From the NCBI GenBank assembly GCA_002687015.1, contig NYZB01000189.1:1-55496 (forward strand): a DNA stretch of 55,496 nt. The letters run 5' to 3'. Positions 1 through 55,496 of the stretch are shown piece after piece. Below the pieces are notes generated by a model, which did not search any database, was not told where the DNA came from, and saw nothing but the letters and a program-made list of their open reading frames with translations. The translations under genes and the position numbers were made by a program. Position 1 is the stretch's first letter; every line of letters begins with the position of its first letter. This stretch comes from Deltaproteobacteria bacterium. GTDB taxonomy: Bacteria; Myxococcota_A; UBA9160; UBA6930.

Positions 1-128
1 ACCGCTTCGAAGCGGCCATTCGCGGCCACGCGCCGGAGGCGAAGGTCCACCTCGTCGAAGGCGCCACCCACCTGGGCCTGGTCGGCGACCCCAGGACGGC
101 CGAGCACCTGATCGCCTGGACGCGCTGA
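1..128 (+). CDS. 3' end of a probable alpha/beta hydrolase (partial)
   Basis: Frame from nt 3 reads RFEAAIRGHAPEAKVHLVEGATHLGLVGDPRTAEHLIAWTR*; the VEGATH segment resembles the catalytic-His region of alpha/beta hydrolases; TGA at 126-128. Confidence 0.5.
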   Translation, partial: RFEAAIRGHAPEAKVHLVEGATHLGLVGDPRTAEHLIAWTR

Positions 129-175
129 ATCCCCGACGAAGGGCTCTTTCGCTCTCGGTCCCGATGCGGCGCGCT

Positions 176-357
176 CTAGCCCGTCTCGTCGCGATGGGCG
201 GAGTCCGGGGAGAAGGCCGGCAGGCAGACTGCCACGTAGTGGGCGCCGCCGGGCTCGGGGCTGCTGTAGCGAACCCACTCGCCGGGCTTCGAGACGACGG
301 CCTGGCCGGCGCGCCGGCGGCCTCGATGACCGCCGGCGCGTCGATTCGCTCCGGCAC
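176..357 (-). pseudogene. cupin-domain protein remnant with internal deletion and frameshift
   Basis: GTG at 357, just after the ahcY stop, gives MPERIDAPAVIEAAG; a different frame continues AGQAVVSKPGEWVRYSSPEPGGAHYVAVCLPAFSPDSAHRDETG* (TAG 176-178). The pieces resemble the two ends of a small cupin family (recalled); 182 nt is not a multiple of 3. Confidence 0.65.
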
Positions 358-358
358 G

Positions 359-1804
<1,446 letters not shown>

Positions 1805-1886
1805 CGGGGGCGACTCCTTGGGGCGCACGTCGGCGCCGTGACGGTGGGGGAGGGTGCGGTCGGTCCGGCCCTCCGCGAACACGTGC

Positions 1887-1915
1887 AGTGTATTCATCCG
1901 TTTATGCGGATGCAA
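1887..1915 (-). promoter_or_regulatory. sigma70-type ahcY promoter containing an operator-like palindrome
   Basis: Minus strand TTGCAT (1910-1915)-17 nt-TACACT (1887-1892); inverted repeat CATCCG-N6-CGGATG at 1895-1912 overlaps the spacer and -35; AT-rich patch in GC-rich DNA. Confidence 0.7.
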
Positions 1916-1979
1916 TGGTATAAACCTTGAGGCCAATCGGCGGCCTGGTCCCCCCGGGGGATTCCCCTATCTTCCGAAG

Positions 1980-2561
1980 ATGCACGGCTTCCGACTGGCC
2001 CCGCTGTGGCTCCTCCCGAGCTTGCTCCTGGCGAGCGCTCCGGCCAGGGGGGCCGATCCCGGGCTCCCCTCGCCGCTCGCGATCGAGGTCACCCGAATCG
2101 ACGGCACTCCGGAGCCGCTCTCCACCTATCGCGGCAAGGTGTTGATGCTGGTGAACGTGGCCAGCCGCTGCGGGTACACCCCGCAGTACGAGGGGCTCGA
2201 GGGGCTCTTCGAGCGCTACCGGGATCGCGGCTTCGCCGTGCTCGGCTTCCCGTCCAACGACTTCGGCGGCCAGGAGCCCGACGACAACGAGAAGATCGCG
2301 GAGTTCTGCCGGGCGACCTGGGGAGTGGCCTTCCCGATGTTCGAGAAGCTCCACGTGGCCGGTCCCGACCAGCACCCGCTCTACGCCCTCCTGACCGGCC
2401 TGCCGAAGCCGCTCGGTGGGCCGATCGAGTGGAACTTCCAGAAGTTCCTGGTCGCTCGGGACGGGCAGGTGGCCGACCGCATCGCTCCGCAGATCCCGCC
2501 CACCGACCCGAGCGTGATCCAGAAGATCGAGCTCCTGCTCTCCGAGGCGCGGCCCGAGTAG
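1980..2561 (+). CDS. glutathione peroxidase family protein (Cys-type) with predicted signal peptide
   Basis: NVASRCGYTPQY, LGFPSNDFGGQEP, WNFQKFLV; hydrophobic N-terminus ending ARG-A. Confidence 0.92.
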   Translation: MHGFRLAPLWLLPSLLLASAPARGADPGLPSPLAIEVTRIDGTPEPLSTYRGKVLMLVNVASRCGYTPQYEGLEGLFERYRDRGFAVLGFPSNDFGGQEPDDNEKIAEFCRATWGVAFPMFEKLHVAGPDQHPLYALLTGLPKPLGGPIEWNFQKFLVARDGQVADRIAPQIPPTDPSVIQKIELLLSEARPE

Positions 2562-2572
2562 GCCCGGCTCTT

Positions 2573-3823
2573 CTACCTCATCCTGGTGACGTCGGTGGTC
2601 AGGACCACCGACGTCACCAGGATCCACATCGCCAAGCCCAACACGAAGAGCGACTCGCTCACCCCGAAGGTCGCGACCGCGTACCCTGCCAGCAGGGAGC
2701 CGAGGGGCGCCGCGCCCAGGAAGCCCAGCTGGTTGGCGGCGAGGACACGGGCGCGCTCCTTCTCGGGCGCCCGCTCCTGGAACAGGGTGCGGCTCATGTT
2801 CATGAACACCGCGCCGCACAGGCCCCAGCCGAAGGTGGTGAGGACCATGCCCGGGTAGGGAAGGCCCAGCCCACCCACGACGAGGAAGAGGGCGCCACCG
2901 GCCAGTGCCATGGCCAGGGCGCGTCCCTTGCGCCGGATCCCTCCGCGCTGGAGCAGCACCAGGCTGCCGAGGATGGTGCCGACCGGGAACATCCCCATCA
3001 GGAGAGCGAGCTGCAGCACCGTGTCGTCGTAGAGATCGCGAACCAGCAGCGGGAACACGACGTGGTAGCAACCCATGAAGAAGAGCCCGACCCCGGTTAC
3101 CAGGAGCAGGACCGGTCGCAGCTCGGAGCCCCACACGATCCGGATGCCCGCGGTCATCTCGCGCAGGGTGAGCCGCTCCGATACGGCGGCCTCCCGGGGC
3201 GGCCGGCTCGGCAGACCCCGAGCGAAGAGGGCCCCCCCGGTGAGGACCAGGAGCTGCGTGAAGATCGCCGCGGGCGTCCCGAGCCAGCGGCCCGCGCCCG
3301 CGATCGCCATCCCGACGGCCTGGGAGCTGAATTGGACCAGGGTGACCCGGGTGACGGTCTGGCCGACGTCGCCGCCGGCCACCTGCGTCAGCAGGCTGTC
3401 GCGCGCCGGCACGTTGAAGGCGCTGGTTGCGCCGATCATCACGCCGCAGGCGACGAGCACGGGCAGGGACAGCCATCCGCCGACCACGGCCAGGAGCAGC
3501 AGGCCCACCGGGAAGACGGTGCCCAGGTGCAGCCCGACGAGCATGCGCCGCGGCTCGACCCGATCCGCGACCGCGGCGCCGACCAGCAGCAGCGCCAGGT
3601 TCGAGAGCAGAACGGACATCTGCGTGATGCCGGTGGTCTGCGCGCTGGCTCCGAGTACCGAGACCACCAGCCAGGGAAAGAGCACCTGCTGCATGCCCCA
3701 ACCACCGAACCAGGACGAGGTGCTGCCCAGGTATCGGGCGAGGTGCCGGCGGCGCTCCTCGGAGGCCGGCTCGGCGGGTGAAGGATGCGCCGACGGACCG
3801 GCTTCGGGGGCAGGCTCCGCCAT
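2573..3823 (-). CDS. MFS transporter
   Basis: About 12 hydrophobic segments; motif A-like GAAVADRVEPRR. Confidence 0.85.
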   Translation of the reverse strand: MAEPAPEAGPSAHPSPAEPASEERRRHLARYLGSTSSWFGGWGMQQVLFPWLVVSVLGASAQTTGITQMSVLLSNLALLLVGAAVADRVEPRRMLVGLHLGTVFPVGLLLLAVVGGWLSLPVLVACGVMIGATSAFNVPARDSLLTQVAGGDVGQTVTRVTLVQFSSQAVGMAIAGAGRWLGTPAAIFTQLLVLTGGALFARGLPSRPPREAAVSERLTLREMTAGIRIVWGSELRPVLLLVTGVGLFFMGCYHVVFPLLVRDLYDDTVLQLALLMGMFPVGTILGSLVLLQRGGIRRKGRALAMALAGGALFLVVGGLGLPYPGMVLTTFGWGLCGAVFMNMSRTLFQERAPEKERARVLAANQLGFLGAAPLGSLLAGYAVATFGVSESLFVLGLAMWILVTSVVLTTDVTRMR

Positions 3824-3912
3824 CGGCCGCATGGTACCCGTCGCGGTCGCAGCTGCCCGCCGGGCGGCTGCGCCGTCGGTCGCGTAGAGTTTCGGGCCAA
3901 AGGAGGGTCGTC

Positions 3913-4794
3913 ATGCGCATCGGTCTTCAGGTTCCCAACTTCACCTGGCCCGAGGGAACGGATGCGCTGCCGGGAACGCTCCAGGAGATCGCCCAGATCG
4001 CCGACGACGGGGGCTTCGCGAGCCTCTGGGTCATGGATCACTTCTTCCAGATCCCGCCGGTGGGTCCGGCCGAGACCGACATGCTCGAGGGCTACGGAAC
4101 CCTGCACTGGCTGGCCGGCATCACACGGCGGATCAAGCTCGGCACCCTGGTGACGGGCGTGACCTACCGGCACCCCGGCTTGCTGGTGAAGACCGTGACG
4201 ACGCTGGACGTCCTGTCCAGCGGCCGGGCGATCCTGGGCATCGGCGCTGCGTGGTTCGATCGGGAGCACCACGGGCTGGGTGTCCCCTACCCGCCCCTCG
4301 GCGAGCGCTTCGAGCGCCTGGAGGAGACCCTCCAGATCGCCGAGCAGATGTGGTCCGACGAGGATGGCCCCTTCGACGGGCATCACTACCAGCTGGCCGA
4401 GACCCTCTGCGTTCCCCAACCGGTGCAACGCCCCCGCCCCCCCATCCTGGTCGGTGGGATGGGAGAGCAGAAGACCCTGCGCCTGGTCGCCCTCTACGCG
4501 GATGCCTGCAACCTGTTCACCTACATGGGCATGGATGTGCTGGTCCACAAGCTCGACGTCCTCCGCGACCACTGCGACGCCGTCGAACGCGACTTCGACG
4601 AGATCGAGCGCACCTCCCTCTCGACGATCCAGATGGGCCCCGACCACATGTCGATCCCCGACGTGATCGCCCACTTCCGCGAGCTCTCCGACGCGGGCAT
4701 CCAGCACGCGATCGTGAACCTCCCCGACGTCCACGAGCTCAGCCCCCTCGAGACCCTCGCCAAGGAGGTGATCCCGGCGGTGGGGGGCTTCTAG
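3913..4794 (+). CDS. LLM-class (probably F420-dependent) oxidoreductase
   Basis: WVMDHFFQ, LGTLVTGVTYRHPG, LGIGAAW, PILVGGMGEQKTL; AGGAGG RBS. Confidence 0.9.
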   Translation: MRIGLQVPNFTWPEGTDALPGTLQEIAQIADDGGFASLWVMDHFFQIPPVGPAETDMLEGYGTLHWLAGITRRIKLGTLVTGVTYRHPGLLVKTVTTLDVLSSGRAILGIGAAWFDREHHGLGVPYPPLGERFERLEETLQIAEQMWSDEDGPFDGHHYQLAETLCVPQPVQRPRPPILVGGMGEQKTLRLVALYADACNLFTYMGMDVLVHKLDVLRDHCDAVERDFDEIERTSLSTIQMGPDHMSIPDVIAHFRELSDAGIQHAIVNLPDVHELSPLETLAKEVIPAVGGF

Positions 4795-6281
4795 GAGGGG
4801 CTGTCCGGCCCGCTCTCCCCGAGGATCCTCTGGGCGCACTGCAGCCCGGAGGTCACGACGCCGGTGATGCCGCCGCCCGGCTGGGTCCAGTGCCCGGCCA
4901 GGTAGAGGCCGGGAAGCGGGGCCGCGTGCTCGGGGCGGCCGGGTCCGATCTGGGTGGGGGAGAGCTCGAAGCCGTAGATCGCGCCGGCCTCGTTGCGTGT
5001 GTAGCGCTCCATCGTGCGCGGTGTGGCGCCCTCGCAGAAGCGAAGACCCTCGCGCAGACCGGGCAGCCGGGCCTCGGCCGCGCGAAGCAGGTGCTCGGTC
5101 AGGGCGTCCTTCCGTTCGGGCCAGGGGCCCGCAGCGCTCTCGACCAGGGTGGTCAGCATCACCAGGTGCTCGTCCCGGGGAGCCAGCGAAGGGTCCAGGA
5201 GGCTGGGCACCGTGGCGGTGAACCAGCTCGGCTCGCCCCGACACGCGTCGCGGTAGGCCTCGTCGTGGTCGCAGCTCGAGAAGAAGAAGCTCTCGTGGCC
5301 CAGACCGGAAACGAGCTCTCGTGGAACGGCCAGGTAGTCGACGAAGGCCGAGATCGAGGCACGCATCGCGGAAATGCGTTGGGCATAGCGCCGCGGGAAG
5401 TGCTCTGCGCCCACGAGCTCGAACAGGGTCTGTCGCAGGTCCGCATTCGAGACGACCGTGTCCGCGAGGATCGGTTGTCCGTTCTCGAGGACCACGCCCG
5501 TCACCCGGCCCTCCGTGACCGCGATGCGCCGCACCGGGCTGCGCAGCAGGATCTCTCCGTCGCGCGACTCCACGGCGTGAGCCAGGGCGGCGGCGAGCTG
5601 CTGGAAGCTGCCCTGGCAATAGACGGCTCCGTCCGCGACGTAGGAGAGCAGCATCGTCGACCAGTAGAGGAAGGAGAGGCGGCTCGGCGGCAGGCCCAGG
5701 AAGGGCCACAGCGAGGTCAAGGCCGCCCGCGCCAAGGGGTCGCGCACCTGGGCCTCCAGCACCTGGGAGACCGTCGCACGGCGGTAGCGCAGGAGGGCCG
5801 GGAAGCGTTCGGGCGTGCGCAGGACGTCGGTCAGGGAGCCCAGCTCCGCCGCCATCCCCGTCTCGCGGGCGATGTCCGCGCACTCGGTCACGAAGCTGCG
5901 AATGCCCTTCTCCTGGTCCGGGAAGGCCTCCACGTGGGCCTCGCTGAAGGCCTCCACACCCGAGGGCGCCGCCAGGGTGAGGCCGGGGAGGGAGCTGGTG
6001 TAGAGCGGCTCGACCGGGAGCCAGGTGCAGCGGTTCGCCACGCCCAGTCCCTCGAGCACCCTCTCGATCAGGCCTCGACCCACCAGGTGCACCGCCGAGT
6101 CGAAGAGGTGCCTGCCGCGACGGAAGGCATGCGCGTAGCCACCGACCCGATCGTGCCGCTCGACGACGAGCACCCGGCGGCCCGTCTGGGCGAGCCGCGC
6201 GGCCGCCACCAGCCCACCGATCCCGCTGCCCACGACGATGACGTCGTAGCGTTCGCGCCGCGCCTCGGGGTGGAACCGCAT
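4791..6281 (-). CDS. phytoene desaturase (CrtI)/retinol saturase-like FAD-dependent oxidoreductase
   Basis: GSGIGG dinucleotide-binding motif, ERHDRVGG, ATPRTMERYT, GLYLAGHWTQPGGGITG. Confidence 0.85.
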   Translation of the reverse strand: MRFHPEARRERYDVIVVGSGIGGLVAAARLAQTGRRVLVVERHDRVGGYAHAFRRGRHLFDSAVHLVGRGLIERVLEGLGVANRCTWLPVEPLYTSSLPGLTLAAPSGVEAFSEAHVEAFPDQEKGIRSFVTECADIARETGMAAELGSLTDVLRTPERFPALLRYRRATVSQVLEAQVRDPLARAALTSLWPFLGLPPSRLSFLYWSTMLLSYVADGAVYCQGSFQQLAAALAHAVESRDGEILLRSPVRRIAVTEGRVTGVVLENGQPILADTVVSNADLRQTLFELVGAEHFPRRYAQRISAMRASISAFVDYLAVPRELVSGLGHESFFFSSCDHDEAYRDACRGEPSWFTATVPSLLDPSLAPRDEHLVMLTTLVESAAGPWPERKDALTEHLLRAAEARLPGLREGLRFCEGATPRTMERYTRNEAGAIYGFELSPTQIGPGRPEHAAPLPGLYLAGHWTQPGGGITGVVTSGLQCAQRILGESGPDSPS

Positions 6282-6287
6282 CCCCGC

Positions 6288-7535
6288 CTAGTGGACTTCG
6301 AGCTCTCTGGGATCGTTGCCCGCGAGGCCGTAGCGACACATGAAGGCGACCAGTCCCAGGCTGTACGGATTGGTGGTGCCCTCGCCCGTGAAGATGCGCG
6401 GCATGTGGCGACGGAAATGGAAGTCCATCATCCGGCCCGGCGGGGTCTGGCGCACGTACTCGCCGACCCGGAACAAGGTGAGCAGCCTTCCGTTGTAGTA
6501 GTAGCCCACCACCTGCTGCCAGACGCGGAGGTTGCGTAGCACGAAGCGCTCGTACTTCTGGAAGGCCCGGTCCGTACCCTTGAGGATGGCAGCGGCGAGG
6601 GCCTCGGAGCTCTGAAGTCCGATCAACATGCCGCTCGAGAAGACCGGGTCGACGAATCCGAAGGCATCGCCGACCAGGGACCAGTTCGGACCGCAGCCCC
6701 GCTCGCTGCGCAGCTGGTAGTTCGTGTACCGGATCACGGGAGTCGTGCGTCTCGCGTCCCTTGCCCACTCACGGGTCACGGCGTCGGCACGGAGGTAGGC
6801 GTCGAACTGCTCCTCGGAGCTGTTGCCGAACTTGTGCAGGAACTCGTCGCCCACCACGAGCCCCACGGAGACGCAGTCGGGCAGCGGGATCCGCCAGCCC
6901 CAGCCGTGCTCCAGCCGGTCGGTGTGGACGTTGCCCTCGGTCTCCATGGGCACGCCCTCCATGTGGGCATGCAGGGCGGCGTCCCTGCGATCTCCCACGA
7001 TGGCCGGGAGGTCCAGGAGGTTCGCGATCAGGCGGGAACGGCCGGTCGCATCGACGATCCAGTCCGGGTCGGCGCCGAGGGCGGACCGAGCGGCCTCCCG
7101 GCTCTCCTCGTCGAGTCGCAGGAACTCGCCCTCGCTTGCCTCCAGGCCTACCGAGTGGTGGATCTGCTGGGCGCCGGCGCGCCGTGCGGCCTCCAGGAGG
7201 GTCTCGTCGAAACGATCCCGCGGGACGTTGTAGGAGTAGGTGGTGCTCACCGAGGGGACATCGTGGAACTGGAAGCTCATCCCACCCTTCTGGTCGAAGA
7301 TGAAGGTGGCGCCGCCCTTGAAGCGACTGAAGGAGGCGACCTCCTTCTCGACACCGAGCTTCCGCAGGTGCGGAACGATGGCCGGCAGCAGCGATTCCCC
7401 CACGATGATCGGAGGGCGCTTGCCGCGGGTGAATAGCGCGACGCCGAGGCCCCTTCGGGCCAGGTGGGTGGCCAGCGAAGAGCCGGCGGGCCCCCCACCG
7501 AGGATGGCGACGTTCTCGATCCTCCTCCCGGACAT
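6288..7535 (-). CDS. flavin-dependent halogenase-family NAD(P)/FAD oxidoreductase (halogenase-like 1)
   Basis: GGGPAG, VGESLLP, Lys in FSRFKGG, WGWRIP (WxWxIP), GDAFGFVDPVFSSG; ATG at 7535. Confidence 0.8.
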   Translation of the reverse strand: MSGRRIENVAILGGGPAGSSLATHLARRGLGVALFTRGKRPPIIVGESLLPAIVPHLRKLGVEKEVASFSRFKGGATFIFDQKGGMSFQFHDVPSVSTTYSYNVPRDRFDETLLEAARRAGAQQIHHSVGLEASEGEFLRLDEESREAARSALGADPDWIVDATGRSRLIANLLDLPAIVGDRRDAALHAHMEGVPMETEGNVHTDRLEHGWGWRIPLPDCVSVGLVVGDEFLHKFGNSSEEQFDAYLRADAVTREWARDARRTTPVIRYTNYQLRSERGCGPNWSLVGDAFGFVDPVFSSGMLIGLQSSEALAAAILKGTDRAFQKYERFVLRNLRVWQQVVGYYYNGRLLTLFRVGEYVRQTPPGRMMDFHFRRHMPRIFTGEGTTNPYSLGLVAFMCRYGLAGNDPRELEVH

Positions 7536-7568
7536 CACGCTGAAACGTACGGCACCGTTCGAGGCCTC

Positions 7569-7634
7569 GCCAAAGCTCGTGCCGGAGGAGAGCAAAGCTC
7601 GTGCCGGGCAAGAGCAAAGCTCGTGCCGGAGGGG
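7569..7634 (-). repeat. three tandem 22-bp direct repeats, each a sigma54 -24/-12-like element
   Basis: CAAAGCTCGTGCCGG at 7571, 7593 and 7615; minus strand reads CGGCACG-AGCT-TTGCT (copies 2 and 3) and CGGCACG-AGCT-TTGGC (copy 1), versus consensus TGGCACG-N4-TTGCW. Confidence 0.8.
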
Positions 7635-7658
7635 ACAAACTGCGCGAGACTCCGCCCG

Positions 7659-7919
7659 ATGTCGGAATGGACCCCCGAGAAGTTGACAGCGCGCGTGTTC
7701 GAGATCTTGAGAGACGAGCTGCTCGAGGTGGGAGGGGACTTCTCGCCCCAGTCGAATCTCGTCGATGCGGGTCTCGATTCGCTGGCGGTCACCCAGCTCA
7801 TGCTCTCGATCGAAGAGAGCACCGGGGTCTGGGTCGACGAGAGCCTGCTCACGCCCGAGAACCTCGAGTGCGCCGAGACCCTGGCCGCATGCGTCCATGA
7901 GCAGCTCCAGCAGGGCTGA
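7659..7919 (+). CDS. acyl carrier protein (ACP-A)
   Basis: 86 aa, acidic, phosphopantetheine site AGLDSL. Confidence 0.9.
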   Translation: MSEWTPEKLTARVFEILRDELLEVGGDFSPQSNLVDAGLDSLAVTQLMLSIEESTGVWVDESLLTPENLECAETLAACVHEQLQQG

Positions 7920-9234
7920 GCTCCCCCTCACCGGCGCCGACTGCTTCCTGCGCGCCTTCGACGACGAGGTGCGGCGGCGCTGCGGCGCTTCCCACGCCTC
8001 CCAGCTGGTGCTCCGCCTGGGGGTCGGCTTCGACGCCGGGCGGCTCGCCGCCCTGATGGAACGCGTGGCCGCTGCCCATCCCATCCTGTACGCACCGATC
8101 CGCCGCAGGGGTTTCCGCCCTCCGGCCTATCGCATGGATCGGGCGCGGCCCGAGGCGGCTCCGCGGGTGCGGGTCCATCCGCTCCAGCAGGGCCGGGCCC
8201 TGCCCGAGCTCTTCTTCGAGCGCATGAACGAGCGCTTTCGCGCAACGCGCGGGGAGCTCATGGCCGTGGACGTCGTCCCCCGGGAGGAGGGGCGGACGGA
8301 CATGGCGCTGACCTGGCTGCACATGCTCTTCGACGGTGCGGGCAGCGAGGCCTTCGTCGAATGGCTCGATTCCGTCGACCGCGGGGAACGGAGCGTCACC
8401 GAGCTTCCCCCCGACGATCTGGAAGCGGCCGCACCGGGCATGCCCGAAGGTCTGGGCGCCCGGGAGCGAGGCCGGCGCGCCACCGCCTGGCAGCGATGGA
8501 TGGCGACGATGGCCGACCCCGCACCGCGCTCGCTGGGCGGTCCCCTGCGCACGGTCCCCCAGGCCCTTCGCTACGACCTGACCACCTTCGACCCGGCGGA
8601 GACCGAGGCCATCGTCGCGCGCGCGAAGCAGAGCGCCGGGTTCCTGACGCCCATGCTCTTCTATCTGGCGACCGCGATTCGCGCCCACGACGCCGTGTTC
8701 CGCGCGCGCGGCCTGGCGCCGGGCGCCTACGTCGTGCCGCTCCCGGTGAACCTGCGGCCCAAGGGAAGCGAGCACGCCCTGTTCCGGACCCGCGTCTCGC
8801 TGCTCTGGTTCCGCGTCCTGCCCGAGATCGTGGGCGACTTCGAGGCCCTGGTGGCAGAGCTCAAGGCCCAGAGGGTGGCCGCGATCAAGGCAAAGCAGAT
8901 CGAGAACGGCGCGATCGCCATGGACTACGCGCGCTATGCGCCGATGCGGGTCTACGCTCACATGGCCCGGCGCGCCGCCCGGGGCGAGCTGTGCTCCTTC
9001 TTCTTCGCCTTCACCGGTGAGTTCGCAGGTGGCATCGACCACTTCCTGGGTGCGCCGATCGAGAACGCGTTCCACGCGCCACCGGTGCCGGTATCGCCGG
9101 GCAGCAGTGCGGCGATGAGCCTGCGCGGCGGTCGTTTGAACGTGACCCACGTACAGCAGGCCGGCCTGCTCTCCCGGGAGGAGCGTCAGCTCTTCCAGGA
9201 GACGCTTCGCGCCGACCTGCTCGGCATCGCATGA
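7897..9234 (+). CDS. standalone condensation-domain-like / CoA-dependent acyltransferase fold protein
   Basis: WLHMLFDGAG (HxxxDG), PLPVNLRP, ~445 aa; overlaps the ACP gene. Confidence 0.65.
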   Translation: MSSSSRAELPLTGADCFLRAFDDEVRRRCGASHASQLVLRLGVGFDAGRLAALMERVAAAHPILYAPIRRRGFRPPAYRMDRARPEAAPRVRVHPLQQGRALPELFFERMNERFRATRGELMAVDVVPREEGRTDMALTWLHMLFDGAGSEAFVEWLDSVDRGERSVTELPPDDLEAAAPGMPEGLGARERGRRATAWQRWMATMADPAPRSLGGPLRTVPQALRYDLTTFDPAETEAIVARAKQSAGFLTPMLFYLATAIRAHDAVFRARGLAPGAYVVPLPVNLRPKGSEHALFRTRVSLLWFRVLPEIVGDFEALVAELKAQRVAAIKAKQIENGAIAMDYARYAPMRVYAHMARRAARGELCSFFFAFTGEFAGGIDHFLGAPIENAFHAPPVPVSPGSSAAMSLRGGRLNVTHVQQAGLLSREERQLFQETLRADLLGIA

Positions 9235-9262
9235 CCGGCGCCCGCGACGCGGCGGCCCCCCG

Positions 9263-10534
9263 ATGAGCGCCGACTTCGACGTCGCGGTGATCGGGGGCGG
9301 CTCCGCCGGCGTCGCCGCGGCACTGGCCGCGGCGGGGGAGGGCGCCCAGACCCTCCTGCTCGAGGCCAGCGACCGGCTCGGCGGCAATGCCAGCCTGGCT
9401 CTCGTCCACACGATCTGCGGGCTCTTCGAGCCCGCCGAAGGCGAGGAGCCCGCGCGCTTCGTCCACCCCGGCCTGCCGCGCCGCCTGGCCCTGGCGCTCC
9501 AGGCAGCGGGGGTGGCCGGCGAGGCCGAGCGGGCCGGCCGCGTGCACTACCTGCCGATCGATCCCACGGGCTACGGCGGCTTCCTGGCCGAACGCTGCGC
9601 GGCCCGGGCCGGGCTGCAGTGCCACCTGGGCGTGGCTCTCGAGTCCCTTACCGCGCACGACTCCCATGTGGCCCTGCGCTGGGCGGGAGGCGAGGCCCGC
9701 GCCCGGCTGGTCGTCGACGCCACCGGGGATGGGAACGCCGCCCAGCGGCTCGGCGCCGAACGCGTGATCGAGAGCGGCGACGACCTCCAGTTCCCATCCT
9801 ACATCGTTCACCTCTCGGGAGTGGACGAGGGGGTCTTCGAGGGCTTCGCCCGGCTCGGTGTGAGCACCGCCATGGCCAGGGCGGTGCGCGAGGGCGTGCT
9901 GCCGGAGGGCTGCGACTCGGTGGTCGTTCGCGCCGGGCTCGGCCCCGGCGAGGCGTTCTTGACCCTGGGCCTTCCGAAGCTGCCGGGATCGGACTACGAG
10001 CCCCTCGACCCGGCGTACGCCGCCGAGCTGCAGGCCCGGGCGCGTGCGGCGGCGGAGGCGGTCGTCGCCCACCTGCGCGCGACCCGCGAGCCCTTCGCCC
10101 GCTGCCGGGTGGCCACCTGGCCCGAGCGCGTCGGGCTGCGGGAGACCGCACGGGTTCGGGCGCGCATCGAGCTCGACCGGGACGACATCCTGGCGGGACG
10201 CCGGCGACCGGACGAGGTCGTGCTCTCAGCCTGGCCCATCGAGCTGTGGCGGGACTACCGTCGCGCCCACTTCGAGCTGCCCGAGGGCCCCTGCGGAGTC
10301 CCCCTCGGCTCCCTGCAGTCCGCCAGCCACCCGCGGCTGGCCGTGGCCGGCCGATGCATGGGGGGCAGCCACGAGGCGCTCGGTGCCCTGCGCGTGATCG
10401 GCACGGCCCTCGCGACGGGCGAGGCCGCAGGGATCGCCTGTGCGTTGGCGGCCGACACGGGTTGCGACCTGCTCGCGGTCGAGCCGGCGGCGGTCCGGCA
10501 GCGTATCGTCCTGGCTGGAGAGGGAGGCCCATGA
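9263..10534 (+). CDS. FAD-dependent oxidoreductase (FAD_oxidored/PF12831-like)
   Basis: DVAVIGGGSAG, VVDATGDG, VGLRETARV, VAGRC..HEALGALRVIGTALATGEAAG. Confidence 0.85.
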   Translation: MSADFDVAVIGGGSAGVAAALAAAGEGAQTLLLEASDRLGGNASLALVHTICGLFEPAEGEEPARFVHPGLPRRLALALQAAGVAGEAERAGRVHYLPIDPTGYGGFLAERCAARAGLQCHLGVALESLTAHDSHVALRWAGGEARARLVVDATGDGNAAQRLGAERVIESGDDLQFPSYIVHLSGVDEGVFEGFARLGVSTAMARAVREGVLPEGCDSVVVRAGLGPGEAFLTLGLPKLPGSDYEPLDPAYAAELQARARAAAEAVVAHLRATREPFARCRVATWPERVGLRETARVRARIELDRDDILAGRRRPDEVVLSAWPIELWRDYRRAHFELPEGPCGVPLGSLQSASHPRLAVAGRCMGGSHEALGALRVIGTALATGEAAGIACALAADTGCDLLAVEPAAVRQRIVLAGEGGP

Positions 10535-10568
10535 GCGCCGCGCTGCGCGCAACGGGAGAGCCCGGACG

Positions 10569-12029
10569 ATGACGGAGACCGTGCTCGACGAGATCCGCCG
10601 GCGCGCCGACGAGCGGCCGGATGCCGCCGCCTGGTGCGCCGACCTGGGCGAGGGGCGGTCGAAGGCCGGGAGCTACGCGGAGCTGCTGGGCCGCGTGGAG
10701 GAGCTGGCGGCGGGGCTGCGCGATGCCGCCCTTCCCGAGTTCGACGGCGAGGGCGCCCGCCTCGGGCTGGTGGCGCCCCAGGGCGTGGACTTCGTCGAGA
10801 ACGCGCTCGCCATCCTCGCGGTGGGCGGCTGCCTCGTGCCGATCCCCGACGACACCGCCTCGACCGCCCAGGAGGCCATCGCCGAGCGGGCCCGGCTCCA
10901 CGGTCTCGTGAGGGTCGGGCGGGATGGCACCCGGGAGGTCACGGTCCTTCCGGAGCGGGGCGCGGTCGACGGCGCCGGCGACGCGGAGTTCCGGCGGCTG
11001 CGCCCCGCCTACCTGCGCTTCACCTCGGGTACGACCCATCGGCGCAAGGGCGTGATCATCGGCCACGCTCGCATCCTCGAGCGGCTCGCGGCGGCCAACC
11101 GCGGGCTCGGGATCGGTCCCGGTGATCGGGTGCTCTGGCTCCTGCCGATGGCGCACCACTTCGTCGTCTCGATCCTCCTCTATCTCCGCTACGGCGCGAC
11201 CATCCTTCTACCCAAGGGTTCCCTGGCCCGCGACGTCCTGGCCTTCGCGGCCCGGGAGGGTGCGACCGTCTTCTATGCCTCGCCCTATCACTACAACCTG
11301 ATGGCCAAGGACCAGGGTGAGACCCGGCTCGAGAGTGTGCGGCTCGCGATCTCCACGGCCGAGGGCCTGCGCGCCGAGATCGCCGATCGCTTCGCTCTCC
11401 GTTTCGGTCTTCCGCTTCGCCAGGCCCTGGGGATCATCGAGGTCGGCTTGCCCGTGATCGACCTCGAGGATCCGGAGCCCGGGGCCCTGGGACATCCGCT
11501 GCCCGACTACGACGTATGGCTGCGCGGCGAAGACGGGGCCCCCGTGAAGACCTCCGACGAGGGCCACACCGGGGAGATCTGCATTCGCGGCCCAGGCCTC
11601 TTCGACGCCTACCTCGATCCCTGGAGCCCCGCCCGGGAGCTGCTCGAGCCGGACGGCTTTCGCACCGGCGACCAGGGCTGGTTCGACGCGAAGGGCCGCT
11701 TGCACCTGGCCGGGCGTCGTAGCAACCGGATCAACATGGCCGGGATGAAGTTCTTCAGCGAGGAGGTCGAGGCGGTCCTCGACCAGGTCCCCGGGGTCCG
11801 GCGCAGCCGCGTCTCGGCAAGATCCCACCCCCACCTGGGCGAGATCCCGGTCGCCGAGCTCGAGCTCGAGGCCGGCACCCCCGAGCTGGCCAGGAAGGAG
11901 CTGGCCGCCCACTGCCGCGCCCAGCTCGAGGCCTACAAGGTCCCGCGCGAATTCCGGGTGGTGGAGGCGCTGCCTCTCACGGCCACCGGCAAGCTCGAAC
12001 GGTCGCCCGGGTTCACGGAGGAACGCTGA
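10569..12029 (+). CDS. class I adenylate-forming enzyme (acyl-CoA/acyl-ACP ligase)
   Basis: RFTSGTTHRRKG (A3), GEICIRGP, FRTGD, LPLTATGKL (A10 Lys). Confidence 0.9.
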   Translation: MTETVLDEIRRRADERPDAAAWCADLGEGRSKAGSYAELLGRVEELAAGLRDAALPEFDGEGARLGLVAPQGVDFVENALAILAVGGCLVPIPDDTASTAQEAIAERARLHGLVRVGRDGTREVTVLPERGAVDGAGDAEFRRLRPAYLRFTSGTTHRRKGVIIGHARILERLAAANRGLGIGPGDRVLWLLPMAHHFVVSILLYLRYGATILLPKGSLARDVLAFAAREGATVFYASPYHYNLMAKDQGETRLESVRLAISTAEGLRAEIADRFALRFGLPLRQALGIIEVGLPVIDLEDPEPGALGHPLPDYDVWLRGEDGAPVKTSDEGHTGEICIRGPGLFDAYLDPWSPARELLEPDGFRTGDQGWFDAKGRLHLAGRRSNRINMAGMKFFSEEVEAVLDQVPGVRRSRVSARSHPHLGEIPVAELELEAGTPELARKELAAHCRAQLEAYKVPREFRVVEALPLTATGKLERSPGFTEER

Positions 12030-12495
12030 AGCCGAGCCAGCGGGGCACGCGCGCGCAGTACGCCTCGTAGGGGGCCCCAAAGCGCCGGCGCAGCCCCGGC
12101 TCCTCGACCCGGACCACGAAGAGGTGGGCCAGGCCGAAGAACGCGACGGCGTAGGCGACGAGGGCCAGGGAGACAAAGAGCCACGCCTCGGCCAGGATGA
12201 TCAGGGTGTAGAGCAGGTACATCGGGTTGCGGCTGCGCTCGTACACGCCGCCCGCGACCAGGTTGCGGGGCGGATCGAAGGGCGCGGGTGTGCCGCGGCC
12301 CCGCCGGACGAACTGGATGATCTGGATCAGGAGGACCGCCAGGAGCCCCGCCGTCAGGGCCTTCGCAGGCCACGGGGAGACCTGCCAACCCGCGGCGAAG
12401 CCCCACCCCGCAAGTCGCAGGACGCACCAGGGGAACGCGACGAAGAACCACCCGGCGAACCAGACCATGACGCCGACGGTTCGAAGGGCGATCAA
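12013..12495 (-). CDS. isoprenylcysteine carboxylmethyltransferase (ICMT/PEMT-like) membrane methyltransferase
   Basis: GRGTPAPFDPP, GGVYERSRNPMY, EEPGLRRRFGAPYEAYCARVPRW; hydrophobic. Confidence 0.85.
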   Translation of the reverse strand: MIALRTVGVMVWFAGWFFVAFPWCVLRLAGWGFAAGWQVSPWPAKALTAGLLAVLLIQIIQFVRRGRGTPAPFDPPRNLVAGGVYERSRNPMYLLYTLIILAEAWLFVSLALVAYAVAFFGLAHLFVVRVEEPGLRRRFGAPYEAYCARVPRWLGFSVPP

Positions 12496-12589
12496 CGCAT
12501 CGGCTCCCGCGGCGGGCCCTCGATGCCGCCGATTCCAGCGCCCGGCGGGAGCCGCTCACGACCCGAAGCCCGCGCGGCACGCGAGCGGC

Positions 12590-14116
12590 TCACGATCCGA
12601 AGCCGAAGCCCCGGGTCCGCTGGAGCTCCAGGACCTGTGCGATGTCCCGGTCCTGGCGCCGGTCTTCCGAGAGCGTCGGCACGGCCTTGCGCAGGATGCG
12701 GCGCAGGCTCCGTGCCCGGCTGCCCGGCGTCTGGCCCTCCCGCTCTCGCAGGTCCACCGCCTGGCAGACCGCCAGGGTCCCGATCGCCGCCACGGTCTCG
12801 GTCAGCTCGGCGATGCGCAGGGCGTCGCGAGCCGCGATCGTCCCCATGCTCACCTTGTCCTGGTTGTGGGACTCGGTGCTGCGGCTGAAGGCCGCGGCCG
12901 GCATGGTCAGTTTCTGGGCCTCGGCGGTGAGAGCCGACGCGCTGATCTGCATGGCCTTGAAGCCGTGGTGCACCACGGCGCCCGCGCCCTGCTGGGCCAC
13001 GAGGTTCTCGGGGAGATCCCCACTGGTGACGGGGCTGCACAGCAGCGCGAGCTGGCGGTCGAGCAGGTCGGCCACGCTGGCCGTCGCCGCCTTGAGCGTG
13101 TCGAGGGCGAGGGCCACGTGGCCTCCGTAGAAGTTGCCCCCGTGCAGCACGTCGCCCGCCTCCGGGTCGACCAGGGGATTGTCGTTGACCCCGTTGATTT
13201 CGATCTCGAGGATCTGGCGCGTGAAGCTCGCCGCGTCGAGCAGGGCACCGACGACGTGGGGCGCGCAGCGGATCGAGTAGCGGTCCTGGAGCCGCGCCAC
13301 GTCGCGGGGAGCATCCCGGCTCAGGTCCTCGCGGATCCACCGGGCCGCGAGGCGACTGCCCGGATGGGGCTTCCAGGCGAAGATTCGATCGTCGAAGTGC
13401 GCGGGGTTGCCGTGCGTGACCTCGCTCGCGATGGCCGTGACCGCGCAGGCGAGCCTGGCGATCTGCATGCTGCGATCCCACGCGAGGGCGCCCAGCGCGG
13501 CCATCACGCTGGTGCCGTTCATGAGCGCCAGGCTCTCCTTGGGCCGCAACGGGAGGGGCTCGAGGCCGATCTCCCGCCAGGCCTCCGTCGCCGGCAGGAC
13601 GCGGCCCGCCAGGCTCACCTCGCGCTCCCCTACGAGGGCAGCGGCCAGGTAGGAGAGGGGGGTCAGGTCGCCGCTGGCGCCCACCGAGCCCTCGGCCGGA
13701 ATCCGGGGCAGGAGACGATGGTCGAGGGCGACGCAGAGCCGCTCGAGCAGCGCCTCGCTGCCCCCCGAGTGCCCCTGGGCGAGCGAGGCGAGGCGAACCA
13801 CCAGCACGGCGGCGGCCTCTTCGTCCTCGAGGATGCGACCCGTGCCGCAGCCGTGGAAGCGCAGCAGCTGGTGGGGCAGCTCGGCCTGGAGCTCGGCCGG
13901 GATGGAGTTTCCGACCGAGGCTCCGACTCCGGTGGTGACGCCGTAGACCGGTTCGCCCTCTCGGAGCCGCGCTTCGATGGCCTCCTGGCCCGCGCGAAGC
14001 CTCGCCCGATAGTCGGCGTCGGCCCACAGCTCGGCCCGTCGCTCGCCCCGCGCCAGCGCCAGGACGTCGGGAAGCATGAGCGGCGCCCGCCCCAGCTCGC
14101 AGCGATCGGTCGTCAC
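12590..14116 (-). CDS. MIO-dependent aromatic amino acid ammonia-lyase (HAL/PAL/TAL family)
   Basis: YGVTTGVG, GSVGASGDLTPL (ASG MIO triad), KESLALMNGT, QDRYSIRC, NDNP, HNQDKVSMG. Confidence 0.95.
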   Translation of the reverse strand: MTTDRCELGRAPLMLPDVLALARGERRAELWADADYRARLRAGQEAIEARLREGEPVYGVTTGVGASVGNSIPAELQAELPHQLLRFHGCGTGRILEDEEAAAVLVVRLASLAQGHSGGSEALLERLCVALDHRLLPRIPAEGSVGASGDLTPLSYLAAALVGEREVSLAGRVLPATEAWREIGLEPLPLRPKESLALMNGTSVMAALGALAWDRSMQIARLACAVTAIASEVTHGNPAHFDDRIFAWKPHPGSRLAARWIREDLSRDAPRDVARLQDRYSIRCAPHVVGALLDAASFTRQILEIEINGVNDNPLVDPEAGDVLHGGNFYGGHVALALDTLKAATASVADLLDRQLALLCSPVTSGDLPENLVAQQGAGAVVHHGFKAMQISASALTAEAQKLTMPAAAFSRSTESHNQDKVSMGTIAARDALRIAELTETVAAIGTLAVCQAVDLREREGQTPGSRARSLRRILRKAVPTLSEDRRQDRDIAQVLELQRTRGFGFGS

Positions 14117-14217
14117 CCGTGGAATCTAACCTCGATCCCGGATGCTGTCCGCGGCCCGGCTCACCGCCTCCGCCGGAGGCCACGATCGAGGGTGCGCAGT
14201 GGTATCGTCTCCTCCTG

Positions 14218-14988
14218 GTGGCAGATCCGACCTACAAGGCTCCCCGGCCCTGGCGGCAGCTCGTCGCCGGGCTGACCTTCCTCTACTACGGGGTGGGGCT
14301 CGCGGCGTTGGCGGTCTGGCTGCTGGTGCGCGAGAAGCTGGTCGGACACGACGTCTTCGCGGCCCAACGGCTCGTCCAGCGCGCCTATGCGAGCTTCATC
14401 GCCGTGGCGGCCTGGCTGGGGTCGATCCGGCTCACGACCCGCGGGGCCGAGGCCCTCGCGGGCCCGGGGCCCCGGCTGGTCGTCGCCAATCACCCCTCCC
14501 TGATCGACTCCGCCCTGGTCGTCCGCCATCTGCCCCAGGCCGACAGCTTCGTGAGCCCCGAGTGGGCCACCCGGCCCCTGTTCCGAACGCTGGTCGCCGC
14601 CGTCGAGGCCCTGCCGAGCGACGCGGGCGCTGCGGCGGTCGATGCCGCCGTGGCCCGGTTGCGCGCGGGCCGCAGCGTCGTGATGTTTCCGGAAGGGACC
14701 CGGTCGCCGGCAGCGGGCCTGGGTCGCTTCCACCGGGGAGCCGCCCATGTGGCGCTCGCCAGTGGCTGCGACCTGCTTCCCGTGGTGATCCGGATCGACC
14801 CCCCGACGACGAGAAAGGGCGAGCGCTGGTATGACGTCCCCGAGAAGGTCCCCGAGGTCGAGGTGAGGGTCATGCCGCCGCTCTCGCCCGGCAAGGTGCT
14901 CGATGGAAGCGAGAGCCCCATGCTCGCCGCGCGCAAGGTGAACGCGGCGCTGCGGGATATCTACGAGAAGGTGTTGGATCTTGGATAG
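14218..14988 (+). CDS. lysophospholipid (PlsC-like) acyltransferase, ApeD-like
   Basis: ANHPSLID (HxxxxD), FPEGTRS; start at GTG 14218 chosen from the upstream TATCGT box (uncertain). Confidence 0.85.
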   Translation: MADPTYKAPRPWRQLVAGLTFLYYGVGLAALAVWLLVREKLVGHDVFAAQRLVQRAYASFIAVAAWLGSIRLTTRGAEALAGPGPRLVVANHPSLIDSALVVRHLPQADSFVSPEWATRPLFRTLVAAVEALPSDAGAAAVDAAVARLRAGRSVVMFPEGTRSPAAGLGRFHRGAAHVALASGCDLLPVVIRIDPPTTRKGERWYDVPEKVPEVEVRVMPPLSPGKVLDGSESPMLAARKVNAALRDIYEKVLDLG

Positions 14989-15244
14989 CGCGACGCTGGC
15001 TCTGGAGATCAAGAAGATCATCGTCGAGTGCCTGGCCCTCGAGGACATCGCCCCCGAGGAGATCGAAACCGAGGCCCCCCTCTTCGTCGAGGGCCTGGGT
15101 CTCGATTCGATCGACGCCCTCGAGCTGGCCATGGCCCTCGAGGAGAAGTACGGCGTGACCGTGGGCGACGACCCGGACGAGAACCAGAAGATCTTCTTCT
15201 CGGTCGAGAGTCTGGCCCGCTTCGTCACGGAGCAGCGCGGCTGA
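14981..15244 (+). CDS. acyl carrier protein, ApeE-like
   Basis: PLFVEGLGLDSIDALEL. Confidence 0.93.
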   Translation: MDSATLALEIKKIIVECLALEDIAPEEIETEAPLFVEGLGLDSIDALELAMALEEKYGVTVGDDPDENQKIFFSVESLARFVTEQRG

Positions 15245-15251
15245 GCGCCCC

Positions 15252-15497
15252 GTGCTGTCCCGAGCGGAGGTCTTCGAGAAGGTGCGGGGCGTGCTCCAGA
15301 GCGAGTTCGAGTTCTCGGAGGAGGAGGTGCACCCCGACGCCCACCTGGTCGACGATCTCGATCTCGACAGCGTCGACGCGGTGGCGCTGATGGTGCGCCT
15401 GGAGGAAGAGACGGGTCTCGTCTTGTCCGAAGAGGATCTGCGTTCGCTGGTCACCGTGCAGAGCGTCGTCGACGCGGTGGCCAGTCGGCTCGCCTGA
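15252..15497 (+). CDS. acyl carrier protein, ApeF-like
   Basis: DDLDLDSVDAV; tandem ACP pair typical of APE clusters. Confidence 0.93.
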   Translation: MLSRAEVFEKVRGVLQSEFEFSEEEVHPDAHLVDDLDLDSVDAVALMVRLEEETGLVLSEEDLRSLVTVQSVVDAVASRLA

Positions 15498-15500
15498 ATC

Positions 15501-17231
15501 GTGCCGACCCTCCTCCTGGCCGCCCTGTTCCGCGAACCCCGCCCCCCTGACATGGCGGTCGCCTGGGATCGAGAGGGCGTGCGCACCTGGCGCGAGTTCA
15601 GCGAGCACGCCGCCGGGTTGGCCGGGCAGCTCGGTCGCGGCACGAGCTGGGTCGTCGACTGCGCCAGCAGCTACGCCTTCGCGGTGGCGCTCTTCGCGAC
15701 GGCGCGCGCAGGGGCGCTGGCGTGGGTTCCGCCGAACCGACAGCCCGGCACCGTCGGCGATCTGGCGGCGCGCTCGGACGGCCTGCTCTCGGACGGCTCG
15801 GAGGAGCCGGGCGCGTTGCACCCCCTCGCCCTCTCGGCAAAGGCCGCGGCATGTGACCTGCCGGAGGACCGGGCCGCACTGCATCTGTTCACGTCGGGGA
15901 CCACGGGCAGCGCCAAGGAGATCCCCAAGACCTGGCGCCAGCTCGACGAGGTGGCCGAGCTCGAACGCTGCTTCGGCTCGGGCCTGCCCGCTTCGACACG
16001 GGTCTTCTCGACGGCGCCGCACCACCACCTCTACGGTCTCCTGTTCCGCGTCCTCTGGCCCCTCGCCAGCGGCAGGCCCTTCCAGGCCGAAACGCTCCTC
16101 CACGTCGAGGAGCTGCTGCCGCGCATCGCCGAGGGGCCTCCGGCGATGCTGGCCGCGACCCCGGCGCACCTGCGACGGATCACCCAGCGCGAGGAGCTCG
16201 CGCGGTTGCGTGGCCACCTGGTTCGGGTCTTCTCGTCGGGCGGGCCGCTTCCTGCCTCGACCGCCGCGGCGGTCGAGATCGCGTTGGGCGAGCCGCCGGT
16301 GGAGGTGTTCGGCTCGACGGAGAGCGGCGGAGTGGCCCTGCGAAGCCAGCGGTCGGGCGAGCCGCCGCCCTCCTGGCGCCCGTTGGCCCCGGTGCGGGTT
16401 CGCCGCGACGCCGAGACGGGCTGTCTGCGCGTGACCTCCCCGTGGGTGAGCCTCGGCGCCGAGCAGGCGGATGGTCAGCTCGAGCTCGAGATGGGTGACC
16501 GGGTGGAGATCGCGGCGAATGGGGAGTTCCGCCTGCTCGGTCGGGCGGACCGCGTCGTCAAGATCGGGGAGAAGCGGGTCGTCCTGCTGGACATGGAGAG
16601 CCGCCTGCTCGAGCATGGCTTCGTGGACGAGGTGGCGTTGGTCGATGTCGAGCGCGGCGGGGACGCGCGGGTGGGGGCCCTCGTCGTGCTCTCGGCCGAA
16701 GGCCGGGCCGTCCACGAGCGCGAGGGGAGGCGCGAGCTCGGTCGCGCACTCGGAGATCATCTGGCGCCCCACTGGGATCGCGTGGTGCTGCCCCGGATCT
16801 GGCGCGTGGTGCCGGCCCTTCCGCGGGACGAGAGGGGCAAGCTGCCGCGGGAGGCCCTGCTGGCGGAGCTGGCCGAGAGGCCGCGCAGCCCGCTGGTCCT
16901 CGGGGAGGAGCGGGCAGGAGACGTCCTTTGCCGAGAGCTCCGGGTGCCGGAGGATCTCGCGCAGCTGGAGGGTCACTTCCCCGACCTGCCGGTGGTTCCG
17001 GGCGTAGCCCAGGTGGGCTGGGCCCTGGCGGCGGCCGAGGTGTTGCTCGGACGCCCATTGCAGGCACACGGCGTCGAAGCGTTGAAGTTCAAGGAGCCGC
17101 TCCGGCCCGGGACGTCCCTGTCGCTCGAGGTGGAGGCGAACCCGGACGATCGCGCCAAGGGGCGCTTCCGCTTCCGGTGCACCCGGGAGGGGCGCGAGCT
17201 CTCCTCGGGGCGCGTGAAGGTCGAGCCGTGA
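15501..17231 (+). CDS. AMP-binding acyl-ACP ligase fused to a C-terminal FabA/FabZ-like dehydratase (ApeH-ApeI-like)
   Basis: FTSGTTGSAK, EVFGSTESGG, GRADRVVKIGEKR, then GHFPDLPVVPGVAQV hotdog motif. Confidence 0.88.
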   Translation: MPTLLLAALFREPRPPDMAVAWDREGVRTWREFSEHAAGLAGQLGRGTSWVVDCASSYAFAVALFATARAGALAWVPPNRQPGTVGDLAARSDGLLSDGSEEPGALHPLALSAKAAACDLPEDRAALHLFTSGTTGSAKEIPKTWRQLDEVAELERCFGSGLPASTRVFSTAPHHHLYGLLFRVLWPLASGRPFQAETLLHVEELLPRIAEGPPAMLAATPAHLRRITQREELARLRGHLVRVFSSGGPLPASTAAAVEIALGEPPVEVFGSTESGGVALRSQRSGEPPPSWRPLAPVRVRRDAETGCLRVTSPWVSLGAEQADGQLELEMGDRVEIAANGEFRLLGRADRVVKIGEKRVVLLDMESRLLEHGFVDEVALVDVERGGDARVGALVVLSAEGRAVHEREGRRELGRALGDHLAPHWDRVVLPRIWRVVPALPRDERGKLPREALLAELAERPRSPLVLGEERAGDVLCRELRVPEDLAQLEGHFPDLPVVPGVAQVGWALAAAEVLLGRPLQAHGVEALKFKEPLRPGTSLSLEVEANPDDRAKGRFRFRCTREGRELSSGRVKVEP

Positions 17232-17980
17232 AGGCCGCGCTGCTGATCCCGGTCTACCAGCATGGGGAGCCGGTGGCGCGGGTGCTCGAGGATCTGGCCG
17301 GGCTCGGGATGACCTGCTTCATGATCGACGACGGCAGCGACGGCGAGAACCGCGAGCGGCTCCTGAAGCTCGCCGTCGAGCACCCCTTCGTCTCCCTCCA
17401 TCGGCTCCCCGCCAACGCGGGCAAGGGGGTGGCCCTGCGCACCGGTTTCCGGCTGGCGGCCCACCGAGGCTACACGCATGTCGTGCACCTCGATGCCGAC
17501 GGGCAGCACTGCTGCGCCGACGTTCCGCGCTTCCTGGCGGCGATGGAGGCGCACCCCGAGGCCCTGGTCCTGGGGACCCCGCTCTTCGACGATTCGGTTC
17601 CCCGTCCCCGGCTGGCTTTCCGGCAGCTCTCCCGGGGCCTGGTCTGGCTGGCCACGCTCTCCTTTGCCGTGGAGGATCCCCTGGTGGGCTTTCGGGGGGT
17701 GCCGCTCGCTCCGACCCTGGCGCTGCTGGACCGGGTGAAGACGGGAGACCACATGGAGTTCGAGCCCGAGCTCGCGGTGCGCCTGGTATGGGCCGGCACG
17801 CCCATGGTGAACCTGCCGACCCGTGTGGTGTACCCGGTCGGCGGCCATTCCAACTTCGACGTGCTCTGGGACGATCTGCGCCTGGCCTGGCTGTACCTGC
17901 GCCTCGCCTTCGGCATGTTCCTGCGCAGTCCACTCCTCCTGTGGCGAAGGCCCGTCGCGATCCCGGCCGAGGGCCCGTGA
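17228..17980 (+). CDS. glycosyltransferase family 2 (ApeJ N-terminal half-like)
   Basis: LIPVY, IDDGS, NAGKG, HLDADGQH; GTGA coupling to the upstream gene. Confidence 0.88.
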   Translation: MKAALLIPVYQHGEPVARVLEDLAGLGMTCFMIDDGSDGENRERLLKLAVEHPFVSLHRLPANAGKGVALRTGFRLAAHRGYTHVVHLDADGQHCCADVPRFLAAMEAHPEALVLGTPLFDDSVPRPRLAFRQLSRGLVWLATLSFAVEDPLVGFRGVPLAPTLALLDRVKTGDHMEFEPELAVRLVWAGTPMVNLPTRVVYPVGGHSNFDVLWDDLRLAWLYLRLAFGMFLRSPLLLWRRPVAIPAEGP

Positions 17981-18963
17981 GCTCCGCCGCCCCCGGCACG
18001 CCCGCCGAGCCCGATGCGAAGCGATCGCGGGACCGCGACGCACCCTGGGCGCGGACGGCGGAGGCGGGGACCTCCATCGCCATCCGGATCATGAGGGGGC
18101 TGTACCGCCTGCTCGGCCGGCGTCTCTCCAGCGCGCTCATGTGGCCCATCGCCCTCTACTTCACGGTCGTCGGCCGGGAGCACCGCCGAGCCCATCGGCG
18201 CTACATCGAGGCCCTGCGCTCGACGCCCCGGGGCCGAGACGTCGGGCCGCCTCACTTCGGCTCCGCGCTGGCGCACGTCCACGCCTTCGCCATCAACCTC
18301 TTCGATCGCATGGTGGCCTGGGGTGGCGGTCTCGACGACATCCGCTTCATCCACCAGGGCAGTGAGCACCTGTTCCGGCTCGCCGAGGAGAAGCGGGGCG
18401 CCATCCTGATCGGCTCCCATCTCGGCAGCTTCGACATGATGCGGCTGCTCGCCGGGCGCCACGGTCTCGTGGTGAACGTGCTCATGTTCACGAAGAACGC
18501 CGAGCGGATCACCGCCTTCCTGCACAACCTGGATCCCGAGAGCCGGGTGCGGGTGATCGCACTCGATCCCTCCAGCATGCGCACCGCCTTCGAGATCAAG
18601 CAGTGCCTCGACCGCGGCGAATTCGTGGGGATCCTGGGCGACCGCATCTGGCCCGCCGACCGGGCCCATCGCGAGCTGCTGCCCTTCTTCGGGCAGCCCG
18701 CGCCCTTCTCCCTGCGTCCCTTCCTCCTGGCCGGCGTCCTGGGGGCGCCCCTGCTCTTTGCCGTCTGCGTGCGCCGCGGGCCATCGACCTACGAGGCGGC
18801 GGTCGAGGTCCTGCATCCGGGCGGCCAGGTCCCTCGGGCCGCGCGCGAGGCCCGCGCTCGCGAATGGCTGCAAGGCTACGTGGCGAGCCTCGAACACTGG
18901 TGCGGCGAGGAGCCCCTGCAGTGGTTCAACTTCTACGACACCTGGCAGGTGGAGGACGCCTGA
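17977..18963 (+). CDS. LpxL/LpxP-family acyltransferase (ApeJ C-terminal half-like)
   Basis: GSHLGSFD (HxxxxD), ILGDR, PLQWFNFYDTW; GTGA coupling. Confidence 0.85.
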   Translation: MSSAAPGTPAEPDAKRSRDRDAPWARTAEAGTSIAIRIMRGLYRLLGRRLSSALMWPIALYFTVVGREHRRAHRRYIEALRSTPRGRDVGPPHFGSALAHVHAFAINLFDRMVAWGGGLDDIRFIHQGSEHLFRLAEEKRGAILIGSHLGSFDMMRLLAGRHGLVVNVLMFTKNAERITAFLHNLDPESRVRVIALDPSSMRTAFEIKQCLDRGEFVGILGDRIWPADRAHRELLPFFGQPAPFSLRPFLLAGVLGAPLLFAVCVRRGPSTYEAAVEVLHPGGQVPRAAREARAREWLQGYVASLEHWCGEEPLQWFNFYDTWQVEDA

Positions 18964-18966
18964 GCC

Positions 18967-19449
18967 GTGGACTTCCCCCCGCTCGCGAGCGTGGTGCCCC
19001 ACGCCCCGCCGATGCTGCTCCTGGATCGGGTGCTGGCGCACACCGCGACCGAGACCACCTGTGCCCTGCGCCCCGCGGAGAGCGCGCTCTTCGCCGACGG
19101 CGAGGGCCGCATCCCCGCCTACCTGAGCCTCGAGTGGATGGCCCAGTGCATCGCCGCGCACGGAGGCCTCCACGGCCACGCCGAGGGCTCGCCCCCGCGC
19201 CCGGGTCTGTTCCTCGGCACGCGCCGGGCTCGCCTGCCCGGCCGGAGCTTCCCGCCCGAAGGGGAGCTCCTGGTGTCGGCCCGCTGGCACCACGGTCGGG
19301 GGGTGGGAGCTCACGCGTTCGCCTGTACGCTGCGGGCACCCGGAGAGTCCGGGAGCCTCGCGGAGGGCCTGCTCAACGTGCTGATCTTCGAGAGCCTCGA
19401 CGCGCTGCAAGGGCCTGCGTCCGGGGCCGGCGATCCGACGTGGCGCTGA
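18967..19449 (+). CDS. hotdog-fold 3-hydroxyacyl-ACP dehydratase, ApeP-like
   Basis: VPHAPPMLLLDRV, LEWMAQCIAA, GLFLGTR. Confidence 0.85.
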   Translation: MDFPPLASVVPHAPPMLLLDRVLAHTATETTCALRPAESALFADGEGRIPAYLSLEWMAQCIAAHGGLHGHAEGSPPRPGLFLGTRRARLPGRSFPPEGELLVSARWHHGRGVGAHAFACTLRAPGESGSLAEGLLNVLIFESLDALQGPASGAGDPTWR

Positions 19450-20195
19450 GGCGTCGCGCGGCTGCAGCCGGCCCGCGCAGGGTGCTCGTGACGGGGGCGA
19501 GCGGCGGCATCGGCCGCGCCGTGTCCGTGGCCCTGGCGGCCGCCGGCTTTCCCGTCGTGGCCCACTACGGGAGCCGGGCCGAGAAGGCGGAGGAGACCGT
19601 GGCCGCCTGTGAGGGGGCCGGTGGCTCGGCCCGCGCCCTGGGCTTCGACGTGGCCGACCGCGGCGCCAGCGCCCAGGCCCTGGCCGCCGAGGTGGAGGCG
19701 GAGGGCCCCTTCTACGGCGTCGTCGCCAACGCCGGCGTCCACCAGGACGCCGCCTTCCCCGCGATGGGCCCCGAGGCCTGGGACCGGGTGCTGTGCACGA
19801 ACCTGGATGCCTTCCATCACGTGGTCCAACCCCTGGTGCTTCCGATGGTGCGGGCGCGCCGCGGGGGCCGGATCGTCGTGATGTCCTCGGTCAGCGGGTT
19901 GCGGGGCAACCGCGGGCAGGTGAACTACGCCGCCTCCAAGGCAGGGCTGATTGGCGCGGCGAAGGCCCTGGCCCTGGAGCTGGCCAGCCGGGAGATCACG
20001 GTCAACGCTGTGGCGCCCGGACTCATCGAGACGGAGATGACGAGCGAGGTCCCTGTCGAGGCCCTGCGCGCGATGATCCCGGCCCAGCGGCTCGGTACGC
20101 CCGAGGACGTGGCGGCGGCGGTGGCGTTTCTCTTCTCCGACGGCGCGTCCTATGTTACGGGGCAGGTGCTCTCGGTGGATGGGGGCATGACCTAG
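19440..20195 (+). CDS. fabG: 3-oxoacyl-ACP reductase, ApeQ-like
   Basis: TGASGGIG, NAG, GNRGQVNYAASK (YxxxK), VAPGLIETEM. Confidence 0.93.
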   Translation: MALRRRAAAAGPRRVLVTGASGGIGRAVSVALAAAGFPVVAHYGSRAEKAEETVAACEGAGGSARALGFDVADRGASAQALAAEVEAEGPFYGVVANAGVHQDAAFPAMGPEAWDRVLCTNLDAFHHVVQPLVLPMVRARRGGRIVVMSSVSGLRGNRGQVNYAASKAGLIGAAKALALELASREITVNAVAPGLIETEMTSEVPVEALRAMIPAQRLGTPEDVAAAVAFLFSDGASYVTGQVLSVDGGMT

Positions 20196-20220
20196 GGGCG
20201 GGAGCCCGCTGGAGGAGTGC

Positions 20221-21771
20221 GTGAAGCTCGACGTAGCCATCCTGGGTGCCGGCATGGGTGGCGGCCTGCTCGCGCGCCAGCTCGCTCGCGAGATGCCCGG
20301 CCAGCGGATCGGGGTCTTCGACAAGGACACCGAGACCTCGTACAAGGTCGGCGAGTCGACCGTCGAGATCGGCAGCTCCTACATGATCCGCAGGGTCGGT
20401 CTCTCCCGCTACCTCTACGAGAACCACCTTCCCAAGAACGGCCTCCGCTACTTCTTCGACGACGAGAACAAGAGCGCCGAGCTCACGGAGATGAGCGAGA
20501 TCGGCACGATCAATCTCCCCTTCCATCCGGCCTTCCAGGTGGACCGGGCGCGTCTCGACGCCGATCTCCAGGACATGAACCAGCGGGCCGGGATCGGCGT
20601 GCACCTCGGCGCGCGGGTGACGGATCTCGAGCTCGGGAGCGACGGCGCCGCGCATCGCTTCCGGATCGAGAGGGAGGGTCGAAGCGACCAGGTCGAGTGC
20701 CGCTGGCTGCTCGACGCGACGGGCCGCGCCGCGCTGCTCTCCCGCGCCCTCGGGCTCAGGGTTCGCGACGAGACGCACCGCCTCCATTCGGTCTGGGGGC
20801 GCTTCGAGGGCGTCGCCGACGTCGACGACTGGGGGGACCCGGCCTTCACCGCGCGGGTCCGTCACACCAGCCGCGGCATCTCCACGATCCACTTCTGCTA
20901 CCCGGGCTACTGGATCTGGTTCATCCCGCTGGGCGGCGGGGTCACGAGCATCGGTTTCGTGGGAGAGCCGCCGGTGGATCCCGCGTCGATGCGAAGCGAG
21001 GCGGGCTTCCGGGCCTTCCTCGAATCGCATCGGGCGATCGCCTCGCTGCTGACCCATGCCAAGCCCATCGACACGGCCTCCCTCAAGAACTTCACCTATG
21101 GCACGCGGCGCTTCTTCTCGCGGGATCGCTGGGGTCTGATCGGCGAAGCGGCGGCCTTCGGCGACCCTCTCTACAGCCCGGGCGCGGACTTCATCGCCAT
21201 CGAGAACGACTTCCTCTGCGATCTGGTGCGCCGCGATCTGGGGGGCGAGGCGGACGACGAGGTGGCCCGGCGGGTCGACCTCTACGACGACTTCATGGCC
21301 TTCCGCTACGAGGCAGCGATGCGCCTCTACCGCGGCCTCTACGGCATGCTCGGCAGCTACGAGTTGATGCGCCTCAAGTGGGACTTCGACATCGGCTGCT
21401 ACTACAACCTCTGGGTCGACCCCTACCTCAAGGACCAGTACCTCGACGAGCGCTTCGTGCGCCGCCAGGTGCGCCAGCAGCGCTTCGTGCTCCAGGCGCT
21501 GCAGAACTTCGCCGAGCTCTTCCAGCAGACCGAAGCCCATCTTCGGAAGAAGGGCGAGTACTACCGGAACAACCTGGGCCTCTTCGCCTACGGCCTCGAG
21601 AACATCGACTTCGTCGAGGAGGTGGGCCTGCCGCGCACCCAGCGGGTCGTGCTCGAGAAGACCGCCGAGATCTTCAACGGCGTTCGCCGGCGCGGCCTTG
21701 CGCTACAGGAGCGGGAAGCGCAGGAGAACCTCGCGCTCACGACGATGATGACGCCCCGTCCGCTCGTCTGA
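20221..21771 (+). CDS. flavin-dependent halogenase-family protein (halogenase-like 2)
   Basis: GAGMGG, KVGESTVE, Lys in HLPKNGLRYFF, WIWFIP (WxWxIP), GEAAAFGDPLYSPGADF; GGAGG RBS. Confidence 0.8.
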   Translation: MKLDVAILGAGMGGGLLARQLAREMPGQRIGVFDKDTETSYKVGESTVEIGSSYMIRRVGLSRYLYENHLPKNGLRYFFDDENKSAELTEMSEIGTINLPFHPAFQVDRARLDADLQDMNQRAGIGVHLGARVTDLELGSDGAAHRFRIEREGRSDQVECRWLLDATGRAALLSRALGLRVRDETHRLHSVWGRFEGVADVDDWGDPAFTARVRHTSRGISTIHFCYPGYWIWFIPLGGGVTSIGFVGEPPVDPASMRSEAGFRAFLESHRAIASLLTHAKPIDTASLKNFTYGTRRFFSRDRWGLIGEAAAFGDPLYSPGADFIAIENDFLCDLVRRDLGGEADDEVARRVDLYDDFMAFRYEAAMRLYRGLYGMLGSYELMRLKWDFDIGCYYNLWVDPYLKDQYLDERFVRRQVRQQRFVLQALQNFAELFQQTEAHLRKKGEYYRNNLGLFAYGLENIDFVEEVGLPRTQRVVLEKTAEIFNGVRRRGLALQEREAQENLALTTMMTPRPLV

Positions 21772-21795
21772 CGCCGGTGGCGTTTCCCCGATCCC

Positions 21796-22518
21796 ATGGT
21801 CCACCGCCATCCCTTTCGGCAGCCGCCGCCGCCCGTGGTCGGGCTGGTCTTCCTCGGACTGGTCGCGGTGGCGGCCTATCCCTTCCTCCTCGAATGGGGG
21901 GTCGCGCGCTTCGGTGTCCGCGCCGTGGCCCTCACCCTGCTCCTGAGTGGTGGGGCCGGCCTGGCCTGGCGCTGGGGCCGCATCCAGGCGCCCGCCCTGC
22001 GTCCCACGCAGCTCGCGATCCTCGCCCTGCTCGCCCTGTCGGCGGCGTGGGCGACGCGCGGACCGCTGCTCTACGTCCCCGCCGCGATCCAGCTGGGCCT
22101 GGCGGCCTACTTCCTCCTCGGCCTGCGCGAGGAAGACTCGGTCGTCGAACGCATGGCCCACTTCATGCAGCCCTGGCTGCCCGATTGGGTGCGGCCCTAC
22201 TGCCGCGTGGTGACGGGTCTCTGGGCGGCCTTCTTCGTCGTCAATGCGGCTGCGATCGTCGCACTCGCCGCCTCCGGAGACCTGGCGCGCTGGCAGGCCT
22301 GGACCGGGGTCGGGCTCTACCTGACCGCCGCCGGTCTGCAGCTGCTCGAGTCCGTGTTTCGCAAGACCTGGTTTCGCGCCTTCGACGAGGGACCCGTGGA
22401 CCGGGTCTTCCGGCGGCTCTTCCCTCCGGAGCACACCGCCCGGGGGCGTCGCTCGATGGCGTACATTGCCCACATGCGGGTCGAGCTCGGCATGGACCCG
22501 CCGGGCGGCCCGAGATGA
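21796..22518 (+). CDS. membrane protein, COG4648/ApeG-like
   Basis: Multiple TM segments; AYPF, VERMAH, YCRVVTGLWAAFF, WTGVGLY pattern typical of the APE membrane protein. Confidence 0.7.
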   Translation: MVHRHPFRQPPPPVVGLVFLGLVAVAAYPFLLEWGVARFGVRAVALTLLLSGGAGLAWRWGRIQAPALRPTQLAILALLALSAAWATRGPLLYVPAAIQLGLAAYFLLGLREEDSVVERMAHFMQPWLPDWVRPYCRVVTGLWAAFFVVNAAAIVALAASGDLARWQAWTGVGLYLTAAGLQLLESVFRKTWFRAFDEGPVDRVFRRLFPPEHTARGRRSMAYIAHMRVELGMDPPGGPR

Positions 22519-23750
22519 GCGAGCGACGCGTCGTCGTCACGGGCGCAGCCGGCGTGTGCGGCCTGGGCAACGATTGGGCCCAGGTCGGCGAGGGGCTGCG
22601 CCGGGGGCGTTCGGGGATCGCGCCCTGGCCGCCCCTCGACACGGTGGAGGGGATGCGTACCCGTCTGGGAGGCGCCGTCGACGAGCCGCCCCTGCCCGCG
22701 GATGCCCCGCGCAAGAAGCTGCGCGGCATGGGCCGGGTCTCGCGGCTGGCGACCTGGGCTGTTGGTGAAGCCATCGCCGCATCCGGTCTGGAGCAGAGCC
22801 TGCTCTCGGGCGGCAGGACCGGCCTGGCCTTCGGCTCGACCTCGGGAAGCCCGCCCGACATGGTCACCTTCGCGCTCGCCTACGGTGCTGAGCGGCGTCA
22901 AAAGGGCATCACGCCGATGAACTACGTGAAGCTCATGAGTCACACCTGCGCGGCCAACCTGGCCCAGTACTTCGAGGTGCGCGGCACTGTCCTCGCCACG
23001 ACCAGTGCCTGCACCTCCGGGAGCCAGGCGATCGGCAGCGGCTACGAGCAGATCCGCTTCGGCCGGCAGGAGGTCATGGTGTGCGGAGGCGCCGAGGAGC
23101 TCCACGAGATCGAGGTGGGGGTCTTCGACATGATGTTCGCCACCTCGACCCGCAACGAGGCCCCCACCGAGACCCCGAGGCCCTTCGACGTGGACCGGGA
23201 CGGGCTCGTCGTCGCCGAGGGCGCGGGCGCCCTGGTGCTGGAATCCCTCGACCATGCGCGGGAACGGGGCGCACCCATCCTGGGCGAACTGCTCGGCTAC
23301 GCCACCAACTGCGACGGAGCCCATCTGACCGCGCCGGATCCCGCCGGCATGGAGGCCGCCATGTGCGCGGGCCTTGCCGACGCCGGCATCTCCGCGGATC
23401 GCGTCGACTACGTCTGCGCCCACGCCACCGCGACCGAAGCGGGCGACGTGGCCGAGAGCCATGCCATGGCGCGGGCCTATGGGGGTCACACGCCGGTGAG
23501 CTCCCTCAAGGGTCACCTCGGCCACAGCCTCGGAGCCTGTGGCGCCCTGGAGGCGTGGATGACCCTCGAGATGATGCGCGAGGGCTGGGTTGCGCCCACC
23601 CACAACCTGGAGCGCGTCGACCCGGCCTGCGCGCAGCTCGACTACGTGATGGGCGGACCCCGCGAGGCCGCCCTCGAGATTGCCGTCAGCAACAACTCCG
23701 CCTTCGGCGGGATCAACACGTCGCTGGTGTTCGGGCGATTCGAGAGCTGA
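22515..23750 (+). CDS. beta-ketoacyl-ACP synthase (FabF-like, ApeR-like)
   Basis: Cys-His-His triad: TSACTSG, AHATAT, KGHLGHSLGA; ends AFGGINTSL; ATGA coupling. Confidence 0.93.
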   Translation: MSERRVVVTGAAGVCGLGNDWAQVGEGLRRGRSGIAPWPPLDTVEGMRTRLGGAVDEPPLPADAPRKKLRGMGRVSRLATWAVGEAIAASGLEQSLLSGGRTGLAFGSTSGSPPDMVTFALAYGAERRQKGITPMNYVKLMSHTCAANLAQYFEVRGTVLATTSACTSGSQAIGSGYEQIRFGRQEVMVCGGAEELHEIEVGVFDMMFATSTRNEAPTETPRPFDVDRDGLVVAEGAGALVLESLDHARERGAPILGELLGYATNCDGAHLTAPDPAGMEAAMCAGLADAGISADRVDYVCAHATATEAGDVAESHAMARAYGGHTPVSSLKGHLGHSLGACGALEAWMTLEMMREGWVAPTHNLERVDPACAQLDYVMGGPREAALEIAVSNNSAFGGINTSLVFGRFES

Positions 23751-23790
23751 GCCGCCGGGGAGCCCGGTCGAGACGAAGGCCCCGCTCCCC

Positions 23791-25035
23791 TCAGAGATCC
23801 TCACGCAGGGCCGTCGAGGTGTCGATCTCGCGAATCCGCCGCGCCGGGAGCACGGCGGAGACGATGGCGACGCCGAGGATCGCGGCGACCGTGACCACGA
23901 CGACCGCGCCCGAGAGGATCGGCTTCGGCAGGGTCTCCGGGGTCCATCGCACCAGGGCGGCACACAGGCCCAGGCCGAGGGCCACGCCGCCGAGGGTCGC
24001 TGCGCCCGAGACCAGCGCGCTCTCCAGGAGGGTCTGCCGGACCAGCCAGCGGTGTCTCGCTCCCACGGCCTTGGCGACGGCGATCTCGGCGCTGCGTTCG
24101 GCGAGGATCGCCAGGTGGTAGTTGGCGATGCCCACGGCTCCGATCAGCAGGGTGATCAGGCCCGCAAACCCGATGAAGCCCGCAAAGCCCGCGTGGAAGA
24201 GCTCGATCAGGTCGAGGAACCGGGCCAGGTCGAACCACATGAAGGCGTCTTCGTCCTCGGCGTGGAAGCCGGCTCGCGGGCCCAGCACGCGGAGCGTGGC
24301 GGCCACGGCCTCCTCGGTGCCCACGCCGGGGCGCGGGAACACCAGGAGGTTTCCCACCGCCTCCTCGTCATAGCCCAGCGAGCCCTCTGCGGTGGTGATG
24401 GGGACCATCAGCATCCGGTTGTCGGGCCGGTTCGTGTTCATGTACTGCCGGCCCTTCTTCGCGGCGACACCCAGCACGCGGAAGGGATGCCCCTCGATCC
24501 GCAGGATCGCTCCCACGGCGGCGAGGGGACTTCCGAAGAGATCGACGGCGGCGTCGTGGCCCAGGACCGCGACCGGCCGGCGCCGTGCCACGTCCGCGCG
24601 ATCGAAGAAGCGACCCTGGGCGATGTCGAAGTTCCGGTAGCCCGCCCAGCGTTGGTCCACACCCGTCAGGTCGAGGCGTCGTGTCCGCGGCCCCACGTCG
24701 ACGAGGGCTCGACCCCGCGACATCTGCTGGGGAAGCACGGCCTCGATCTGGTGCGCAGCACCGCGCTCGACTGCAGCCGCGTCCCGACGGGATACGCGGA
24801 CCGGCAGACCCTTGCGGAAGCCCGGGAATCCCGAAGAGGTCGCCGCCGGGTACATCATCACGAAGCTCTGACCGAAGCTCCCGAGCTCGCCGTGCATGTA
24901 GGTGCGGAACCCCTCCCCCCAGGAGAGCAGCAGGATCACGGCCGCCGTGCCCCAGAAGACGCCGAGAGAGGAGGCCAGGGCCCGTCCCGGATGCTCGGCC
25001 AGGGCCTCGACGGCCATCCGCAGGCGCTCGCTCAC
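23791..25035 (-). CDS. MacB/FtsX-like ABC transporter permease
   Basis: One N-terminal TM, periplasmic GRFFD segment, three C-terminal TMs, ERSAEIAVAKAVGA. Confidence 0.88.
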   Translation of the reverse strand: MSERLRMAVEALAEHPGRALASSLGVFWGTAAVILLLSWGEGFRTYMHGELGSFGQSFVMMYPAATSSGFPGFRKGLPVRVSRRDAAAVERGAAHQIEAVLPQQMSRGRALVDVGPRTRRLDLTGVDQRWAGYRNFDIAQGRFFDRADVARRRPVAVLGHDAAVDLFGSPLAAVGAILRIEGHPFRVLGVAAKKGRQYMNTNRPDNRMLMVPITTAEGSLGYDEEAVGNLLVFPRPGVGTEEAVAATLRVLGPRAGFHAEDEDAFMWFDLARFLDLIELFHAGFAGFIGFAGLITLLIGAVGIANYHLAILAERSAEIAVAKAVGARHRWLVRQTLLESALVSGAATLGGVALGLGLCAALVRWTPETLPKPILSGAVVVVTVAAILGVAIVSAVLPARRIREIDTSTALREDL

Positions 25036-26303
25036 GAGACGCGCAGCGCCGCCGAGGGGTCGACCCTGCCGGCGATCCGGGCGGGGCCGAGGGCCGCCCC
25101 GAAGCCCACGAGGGAGAGGACCAGGATCGTCGTGAGCAGCACCCCGGACGAGATCTGTGGGTCGGGCACCGCGGGCGGAAGGGGGAGCGCCGAGATGGCG
25201 AAGCAGATGCCGACCGCCAGTACGATGCCGGCGAGGCCGCCGCCGAAGACGATCGCCAGGGTCTCGGCCACGATCTGGAGGAGGAGATCGCTCCGCCGTG
25301 CACCGCAGGCGCGCCGCATGGCGAGCTCACGGCGCCTCCCGTTCACGAGCGCGACCATCAGGTTCGCTACGCCCACGCCCGAGAGGGCGAGGGTGAGGGT
25401 TCCGACCAGACCGAGCAGCAGCTCGAGCGCCACGAAGACGTTGCGGATCCCCCCGATCATGTCCGGGACCCGATCGAAGCGGAGCGCCTCGTCGTCGCCC
25501 GGCACCAGGCGATGGCGAGGGCCCAGGGCGTGCCAGACGTCTCGCTCCAAGGCCTCGGTCTCGGCGATGCGCAGGGGCTCGAGGTAGACGCGGTCGATCT
25601 CGTCGCCCCGACCGGCGACCCGCTGGCCGGCCGAGAGCGGCACGAAGGCCATGTTGTCGTGGAGGTCCATGTTCGTCATGAGCTGGAAGCCCTTCTCCTC
25701 GAGGATTCCCACCACCCGGAAGGCGCTTCCTGCGATCCGCACCGACTCGCCCAGGGCGCGACCATCCGGAAACAGGACGCGCGCCAGCGCGGCGCCGAGC
25801 ACCGCGACCCTGCGGGCTTCGGCTTCGTCCCGCTCGTCCAGATAGCGGCCTCGCGCGACGTGGTGGTTCCGGATTCCGGCCAGATCGGAGTGGGCGGCGG
25901 AGACGATCGTGGCCCTCGTCTTGGCTCGGCTCTCGGCGGTGGTCGCCATCAGGATCTCACCGGCGGCGAGGGCCACGCGCGGGCTCGCAGCGCGGATCCG
26001 CTGCACGTCCTCCCTCTCCAATCGGATCGGGCGCCCCGGACGAAGGCCGCCGTTCTCGGCGGTCGTGTACTCGCCTTCCACCGCGGTCCAGCGCGCTCCG
26101 GTCTTCTCGACACCGAGATCGAGGAAGCCCATGAAGCCGGTACCCAGGGCCAGCAGCAGCACCACGCTGGCGCTTCCCCAGACCAGGCCCACGAAGGTCA
26201 AGAGGTGCCGGCGCCAGTCTTCCCGGATCTCCAGGGCTGCATCCTCGAGCAGCACGGGGAAGAGCCTCAGGGCCCGGCGCCAGCGGGCGCCGCCCCCGTT
26301 CAC
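25032..26303 (-). CDS. MacB/FtsX-like ABC transporter permease
   Basis: Same topology; GVGVANLM, RRRELAMRRACGA. Confidence 0.88.
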   Translation of the reverse strand: MNGGGARWRRALRLFPVLLEDAALEIREDWRRHLLTFVGLVWGSASVVLLLALGTGFMGFLDLGVEKTGARWTAVEGEYTTAENGGLRPGRPIRLEREDVQRIRAASPRVALAAGEILMATTAESRAKTRATIVSAAHSDLAGIRNHHVARGRYLDERDEAEARRVAVLGAALARVLFPDGRALGESVRIAGSAFRVVGILEEKGFQLMTNMDLHDNMAFVPLSAGQRVAGRGDEIDRVYLEPLRIAETEALERDVWHALGPRHRLVPGDDEALRFDRVPDMIGGIRNVFVALELLLGLVGTLTLALSGVGVANLMVALVNGRRRELAMRRACGARRSDLLLQIVAETLAIVFGGGLAGIVLAVGICFAISALPLPPAVPDPQISSGVLLTTILVLSLVGFGAALGPARIAGRVDPSAALRVS

Positions 26304-26977
26304 GCTGCGATCCCCGTCACCCGACCGTCGCGGAGCCGGATCACGCGACCGGCTCGTGCGGCCACCTCGTCACTGTGGGTGACGACGACCAGGGTTCGTC
26401 CCTCGGCGTGAAGGGCCTCGAAGAGCGCCAGGATCTCCCCACTCGTGGCTTCGTCCAGGTTCCCCGTGGGCTCGTCGGCCAGGATCACGCGCGGCTCGTT
26501 CACGAGGGCTCGCGCGATCGCGACCCGCTGGCGCTCTCCGCCCGAGAGCTGGGCTGGACGATGGTGGATTCGATGACCAAGGCCGACACGTTCGAGCAGG
26601 AGGCGCGCGCGGTCTTCTCGCTCGGCGCGGGCCACGCCGGCGTACAGGAGCGGCAGGGCCGCATTGCGAAGCGCACTCATCCTGGGCATCAGGTTGAAGG
26701 TCTGGAACACGAAGCCGAGGCGCTGCGCGCGGAGGTCGGCCAGCGCGTCGTCGCTCCAATCCTCCACGGGCTCGTCCTCGAAGCAGATGCTGCCCTCGCT
26801 CGGGCGCGACAGGGCGCCCAGGATCTCGAGGCAGGTCGTCTTGCCGGAGCCGGAGGGACCCATGATCGCGAGGAACTCGCCGGCTTCGATCGCCAGGTCC
26901 ACCCCGCGCAGGATCTCCACCTCCTGCTCTCCGAGGCGGAAGCGCTTGCGAACCTGCCGGAGGGCGAGGAGGCTCAT
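26300..26977 (-). CDS. ABC transporter ATP-binding protein (MacB/LolD family)
   Basis: [32 protein letters not shown]. Confidence 0.95.
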
Positions 26978-28164
26978 CCCGCGCTCTCCGGAACCTCGAG
27001 CAGGACCAGGTCTCCCTCTTCGAGGCCGGTCCGGATCACGGTGTGGAAGCCGTCGCTGGCGCCCTCTTCGATGCGCACCCACTCCTCTCCGCTCCTGCCC
27101 GAGATCCCGCGTCGGACGCGCGGCCCGTCGCCATCGCGATCGATGGCGCCGTTGGGCACGAGCAGCACGTCGACGTGGCGTCCCACCTGGATCCGGGTGT
27201 CGGCCGACATGCCGACCCGCGCGCGGGGGTCGCGCACGAGCTCGATCTCGACCTCGAAGCTCGACACGCTGCCCTCGGCCCGTCCGGCCGAGGACACCTT
27301 GCGCACGTGGCCCACGAGGGCCTCCTCGGGAAAGGCGTCGACGCGGACTTCCACGCTCTGTCCCATCCGAACCGAAGCGACGTCGTTCTCATCCACCTCG
27401 GCCAGCACGTGCAGGCGCCGGTCGTCGGCGAGGGTCGCGACCACCGTCCCGCCATTCTGGAGATCGGCGACGGCCGTTCCCACCTCGACGGCCCGGCGCA
27501 CGACGACGCCCCCGATGGGGGAGCGGATGATCGCCTTCTCGACGTCGCGCCGCATTCGCCGCAGCGCGTTCTCCGCCTCCTCCACCGAAGCGCGCCGCGC
27601 CGCCTTCTCTGCTCGTGCATCCCCGAGCGCGATCTCGGCGAGTGAGGTGCGGTGCTCTTCCAGCTCCAGGGTCTCCTGCGAGGCGATGCCCCGGGCATGG
27701 AGCCCCTTCACCCGCGCGAGGTCGCGCCGGGCCTTGCGGAGCTCGATCCGGGCGCGTCCGACCAGGTCCATCCGCGCGCGGGCACGCCGCACCTCGAGGG
27801 CGGCCGCCATCTCGGCGACCCGGTCGAGGAGACGCTCGCGATCCAGCTCGACCAGGGGCTGGCCGGGCTCGACCCGATCGCCATCATCCACGTGGACCCG
27901 GGCGACGATGCCCGGGATCTCGGACTGGACCACGACCCTGGCGCTGGGCTCGAGGCTGCCGTTGGCGATGACCAGCTCGCGCAGGACGCCGCGCTCGACG
28001 GGCACGGCGTCCAGGCGGGAGGGCAGGTCCCCGTCGTCCGGCCCGAGCTCCGAGGTCAGGCCCAGGTAGGCCAGGGCCAGGAGAAGGAAGGTCGCTCCGA
28101 CGCCGAGGGCGGCTCTCGCGACCCGGCGCAGCGGGTCGGAGCCGCTCGTGTGTTCACTCGCCAT
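26974..28164 (-). CDS. MacA-like periplasmic adaptor (membrane fusion protein)
   Basis: N-terminal TM, lipoyl half-motifs (VDDGDRVEPGQ; IRSPIGGVV), coiled coil, VDENDV, GMSA. Confidence 0.9.
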   Translation of the reverse strand: MASEHTSGSDPLRRVARAALGVGATFLLLALAYLGLTSELGPDDGDLPSRLDAVPVERGVLRELVIANGSLEPSARVVVQSEIPGIVARVHVDDGDRVEPGQPLVELDRERLLDRVAEMAAALEVRRARARMDLVGRARIELRKARRDLARVKGLHARGIASQETLELEEHRTSLAEIALGDARAEKAARRASVEEAENALRRMRRDVEKAIIRSPIGGVVVRRAVEVGTAVADLQNGGTVVATLADDRRLHVLAEVDENDVASVRMGQSVEVRVDAFPEEALVGHVRKVSSAGRAEGSVSSFEVEIELVRDPRARVGMSADTRIQVGRHVDVLLVPNGAIDRDGDGPRVRRGISGRSGEEWVRIEEGASDGFHTVIRTGLEEGDLVLLEVPESAG

Positions 28165-28177
28165 GGCCAGGTGCCAG

Positions 28178-28193
28178 AGCAAATTCTGGGCCA
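28178..28193 (-). promoter_or_regulatory. putative sigma54 promoter of the exporter operon
   Basis: TGGCCCA-GAAT-TTGCT (GG-N10-GC) ending 13 nt upstream of ATG 28164. Confidence 0.55.
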
Positions 28194-28240
28194 GCTGCTG
28201 CAGCTGCGAGGCTGCTCCTCGGGAGCTTCTGTGCGCGTGG

Positions 28241-28290
28241 GGTGCAGCTCGAAGGCGACGCTGCACCGATCCGACTGCAGCGGGCTGCAG
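28241..28290. promoter_or_regulatory. inverted repeats; candidate enhancer-binding-protein sites or terminator hairpins
   Basis: GGTGCAGC-N11-GCTGCACC (28241-28267) and CTGCAGC-GG-GCTGCAG (28275-28290). Confidence 0.4.
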
Positions 28291-28332
28291 CTCGTGCTGG
28301 CGCCGAGCCCGTCACGCCACGTCCGCTCAGTG

Positions 28333-29292
28333 TCAGAGCCGCTCGACGGGGTTGCTGAGCCTCCCGAGTCCCTCGATCTCGATTTCGCAGGGGCCCTCGC
28401 GCTTCAGGAGGTCGAGGTCTCGGAGCCCGTACCGGCCCCCCCGGACAGCTGTGCCGAAGTGGACCAGGTCTCCGGGCAGCAGCGTGAAGTACCGCGTCGC
28501 ATGCTCGAGCACCCGGGGCACGTCGAACATCAGGTTCGCGGTGCTGTCCTCGGTCACGAGCTCGCCTCCGAGCCACACCCGAACCGAGAGCGCATTCGGG
28601 TCGGGAACCTCGTCGGCGGTGACCAACCAGGGTCCGCAGGGCCCGAAGGTGTCGGTGCTCTTGGATCGCGCGTGGTAGGTGAGCTGCATGTCGCCGTGCT
28701 CGAAGCCCTCGGGCGGCGGCGTGATCCCGGGGTTCGCGAATACGATCGTGTCCTCGCTCTTGAGTCCGACCGAGGTGACGTCGTTGATGATCGTGTAGCC
28801 GAGAACGGCATCCAGCGCGTTCTCGCGCGTCAGGAACTTCGCCTCCCGGCCGACGACGAGGGCGAGCTCGGCCTCGGGATGGGTCAGGCCGTAGTCGGAG
28901 CGGATCTGGATGGCCTCGCCGTGGCCGATCAGGCTGGACGGGGCCTTGTTGAAGAAGGCCGGCTCGTCCACGTACTTCCTGGCGACCGCGGCCAGGGCGG
29001 AGTTGTTGTTGGCGACGGAGAGGATCTTCGACGGACGTCGCATGGGTGGCCGGAAGCGGATCTCGTCGATGGGAAAGGCCCGATCCCGGCAGGCGTGAGC
29101 CGCCCGGGCGCAGCGCTCGACGTCGGCCAGGAGAGCGGGTCCGCCCAGGGCGAGCTCCGTCATGTCGACGGGCCGGCGATCGGCGGGCAAGCCCGCCCGG
29201 GTCCAGGCGTCGACCAGGTCGACGATCGCCTCTTCGTCCAGGGCGATACCGATCCTCTCGATCCCCTCGGCCGCGAAGCTCGCGAGACGCAT
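28333..29292 (-). CDS. fumarylacetoacetate hydrolase family protein
   Basis: FFNKAPSS, HPEAELALVVG, GYTIINDVT, KSTDTFGPCGPW, PGDLVHFGT. Confidence 0.92.
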   Translation of the reverse strand: MRLASFAAEGIERIGIALDEEAIVDLVDAWTRAGLPADRRPVDMTELALGGPALLADVERCARAAHACRDRAFPIDEIRFRPPMRRPSKILSVANNNSALAAVARKYVDEPAFFNKAPSSLIGHGEAIQIRSDYGLTHPEAELALVVGREAKFLTRENALDAVLGYTIINDVTSVGLKSEDTIVFANPGITPPPEGFEHGDMQLTYHARSKSTDTFGPCGPWLVTADEVPDPNALSVRVWLGGELVTEDSTANLMFDVPRVLEHATRYFTLLPGDLVHFGTAVRGGRYGLRDLDLLKREGPCEIEIEGLGRLSNPVERL

Positions 29293-29295
29293 GGC

Positions 29296-30255
29296 CTAGC
29301 TTCCCGTCGTCGGGCCAGCGTGCACCAGGCCGACCGAGGCGCCGTAGGCCGGGACCGGCGCGTAGTAGTCCACCGAGGGCGGATCGCAGCCCAGCGCCTG
29401 GCTCGCAGCCGCCGCCGCGATCCAGAAATGGACCTCGGCAGCACCCAGACCACCCTGCTCCACGATCCATGCGTTCTCCCAGGAATCGAACTCCGCAAGC
29501 GAGCCGGCGCTGAGTGTGTCGAGGAATCGGCGGTCGAAGTCGGGCCGACACGGGGAGGCCGCCTCTCCCGAGGCGTAGAGCTTCGCGCCGATCAGGGTCA
29601 GATTCTCGACTCGCTCGAGCCAGGCCTCTCGCGAGAGGTCCTTGGAGCCGGGCCCATGAAGCTGGTACTGGTGGACGCCTTCCCCCGTTGCCGCGAAGTC
29701 CGGGAAGAGCGGTGACGGATCGTGGGAGAGCCCGCCCGACCCGATCACGGCGACCCGGCGCCCCGAACTCGCCAGGAAGCGGCCGACGGCTTCACCCAGC
29801 TCCCGGGAGCGAGCCGTGCTCGGGCGCGGACCCGCGATGATGCTCGTGAAGATCGGAATCACGGGATAGCGATCGAGGCCACCCGTCAGGAAGTGGATCG
29901 GCTGCGAGAAGCCGTGGTCGACCTCGAGGTCGTGGGACACGGCCACGTCGAAGCGATCCCGCCGCAGAGCGTCGGCCAGCTCGAGGGCGGCCTCCGCCGG
30001 TACGTCGAAGGCGCCCGGGAAGCCGCCGAAGTCTCCGGGCACGGCCCGCGCCGAGGCGCCCACGCAGAAGAGGGGCATCATGCGCATGTGGACGCCCGTG
30101 TAGTGGTCCGGCGCGAACATGACGATCAGCTCGGGATCGAAGCTCTCGAGCGTCTTTCGCAGCCGGCCGAAGGCGCTCATGACCTCGTCGTGTTCGTTGG
30201 GGCGCTCCGTCGTGAGGAGCGGGCTGTGGGATGCGCAGATCAACATGGAAGGCAT
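29296..30255 (-). CDS. mhpB: MhpB-like type II (LigB-fold) extradiol ring-cleavage dioxygenase
   Basis: CASHSPL, FAPDHYTG, VDHGFSQP, GSGGLSHDP; ATG 30255 with GGAG RBS. Confidence 0.8.
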   Translation of the reverse strand: MPSMLICASHSPLLTTERPNEHDEVMSAFGRLRKTLESFDPELIVMFAPDHYTGVHMRMMPLFCVGASARAVPGDFGGFPGAFDVPAEAALELADALRRDRFDVAVSHDLEVDHGFSQPIHFLTGGLDRYPVIPIFTSIIAGPRPSTARSRELGEAVGRFLASSGRRVAVIGSGGLSHDPSPLFPDFAATGEGVHQYQLHGPGSKDLSREAWLERVENLTLIGAKLYASGEAASPCRPDFDRRFLDTLSAGSLAEFDSWENAWIVEQGGLGAAEVHFWIAAAAASQALGCDPPSVDYYAPVPAYGASVGLVHAGPTTGS

Positions 30256-30260
30256 GGGGG

Positions 30261-31004
30261 TCACTCCGTGATGTCCACAAAGGTGGGGAACTTCAGCATG
30301 GCCTCGGCGTAGCTGGGGCGCGCCTTGATGCGCTCCCACCACGCCTCGGTGCGAGGGCGGAGGCCGTCCTCCCAGAACCCGGCCATGTCGAGGATCGTCA
30401 TGCGGTGCACGAAAGGCGTCCAGGTGACCTCCGCCAGTGTGTACTGCTCGCCGGCCAGCCAGGGGCCCTCTTCCAGCGCGGCCTCCAGGGTGGCGACCGC
30501 GTTCTCGAGATCTGCCGCTGCCTGGTCGAGCGCGGCCTGCGGAACGTCCTCGCCGCGGCCGACATGGGCGTGGATGGCGCCGCGTTCCGGCATCGGGTGG
30601 TTCGCGGCATAAGCGGCGAGCTCCTCCTCGCTGAGCCGCTCCATGTGCCGCTTGATGTAGCGCTGCATGGTCTGCAGGCCCACCGCGATGAGCGCCGTAT
30701 CGTCCTGCAGCTGGATGAGGGCTCGTACCCGCTCCAGGGCCGCGGGCTCCCCCGGTCGCAACGGCGGTCGGGGGAAGTGCTCGTCCAGGTACTCGATGAT
30801 GTCTGTGGACTCGCACACGACCCTTCCGTCGTGAACGAGGGTCGGTACCACGCCCTTCGGGTTCAGCTGCAGATAGTCGGGCGCCAGGTTCTCGAGCTTC
30901 ATGAGGTCCACGTGGTGCGGAACCCAGTCGAGGCCTTTTTCCGCCAGGCACACCCGCACCTTCTGTGCGCAGACCGAGTCGTTGTAGTGATAGAGCTCGA
31001 GCAC
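30261..31004 (-). CDS. glutathione S-transferase family protein (SxC active-site type)
   Basis: LYHYNDSVCAQKVR, LNPKGVVPTLVHDG, ESTDIIEYLDE, WLAGEQYTLAE; GTG 31004 with GGAGG RBS. Confidence 0.9.
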   Translation of the reverse strand: MLELYHYNDSVCAQKVRVCLAEKGLDWVPHHVDLMKLENLAPDYLQLNPKGVVPTLVHDGRVVCESTDIIEYLDEHFPRPPLRPGEPAALERVRALIQLQDDTALIAVGLQTMQRYIKRHMERLSEEELAAYAANHPMPERGAIHAHVGRGEDVPQAALDQAAADLENAVATLEAALEEGPWLAGEQYTLAEVTWTPFVHRMTILDMAGFWEDGLRPRTEAWWERIKARPSYAEAMLKFPTFVDITE

Positions 31005-31072
31005 GTCCTTGCCTCCCGTCTGGAACCAGTATTGACCCCCGCCGGGCTCCATGCGAGTTTCGAGATCGACCA

Positions 31073-31087
31073 TTTCACATAGTGAAA
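31073..31087. promoter_or_regulatory. IclR-type operator palindrome
   Basis: Perfect TTTCAC-ATA-GTGAAA between the divergent GST and IclR genes, 7 nt before the regulator ATG. Confidence 0.65.
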
Positions 31088-31094
31088 CGACTTC

Positions 31095-31859
31095 ATGCCG
31101 AGCTATCGCCCCCTCCAATCCCTCGCGCGCAGTCTCGAGGTCCTGCGTCTGCTCAACCTGCGCCCGCTCACGAGCGTCGCAGCCCTGCATCGCGACTCCG
31201 GCCTGCCCAAGCCCACCCTGGTGCGCATCCTCGAGACGCTCGTGCATGAGGGCTACGTGCTCCGCGACCCTTCCGGCGGCGGCTATCGCGTGACCAGCGC
31301 GGTGCGTTCCCTCTCCGAGGGCTTCCACGAGCCCTCGCTCGTGATCGAGAGAGTCACGCCCAGTGCCCGTGCGCTCACGGAGAAGATCCGCTGGCCACTC
31401 GCCGTCGGGCTCTTCGATCGCGACGCGATGGTGGTTCGCTTCAGCACCATCCCCGACAGCCCCCTCGCCCTCTTCCCGTCGACCGTCAACTGGCGGCTGC
31501 CCATGCTGGGGTCGGGAATGGGGCTGGCCCACCTGGCCTTCTGCCCCGCCGAGGAACGCCGCATCATCCTCCGGGCTCTGCGCCGCTCGGAGCTTCCGCA
31601 GGATGCCATCGCGCGCGATTCGGCTCGCACGAGCCGCCTGCTCGCGCGCACGCGCCAGCGCGGCTACGGGTTGCGCGCGCCCTCTCGTCCCAGGTCCGGC
31701 GACTCCGCGTCGATCTCGATCCCGATTCGCAGACCCGGCCGGGTGCTCGCCTGCTTGAGCCTCACCTACATGGCCCGGGTGATGACACCCGCGGCTGCGG
31801 CGAGGCGCTATCTCCCCGATCTGCGCGACCTCGCCGACGAAGCCGCGGGTGGATCCTGA
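31095..31859 (+). CDS. IclR-family transcriptional regulator (MhpR-like)
   Basis: N-terminal HTH SGLPKPTLVRILETLVHEGYV; RLPMLGSGMGLAHLAF, RQRGYG; divergent from the mhpB-like operon. Confidence 0.88.
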   Translation: MPSYRPLQSLARSLEVLRLLNLRPLTSVAALHRDSGLPKPTLVRILETLVHEGYVLRDPSGGGYRVTSAVRSLSEGFHEPSLVIERVTPSARALTEKIRWPLAVGLFDRDAMVVRFSTIPDSPLALFPSTVNWRLPMLGSGMGLAHLAFCPAEERRIILRALRRSELPQDAIARDSARTSRLLARTRQRGYGLRAPSRPRSGDSASISIPIRRPGRVLACLSLTYMARVMTPAAAARRYLPDLRDLADEAAGGS

Positions 31860-31874
31860 GGAAGACGCCGCCCG

Positions 31875-32603
31875 CTAGCTGCGCGCGAAGCACCAACGTT
31901 GGCGCGGCGTCGGGATCTCGAAGCGTTCCGTTCCGACGAGCCAGTGCCGCAGGAACTCGACGGCTGGCGGCCAGGGCGGAACGGGCGCGGGCTCGGGGTT
32001 CGGCGCGACCCGGAGCGTGAAGCCCGGGCCTTCTCCCCCTGTGGCCAGCTGCAGGGCCACGGCGTAGGCGCAGGCCGGCTCCTCCACCAGGCGGGCGAAG
32101 ACCGGATCCAGCGGGACGTCTCCCATCACCGCGAGCACGGCGCGATCGGGGGCCCGCTCCAGGTGGCCCAGGGCTTCGAGCAGCCCGCACCCGAAGCTGT
32201 CTTCTCGTGCGGCCAGGGAGGTCGAGGCCTGGCGGTTGCCCGTGGCGATCGAGTAGAGCCCGGCCTGGGCATTGTGGACCGTGTGGGAGAACTTGGCCGG
32301 GGAGAGCTTCTCGGCGCGGGCGACGTTCTCTAGCAGGCCCACGGACTCGTTGATGCTGCCATGGCGGGAGGAGAAGACCGTCCGTACCTGGCTCCGTTCC
32401 TCGTCGTTGCAGGCCTCCATGGCGGCCTTGAGCAGGATCTTCGAGAGCGGCGTGCAGCGGCGTCGCAGCATGGCCGGGAGGAAACGCGCGTCGGGAACCC
32501 CGTCGCCGCGCAGGGGAGCCGGTGCGGCGGCCCAGCCCTGCCAGGCTTCGGGTGTCTCCAGGCCGGGCGCCCAGGCGGCCATGCGGCGAAGCACGACCCT
32601 CAT
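31875..32603 (-). CDS. beta-ketoacyl synthase chain-length factor, ApeC-like
   Basis: PAMLRRRC, VFSSRHG, LSPAKFSHTVHNA; KS N-terminal-like, no catalytic triad; ATGA-coupled to the KS gene. Confidence 0.85.
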   Translation of the reverse strand: MRVVLRRMAAWAPGLETPEAWQGWAAAPAPLRGDGVPDARFLPAMLRRRCTPLSKILLKAAMEACNDEERSQVRTVFSSRHGSINESVGLLENVARAEKLSPAKFSHTVHNAQAGLYSIATGNRQASTSLAAREDSFGCGLLEALGHLERAPDRAVLAVMGDVPLDPVFARLVEEPACAYAVALQLATGGEGPGFTLRVAPNPEPAPVPPWPPAVEFLRHWLVGTERFEIPTPRQRWCFARS

Positions 32604-33799
32604 GCGAAGTGCCGCTCCATCACGAGGGTGCAGTTGTTGCCGCCGAAGCCGAAGGAGTTGCTGAGGGTGATGGCTCGTTCTCGAGGCGCCGCTCGCTCCC
32701 CCGGGACGGCGAGCCGGATCGGAGCCAGCTCGGGGTCGCGCTCACCGTCCCAGGCGTGAGGTGGGAGAGGCAGCGCACCGGCCTCGGCCCGATCGAGTAC
32801 GAGCCACGTGAAGGCCGCTTCGATGGCGCCGGCGGCACCGAGGGTGTGGCCGACCAGGGCCTTGGTGGAGCTGCAGGGGATGTCGCGACCGAGGACCTTG
32901 TCGACGGCGAGGCTCTCCATGACGTCGTTGAGCGGGGTTCCGGTGCCGTGCAGGTTGGCGTAGGCCACCTCCTCGGCCGGCGCGCCCGCATCGGTCAGGG
33001 CCTCCCTCATCGCCGTCTCCGCTCCGCGCCCCTCGGGGTCCGGCGCCGACATGTGATGGGCTTCGCTGGACTCGCCGACCCCGGAGAGCTGGATGCCGCT
33101 CTCCTCACCGGTCACCAGGAAGACGGCGGCTCCCTCGCCGAGGGTGAGGCCGCAGCGGTTGCGGCTCATCGGGTTGCTGACCTCGTCGGAGAGGGCGTGG
33201 AGCGCGGTGAAGCCGCCCGTGGTGAGTCCACACAGGGTGTCGGCTGCGCCCGCGACCACCGCGTCGCACAGGCCCATTCGAATCAGCGAACGCGCGGTCG
33301 CAAGGGCCCGCGCCCCCGAGGAGCAGGCGGTCGAGATCGTGAATGCCGGACCCTGCGCGCCCAGCCAGGCCGCCGTGAACTCGGCCAGCCCGCCGAACTC
33401 GAGCTGGGCGTAGTCGAAGGAGGGTGCCAGCTCGCTCGTCTCCTGATGGTGTCGGATCGCCACCTCGGCATCGGACACGCCGGAGGTGCTCGTGCCCATC
33501 ACCACGCCCATCCGCTCGGCGCCATGGCGGGCGAGGGCCCGGGCCACCGGCGCCTCGATCTGCCGCAGGGCCGCCAGGGCCATGGCGTTGTTGCGGCAGG
33601 CGAAACGAGCCAGCTCTGCGGGTATCTCGGGGAGGGTCTCGTGGACCGCTCCCACGATCAGGGCACGGTCCGGTACCAGATCGCTGCGGGTCGAGAGCCG
33701 GCTCTGGTCCCCTGCGAGCAGGCGCGGCAGGATGGCCTCGGGCTCGTCTCCCAGGGCGTGCACCATGCCCATGGCTGCGAGGGAGCAGGGGGCAGGCAT
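32600..33799 (-). CDS. beta-ketoacyl-ACP synthase, ApeO-like
   Basis: GTSTSG, STACSSG, NLHGTGT, GHTLGAAG, SNSFGFGGNN. Confidence 0.93.
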   Translation of the reverse strand: MPAPCSLAAMGMVHALGDEPEAILPRLLAGDQSRLSTRSDLVPDRALIVGAVHETLPEIPAELARFACRNNAMALAALRQIEAPVARALARHGAERMGVVMGTSTSGVSDAEVAIRHHQETSELAPSFDYAQLEFGGLAEFTAAWLGAQGPAFTISTACSSGARALATARSLIRMGLCDAVVAGAADTLCGLTTGGFTALHALSDEVSNPMSRNRCGLTLGEGAAVFLVTGEESGIQLSGVGESSEAHHMSAPDPEGRGAETAMREALTDAGAPAEEVAYANLHGTGTPLNDVMESLAVDKVLGRDIPCSSTKALVGHTLGAAGAIEAAFTWLVLDRAEAGALPLPPHAWDGERDPELAPIRLAVPGERAAPRERAITLSNSFGFGGNNCTLVMERHFA

Positions 33800-33859
33800 G
33801 GCGACACGATACCCGCTGCTCGCAGAGCGGGCCCACCGCGTCGGTGCCTCCATACACGA

Positions 33860-33885
33860 CCGGCCGGAGTCGAAGCTCCGGCCGG
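33860..33885 (-). terminator. hairpin, candidate terminator of the 33913-34215 gene
   Basis: CCGGCCGGAG-tcgaag-CTCCGGCCGG perfect 10-bp stem; weak U-tract. Confidence 0.5.
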
Positions 33886-33912
33886 CGTGGGGTGCTTGCG
33901 GGGTTGGGGGGG

Positions 33913-34215
33913 CTAGAAGACGGAGCCGCCGTTGAAGGGGGTCTGGATCGGCAGCGCCTGGTTGAGGACCTCGCTGCGGAGGTCGATGTGGTTGGTCACG
34001 AGAGCTCCGGGCGCTGCGCGCCTGGAGCTGAGGTAGGGCTTTCCACGCCAGCGCTCCCGGGTGGTGAGCCGGCGCTCCGGGGTGGTGGCGGTGGATTCGA
34101 TCGCAGTGTCGCGAGAGACGGCGGGTTCGTCGCTCGAGGTGATCGGGGAATCCGCCAGGGCCGGGCTGGCCAGGAACAGGCTGGCAAAGACGGCAAAGGA
34201 GCGGATGCGGGTCAT
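33913..34215 (-). CDS. small secreted hypothetical protein (100 aa)
   Basis: MTRIRSFAVFASLFLASPALA signal peptide, GGAGA RBS, own sigma54 promoter. Confidence 0.75.
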   Translation of the reverse strand: MTRIRSFAVFASLFLASPALADSPITSSDEPAVSRDTAIESTATTPERRLTTRERWRGKPYLSSRRAAPGALVTNHIDLRSEVLNQALPIQTPFNGGSVF

Positions 34216-34251
34216 CGGGTCTCTCCGGTAGGGCGCATGGATCCCATAGAA

Positions 34252-34268
34252 AGCAAGGAACGTGCCAA
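34252..34268 (-). promoter_or_regulatory. sigma54 promoter
   Basis: TTGGCACG-TTCC-TTGCT, an exact match to the -24/-12 consensus, 36 nt upstream of ATG 34215. Confidence 0.85.
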
Positions 34269-34381
34269 CCCCGCGAGCCACCTCGAGCTAGCTGAGAGCT
34301 CTACGCCGCCTGAAGAGGCGGTCTTCCGCAGCCCAAGGCGTCAGGGTGCCGCCTCACGCGGCGCCTCCGTTGGCGTTGGAA

Positions 34382-36928
34382 TCAGGAGGGCGGCGCAGAC
34401 GGGGGTGAATCGCCCCGGTCTCCGCCGTCATCGGGCTTCTGGCCCCGCGGCCCGCGGCCGCGCCTTCGCCGACCGCGGCTGCCCCGCCGCCGGCGCTTGC
34501 GTCCCTTGCCCTCGGCATCGTCGGCGGCCCTGAGCTCGGTATTCGCCTCGGCCTTGGGGCGGCGTGCCTTGCCTCCGCTCGCCTCCGCGTCTGCGCCACC
34601 GGACCGGCGCCCGCGCTTGCGGCCCTTCTGGCCTCGCCGGCGTTGGTTTCCTCCGGGCCGTCCGCCGCGTCCGCGTCCGCGACCCCGGCGCCGCTCCTCG
34701 CCCTTGGGCAGCGCCAGCGGCTCCCAGAAGCTGTCGGGCCGATCCGCCTGGCCCCGGCAGCCATCGCACATGCCGCAGGCCTCGCCTCCCTCCTCGCCGA
34801 AGTACTCGCGCAGGAAGGTGGCCCGGCACACCGAGTCGATCGCGTAGTCCGCCACGGCATCGAGGCGTCGCGCGTCCTGGGTGCGCAGGGTCTCGAACTG
34901 GCCCGCGAGCTCGCGGGCTCGAGGCTCGAACTCGTCGGGCGGCACGATCACGTAGATCGCCTCGCTGTCCCACTTGACGAGGGTCGCCTCCTCCATCAGC
35001 GCCAGCAGGGCCCCGGTGGTGCGCGTACCCAGCTCGGCCGACAGGGCCAGGGCCTGGAGGCTGGGGATCTTGTCCTCCTTCGCCCAGGCGGCCAGCGCGC
35101 GAGCCAGCTTGTAGAGCTGCTCGGGTCGCACACGGCTGCGCGACAGCAGGGCCTCGTGGATCTGCCGGTCCTCTGACGAGAAGAGCAGGATGCAGTTGGC
35201 CCGGCGCCCGTCCCGGCCCGCCCGCCCGGCTTCCTGCACGTACTGCTCCAGCGAGGCGGGCGACTGGTAGTGCATCACGTAGCGGATGTCGGACTTGTCG
35301 ATGCCCAGGCCGAAGGCGCTGGTCGCAACCATCACGGTCCGGCGGCCCCGCTGCATGAAGGAGTTCTGGCCCTTCCTGCGCTCGGCCGCGCTCATCTTTC
35401 CGTGGTAGCGGTGGCAGGGAACGCCGAAGCGCTTCAACACGGCCCAGATCTCGTCGACCTCACGGGTGGTGGAGCAGTAGATGATGCCCGGCCTGCGCAC
35501 GCGCAGGGCCAGCCGGGCCAGGGCGCGCAGCCGCGCACCGCCGGTGCAGTGCAGCACGTCGAAGGCCAGGTTCGAGCGGTGCGGAGAGCTGGCGACGACG
35601 TGCGGATCGCGCATGCCGACGAAGCGGATGATCGCCAGGCGCACCTTCTCCGTGGCGGTGGCGGTAAGCGCGACGACTGGCGGGGAGCCCATGGTGCGCA
35701 GCCGCTCGCCGATCTGGAGGTAGGCCGGGCGAAAGTCGTAACCCCATTCCGAGATGCAGTGAGCTTCGTCGACTGCGGCCAGGGAGACGCCCGAGGTCCG
35801 CAGGGCCTCCGCCGCATCCGGCGCGGCGAGGGTCTCGGGGGTGGTCATCACCAGCACCCGCTCGCCGCTCTGGATGCGTTCGAGCGCCTTCTTGCGCTTG
35901 CCGCCGCGGATCGTGCCGTCCAGCCGGACGCAGGGCACGCCCAGCTTCTCGAGCTTGTCGTACTGGTCCTGCAGGAGGGCCAGCAGTGGCGAGATGACCA
36001 GCACCGGCTTGGGCAGGATCATCGAGGGGATCTGGTAGCAGGCGGACTTCCCGAAGCCGGTGGGGAGGATCATCATGACGTCCTTCCCGTGCAGGCCCTG
36101 CTCGATCACCTCCTCCTGCTCGGGGTGGAGCTGGCGGATGCCCAGCCGCAAGGCGGCCTTGCGCATCGCGTCGAGGCGCTGCTCCCTCGTGTCGAGGGGC
36201 ACCTCTCCCTCGAAGACCGGACCCGTCGGGATCTCGATCTCGTCCTCCGGCGGGAGCTCCTCGTCCTCCTCCTCGAGATCCCCAACCAGGGAGTCCGCCT
36301 CGGCCTGAAGGGCCTCGAGGGCGTGCTCGATGCTTTCGACGGCGGCGACCCGCGTCACTGCCGGCTCTGCGTCTCCATCCGGCTGCTCGGCCGCTGCTTC
36401 CCCGGCGTCCTCCTCGCCCGCGGCGTCCTCGGGGGTCTCCTCGACGGCTGCAACCTTTCGGGGCCTTCGCGCCCGCTTCGGCTTGGCAGGGGGTGGCGTC
36501 TGCTCCGCGTCGTCGTCGAGATCGAACATCTCCTCGGCCACGGAGAACTCCTCGAGCTCCTCGGCGGGCTCGGGAGCCGGCTTGCGGGGGCGGCGGCTCT
36601 TGCGCGCGCTGGGGCGCCGTGCGGGCTTGGCCTCCGTCGCGGTCTCGTCAGTCGGCGCCTCGTCCGTGGCATCGGCCGGGGCCTCGTCCGCGGCCGCATT
36701 GGCCTTCTTCGAGCGCGTCCCTCTCGAGGCGGCGGACGATCTGGCCGCGCTGGCCTTCTTGCGGCTGGCCTTCCGGGGCGCCGCCTCGGGCTCCTCCGCT
36801 TCGTCCGCGCCCTGCCCGGCGCGGGGCGTGGCCTCCCTCGTGGTGGCCTTCTTTCGGGTTGCGCGTCGGGAACGGGGCTTCGCCTTGGAAGTGCCCTCGC
36901 CGGACTCGCCGTCGGTGGGTTCGCTCAA
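34382..36928 (-). CDS. recQ: RecQ-family ATP-dependent DNA helicase with long low-complexity N- and C-terminal extensions
   Basis: LPTGFGKS, VDEAHCISEWGYDFRPAY, ALTATAT, QEAGRAGRDG, Zn motif CR..CGMCDGC; start at TTG 36928 uncertain. Confidence 0.9.
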   Translation of the reverse strand: MSEPTDGESGEGTSKAKPRSRRATRKKATTREATPRAGQGADEAEEPEAAPRKASRKKASAARSSAASRGTRSKKANAAADEAPADATDEAPTDETATEAKPARRPSARKSRRPRKPAPEPAEELEEFSVAEEMFDLDDDAEQTPPPAKPKRARRPRKVAAVEETPEDAAGEEDAGEAAAEQPDGDAEPAVTRVAAVESIEHALEALQAEADSLVGDLEEEDEELPPEDEIEIPTGPVFEGEVPLDTREQRLDAMRKAALRLGIRQLHPEQEEVIEQGLHGKDVMMILPTGFGKSACYQIPSMILPKPVLVISPLLALLQDQYDKLEKLGVPCVRLDGTIRGGKRKKALERIQSGERVLVMTTPETLAAPDAAEALRTSGVSLAAVDEAHCISEWGYDFRPAYLQIGERLRTMGSPPVVALTATATEKVRLAIIRFVGMRDPHVVASSPHRSNLAFDVLHCTGGARLRALARLALRVRRPGIIYCSTTREVDEIWAVLKRFGVPCHRYHGKMSAAERRKGQNSFMQRGRRTVMVATSAFGLGIDKSDIRYVMHYQSPASLEQYVQEAGRAGRDGRRANCILLFSSEDRQIHEALLSRSRVRPEQLYKLARALAAWAKEDKIPSLQALALSAELGTRTTGALLALMEEATLVKWDSEAIYVIVPPDEFEPRARELAGQFETLRTQDARRLDAVADYAIDSVCRATFLREYFGEEGGEACGMCDGCRGQADRPDSFWEPLALPKGEERRRGRGRGRGGRPGGNQRRRGQKGRKRGRRSGGADAEASGGKARRPKAEANTELRAADDAEGKGRKRRRRGSRGRRRRGRGPRGQKPDDGGDRGDSPPSAPPS

Positions 36929-37188
36929 GAGGTCCTCGCACGCGCGCACGCCGCAGCCGCCAGGGCAGCCAGGCGAGCCCGTTCTCTGCGACACCGCCTG
37001 TGGGCACGGGGAGGTCCAGGTGCCGGTCACAGGGAGGCGGCGTCGAGGGACGGGCCGCGTTCTCCCATGGGGTACCGAATTCGTGGGCCGACCACCATGG
37101 ATGGGAGGCACATTTCGCCCCGCGGGGATCCAAAGAGCCTGTCCGGACGATCCGTTACCCTCCGCTGCCCATTGCGCAGGAGACGACC

Positions 37189-38166
37189 GTGAGCGACGCC
37201 GAGACTGCAGAGAACCTCACCACGCTGGCCAAGCACCTGGCCGCCCAGGATCTCGACCCGGGTCTGGCCACCGTGCTCGAAGGGCTCGCGCTGGGCTGCA
37301 AGGCCATCGGCCACCGCGTGCGGAGGGCTCGCATCGAGGACGTGGTCGGCGTGGCCGGCGGGGAGAACGTGTTCGGGGAGATCCAGCAGAAGCTCGACGT
37401 GCTCTCGGACGAGGTCCTGCTCCAGTGCCTGCGCGACGCCCCCGCGGCGGCCGTCTATGCCTCCGAGGAGCAGGACGGCCCGGTGGTCCTGCGCACGGCC
37501 AGTGAAGGGGGTCGTTTCGCGGTCCTCGCCGACCCCCTGGACGGCTCGTCGAACATCGACGTGGCGGTCAGCGTCGGCACGATCTTCAGCGTGCTCCCGA
37601 ACGACAAGCCGGACGACGAGACCGGGATGGCGGTGCTGCAGCCCGGCCGCAACCAGGTCGCCGCGGGCTACGTGCTCTACGGCTCGTCGATCGTGCTGGT
37701 CCTGGCCACCGAGGCCGGCGTCGACATGTTCACCCTGGACCCGATGCTGGGCGACTTCGTCCTCGTCCTGGCCAAGATCGAGATTCCGCAGGAGAAGAAG
37801 ATCTACTCGATCAACGAGGCCTATGTGAACGACTTCGACGAAGGTCTCAGGGACTACCTGGCCTTCGTCCACGAGAGTGGCTACGGCGCCCGGTACATCG
37901 GCTCCATGGTGGCGGACGTCCACCGAACCCTGCTGAAGGGTGGAGTCTTCATCTACCCGGCGACCGGCAAGTCGCCCCAGGGCAAGCTGCGCCTCATGTA
38001 CGAGGGCAACCCCATGGGCTACGTGATCGAGCGCGCGGGTGGAGCGGCCTCGGCGGGCCGCGGTCCGATCCTCGACCGGATTCCGAGCGAGGTGCACGAG
38101 CGCACACCCGTGATCGTGGGATCGGCGGCCGAGGTGGACCACGTGACCCGTCGGACCCATCCTTGA
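37189..38166 (+). CDS. fbp: class 1 fructose-1,6-bisphosphatase
   Basis: QQKLDV, SEE, DPLDGSSNID, ARYIGSMVADVHRTL, KLRLMYE; AGGAG RBS. Confidence 0.95.
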   Translation: MSDAETAENLTTLAKHLAAQDLDPGLATVLEGLALGCKAIGHRVRRARIEDVVGVAGGENVFGEIQQKLDVLSDEVLLQCLRDAPAAAVYASEEQDGPVVLRTASEGGRFAVLADPLDGSSNIDVAVSVGTIFSVLPNDKPDDETGMAVLQPGRNQVAAGYVLYGSSIVLVLATEAGVDMFTLDPMLGDFVLVLAKIEIPQEKKIYSINEAYVNDFDEGLRDYLAFVHESGYGARYIGSMVADVHRTLLKGGVFIYPATGKSPQGKLRLMYEGNPMGYVIERAGGAASAGRGPILDRIPSEVHERTPVIVGSAAEVDHVTRRTHP

Positions 38167-38242
38167 TGGGCGCCTGCGCAGGCCCCGGCGCCGGGATCGA
38201 CGGCGCGGCTCGGCTTCGCGTTCGCCGCGGGGCCGGGCCTGC

Positions 38243-39085
38243 GTGAGCCTCTCGCGGCACGCGGAGCTCCGCCACCCGGTCGAGGATCTCCTCGATTCCC
38301 GCGTCGCCGACTACCGGGACCTCCAGGAGAAGGAAGGGCTCCGGGCCCGGGGCTGCTTCGTGGCGGAGAGCCGCCACGTCGTGCGGCGCCTGCTCGCCGA
38401 GCCGCGTTTCCCCGTGCGCTCGCTCTTCCTGACGGACGCGGCGGCCTGCGAGCTGGCCGCGGATCTGGAGGCGATTGGCTGCACCGCGCCGGTCTACATC
38501 GGCAGTCGCGCCCTGCTCTCGGATGTGGCGGGCTACCGGGTGCACCAGGGCTGTCTCGCGATCGCCGAGCGGGCCGCCGAGCCCACGCCCCAGTCGTTGG
38601 TCCGGACGGCGGCCGAGGCGGGCCGGTCCCTCGTGGTCTTGGAGGAGCTCGCCAACCCCGACAATGTGGGTGCCATCTTCCGCAACGCCCAGGGCTTCGG
38701 GGTGGGCGGGGTGCTGCTGGTCGGCGGCGCCGATCCCCTCTATCGCAAGGCCCTGCGTGTCTCGATGGGGGCCACCCTCGCGCTTCCCTTTGCGCATGCG
38801 CGGGCCTGGCCGCAGGAGCTCGAGCTCCTGCGGGCCGCGGGTTTCACGACACTCGCCGCGGTGGTGGCAGGGGAGGGCGACCCCGTCGAGGTGGGGGACA
38901 TCGGCACGCGGCTTGCCCGCCCCAGCCGGTTCGCGCTGCTGCTCGGCACGGAGTCCGCCGGCCTGAGCGCCGCCGCCCGCGGCGCCTGCGACCTCGAGGT
39001 CACGATCCGGACCGCCGGAAGCCTCGATTCCCTGAACGTGGCCAGTGCCTCGGCGGTGCTGCTGCACCGGCTCCAGGCTCCGTGA
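38243..39085 (+). CDS. TrmH/SpoU-family RNA methyltransferase
   Basis: NPDNVGAIFRNA, LGTESAGL, DSLNVASA. Confidence 0.9.
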   Translation: MSLSRHAELRHPVEDLLDSRVADYRDLQEKEGLRARGCFVAESRHVVRRLLAEPRFPVRSLFLTDAAACELAADLEAIGCTAPVYIGSRALLSDVAGYRVHQGCLAIAERAAEPTPQSLVRTAAEAGRSLVVLEELANPDNVGAIFRNAQGFGVGGVLLVGGADPLYRKALRVSMGATLALPFAHARAWPQELELLRAAGFTTLAAVVAGEGDPVEVGDIGTRLARPSRFALLLGTESAGLSAAARGACDLEVTIRTAGSLDSLNVASASAVLLHRLQAP

Positions 39086-39939
39086 GTCGGATCCTGATCG
39101 CGGGCTGTGGCTACGTCGGCTGCCGGCTGGCCGCGGAGCTGGTCCTGGCCGGCCACGAGGTCCACGGTCTTCGCCGCGAGGGTGCCCTGCCGGAAGGTGT
39201 CCACGCCGTCCATGCCGACCTGCTGGACGGGGCGGCGCTCGCCCGCGCCCTTCCCGGGGGCCTCGATGTCGCGGTCTACGCGGCATCGCCGGGGGAGCGC
39301 TCCGACGCCGCCTACGAGCGGACCTTCGTCACCGCCCCGTCGAAGCTCCGCGAAGTCCTCGAGCGGAGCTCGCCCGGTCTCTCCCGTGTCCTCTTCGTGT
39401 CGAGCACGGCCGTCTACGCGCAGGCCAGAGGGGAAGTGGTCGACGAGCGGGCCGCCACCGAGCCCCTCCACTTCACGGGTCGCCGGCTCCTCGAGGGCGA
39501 GCGCGGGGCTACAGCGTGGCCGGGGCAGGCCTGTGCCGTGCGGCTCGCGGGCATCTACGGGCCGGGCAGGGCAGGCCTCGTCGATCGGGTGCGGCGCGGT
39601 GAGGCGACCTTCGCACCGGGGCCACCCCGCTACCGCAACCGCATCCATCGCGACGACGCCGCCGGCCTGCTGGCGCATCTGCTCGGCCTGCCCGGCCTGC
39701 CCCCCGTGATTCTCGGTGTGGACGATGCTCCCGTGCCGGAGCGGGAGGTGCTCGAGTGGCTGGCGAGCCGCCTCGGCGCGCCTGCTCCGCGAGCCGGCGA
39801 GCCCGCCCCCGGCAGCCGGGGTGCCGCCGGGAACCGGCGCGGCTGCAACGATCTGCTGCGCTCCACGGGCTACGTCCTGCGCTATCCGACCTATCGGGAG
39901 GGCTATGGCGCGCTGCTCTCGGATCACCTGCTAGCGTGA
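39082..39939 (+). CDS. atypical SDR / NAD-dependent epimerase-dehydratase family protein
   Basis: AGCGYVG, VSSTAVY, RLAGIYGPGR, NRIHRDD, YPTYREG. Confidence 0.85.
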   Translation: MSRILIAGCGYVGCRLAAELVLAGHEVHGLRREGALPEGVHAVHADLLDGAALARALPGGLDVAVYAASPGERSDAAYERTFVTAPSKLREVLERSSPGLSRVLFVSSTAVYAQARGEVVDERAATEPLHFTGRRLLEGERGATAWPGQACAVRLAGIYGPGRAGLVDRVRRGEATFAPGPPRYRNRIHRDDAAGLLAHLLGLPGLPPVILGVDDAPVPEREVLEWLASRLGAPAPRAGEPAPGSRGAAGNRRGCNDLLRSTGYVLRYPTYREGYGALLSDHLLA

Positions 39940-39965
39940 AGCTCCCGGACGCAGAGGAGACAGCC

Positions 39966-40787
39966 ATGTTCCTTCGAGCCCTGGGCTCACTGTGCGTGGG
40001 AACCCTCGTCGCGGCGAGCGCAAGCGCGGGCACCCACATGGTGATGGAGACCTCGCGCCTGTCCGACGGCGAGGTCCTGGAGCGGACGGTCCTGCACGTC
40101 GACGGCAGCCGCCTGCGCGTGGACACCGATGGCGGCAAGAGCAGCGTCGTCTACCTGGCCGACCGCCAGCGCGTCTGGCTGCTCGACCACGGAGACCGCT
40201 CGTACGTCGAGGTGGACCAGAAGACCACCGAGAGCCTTGCGAGGAAGCTCGGCCACCTGAACCAGGAGCTTCGCAATCGCATCGAGGGCCTACCCGCCGA
40301 GCAACGGGCCGCGGCCGAGCGCCTCTTGAACAAGACCCTCGGGCCAGGCAACGAGGGGTCGGCTCCCAGGGTGGTGGTGGTCCCGAACGGCGAAGACGAG
40401 GTGATCGAGGGACGCCCCTGCCGCAGCTTCGACATCCTGCGCGATGGCGAGCGCGTCGCCGATGTGTGCCGGGCCGGGTTTGCCGAGGCGGGAGTGAGCG
40501 CCGAGACCCTGGGAGCGCTGCGCGATCTGGCCGGCTTCCTGCGCAACAGCATCGCCTCGCTCGCACCGGAGAGTGTGCGCAGCCAGGGCCTCGACGCCCT
40601 CGATTCCTTCGACCGCATCGAAGGGGTGCCGCTCCGCGTCCGCTCCTACAAGAACGGCAAGCCGGTTCGCCAGAGCCGGGTCACCGAGCTCGCCAGCCGC
40701 GACTTCCCCGCCAGCGACTTCACGGTTCCGGGCGACTACCAGAAGCAGCTGGGCCTCAACATCCGCGACCACATCGGCCCACCCTAG
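39966..40787 (+). CDS. secreted hypothetical protein (DUF4412-like)
   Basis: Signal peptide ending ASA-G; LRVD, DRSYVE, IEGRPC, FTVPGDY patterns; GAGGA RBS. Confidence 0.6.
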   Translation: MFLRALGSLCVGTLVAASASAGTHMVMETSRLSDGEVLERTVLHVDGSRLRVDTDGGKSSVVYLADRQRVWLLDHGDRSYVEVDQKTTESLARKLGHLNQELRNRIEGLPAEQRAAAERLLNKTLGPGNEGSAPRVVVVPNGEDEVIEGRPCRSFDILRDGERVADVCRAGFAEAGVSAETLGALRDLAGFLRNSIASLAPESVRSQGLDALDSFDRIEGVPLRVRSYKNGKPVRQSRVTELASRDFPASDFTVPGDYQKQLGLNIRDHIGPP

Positions 40788-40853
40788 CCCCGCCCGCGAG
40801 GCGCCAACCCAGGGTCAGCCTCCTCGTTGACTCGCCATCTCTCGGGGGGTGGG

Positions 40854-41918
40854 TCAGTCCTCGGGGACCAGGGCTTCGAAGCGCGACTTGTCCATGGCCT
40901 TCAGGTAGGCGTCGCGGGGGTTGATCACGTCCTGCTGGACCAGGTCCATCAGGGCGTCGTCCATCGCCTGCATGCCGTCGGACTTCCCGGACTGGATGAC
41001 CGAGCTGATCATGGGCGTGTTGCCCTCGCGGATCAGGTTCGGAAGGCCCTGGGTGCGAAGCAGGATCTCGTTGACGGCGACCCTGCCCTTGCCGTCGGCC
41101 CGCGACAGCAAGAGCTGGGACACGACGGCGGCGAGCGATTCGGAGAGGCTGATGCGGACCTGTGCCTGCTCGCTCGCCGGGAAGGCATCGATGATCCGAT
41201 CGATGGTCTTGGCCGCGCCGTTGGTGTGCAGGGTGCCGAAGACCAGCATGCCCATCTCGGCCGCGGTGATCGCCATCGAGATGGTCTCCATGTCACGCAT
41301 CTCGCCCACCAGCACGACGTCCGCGTCCTGCCGGACCGCCGCCCGCAGCGCCGGGGCAAAGCCCTGGGTGTGCTCTCCCACCTCCCGATGGGACATGACC
41401 GACTCGCGATTCTGGTGCACGAACTCGACGGGGTCCTCGATCGTCACGATGTGCTTGCTCTGCTCGCGGTTCACCTTGTCGATGATCGCGGCCAGGGTCG
41501 TCGACTTTCCCGAGCCGGTGGGACCGGTGACCACGACGAGGCCCTGGGTCAGATCCGCCAGCCGCCCCACGGCGGGGGGCAGGTTCAGGTCCTCGAGGGT
41601 GATGATCTCCTCGGGGATGATCCGGAACACCGCCGCCGCACCGTTCTGCTGGTAGAAGTAGTTCGTCCGGAAGCGGGCCACGCCCTCCAGGCCGTAGGCG
41701 AAGTCGAGGTCGTGGGTCTCCTCGTACTCTGCCCAGTGCCGATCGTTCGCGATCGGCTGGAGCAGCTCCAGCAGCTGCTCCTGGCCGAGGGTGTCCCAGC
41801 CCTCGATCGGCTCGAGATGGCCCTTGGCGCGGATCCGCGGCTCGAGCCCCGCCGCCAGGTGGAGATCGGAGCCGTCGTGTTCCTTCAGGTAGCGGAGCAG
41901 GTCGTCGACCTGGGGCAC
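40854..41918 (-). CDS. pilT: PilT/PilU-family type IV pilus retraction ATPase
   Basis: GSDLHL, GPTGSGKSTT, TIEDPVE, VLVGEMRD, GTLHTN. Confidence 0.93.
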   Translation of the reverse strand: MPQVDDLLRYLKEHDGSDLHLAAGLEPRIRAKGHLEPIEGWDTLGQEQLLELLQPIANDRHWAEYEETHDLDFAYGLEGVARFRTNYFYQQNGAAAVFRIIPEEIITLEDLNLPPAVGRLADLTQGLVVVTGPTGSGKSTTLAAIIDKVNREQSKHIVTIEDPVEFVHQNRESVMSHREVGEHTQGFAPALRAAVRQDADVVLVGEMRDMETISMAITAAEMGMLVFGTLHTNGAAKTIDRIIDAFPASEQAQVRISLSESLAAVVSQLLLSRADGKGRVAVNEILLRTQGLPNLIREGNTPMISSVIQSGKSDGMQAMDDALMDLVQQDVINPRDAYLKAMDKSRFEALVPED

Positions 41919-41927
41919 GCTCTTCTC

Positions 41928-43421
41928 CTAGGCGCCGGGGATCTTGCGAGGGTCGTCGCAGTGACGGATCGCCTCTTCCCGGGTGATCGTCCCGGCCGTG
42001 ACCAGCTCGGCCAGGCTCTGTTCCAGCAGGCACATGCCCTGGGTCATGCCGGTCTGCAGCATCGAGCTGATCTGGAAGGTCTTGTTCTCCCGGATCAGGT
42101 TGCCGATCGCCTTGTTGGTGACCAGCACTTCGAGGGCCGGAACCCGGCCCTGTCCATCCGCGGTGGGGATCAGTCGCTGGGAGACGACCGCTCGCAGGGA
42201 CTCGGAGACCATGTTCCGGATCTGGTCCTGCTGCTCGGCAGGGAAGACTCCGACCAGTCGGTTCACGGTGCGGATCGTGCTGTTGGTGTGCAGGGTGGCG
42301 AGCACCAGGTGACCGGTCTCGGCGGCGGAGAGCGCCAGCGAGACCGTCTCGAGATCGCGGAGCTCTCCGATCACGATCACGTCGGGGTCCTCGCGAAGGG
42401 CGCCCTTGAGCGCCCGAGCGAAGGAGTGGGTATGCGCGCCCACGTTGCGTTGGTTCACCACGCAGCGCTTGGAGGGGTGCACGTACTCGACGGGATCCTC
42501 GATCGTGAGGATGTGCTCCTTCCGCTCGGTGTTGATGATGTCGACCATCGCCGCCAGCGTGGAGGACTTCCCGCAGTTGGCCGGGCCGGTGACGAGCACA
42601 AGCCCCTGGTGGTAGTTCGTGAACTTGGCGAGCGAGGTGGGAAGGCCCAGATCCTCGAGGGAGGGCGCCTCGTCCGGGATGTGCCGGAAGACGCCATCGG
42701 TCCCTCTCTGCTGTCGGAACAGGTTCGAGCGGAAGCGACCCAATCCGGGCACGGAATAGGCGAAGTCGATCTCACCGCTCTCGAGGAAGGTCGTTCGTTG
42801 CTTCTCGTCGAGCGCCGCCAGCAGCATTCGTTCGGCGGCCTCGGGCTCGATCGGCGCCTCTCCCGCCGCCTCGAAGCGGCCATGAAGGCGCAGGCGCAGC
42901 GGGACCCGACTGTGGACGTGGATGTCGCTCGCGCCGCGCTCGACACCCTGGCGAAGCAGGTCCAGCAGGGGCTCGACGTCGCCCGGACGCACCTGCGGCG
43001 CCGGCGCCGCTGCCGGAGCGGGCCTGGGCCGCGACTCGGCCTTCTTCGCCGGAGTCTCCCCTGCGGGCGGGGTCTCGGGGGAGATGGGCGGAGCCTCGCG
43101 AGGGGGTGCCTGGGCGGCCGGCCTCGTCGCCACCGGCTCTTCCGCTGGCTGGCTGGGAGCCGCCTCGGCGGCCCCGGCCTCGGGAACGGGGACCTGGGTT
43201 TCTGCGCTCTGCTTGGCCTTGGCGCGCGCCACCACCTGCTGGCGGGCGCGCAGCACCTGTTGGAGCTGGGCCTCGGTGAGGTGGCCCAGCTCGACCAGGA
43301 TCGCGCCGAGGTTGCCACCGGCCGTGCCCTGACGGTGGGTGGCCTCCGCCAGCTGGTCCATCGTGATCAGCTTGAGGTGGAGGGCGATGCGGCCGAGCAG
43401 CGGAGCGGGACGGTCGGTCAT
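41928..43421 (-). CDS. pilT: PilT-family ATPase with N-terminal MshEN-like domain and Pro/Ala linker
   Basis: ASDIHV, GPANCGKSST, TIEDPVE, ALREDPD, IGELRD, ATLHTN; N-terminal NLGAILVELGHLTEAQLQQVL. Confidence 0.88.
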   Translation of the reverse strand: MTDRPAPLLGRIALHLKLITMDQLAEATHRQGTAGGNLGAILVELGHLTEAQLQQVLRARQQVVARAKAKQSAETQVPVPEAGAAEAAPSQPAEEPVATRPAAQAPPREAPPISPETPPAGETPAKKAESRPRPAPAAAPAPQVRPGDVEPLLDLLRQGVERGASDIHVHSRVPLRLRLHGRFEAAGEAPIEPEAAERMLLAALDEKQRTTFLESGEIDFAYSVPGLGRFRSNLFRQQRGTDGVFRHIPDEAPSLEDLGLPTSLAKFTNYHQGLVLVTGPANCGKSSTLAAMVDIINTERKEHILTIEDPVEYVHPSKRCVVNQRNVGAHTHSFARALKGALREDPDVIVIGELRDLETVSLALSAAETGHLVLATLHTNSTIRTVNRLVGVFPAEQQDQIRNMVSESLRAVVSQRLIPTADGQGRVPALEVLVTNKAIGNLIRENKTFQISSMLQTGMTQGMCLLEQSLAELVTAGTITREEAIRHCDDPRKIPGA

Positions 43422-43521
43422 GATCGCCGCCTTATCGGCCCGGGGACGGGTCCGCCTGAGCCCGTCGGCCCGACCCGCGAGGGGGACGGCTCGGGCCGTC
43501 CTTCCGCTAAGGTGGCCCGCG

Positions 43522-44577
43522 ATGATCGATCGCACCGACGACCTTCGGATCCGGGAGCTTCGGCCGCTCCTCCCCCCCGCCATCCTGATCGAGGAGCTCC
43601 CCCTCGGGGAGGAGAGCGCTCACGTCGTGGCCCAGGGGCGCCGCGACATCCAGGCGATCCTGCGCGGCGAGGACGACCGCCTCGTCGTGGTCGTCGGGCC
43701 CTGCTCGATCCACGATCCCGAGGCGGCCCTCGAGTATGCGGATCGCCTCGTCGAGGTCGCCGACACGCATCGGGACCAGCTCTGCGTGGTGATGCGGGTC
43801 TACTTCGAGAAGCCGCGCACGACCGTGGGCTGGAAGGGCCTGATCAACGATCCCGATCTCGACGAGAGCTTCCACATCAACGACGGCCTCCGGAAGGCGC
43901 GGGGCCTGCTGGTCGAGGTCGCGGAGCGAGGGCTCCCGGCGGGCTGCGAGTTCCTCGACCCCATCACGCCCCAGTTCATTGCCGACGTCGTGTCCTGGGG
44001 AGCGATCGGCGCGCGCACCTCGGAGAGCCAGGTCCATCGCGAGCTGGCCTCGGGCCTGTCGATGCCCGTCGGCATCAAGAATGGCACCAACGGCAGCATC
44101 CAGATCGCCATCGACGCGATGGGATCGGCGCTCCACCCGCATCACTTCCTCTCCGTCACGAAGCAAGGGGTCGCGGCGATCGTCGCGACGGGCGGAAACG
44201 AGGATACCCACATCATCCTGCGCGGCGGTGAGAACGGCCCCAACTTCGAGGCTGAAGCGATCGCCGAGGTGGTGGCGGCCCTCGAGAAGGCCGGGCTGCG
44301 GCCGCGGGTGATGGTCGACTGCAGCCACGGCAACAGCAGGAAGGACCACGAACAACAGCCGGCCGTCGCCTCCGCCCTCGCCCGTCAGCTGCGCGCTGGC
44401 TCGCGCCACGTCTTCGGGGTGATGCTCGAGAGCTTCCTGATCGACGGCCGCCAGAACTACGATCCCGAGAACCTGGTGCGCGGACAGAGCATCACCGATG
44501 CCTGCATGAGCTGGGAGCGCACCGAGCCGATCTTCTCCGAGCTGGCCCTTGCCGTCGAGGCCCGCCGCAAGACTTGA
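43522..44577 (+). CDS. 3-deoxy-7-phosphoheptulonate (DAHP) synthase, class I-alpha
   Basis: GPCSIHD, RVYFEKPRTTVGWKG, IGARTSESQVHRE, VDCSHGNS, SITDAC. Confidence 0.96.
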   Translation: MIDRTDDLRIRELRPLLPPAILIEELPLGEESAHVVAQGRRDIQAILRGEDDRLVVVVGPCSIHDPEAALEYADRLVEVADTHRDQLCVVMRVYFEKPRTTVGWKGLINDPDLDESFHINDGLRKARGLLVEVAERGLPAGCEFLDPITPQFIADVVSWGAIGARTSESQVHRELASGLSMPVGIKNGTNGSIQIAIDAMGSALHPHHFLSVTKQGVAAIVATGGNEDTHIILRGGENGPNFEAEAIAEVVAALEKAGLRPRVMVDCSHGNSRKDHEQQPAVASALARQLRAGSRHVFGVMLESFLIDGRQNYDPENLVRGQSITDACMSWERTEPIFSELALAVEARRKT

Positions 44578-44627
44578 GTGGGGCTCGCCTGAGGCTCGCG
44601 GTTCTGGAGTCTCGGGCGCAGGGATCG

Positions 44628-45260
44628 CTAGGAGCGGGTCGCTCCGGCGGCTGTCGTCTTCTCCTTGAGCCGTCGGAGGACCTCTTCCGGCCCTCCGCGG
44701 GAGAGGACCTCCTTGAACTGGCTGCGGAAGCTCGAGATCAGGCTGACGCCCTCGATCTTGACGTCGATCACGCGCCAGCTGCCGCCGCGCTCGCGCAGCC
44801 GGTAGTCCATGGTCACGTCGTCCGCGCTCCCGCCGACGATCCGGGTCATGATGGTGACGTCGCCGCGCGGCTCGGCCCGCTCGCCCGTGACCTCGACGTC
44901 CTGCTGCTCGTAGCGGTCGATTCGCGTGCCGTAGCTGGCCGAGAGGTGGTCGCGGAAGGCATCGACGAACTCGGTCTTCTGGGCGTCGGAGAACTTCTTC
45001 CAGGAGCGCTTCAGGACGAGGCGCGACATGGTCTCGAAGTCGAAGTGCTCGCGGGCCACGGCCTCGATCCGGGCCACCCGGGCCGGGGATTCCAGGCCGG
45101 GCTCGCGCAGGACGGCCAACACCTCGTTGATCGTCGTGTCCACCACCTGGCGTGCGCCCGCCGTCTCGGGAGTGGCCGAGACCGAGCTCCCGGAGACCAG
45201 CAGGCCGACGGCCAGCAACGCCGCTGCGGCAACCTCAGTCAGCCGGCTCGGACGGCTCAT
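44628..45260 (-). CDS. mlaC: MlaC/Ttg2D phospholipid-binding periplasmic protein
   Basis: Signal peptide, HFDFETMSRLVL, WRVIDVKIEGVSLISSFRSQF. Confidence 0.9.
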   Translation of the reverse strand: MSRPSRLTEVAAAALLAVGLLVSGSSVSATPETAGARQVVDTTINEVLAVLREPGLESPARVARIEAVAREHFDFETMSRLVLKRSWKKFSDAQKTEFVDAFRDHLSASYGTRIDRYEQQDVEVTGERAEPRGDVTIMTRIVGGSADDVTMDYRLRERGGSWRVIDVKIEGVSLISSFRSQFKEVLSRGGPEEVLRRLKEKTTAAGATRS

Positions 45261-45984
45261 CGTCTTCCAGATCGTAGAAATCCTCATCCTCTTCCTCTGC
45301 GTCCTCTTCTCCGTCGGCAACCTGCCTCGCCCTTGCCTGGAGGTAGGCATTGCGGACGAAGACATAGTAGTCCAGCGCGGTCTTGCGGTTGTCGGCGATC
45401 TCCTCGAGATACTTGGCTCGGGCGTTGATCACGTCCAGCGTCGAAACCCCATAGGCCGTGGGCACCGTCATCAGGTCGATGGGCCAGGCCAGGAGATCGC
45501 GGCTGGAGCTCGGACCGAGGAAGGGCACGACCAGGTAGGAACCCGGACCGAAGCCCCAGACTCCCAGGGTCTGGCCGAAGTCCTCGCGGTAGTGCGGGAT
45601 CTCCGCCATCGAGGCGACGTCGACGAGCCCGACGATCCCCACCGTGCTGTTGACGAGGAAACGCCTCATGTCGGTGCCGGCCCGGCCCGGCTTGCCCTGC
45701 AACAGGTCGTTGAGCCCGGTGCGGATCATCCGGAGGTTGTCGAAGAAGTTCCCGATCCCGGTCTGGACGAAGTCCGGGAGCACGAAGTCCCACCCCTTGG
45801 CCACGGGCTCGAGGATGATCCTGTCCACACCCTCATTGAAGGCGAAGACACTCAGGTTGGTCTCCTCGTAGGGGTCGGGTCCGTTCGTCGCGCAGCCGTT
45901 CGTCAACGCGACGCCCAGGAGCAGCACCGACAGGATGCCTAGGGGTTTCCTCTCATTCCTTCGACGTCCCGCGGCGCGCATCAT
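45235..45984 (-). CDS. mlaA: MlaA/VacJ lipoprotein
   Basis: Lipobox TNGC, DPYE..N..FAFN, RFLVNSTVG, EDFGQTLGVWG, YLVVPFLGPSS. Confidence 0.93.
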   Translation of the reverse strand: MMRAAGRRRNERKPLGILSVLLLGVALTNGCATNGPDPYEETNLSVFAFNEGVDRIILEPVAKGWDFVLPDFVQTGIGNFFDNLRMIRTGLNDLLQGKPGRAGTDMRRFLVNSTVGIVGLVDVASMAEIPHYREDFGQTLGVWGFGPGSYLVVPFLGPSSSRDLLAWPIDLMTVPTAYGVSTLDVINARAKYLEEIADNRKTALDYYVFVRNAYLQARARQVADGEEDAEEEDEDFYDLEDDEPSEPAD

Positions 45985-46442
45985 TCACCACCTCCGAGTC
46001 CGGTGTCGTGCACAAGGGTGCCGACCAGCTTCTCGATGTTCAGGGCACTCTCCGTGAAGGATAGGGTGTCTCCCGGCCCCAGAAGCTCATCCTCTCCGCC
46101 GGGCTCCAGGGCCACGAACTGGTCGCCCAGCAGGCCGGAGGTGCGGATCGACGCCGAGGTGTCGACGGCCAGCTCGAGGGCGGCATCCACGTCGATCTCC
46201 ACGCGGGCACGCAGATCCTCGTCGAGTGTGATCTCCACCACCTCTCCGACGGGCACACCCGAGATGACCACGGGGGCGCGGGGCGCCAGCCCTCCGATCT
46301 CGTCGAAGCTGGCGTGCAGCTGTAGGCCGCGGGGGCCCTTGTAGGTGAGTCCGCCGAGCTGGATCGAGAGATAGGCCAGGGCCGCCAGCCCGGCGAGAAC
46401 GAAGAGGCCGACCGTCAGGTCGCGGGTGGTTTCGCTCGGCAT
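45981..46442 (-). CDS. mlaD: MlaD MCE-domain protein
   Basis: FDEIGGL, PVVISGVPVGEV, IRTSGLLGDQFVALEPGG. Confidence 0.93.
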   Translation of the reverse strand: MPSETTRDLTVGLFVLAGLAALAYLSIQLGGLTYKGPRGLQLHASFDEIGGLAPRAPVVISGVPVGEVVEITLDEDLRARVEIDVDAALELAVDTSASIRTSGLLGDQFVALEPGGEDELLGPGDTLSFTESALNIEKLVGTLVHDTGLGGGE

Positions 46443-46460
46443 CCGTGGTCTCCCGATGTC

Positions 46461-47240
46461 CTAGAAGCCCCAAAGGGACGTGAAGATGTAGTCGGCGAGC
46501 AGGATGCACACCGAACCCGTCACGACGGTGGAGGTCGTGGAGCGGCTCACCTCGGCCGTGCTGCGGCCGGTGGTGTAGCCGCGGAAGGTCGCGATCAGCG
46601 CCACGAGGGCTCCGAAGAGCAGCGCCTTCAGCCCGCTGCCGACGATGTCGGTGTCGAAGACCACAGCGCTCTCGAGGCTCGCGAGGAAGATGCCCGCTTC
46701 GAGGCCCAGGAGCCGGACGCCCACGAGGTAGGAGCCGAAGATCGACGCCACGATGAAGAGCGCCGAGAGCAAGGGCATCGAGAGGGTCAGGGCGATCGCC
46801 TTGGGGGCCACCACGAACTTCACGGGATCGACGGCCATGGTTCGCATGCCGTCGATCTGCTCGGTCGCGACCATCATGCCGATCTCGGCGGCCATGGCCG
46901 AACCCGCGCGGCCGGTCACCAACAGGCCGGTCAGCACGGGTCCCAGCTCCCGGATCATCGAGAGGCCGACCACCGCTCCCAGCGTCTCCTCGGCGCCGAA
47001 GCGCACCAGCACGTAGTAGAGCTGGAGGCCGAAGACGAGGCCCACCGCGAGCCCCGAGGCGCACACGATGGCCAGGGAGAGGACGCCGTAGTCGTAGGCC
47101 TCCCGCACGATCCGGTGGAATCGGAAGGGTCGCCGCAGGGATCGGGAGACGATCCGACCACCGAAGCGGGCGATGCGGCCGAGCTCTCCAATCGACCCCA
47201 GGGTACGCGTCCCCAGACGCTCCACGGCGCTTCGAAGCAT
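46461..47240 (-). CDS. mlaE: MlaE ABC permease
   Basis: IRELGPVLTGLLVTGRAGSAMAAEIG, TEQIDG; start 47240 or 47291. Confidence 0.93.
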   Translation of the reverse strand: MLRSAVERLGTRTLGSIGELGRIARFGGRIVSRSLRRPFRFHRIVREAYDYGVLSLAIVCASGLAVGLVFGLQLYYVLVRFGAEETLGAVVGLSMIRELGPVLTGLLVTGRAGSAMAAEIGMMVATEQIDGMRTMAVDPVKFVVAPKAIALTLSMPLLSALFIVASIFGSYLVGVRLLGLEAGIFLASLESAVVFDTDIVGSGLKALLFGALVALIATFRGYTTGRSTAEVSRSTTSTVVTGSVCILLADYIFTSLWGF

Positions 47241-47439
47241 CGGCCGCCTAGGCTCCCAGCCCCGGGCCGGTGGCGAGGCATCCGCCGGCACCCTGGCGGC
47301 GCCCGGGTCGGCTCGCCGGATCCAGCGGGTTCGCGCTCCCTTCGCTCATGCTCGGCACAAACTAGCCGACAATCCGGTCCGCTTCGCCCGCGAGCCCGGC
47401 CCGGGCGCGCAGGCCCGGACTCGGACTGGGGGTCCGGAC

Positions 47440-48534
47440 TCAGCCCGCAAGTCCAGCTCGTGCCTTGCGGACGATCTCGAAGCCCACATCCAGCAGGGCT
47501 CGGCGCCACTTCCGATCGGCCGGGCGGAACACCTCGAGCAATTCGCTGCGAATCGCCTGGGCGCGTTCCGAATCGGGCGTGCCGTGATGGTGGAGCCAGT
47601 TGTCCGCGCGCAGTGCCCAGAAGATCCGATCGGCGGTGACCGTCCCGAACTCGGCGGTGAAGGGCGTGAACTCGCTGGCCGGGTCGGCCTCCTCCGTGAG
47701 CCCACTCTCGATCACCCCGCTCAGCGGAGCCGACACGGACTCGCCCGCCCGGGTGCTGCGAAATGCCCCGCCATACCAGGCACGGCCGCGCGCGTACACC
47801 GGGTCCTGGGGCTCCAGCTCGGTGATCAGCTCGGCCTCGCCCCAGGGGCCCAGCCCCGTGTGGACGTCGATCCAGGCGATGCGCGGAATGCCCCGGAGCT
47901 CGGCGCGCGCCAGCTCCCTGAGGAGCAGGTTGCTGGGCTCGGGGGCGCAGCCCCCATACTGGAGGCCCGTCGGGTGGTCGTGCTGGCCGACGCTCAGCAC
48001 CTCCTGGATCCGGGCCCCGCCGTGGGCGCGCGCGAAGGCGGCCAGGGCCTGGGCGGCGCGCCGGTCGTGCTCCTCGTCGAGCACCTCGGGGTTGAGATGG
48101 GGGTACAGGGCCTCGTAGTCGGGCCGGGGCTCGTGGTCCTCGGGGTGCCGGAGGAAGTTCCGGTTCAGGTCCACGTTGTTCTCGTTGACCCGTCGCCCCG
48201 CGGCAAAGCCCCAGGGGTTGACCGCGTGCACGAGCAGGAGCGCCATGTCAGCGGGGAGCTCGAGGGCAGGGGCCTCGGCGAGCAGGAGGAGCTGGAGCGC
48301 ACTGCCGGAGAAACCCTCCACGCCGTGGGTTCCCGAGCTGACGACCAGCAGGCTCGCCGGCTCCGCGGGGCCGAGGCGGGCGGTGTCGATGGCGAGCTCC
48401 CGATCGGTCTCTGCGTCGCGGCACGGCAGCGGGTGGCTGGTCACGCGGGCGCCCCGTGTCTCGGCGGCGCGCAGGAAGGCGCGCCGCGCCGATGCGTAGT
48501 CGGAGGCGAAGAGGTCGGCGGGGTCGAGGGACAA
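47440..48534 (-). CDS. M14-family zinc metallopeptidase (DUF2817-like)
   Basis: SSGTHGVEG (HxxE), RRVNENNVDLNRNF, IDVHTGLG; start at TTG 48534 uncertain. Confidence 0.85.
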   Translation of the reverse strand: MSLDPADLFASDYASARRAFLRAAETRGARVTSHPLPCRDAETDRELAIDTARLGPAEPASLLVVSSGTHGVEGFSGSALQLLLLAEAPALELPADMALLLVHAVNPWGFAAGRRVNENNVDLNRNFLRHPEDHEPRPDYEALYPHLNPEVLDEEHDRRAAQALAAFARAHGGARIQEVLSVGQHDHPTGLQYGGCAPEPSNLLLRELARAELRGIPRIAWIDVHTGLGPWGEAELITELEPQDPVYARGRAWYGGAFRSTRAGESVSAPLSGVIESGLTEEADPASEFTPFTAEFGTVTADRIFWALRADNWLHHHGTPDSERAQAIRSELLEVFRPADRKWRRALLDVGFEIVRKARAGLAG

Positions 48535-48592
48535 GGCGGGTCTCGGACTGGCGGCGGGAGAAGAGTGCTCACGGTTAGAATACGGGCCGCCC

Positions 48593-49831
48593 ATGGATCT
48601 GTTCAACGTCGCCGCCCTCCTCATCACCTTCTCGGCGCTCTTTGCGTGGATCAACCAGCGCACCCTTCGCCTCCCCCCCACGATCGGGGTGATGGCGATC
48701 GCCCTCGTGTTCTCACTCGGGATGATCGGGCTCGTCCGCCTGGGCCTCGCCCCGCCCGACAGCTTCGCGTGGTTCCGGGACGTGAAGTTCGGTCCCACGC
48801 TCATGGACGGGATGCTGGGCTTCCTGCTCTTCGCAGGGGCTCTCCACGTCGACCTGGGCCAGCTCCGGGCCCAGCGCTGGGTCGTGACCTTCCTCGCAAC
48901 GATCGGGGTCCTCCTGACGACCCTTCTCGTGGGTGCGGCGACCTGGTGGATCGTCCAGGCCCTGGGGTTGGAGCTTCCCTGGGCCTACGCGCTGCTCTTC
49001 GGCGCGTTGATCGCGCCGACCGATCCGATCGCGGTCATCGCGGTCCTGAAGCAGGCCGGGGTTCCCCATTCCCTCGAGACCAAGATCGCGGGGGAATCCC
49101 TCTTCAACGACGGCGTGGGGGTGGTGATCTTCCTGGTCCTGCTCGGGGCGGCCGCCGGCGGCGGTTTCGACGCGGCCGACGCGGCGGGTCTGCTGGTCCG
49201 GGAGGCCGTAGGGGGCATCGCCCTGGGCCTCGTCCTGGGCTCGATCGCGTACGCGATGCTCCGCAGTGTCGACAACTACCAGGTCGAGGTGCTGGTCACC
49301 CTGGCCCTGGTGGCCGGTGGCTACGCGCTCGCCCACTCGCTGCACACCAGCGGTCCTCTCGCGATGGTGGCGGCCGGCCTCCTGATCGGGAACCAGGGCC
49401 GCCAGTTCGCCATGAGTGATCGCACCAGGGAGCACCTGGATACCTTCTGGGAGCTCGTGGATGCGGTCCTGAACGCGGTCCTCTTCGTCATGATCGGCTT
49501 CGAGGTGATCGTCCTGGTCTTCACGCCGGCACGCGTCGCCGCCGGGCTGGTCGTCATTCCCGTGGTCCTCGGGGTGCGCTTCCTGTCCGTCGGCACCGGG
49601 GTCGGGCTGCTGCGCCATCGCCGCGCCTTCAGTCCCTACGCCGCCACGATGATGAGCTGGGGGGGGATTCGCGGCGGCATCTCGGTGGCGCTCGCACTCC
49701 AGGTGCCGCCCGGCCCCGAGCGGGAGATCATCGTGTCGATCACCTACACGGTGGTGGCCTTCTCCATCCTCGTCCAGGGCCTCACGATGGGGCCGCTGGC
49801 GAGGCGCTTGTATCGAGGTCAGGCGGAGTGA
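48593..49831 (+). CDS. CPA1-family Na+/H+ antiporter (NhaP-like)
   Basis: APTDPIAV, GESLFNDG, WGGIRGGISVALAL; about 12 TMs. Confidence 0.93.
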   Translation: MDLFNVAALLITFSALFAWINQRTLRLPPTIGVMAIALVFSLGMIGLVRLGLAPPDSFAWFRDVKFGPTLMDGMLGFLLFAGALHVDLGQLRAQRWVVTFLATIGVLLTTLLVGAATWWIVQALGLELPWAYALLFGALIAPTDPIAVIAVLKQAGVPHSLETKIAGESLFNDGVGVVIFLVLLGAAAGGGFDAADAAGLLVREAVGGIALGLVLGSIAYAMLRSVDNYQVEVLVTLALVAGGYALAHSLHTSGPLAMVAAGLLIGNQGRQFAMSDRTREHLDTFWELVDAVLNAVLFVMIGFEVIVLVFTPARVAAGLVVIPVVLGVRFLSVGTGVGLLRHRRAFSPYAATMMSWGGIRGGISVALALQVPPGPEREIIVSITYTVVAFSILVQGLTMGPLARRLYRGQAE

Positions 49832-51630
49832 GCCCGTCGCGGCCCGCAGCGCGGGCAGGGGGTGCGTCCCCGCCGCCGCCCGTGGTCGTGGTGAGCGGTG
49901 CGCCGCGTTCGGGAACCTCGCTCCTGATGCACATGCTGGCCGCCGGGGGCCGGCTGATCCTCTCGGACGGGGTGCGCCTGCCCGATGCACACAACCGGGA
50001 CGGATACCGCGAGCACGAGCGCGTTCGGGCGCTGGCCCGTGATCCGGATGCCCGCGCATGGCTCCGCGCGGAGGGACCGGGGCGGGCCGTGAAGGTGGTC
50101 CATGGCCTGCTCCAGCACCTGCCCGAGGAGCCGGGCCTCCGCTACCAGGTGCTGCTGACCGAGCGGGACCCCGCCGACGTCGTGGCGTCCCAGGACCGCA
50201 TGCTCGCCGCGGGTGGCCACGAAGGGGGTGCGCTCTCCGCCGACCGCCTCGCCGCCGTGCTCGCGGCCCAGCACGGTGAGGCGCGAGCGCTCCTCGACGG
50301 GCGTCCGGATTGCACCTGTCTGGGAGTGGACTTCGAGGAGCTGCTGGCCGATCCGGCCCGCGTGGCGGCTCGTCTCGACCGGTTCCTGGGGGGGCTCGAT
50401 GTGCCGAAGATGGTCGCGATCGTCCGGTGCGAGCGAGCCCGCGCCAGCCCGTCGGATCGGTACACTGCGCCGATGGCCGACCATCGCTTCGACGATCTCG
50501 ACATCGAGGTGCTGCGCCGCCGCAGCGGCGAGAAATGGCAGTCCTATCCCCAGGACGTGCTGCCCATGTGGGTGGCGGACATGGACTTCGAGCCGGCCGA
50601 GCCGATCCGCCAACGCCTCCAGGAATGCCTCGACGTCGGGGACCTGGGCTACCCCGTGCATCCCCGGCCCACCGGCATGCCTCAGGCCTTCGCCGATCGG
50701 GCGAAGAGCAAGTGGGGCTGGCAGGTCGAGCCGCGCCTCGTCGAGCTCATCACCGAGGTCGTGCAGGGCATGTACGTCTGCATGTGGCAGTTCTCGGAGC
50801 CCGGCGACGGCGTGATCGTGCAGCCGCCGATCTATCCGCCCTTCCTGAGCTCGGTCGAGAGCCTCGGCCGACGCGTCGTGATGAACCCCCTCGCGCCGAG
50901 TCGGGAGGGCTACCAGGTCGATCTCGACGACTTCGAACGCAAGGCCGAAGGCGCTCGCATCTTCATGCTCTGCAATCCGCACAACCCGAGCGGGCGCGTT
51001 CTGCGGCGCGAGGAGCTCCTGGGGCTGGCCGAGATCGCGATCCGCCACGACCTGCTCGTGGTCAGCGACGAGATCCACGCCGACCTCGTGTACCCCGGGG
51101 CGCAGCACCTCCCCTTCGCCTCCCTGGGCGAGGAGGTCGCGGCGCGCACGATCACGCTCACGTCGGCGTCGAAGGCCTTCAACATCGCAGGCCTGCGCTG
51201 CGCCCTGGCCGTGTTCGGCAGCGCCGATCTGCGCCGCCGCTTCCTCGGGTTCCCACGCCATCTGCGCGGTGGGCTCGGGAGCCTCGGGATCCAGGCCACC
51301 CTGACGGCCTGGGCGGAGGGCGACCCCTGGCTGGCCGACGCGCTCGCCTATCTCGAGGGGAATCGCGACTTCCTCGCCGACACGCTGCGTCGCGAGCTTC
51401 CCGAGGTCGGCTTCTACCCTCCGGAGGCGACCTACCTCGCCTGGCTCGACTTTCGCAGCCTCGGCCTCGAGCCCTCTCCGTACCAGCACTTCCTGGAGCG
51501 CGCAAAGGTCGCCCTCAGCCACGGTCCCGATTTCGGCCTTGGCTACGAGGGCTTCGCCCGCATCAACTTCGCGACCAGCCGCTCCCTCCTGACCGCCGGC
51601 CTCGACCGACTCCTCGACTCCCTCCGCTGA
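49828..51630 (+). CDS. sulfotransferase-like domain (49828-50472) in frame with a MalY/PatB-family PLP-dependent C-S lyase (50473-51630)
   Basis: N-terminal SGAPRSGTSLLM (5'-PAPS-binding-like loop); C-terminal PMWVADMDF, CNPHNPSG, SDEIHAD, SASKAFNIAG; no stop between the two. Confidence 0.8.
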   Translation: MSPSRPAARAGGASPPPPVVVVSGAPRSGTSLLMHMLAAGGRLILSDGVRLPDAHNRDGYREHERVRALARDPDARAWLRAEGPGRAVKVVHGLLQHLPEEPGLRYQVLLTERDPADVVASQDRMLAAGGHEGGALSADRLAAVLAAQHGEARALLDGRPDCTCLGVDFEELLADPARVAARLDRFLGGLDVPKMVAIVRCERARASPSDRYTAPMADHRFDDLDIEVLRRRSGEKWQSYPQDVLPMWVADMDFEPAEPIRQRLQECLDVGDLGYPVHPRPTGMPQAFADRAKSKWGWQVEPRLVELITEVVQGMYVCMWQFSEPGDGVIVQPPIYPPFLSSVESLGRRVVMNPLAPSREGYQVDLDDFERKAEGARIFMLCNPHNPSGRVLRREELLGLAEIAIRHDLLVVSDEIHADLVYPGAQHLPFASLGEEVAARTITLTSASKAFNIAGLRCALAVFGSADLRRRFLGFPRHLRGGLGSLGIQATLTAWAEGDPWLADALAYLEGNRDFLADTLRRELPEVGFYPPEATYLAWLDFRSLGLEPSPYQHFLERAKVALSHGPDFGLGYEGFARINFATSRSLLTAGLDRLLDSLR

Positions 51631-51651
51631 CGAAGGGGTCTGCCCCCATCG

Positions 51652-52602
51652 TCAGCGGCCTTGTCCGGGGCGGTAGTGGCGGAGGATCGTCTCGGCAAAG
51701 AGCTCGGCAGGGACACGGGTATCGCGGCCGAAGAACTCGATGACGAACATCGTGCAGCCGAGCTCGCGGTGGCGCTCGATGCAGTCGATGACCCGGTCGG
51801 GAGCGCCCCAGATGCCGTGGGCCTCGAGCCCGGCGCCCATGTGGCCGCCGTACACCTTGTGGGCCTTCTCGAGGTGCTGCTTGGCGGTCGCCTCGTCCTC
51901 GGCGATCACGACCGTGCACTGCTGCGAGACGATCAGCTCGTCCGGGTCCCGGCCGACCTCTTCGCAGCGCTTGCGCAGCGCGCCGACCTTCGCCTCGAGC
52001 TGACCCTGGAAGACGGCCATGTTGTTCCAGATGTCCGCCTCGCGCGCCGCGATGCCCATCAGCACCTTCTCTCCGCTCCCGCCGATCAGGACGGCGGGCC
52101 GCTGCGCGGGCTTCGGCTCGAGGGCACAATCCCTGACCTGGAAGTGGCGCCCCTCGAAGCTCGTCCTCTCGTCGGTCCAGAGCGACTTCATGATCTTCGT
52201 CATCTCTTCGAGGGCCGCGAGGCGCTCGCCCGTCGAAGGGAAGGGCACCCCGTAGGCCTCGAACTCGGCCTGGAACCAGCCGCCGCCCAGCCCTGCGATC
52301 ACGCGCCCCGGTGCGATCTGGTCGATCGTCGCGATCTGCTTCGCCAACACCGCCGGGTTCCGGAAGAAGGGCGGCGTCACCAGGGTTCCGAGCTTCACCT
52401 GCTCGGTCACGGCAGCCACGGCGGCCAGCTCGGTCCAGGCCTCGAGAATGGGCAGCTGGGGCATGGGAACGCCGTAGAGGTGATCGCAGACCCAGACCGA
52501 ATCGAAGCCCAGCCGGTCGAAGCTCTCTGCGGCGGCGCGGGCTTCCTGCCAGCCCCGCTTGATCTGGGGGAGGGTGACGCCGAAGTGGAGGGGACGGTCC
52601 AT
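51652..52602 (-). CDS. LLM-class (probably F420-dependent) oxidoreductase
   Basis: GFDSVWVCDH, LGTLVT..FRNPAVLAK, GLGGGW, LIGGSGEK. Confidence 0.88.
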   Translation of the reverse strand: MDRPLHFGVTLPQIKRGWQEARAAAESFDRLGFDSVWVCDHLYGVPMPQLPILEAWTELAAVAAVTEQVKLGTLVTPPFFRNPAVLAKQIATIDQIAPGRVIAGLGGGWFQAEFEAYGVPFPSTGERLAALEEMTKIMKSLWTDERTSFEGRHFQVRDCALEPKPAQRPAVLIGGSGEKVLMGIAAREADIWNNMAVFQGQLEAKVGALRKRCEEVGRDPDELIVSQQCTVVIAEDEATAKQHLEKAHKVYGGHMGAGLEAHGIWGAPDRVIDCIERHRELGCTMFVIEFFGRDTRVPAELFAETILRHYRPGQGR

Positions 52603-52678
52603 GGAGGCGCAGGGTAGGGCCACAAGGGCCCGTGCAGCAACGCTCAATGCGGAGGCGGCGGCGGCCGATACGACGGCC

Positions 52679-54532
52679 ATGAACGACACCGCCGACTCCC
52701 CGCCGGGCCCGGGCCACGTTGGACTTCGAGCCCCCATCTCCCTGGACGAGCTGCTCGAGCAGCTGGTCCAGGCGGATCGCATCGGCCCCGAACAGGCCAG
52801 CGACGTGGCCGCGCGCGAGCGCACGCTCCGAAGCCAGGTCCTGAAGGAGCGCGTCGGCTCGGTCCGCTCCCAGGCCGCCTCGCGCTACGACGTGACTCCC
52901 GCGGAGACGATCGCCGCGGCCCGGCTCCAGGACCGCCGGCACAAAGGCAAGAAGATCGGCGAGGACGCGATTGCGGCCCACCTGGCCGAGGCGGCGGGCC
53001 TGCCCCACCTGAAGGTCGACCCGCTCAAGATCGACGCGAAGCTCGTGACCAAGACGATCTCGCGCCCCTTCGCGCGCCGCCACGCGGTGATCCCGGTGGC
53101 CGAGACGGGCGAGGGCCTGCGCCTCGCCATCACCGATCCCTTCGACGGCGCCCTGCGGGAGTCCCTGGCCGGACAGCTTCGCGTGCCGCTCGAGCTGGTC
53201 GTGAGCTCGAAGCACGACATCCTGGCGATCATCGATCGGGTCTACGGCTTCCAGGCCAGCGTGACCGGCGCCGAGGAGAACCTGGGCGACGGGTTGGGGA
53301 GCCAGGCGCTGGCGCCGCTCGTCGAGCTGCGCAGCAACGACGAGCTCTCGACGGCGGGCGACGAGCACATCATCACCGCCGTCGACTACCTGCTGAACTA
53401 CGCCTTCGACCAGCGCGCATCCGACATCCACCTGGAGCCTCGCGAGAACGACTCCGTGATCCGGTTCCGCATCGACGGCATCCTCCACGACATCGAACGC
53501 CTGCCGCTGAACGTCCACGGTGCCGTGACCTCCCGGATCAAGGTGCTGGCCCAGATGGACATCGCCGAACGGCGCAGACCGCAGGACGGCCGCATCAAGG
53601 CCTTCCGTGCAGAGCGCGAGGTGGAGCTGCGCGTCGCGAGCCTGATGTCCGCCTTCGGCGAGAAGCTGGTGGTCCGGGTCTTCGACCCGGACGTCCTGAT
53701 GACCGATCTCCAGCAGCTCGGCTTCTCGCGGGACGACCGCGAGGTCTTCGAGCGATGGGTCACCGCGCCCAGCGGCCTGGTCCTGGTGACGGGCCCCACG
53801 GGTTCGGGCAAGACCACGACGCTCTACTCGACCCTGCGCTACCTGGCCGGTCCGGAGATCAACATCACCACCGTCGAGGATCCGATCGAGATGGTGGACT
53901 CCCGCTTCTGCCAGGTGCAGGTGCAGCGCCAGGCGGACGTGACCTTCGCCAGCGCCCTGCGCGCGATCCTGCGGCAAGACCCGGACATCATCATGGTGGG
54001 CGAGATCCGGGACGTCGAGACCGCGAACATGGCCGTCCAGGCGGCACTCACCGGCCATCTGGTGTTCTCGACGGTCCACACCCGGGACGCGGCCGGCGCC
54101 ATCACCCGACTCGGAGAGCTCGGTGTCGAGCGATTCCTGCTCTCCAGCGTCCTGCGAGGCGTGCTCGCACAGCGCCTGGTGCGCTGCATCTGCTCCCAGT
54201 GTTCGGTCGAGGGCTTCCTCTCGCCGACCCAGGTGGATGCGCTCGCCCTGAAGGTGCCGCTCGAACGGCGCGAGCAGCTGCGGGTGCGCTGGGGAGAGGG
54301 CTGCGCGGACTGCCGGCACACCGGGCTCTACGGCCGGAGCGGGGTCTTCGAGATGCTCGACGTCGGACGCCGCGTGCGCTCCCTGATCAAGGAGGGGGCC
54401 GACGCCAACGAGATCACCCGGGCTGCTCGGATCGAGGGCATGGAGACGCTGCGGGAATCGGCGCTCCACAAGCTGGCCGAGGGCGTCACGACCTTCGAAG
54501 AGGTGGTGCGGCTCACGGCGGACTCGGAATGA
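52679..54532 (+). CDS. GspE/PulE/PilB-family secretion or pilus assembly ATPase
   Basis: RASDIHLEP, ERRRPQDGR, GPTGSGKTTT, TVEDPIE, LRQDPD, GEIRD, tetracysteine CSQC...CADC. Confidence 0.93.
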   Translation: MNDTADSPPGPGHVGLRAPISLDELLEQLVQADRIGPEQASDVAARERTLRSQVLKERVGSVRSQAASRYDVTPAETIAAARLQDRRHKGKKIGEDAIAAHLAEAAGLPHLKVDPLKIDAKLVTKTISRPFARRHAVIPVAETGEGLRLAITDPFDGALRESLAGQLRVPLELVVSSKHDILAIIDRVYGFQASVTGAEENLGDGLGSQALAPLVELRSNDELSTAGDEHIITAVDYLLNYAFDQRASDIHLEPRENDSVIRFRIDGILHDIERLPLNVHGAVTSRIKVLAQMDIAERRRPQDGRIKAFRAEREVELRVASLMSAFGEKLVVRVFDPDVLMTDLQQLGFSRDDREVFERWVTAPSGLVLVTGPTGSGKTTTLYSTLRYLAGPEINITTVEDPIEMVDSRFCQVQVQRQADVTFASALRAILRQDPDIIMVGEIRDVETANMAVQAALTGHLVFSTVHTRDAAGAITRLGELGVERFLLSSVLRGVLAQRLVRCICSQCSVEGFLSPTQVDALALKVPLERREQLRVRWGEGCADCRHTGLYGRSGVFEMLDVGRRVRSLIKEGADANEITRAARIEGMETLRESALHKLAEGVTTFEEVVRLTADSE

Positions 54533-54560
54533 GCCGCCCCCTCCGGAGTGGGGACGAGCC

Positions 54561-55496
54561 GTGAGCCGGGCCCTCGAGCAGGAGCTGTGGCTCCAGATCC
54601 GGGCCGGCTTCCGACTCGTCGCGCTGGAGACCGTCGAAGAGGAGAGAGCGCTTCGGCTGCTCGAGCGCGTGGCGAAGCGCGCAGAGCGAGAGCTGCACAC
54701 CTGGTCTCTGGCCACCGGCATCGACGGATCGGGCGAAGCGGCGGGAAGCCTCGAGGCGGCCGTCGCCGCCTTCGAGGGCGAGGCCGAGCCGACCCTGTGG
54801 GCCGTGGCCGACGCCCACGCCGTCCTCACCGAGCCGGTGGGTCTGCGACGTCTGCGCGATGCCCTGCCGGGTCTCGCCGAGCGGAAGCAGCTCGTGGTCC
54901 TGCTCGGACCCGTGCTCGAGCTGCCCCTCGAATTCGAGCGGGAGGCGACGCGGCTGAACCTGCCGCTGCCCGATGCCGCCGAGCTGCGCTCGATGTTCGA
55001 GCGCGTCGTGGCCAACACCCGGGATGCGGAAGTCGCGTCCGAGCGCCTCGACGAGTGCGTGCGCGCGGCGCTGGGGCTGACGGCCGGCGAGGCGGCGCGC
55101 GCCTTCCGCAAGGCCTGGATGGCCTCGGGCAAGCTCTCGGAGGATGCCGTCGGGTTGCTGGCGGGCGAGAAGCGAAAGGCCCTGCGGCGCATCCCGGCCC
55201 TGACCTTTCACGAGGCCGACGGCGATCTCGGCACCGTTGGTGGCCTCGGCGAGCTGAAGCGCTGGCTTCGTGAACGACGTCGTGCCTTTGGCCAGGAGGC
55301 GCGGGACTTCGGTCTGCCGGCCCCTCGCGGCCTGCTCCTGCTGGGTGTGCAGGGCTGTGGCAAGTCGCTCTCGGCCAAGGCCGTGGCCTCCGAGTGGCGG
55401 TTTCCGCTGCTTCGCCTCGATCTGGCCGCCGCCTTCTCCGATCCGAACCGCAGCCCCGAGCTGATCATCCGCGAGGCCAGCTCGGTGGCCGAGTCG
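54561..55496 (+). CDS. Ycf46-like AAA+ ATPase (partial, runs off the window)
   Basis: Not in the ORF track; from GTG 54561 reads VSRALEQELWLQIRAG..ETVEEERAL..VGGLGELKRWL..PRGLLLLGVQGCGKSL..W..PLLRLD. Confidence 0.85.
   Translation, partial: MSRALEQELWLQIRAGFRLVALETVEEERALRLLERVAKRAERELHTWSLATGIDGSGEAAGSLEAAVAAFEGEAEPTLWAVADAHAVLTEPVGLRRLRDALPGLAERKQLVVLLGPVLELPLEFEREATRLNLPLPDAAELRSMFERVVANTRDAEVASERLDECVRAALGLTAGEAARAFRKAWMASGKLSEDAVGLLAGEKRKALRRIPALTFHEADGDLGTVGGLGELKRWLRERRRAFGQEARDFGLPAPRGLLLLGVQGCGKSLSAKAVASEWRFPLLRLDLAAAFSDPNRSPELIIREASSVAES

Follow-up and report, generated by a model that had tools for sequence, protein, structure and literature searches.

The four genes at 7659-12029 of the window (here, the whole stretch of 55,496 nucleotides that was analysed, from an uncultured bacterium resembling Myxococcota) form a recurrent, widely conserved cassette that is accessory to aryl-polyene-type lipid genes. 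It is likely to charge its own carrier protein with an acid, which is then tailored and handed on in a yellow-pigment lipid pathway; a more specific reading, in which it is a load, tailor and transfer side branch acting in trans of an aryl-polyene-type lipid pathway, has in our judgement about an even chance of being correct. We observed the genes and their motifs, the condensation fold of one product (hereafter the C protein), conserved synteny, ACP-C fusions and a predicted docking of ACP-A. The cassette and the divergent genes beside it are as follows.

7659..7919, plus strand: ACP-A, a stand-alone carrier protein of 86 aa (PF00550, E 6.3e-8)
7897..9234, plus strand: C protein (condensation-fold, HxxxDG), stand-alone, 445 aa, motif W-L-H142-M-L-F-D146-G147
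9263..10534, plus strand: FAD-dependent oxidoreductase of 423 aa (PF12831, E 2.8e-63)
10569..12029, plus strand: ANL-superfamily acyl/aryl-acid adenylating ligase of 486 aa (PF00501, E 1.6e-46; PF13193, E 6.4e-15)
7571..7635, plus strand: three direct 22-bp repeats with the core CAAAGCTCGTGCCGG, in the 123-bp divergent intergenic region
6288..7535, minus strand: Hal1, flavin-dependent halogenase-like, divergent from ACP-A (PF04820, E 5.8e-21, above cut-off)
4791..6281, minus strand: AmOx, a CrtI-like flavoprotein, co-transcribed downstream of Hal1 (PF01593, E 1.5e-29)

The four plus-strand genes are tightly packed in the order ACP-A, C protein, PF12831 flavoprotein, ligase. The ATG of the C protein sits 23 nt within the ACP-A gene (a start/stop overlap of 23 nt), and gaps of 28 nt and, with the revised ligase start, 34 nt precede the flavoprotein and ligase genes, respectively. 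GC3 is 0.87-0.90 in the three large frames. The gene calls, GC3 and gaps thus bear out the initial annotation, which had described four real, tightly packed genes on this strand, and the domains it assigned were upheld for all four (by Pfam for three and by fold for the HxxxDG protein). The ligase start at 10440 was revised: this upstream GTG is unlikely compared with the ATG at 10569, which lies behind GGGAGAG and most likely begins the 486-aa protein. The minus-strand ORF 6288-8084, which overlaps ACP-A, was set aside as an extension artefact, the halogenase-like gene beginning at 7535. A DNase-treated metatranscriptome contained contig pieces that match three of the genes at full identity, covering 8364-8532 in the C gene, 9560-9842 in the flavoprotein gene, and 10567-10874 and 11571-11756 in the ligase gene; this is weak evidence that the cassette may be transcribed, as DNA carry-over is possible.

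Conservation was counted in 80 related genome loci (tblastn, E<=1e-8, at least 50% coverage; two loci had no adequate C match), using as denominators the loci that reach far enough to show each partner. In 66 of 73 loci an ACP stood next to the C protein, in 61 of 66 the PF12831 flavoprotein did so, and 56 of 59 had the ligase within 3.6 kb of the C protein. Furthermore, 60 of 66 loci had an adjacent, divergent Hal1, and 56 of 64 had AmOx upstream of the C protein, at most 4 kb away. The halogenase, only a "perhaps" in the initial annotation, therefore belongs to the cassette; the four genes hold together as proposed, but 7659-12029 alone is not the functional unit, because Hal1 and the CrtI-like flavoprotein travel along. 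A deeper set comprised 33 metagenome loci with C proteins 26-35% identical and flanks of only 8 kb. Here, an ACP match directly preceded the C protein in 15 loci, the ligase was downstream of it in 15 (with the flavoprotein in between in 12), and a halogenase match was present in 11. The flavoprotein was absent from five of these distant loci, where the ligase directly follows the C protein, and neither AmOx (by tblastn) nor TAL was found in the 33. Gene order is kept in relatives at approximately 30% identity, and its recurrence in most of the 80 genome loci and many of the 33 distant ones exceeds chance. In a phylum sample of 301 genomes, an ApeP-like gene occurred in 73 and the C protein in only 21, of which 20 also had the ApeP-like gene. 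The cassette was always set among aryl-polyene-type lipid genes and most ApeP-carrying genomes lacked it, in agreement with the earlier view that it lies outside the canonical ape core.

We infer every chemical step of the load, tailor and transfer scheme, as well as its acid and its acceptor. The ligase would adenylate a carboxylic acid and thioesterify it to the phosphopantetheine arm of ACP-A. This acid would not be an alpha-amino acid and is likeliest hydroxy-aromatic, e.g., tyrosine-derived 4-coumarate or hydroxybenzoate. Hal1 would then halogenate the tethered acyl group, with redox tailoring by the PF12831 flavoprotein and, in Myxococcota, also by the CrtI-like flavoprotein. Finally, the C protein would dock ACP-A, and His142 of its L-H-x3-D-G motif would serve to move the acyl group onto the hydroxyl or amino group of a further intermediate of the pathway, which could be a lipid head group, a lyso-lipid or the aryl-polyene unit. 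The final lipid would then bear an additional ester- or amide-linked substituent.

ACP-A has a GLDSL site, whose Asp40-Ser41 is invariant in 34 orthologues, and Ser41 is its probable phosphopantetheine site. Three lines of evidence connect ACP-A with the C protein: their translational overlap, gene fusions and a predicted complex. All seven longer relatives of the C protein (542-584 aa) have an N-terminal PP-binding domain, the ACP is fused to the C protein in Verrucomicrobiota relatives, and an Atlas cluster of 92 members (TM 0.92 to the C protein) is 98% PP-binding. The predicted ACP-A:C complex reached a median score of 0.63 (runs 0.52, 0.63 and 0.71) against 0.00 for the best of three controls. 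Of 157 solved complexes, 116 attain the mark for this score, compared with 2 of 215 mismatched pairs. At least 97% of contacts were common to the runs, the partner pLDDT was at least 85, and Ser41 contacted residues 250-253 of the C protein, a docking site that may belong to either the donor or the acceptor side. As solved PCP-C complexes exist, the docking result may simply mirror likeness to known structures. Overlap, fusions and predicted docking together back the view that ACP-A would work with the C protein.

The C protein had no Pfam or NCBIfam match, including none to PF00668 at E<=0.1 and none to PF16911 (PapA_C) or PF06974 (WS_DGAT_C). Four of eight distant relatives of similar length scored 22-26 bits against PF00668 (cut-off 30.6), and the family profile matched one NRPS C domain (8xjz) at E 1.5e-4. 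Its AF2 model (pLDDT 93) has a two-lobed, CAT-like condensation fold. Foldseek returned 320 PDB matches at E<=0.001, all of them C-family proteins among the matches listed, and in VIA alignments spanning residues 1-445 the C, E, Cy, PapA5, WS/DGAT and BAHD proteins scored Z from 34.2 down to 19. Among predicted structures, the nearest named clusters were PapA5-family acyltransferases (TM 0.82). The initial annotation had staked its proposal on this fold in 7897-9234, and comparison with C domains, PapA5 and WS/DGAT found it there. Across 30 close relatives H142, D146 and G147 do not vary, nor do the corresponding His, Asp and Gly in 34 sequences including relatives of 20-43% identity; the motif reads LHxxxDG because the first His of HHxxxDG is Leu141.

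The top structural match, by a clear margin, was AzeD (Foldseek E 1.3e-21, TM 0.76-0.78; VIA Z 34.2, rmsd 3.4 A, 415 residues aligned), followed by CDA-C1, the best of the NRPS C domains, with Z 28.3. AzeD (PDB 8s6l) is described as a stand-alone C-family dehydratase of the azetidomonamide pathway of Pseudomonas aeruginosa (10.64898/2026.07.17.738954). Since this closest solved relative is a dehydratase and not a transferase, acyl-transfer chemistry is something we infer for the C protein. AzeD's reaction is counted against the transfer scheme, as are the Leu in place of the first His, the C protein falling short of the Pfam Condensation model, and the PlsC-type or LpxL-like acyltransferases that could do the off-loading.

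It is accordingly conceivable, if on balance rather unlikely, that the C-fold protein is an AzeD-like dehydratase or another non-condensing catalyst acting on a hydroxylated intermediate tethered to ACP-A, which might extend conjugation following flavoprotein oxidation, while PlsC-type or LpxL-like enzymes off-load the product. The two proteins are both stand-alone and both lack the first His of HHxxxDG, yet they share only 15% identity and a profile E of only 0.11. A dehydratase role for further stand-alone C proteins is left open in 10.64898/2026.07.17.738954, but the same source ties the AzeD mechanism to a P-H motif, where L-H is found here. Other acyltransferase genes are always close by; nevertheless, coupling or fusion to a carrier protein marks the C-protein family, and the cluster already holds two FabA-type dehydratases, one ApeI-like and one ApeP-like.

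The genes on the other side of the cassette, and the ketosynthase genes of the window, are the following.

12013..12495, minus strand: PEMT/ICMT-family membrane methyltransferase (PF04191, E 2.7e-9)
12590..14116, minus strand: aromatic amino-acid ammonia-lyase (PF00221, E 2.6e-150)
14119..23750, plus strand: aryl-polyene core, with a PlsC-type acyltransferase, two ACPs, an ApeH-like ligase fused to an ApeI-like dehydratase, an LpxL-like acyltransferase, an ApeP-like dehydratase, a second halogenase, a membrane protein and a ketosynthase
31875-32741, minus strand: CLF-like gene (PF13723)
32600-34300, minus strand: ketosynthase (KS)

The methyltransferase gene is convergent with the ligase gene, their ends overlapping by 17 nt, and follows the ligase in many related loci. 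The best NCBIfam match of the ammonia-lyase is the BagA/FevW TAL (E 1.4e-128, under the model cut-off), and the enzyme is probably a tyrosine ammonia-lyase. The initial annotation had this lyase possibly supplying the cassette, or the cassette possibly replacing the dialkylresorcinol esterification of flexirubins; both are conjectures. The lyase product could be used by the core ligase, which resembles 4-coumarate ligases (TIGR02372, E 5.2e-27), rather than by the cassette ligase.

This setting bears on the possibility that the cassette is a starter branch of the polyene synthase, in which the C-fold protein would trans-thioesterify a halogenated aryl group from ACP-A to the ketosynthase or elongation ACPs. 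The TAL gene is beside the cassette, and in loci L045-L047 it is on the same strand, behind and in line with Hal1 and AmOx; the halogenase association would also suit a phenolic starter. The cassette ligase is the sole ligase found in the flanks of the distant loci, beside KS and FabA-type genes, but as these flanks cover only 8 kb, a second ligase may lie beyond them. The window, moreover, holds its own ApeH-like ligase, with its coumarate-ligase likeness and ApeI fusion, and two more ACPs, and 53 ApeP-carrying genomes of the 301 manage without the C protein. We know of no C-fold enzyme that loads a ketosynthase, and we consider a starter role unlikely.

The ligase is a member of the ANL superfamily, with PF00501 and PF13193 both over cut-off, all adenylation core motifs (TSGTT..KG, TGD, GRR.N.I and GK..R) and an invariant A10 lysine (K475). 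In NRPS amino-acid adenylation domains, the Asp at GrsA position 235 binds the alpha-amino group. No such Asp was found in the ligase: H196-H197 is invariant, and H197 aligns with the Asp of the LgrA FD motif (Asp235-equivalent). TIGR01733 scored 142 bits, under its cut-off of 317, and single-domain scores were 211 bits for oxalate-CoA ligase and 205 for feruloyl-CoA synthetase versus approximately 121 per LgrA A domain. An amino-acid adenylation domain was ruled out by the His, the TIGR01733 score and these bit scores. Judged by its sequence, the ligase is acyl/aryl-CoA-ligase-like. Hence, of the earlier label "NRPS-like ligation module", the C fold remains, whereas "NRPS-like" overstates the ligase. 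Its pocket gave no substrate call, the best matches spanning oxalate, malonate, feruloyl, benzoate and fatty-acid ligases.

Hal1 has GGGPAG at 13 and WGWRIP at 212. These motifs (as GxGxxG and WxWxIP), GESL and K73, the presumed equivalent, by position, of the catalytic Lys of flavin-dependent halogenases, are invariant across 31 orthologues. Its nearest solved proteins were FasV (9.6e-37), ChlB4 (4.2e-34), CndH, Mpy16, PltA and Bmp2, of which ChlB4, PltA, Mpy16 and Bmp2 act on carrier-tethered aromatic acyl groups. The nearest solved protein to AmOx was the phytoene desaturase 4dgk (E 3.8e-24). The model of the PF12831 flavoprotein (pLDDT 96) resembled generic flavoprotein folds only, the best being FixC (Z 22.4) and a geranylgeranyl-reductase-like protein (Z 21.7); these generic folds, and its dispensability in the five distant loci, are counted against the load, tailor and transfer scheme. 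The window contains 3 exact copies of the repeat core, all between Hal1 and ACP-A, where 0.22 would be expected, and the repeats are possibly an operator. They are not conserved, since none of the 121 fetched loci contained a copy.

Alternatively, the loaded acid could be aliphatic (fatty or short dicarboxylic), with the flavoproteins desaturating or reducing it on ACP-A and the C-fold protein then joining it to a lipid alcohol as an ester, as PapA5 or WS/DGAT would. Among NCBIfam models, the ligase best matches those of fatty-acid-CoA ligases (PRK06187, E 7.5e-52), although none attains its model cut-off, and its solved matches include oxalate- and malonyl-CoA ligases. The FixC and geranylgeranyl-reductase-like folds nearest the PF12831 flavoprotein, the CrtI likeness of AmOx, the structural neighbours PapA5 (Z 25.1) and WS/DGAT (Z 24.4) of the C protein, and the patatin-like, PlsC-type and LpxL-like lipid genes next door would fit such a substrate. 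Nevertheless, the constant company of a flavin-dependent halogenase suggests, from its enzyme class, an electron-rich aromatic substrate, and fatty acyl-AMP ligases carry a typical insertion for which the 486-aa ligase would be too short, so an aliphatic acid appears quite improbable. A ketosynthase-independent building of a conjugated or oxidised acyl group by loading, flavoprotein oxidation, halogenation and AzeD-like dehydration (or a transfer-dehydration hybrid) seems very improbable; if true, it would add a functionally new clade to the condensation superfamily and define an unrecognised halogenated aryl-polyene lipid class across Myxococcota, Binatia, Verrucomicrobiota and Planctomycetota.

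The cassette, read as a load, tailor and transfer branch, can be compared with four known systems. The canonical ape core (apeB-R of E. coli CFT073 and Xenorhabdus doucetiae) consists of KS, ACP, CLF, DH, KR and transporter genes, and this core list names no C-fold protein, third ACP or PF12831 flavoprotein (10.1101/2020.12.19.423268). The window shares its hallmarks, with two ACPs, an ApeH-like ligase, ApeI- and ApeP-like dehydratases, KS, the PF13723 CLF-like gene and PlsC- and LpxL-type acyltransferases. In contrast, neither KR nor MMPL genes were found among the ORFs scanned in the window (the whole contig, from an 82%-complete assembly), which has a MacB/HlyD exporter instead.

AzeD and the C protein are both stand-alone proteins of approximately 430-445 aa with the two-lobed C fold, in which the first His is replaced and the second His, Asp and Gly are kept. 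Leu141-His142 stands here in place of the Pro-His of AzeD; it is compatible with membership in the AzeD-type C_standalone clade because only about one-third of that clade varies the first His, according to 10.64898/2026.07.17.738954. Kinship was compared by structure and profile (E 0.11). AzeD catalyses dehydration; the C-protein family differs from it in its translational coupling or fusion to an ACP and in the ligase and halogenase that accompany it.

In Mycobacterium tuberculosis, PapA5 acts with FadD28/Mas: an acyl-AMP ligase charges a carrier, and the carrier-bound acyl group is transferred to an alcohol by a stand-alone enzyme with the C fold. PapA5 (1q9j) and WS/DGAT (6chj) are C-fold O-acyltransferases, and the scheme proposed here follows the same logic, but the cassette lacks a PF16911 or PF06974 match and the first His, its carrier is a small discrete ACP and not a PKS, and it has halogenase and flavoprotein companions in a Gram-negative aryl-polyene lipid cluster. 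The chlorothricin (ChlB2/ChlB4/ChlB6) and pyoluteorin (PltF/PltL/PltE/PltA) cassettes combine a discrete ligase or synthase, a discrete carrier, a flavin halogenase whose substrate is the carrier-bound aromatic acyl group, and a subsequent transfer to an acceptor; their transfer enzymes are KSIII-like or have folds other than the C fold, and their oxidase is of the acyl-CoA-dehydrogenase type. Hal1 counts ChlB4 and PltA among its nearest solved relatives, whereas the cassette described here has a C-fold protein, a PF12831 oxidoreductase and a ligase that is not an amino-acid A domain.

Because the G+C content of the window is about 70%, long spurious open reading frames are common in it; genes were mapped from third-position G+C together with domain scans. 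The cassette and its neighbours were delimited as follows.

4791-6281, minus strand, CrtI-like flavoprotein
6288-7535, minus strand, Hal1, a flavin-dependent halogenase-like protein
7659-7919, plus strand, the carrier protein ACP-A (PF00550, E 6.3e-8)
7897-9234, plus strand, the C protein, an HxxxDG protein of 445 aa without a match in Pfam or NCBIfam scans
9263-10534, plus strand, PF12831 flavoprotein (E 2.8e-63)
10569 (most likely ATG) to 12029, plus strand, AMP-binding ligase, with a GGGAGAG box before the start
12590-14116, minus strand, ammonia-lyase

All four plus-strand genes proposed in the initial annotation were confirmed, and it was their borders that needed correction: the upstream GTG at 10440 was set aside as the ligase start in favour of the ATG at 10569. 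With this start, the last three cassette genes are separated by gaps of 28 and 34 nt, and the ATG of the C protein lies 23 nt inside the ACP-A gene. On the opposite strand, a 598-codon frame runs across ACP-A; its halogenase domain begins only at about residue 190, and the ATG at 7535 gives a Hal1 protein of normal length (415 aa). Between the divergent Hal1 and ACP-A genes (7571-7635), CAAAGCTCGTGCCGG occurs in three exact copies at 22-bp spacing (0.22 copies expected). A shared operator was dropped as an explanation, as no copy was present among the 121 fetched loci; the repeat may serve as an operator in this strain only or have arisen by slippage. Convergent with the ligase and overlapping its last 17 nt is a gene for a PEMT/ICMT-family membrane methyltransferase (12013-12495). 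Many related loci have such a gene after the ligase, so its role may be methylation of the product.

Conservation was assessed in 80 loci obtained by a pattern scan with one genome per species, all of them from metagenome-assembled genomes with labels such as Myxococcota, Deltaproteobacteria and Binatia. The window proteins were compared with these loci by tblastn, and neighbours were counted by fixed distance rules over the loci reaching far enough; two of the 80 had no C match with at least 50% coverage.

Genes found near the C protein in related loci (loci with the gene/loci reaching far enough)
ACP, directly upstream: 66/73
PF12831 flavoprotein, directly downstream: 61/66
Ligase, within 3.6 kb: 56/59
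Hal1, within 2.1 kb upstream: 60/66
CrtI-like flavoprotein, within 4 kb: 56/64

The conserved unit is therefore larger than four genes: it has six, arranged as two divergent operons. Three loci (L009, L059 and L066) carried the same genes in shuffled order. In one genome of the same order (G063:C67:5201-6613), the C gene matched as two pieces, 5201-5476 and 5549-6613, which suggests a frameshift or an assembly error.

A second contig scan, with a profile of relatives 26-35% identical to the C protein of the window, yielded 33 metagenome loci. An ACP match lay directly upstream in 15 of the 33 and a ligase downstream in 15, the flavoprotein stood between C gene and ligase in 12, and 11 had a halogenase match; searches of these loci returned no ammonia-lyase and no CrtI-like gene. 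The ligase immediately followed the C gene in five of them (L103, L104, L106, L109 and L110). In L089 (9562-10626), an IS200-like transposase (PF01797) occupies the position held elsewhere by the flavoprotein, between C gene and ligase, while L111 (2-8507) contains a tandem double cassette, with C protein, flavoprotein, ligase and halogenase followed by ACP-C and a second halogenase. When 83 ORFs taken from nine distant loci were scanned with Pfam, the recurrent neighbours were a patatin-like phospholipase (5 loci), LpxL-like and PlsC-type acyltransferases, polysaccharide deacetylase, LPG_synthase_TM, GT2, MMPL and LolA, KS and FabA-type dehydratases. In kind, these neighbourhoods are again lipid and pigment clusters.

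In an exhaustive search, the family of the C protein came to 674 or more clusters at 50% identity, and it is covered by no Pfam or NCBIfam model; a word-based search retrieved at least 627 relatives, every one unnamed or "hypothetical". H142, D146 and G147 are invariant in the family, and the His is preceded by Leu, not by His. A profile of 30 relatives matched 8xjz, an NRPS C domain, at E 1.5e-4; its match to chain 8s6l, annotated as PapA5, was at E 0.11. The Foldseek matches listed for the AlphaFold model (pLDDT 93, pTM 0.92) were all condensation-family structures, the top match being AzeD (8s6l; E 1.3e-21, TM 0.76-0.78). An independent all-against-representatives alignment also placed AzeD first (Z 34.2, rmsd 3.4 A over 415 residues), followed by CDA-C1 (Z 28.3), other NRPS C and Cy domains (Z 27.5-24.8), PapA5 (Z 25.1) and WS/DGAT (Z 24.4). 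The CAT-like two-lobed fold, whose absence had been named beforehand as grounds for abandoning the proposal, is thus present in the model, and we consider this predicted fold assignment safe. The chemistry of the protein is not, because AzeD, the nearest solved relative, catalyses dehydration. Described in a 2026 preprint, AzeD is the founding member of a clade of stand-alone C proteins catalysing this reaction, has Pro-His where others have His-His, and is recent proof that stand-alone C proteins can do non-condensation chemistry (10.64898/2026.07.17.738954). A similar non-transfer role for the C protein is rather unlikely in our assessment; the structural ranking speaks for it, while the residue before the catalytic-motif His is Leu in this family and Pro in AzeD.

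Physical association with the carrier protein is suggested by gene fusion and by structure prediction. All seven longer relatives (542-584 aa), which come from Verrucomicrobiota assemblies, have an N-terminal PP-binding domain, and the Atlas contains a 92-member cluster of the ACP-C fused form, with further clusters in Planctomycetota. The ACP-A:C complex, predicted with both alignments, scored 0.52, 0.63 and 0.71 in the individual runs (median 0.63), and the best of three controls scored 0.00. Of 157 solved complexes, 116 attain this mark, as do 2 of 215 mismatched pairs. The runs had at least 97% of contacts in common, with partner pLDDT of at least 85, and placed Ser41 of the ACP against residues 250-253 in the C-terminal lobe of the C protein. 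As solved PCP-C complexes exist, this score may reflect likeness to them. The predicted complex agrees with the ACP-C fusions and does not distinguish the donor from the acceptor side. One DNase-treated metatranscriptome contained short contigs that match parts of the C, flavoprotein and ligase genes exactly, as well as contigs near-identical to Hal1 and the ammonia-lyase; this single run indicates presence in the RNA library only. Several stretches of the window were not covered by it, which carries no weight in either direction.

Beyond the cassette, the window encodes several aryl-polyene core genes, as follows.

15501-17231, ApeH-like AMP-binding ligase and ApeI-like dehydratase in one 576-aa ORF
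22515-23750, KS
31.9-34.3 kb, PF13723 CLF-like gene and another KS
Also in the core: PlsC-type acyltransferase, two more ACPs, LpxL-like acyltransferase, ApeP-like dehydratase and a second halogenase

MMPL, LolA and KR genes were not seen among the ORFs of the window that were scanned. Between the two ketosynthase groups (23791-31859) lie an exporter (two MacB/FtsX genes with ABC and HlyD) and a trio of FAA-hydrolase, LigB-type extradiol dioxygenase and IclR genes. Farther downstream, a 736-codon open frame (49420-51630) with sulfotransferase (PF13469, PF00685) and class I/II aminotransferase domains may be two genes or a fusion, and it adjoins a luciferase-like monooxygenase.

The related loci include 48 that span 15 kb or more; in 34 of these, tblastn also matched the aryl-polyene genes or the ammonia-lyase of the window. 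A Pfam scan of six of the remaining 14 found LpxL-like, LolA-like or MMPL genes in three (L051, L069 and L073) and a polysaccharide deacetylase with a second halogenase in L039; none of these was seen within 10 kb in L049 and L075. Of 301 genomes in one even sample of the phylum, 21 had the C protein (E<=1e-20) and 73 an ApeP-like gene. Twenty of the 21 carriers also had an ApeP-like gene, often on the same contig at a distance of 10-17 kb, and 53 genomes had ApeP without the C protein. The cassette is thus accessory to one cluster subtype, in line with its earlier placement outside the canonical ape cluster.

Another reading of the cassette, as a starter-unit branch for the polyene synthase, we regard as unlikely. 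The core has its own ligase in the ApeI fusion, which is kept in many related loci and whose top NCBIfam match is 4-coumarate-CoA ligase (TIGR02372, E 5.2e-27, below the cut-off). Five genomes of the same family that lack the C protein gave no match to this fusion at E<=1e-20. Three of the five have an ApeP-like gene, so their clusters are of another subtype, and the absence bears neither for nor against the starter-unit proposal.

Turning to the partner enzymes, the cassette ligase has the full set of adenylation core motifs. Its best single-domain scores were to oxalate-CoA ligase (211 bits) and feruloyl-CoA synthetase (205 bits) and to other acyl/aryl-CoA ligases, and each A domain of LgrA reached only about 121 bits. 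A 246-bit match to LgrA was rejected as a sign of NRPS affinity, because it adds up two A domains that score about 120 bits apiece. At the position where amino-acid A domains have the Asp that holds the amino group, the ligase has the invariant His197. Together with the scores, this identifies the enzyme, as judged from sequence, as an acid ligase and not an amino-acid ligase; the data do not single out a substrate. Hal1 keeps GxGxxG, Lys73 and WxWxIP in 31 orthologues, and its nearest solved relatives are FasV, ChlB4, CndH, Mpy16, PltA and Bmp2. Several of these halogenate carrier-tethered aromatic acyl groups, and mainly for this reason an aromatic acid on ACP-A is favoured; an aliphatic acid, for which the mechanism would overlap with that of the best-supported reading below, appears quite improbable. 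The PF12831 protein (model pLDDT 96) resembled generic two-domain flavoprotein folds alone in Foldseek and structural alignment (FixC, Z 22.4; a geranylgeranyl-reductase-like protein, Z 21.7), which point to no particular function. A single-sequence search of the PDB matched its N-terminal Rossmann part only, and names in the Atlas were no more specific than "FAD-dependent oxidoreductase". The upstream flavoprotein is CrtI-like (4dgk, E 3.8e-24).

The best-supported reading, to which we give about an even chance, is a branch that loads, tailors and transfers in trans, all chemical steps being proposed. The ligase would load ACP-A, the halogenase and flavoprotein(s) would act on the tethered group, and the C-fold protein would hand it on to an acceptor hydroxyl or amine in the lipid pathway. 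Few bacterial biosynthetic clusters are as widespread as those for aryl polyenes, and to our knowledge very few of these have a known full-length product. The Xenorhabdus lipids are one such case (10.1101/2020.12.19.423268). The cassette marks a large aryl-polyene subtype that has an additional carrier-protein branch and is to date known only from uncultured organisms or else unstudied. In the open-access literature (PMC, bioRxiv), we found no paper on the cassette and no description of the C-fold family, of its constant association with a PF12831 flavoprotein and a halogenase, or of its occurrence in aryl-polyene-type clusters of four phyla. Solving the reaction of the C protein would widen the known range of the condensation fold, name hundreds of "hypothetical proteins" and lead to the prediction that outer-membrane pigment lipids in four phyla bear a new, probably halogenated substituent. 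The proposed logic, in which a discrete ligase, a carrier, tailoring enzymes and a C-fold off-loader work together, is the same as that known from PapA5-type and ChlB-type systems.
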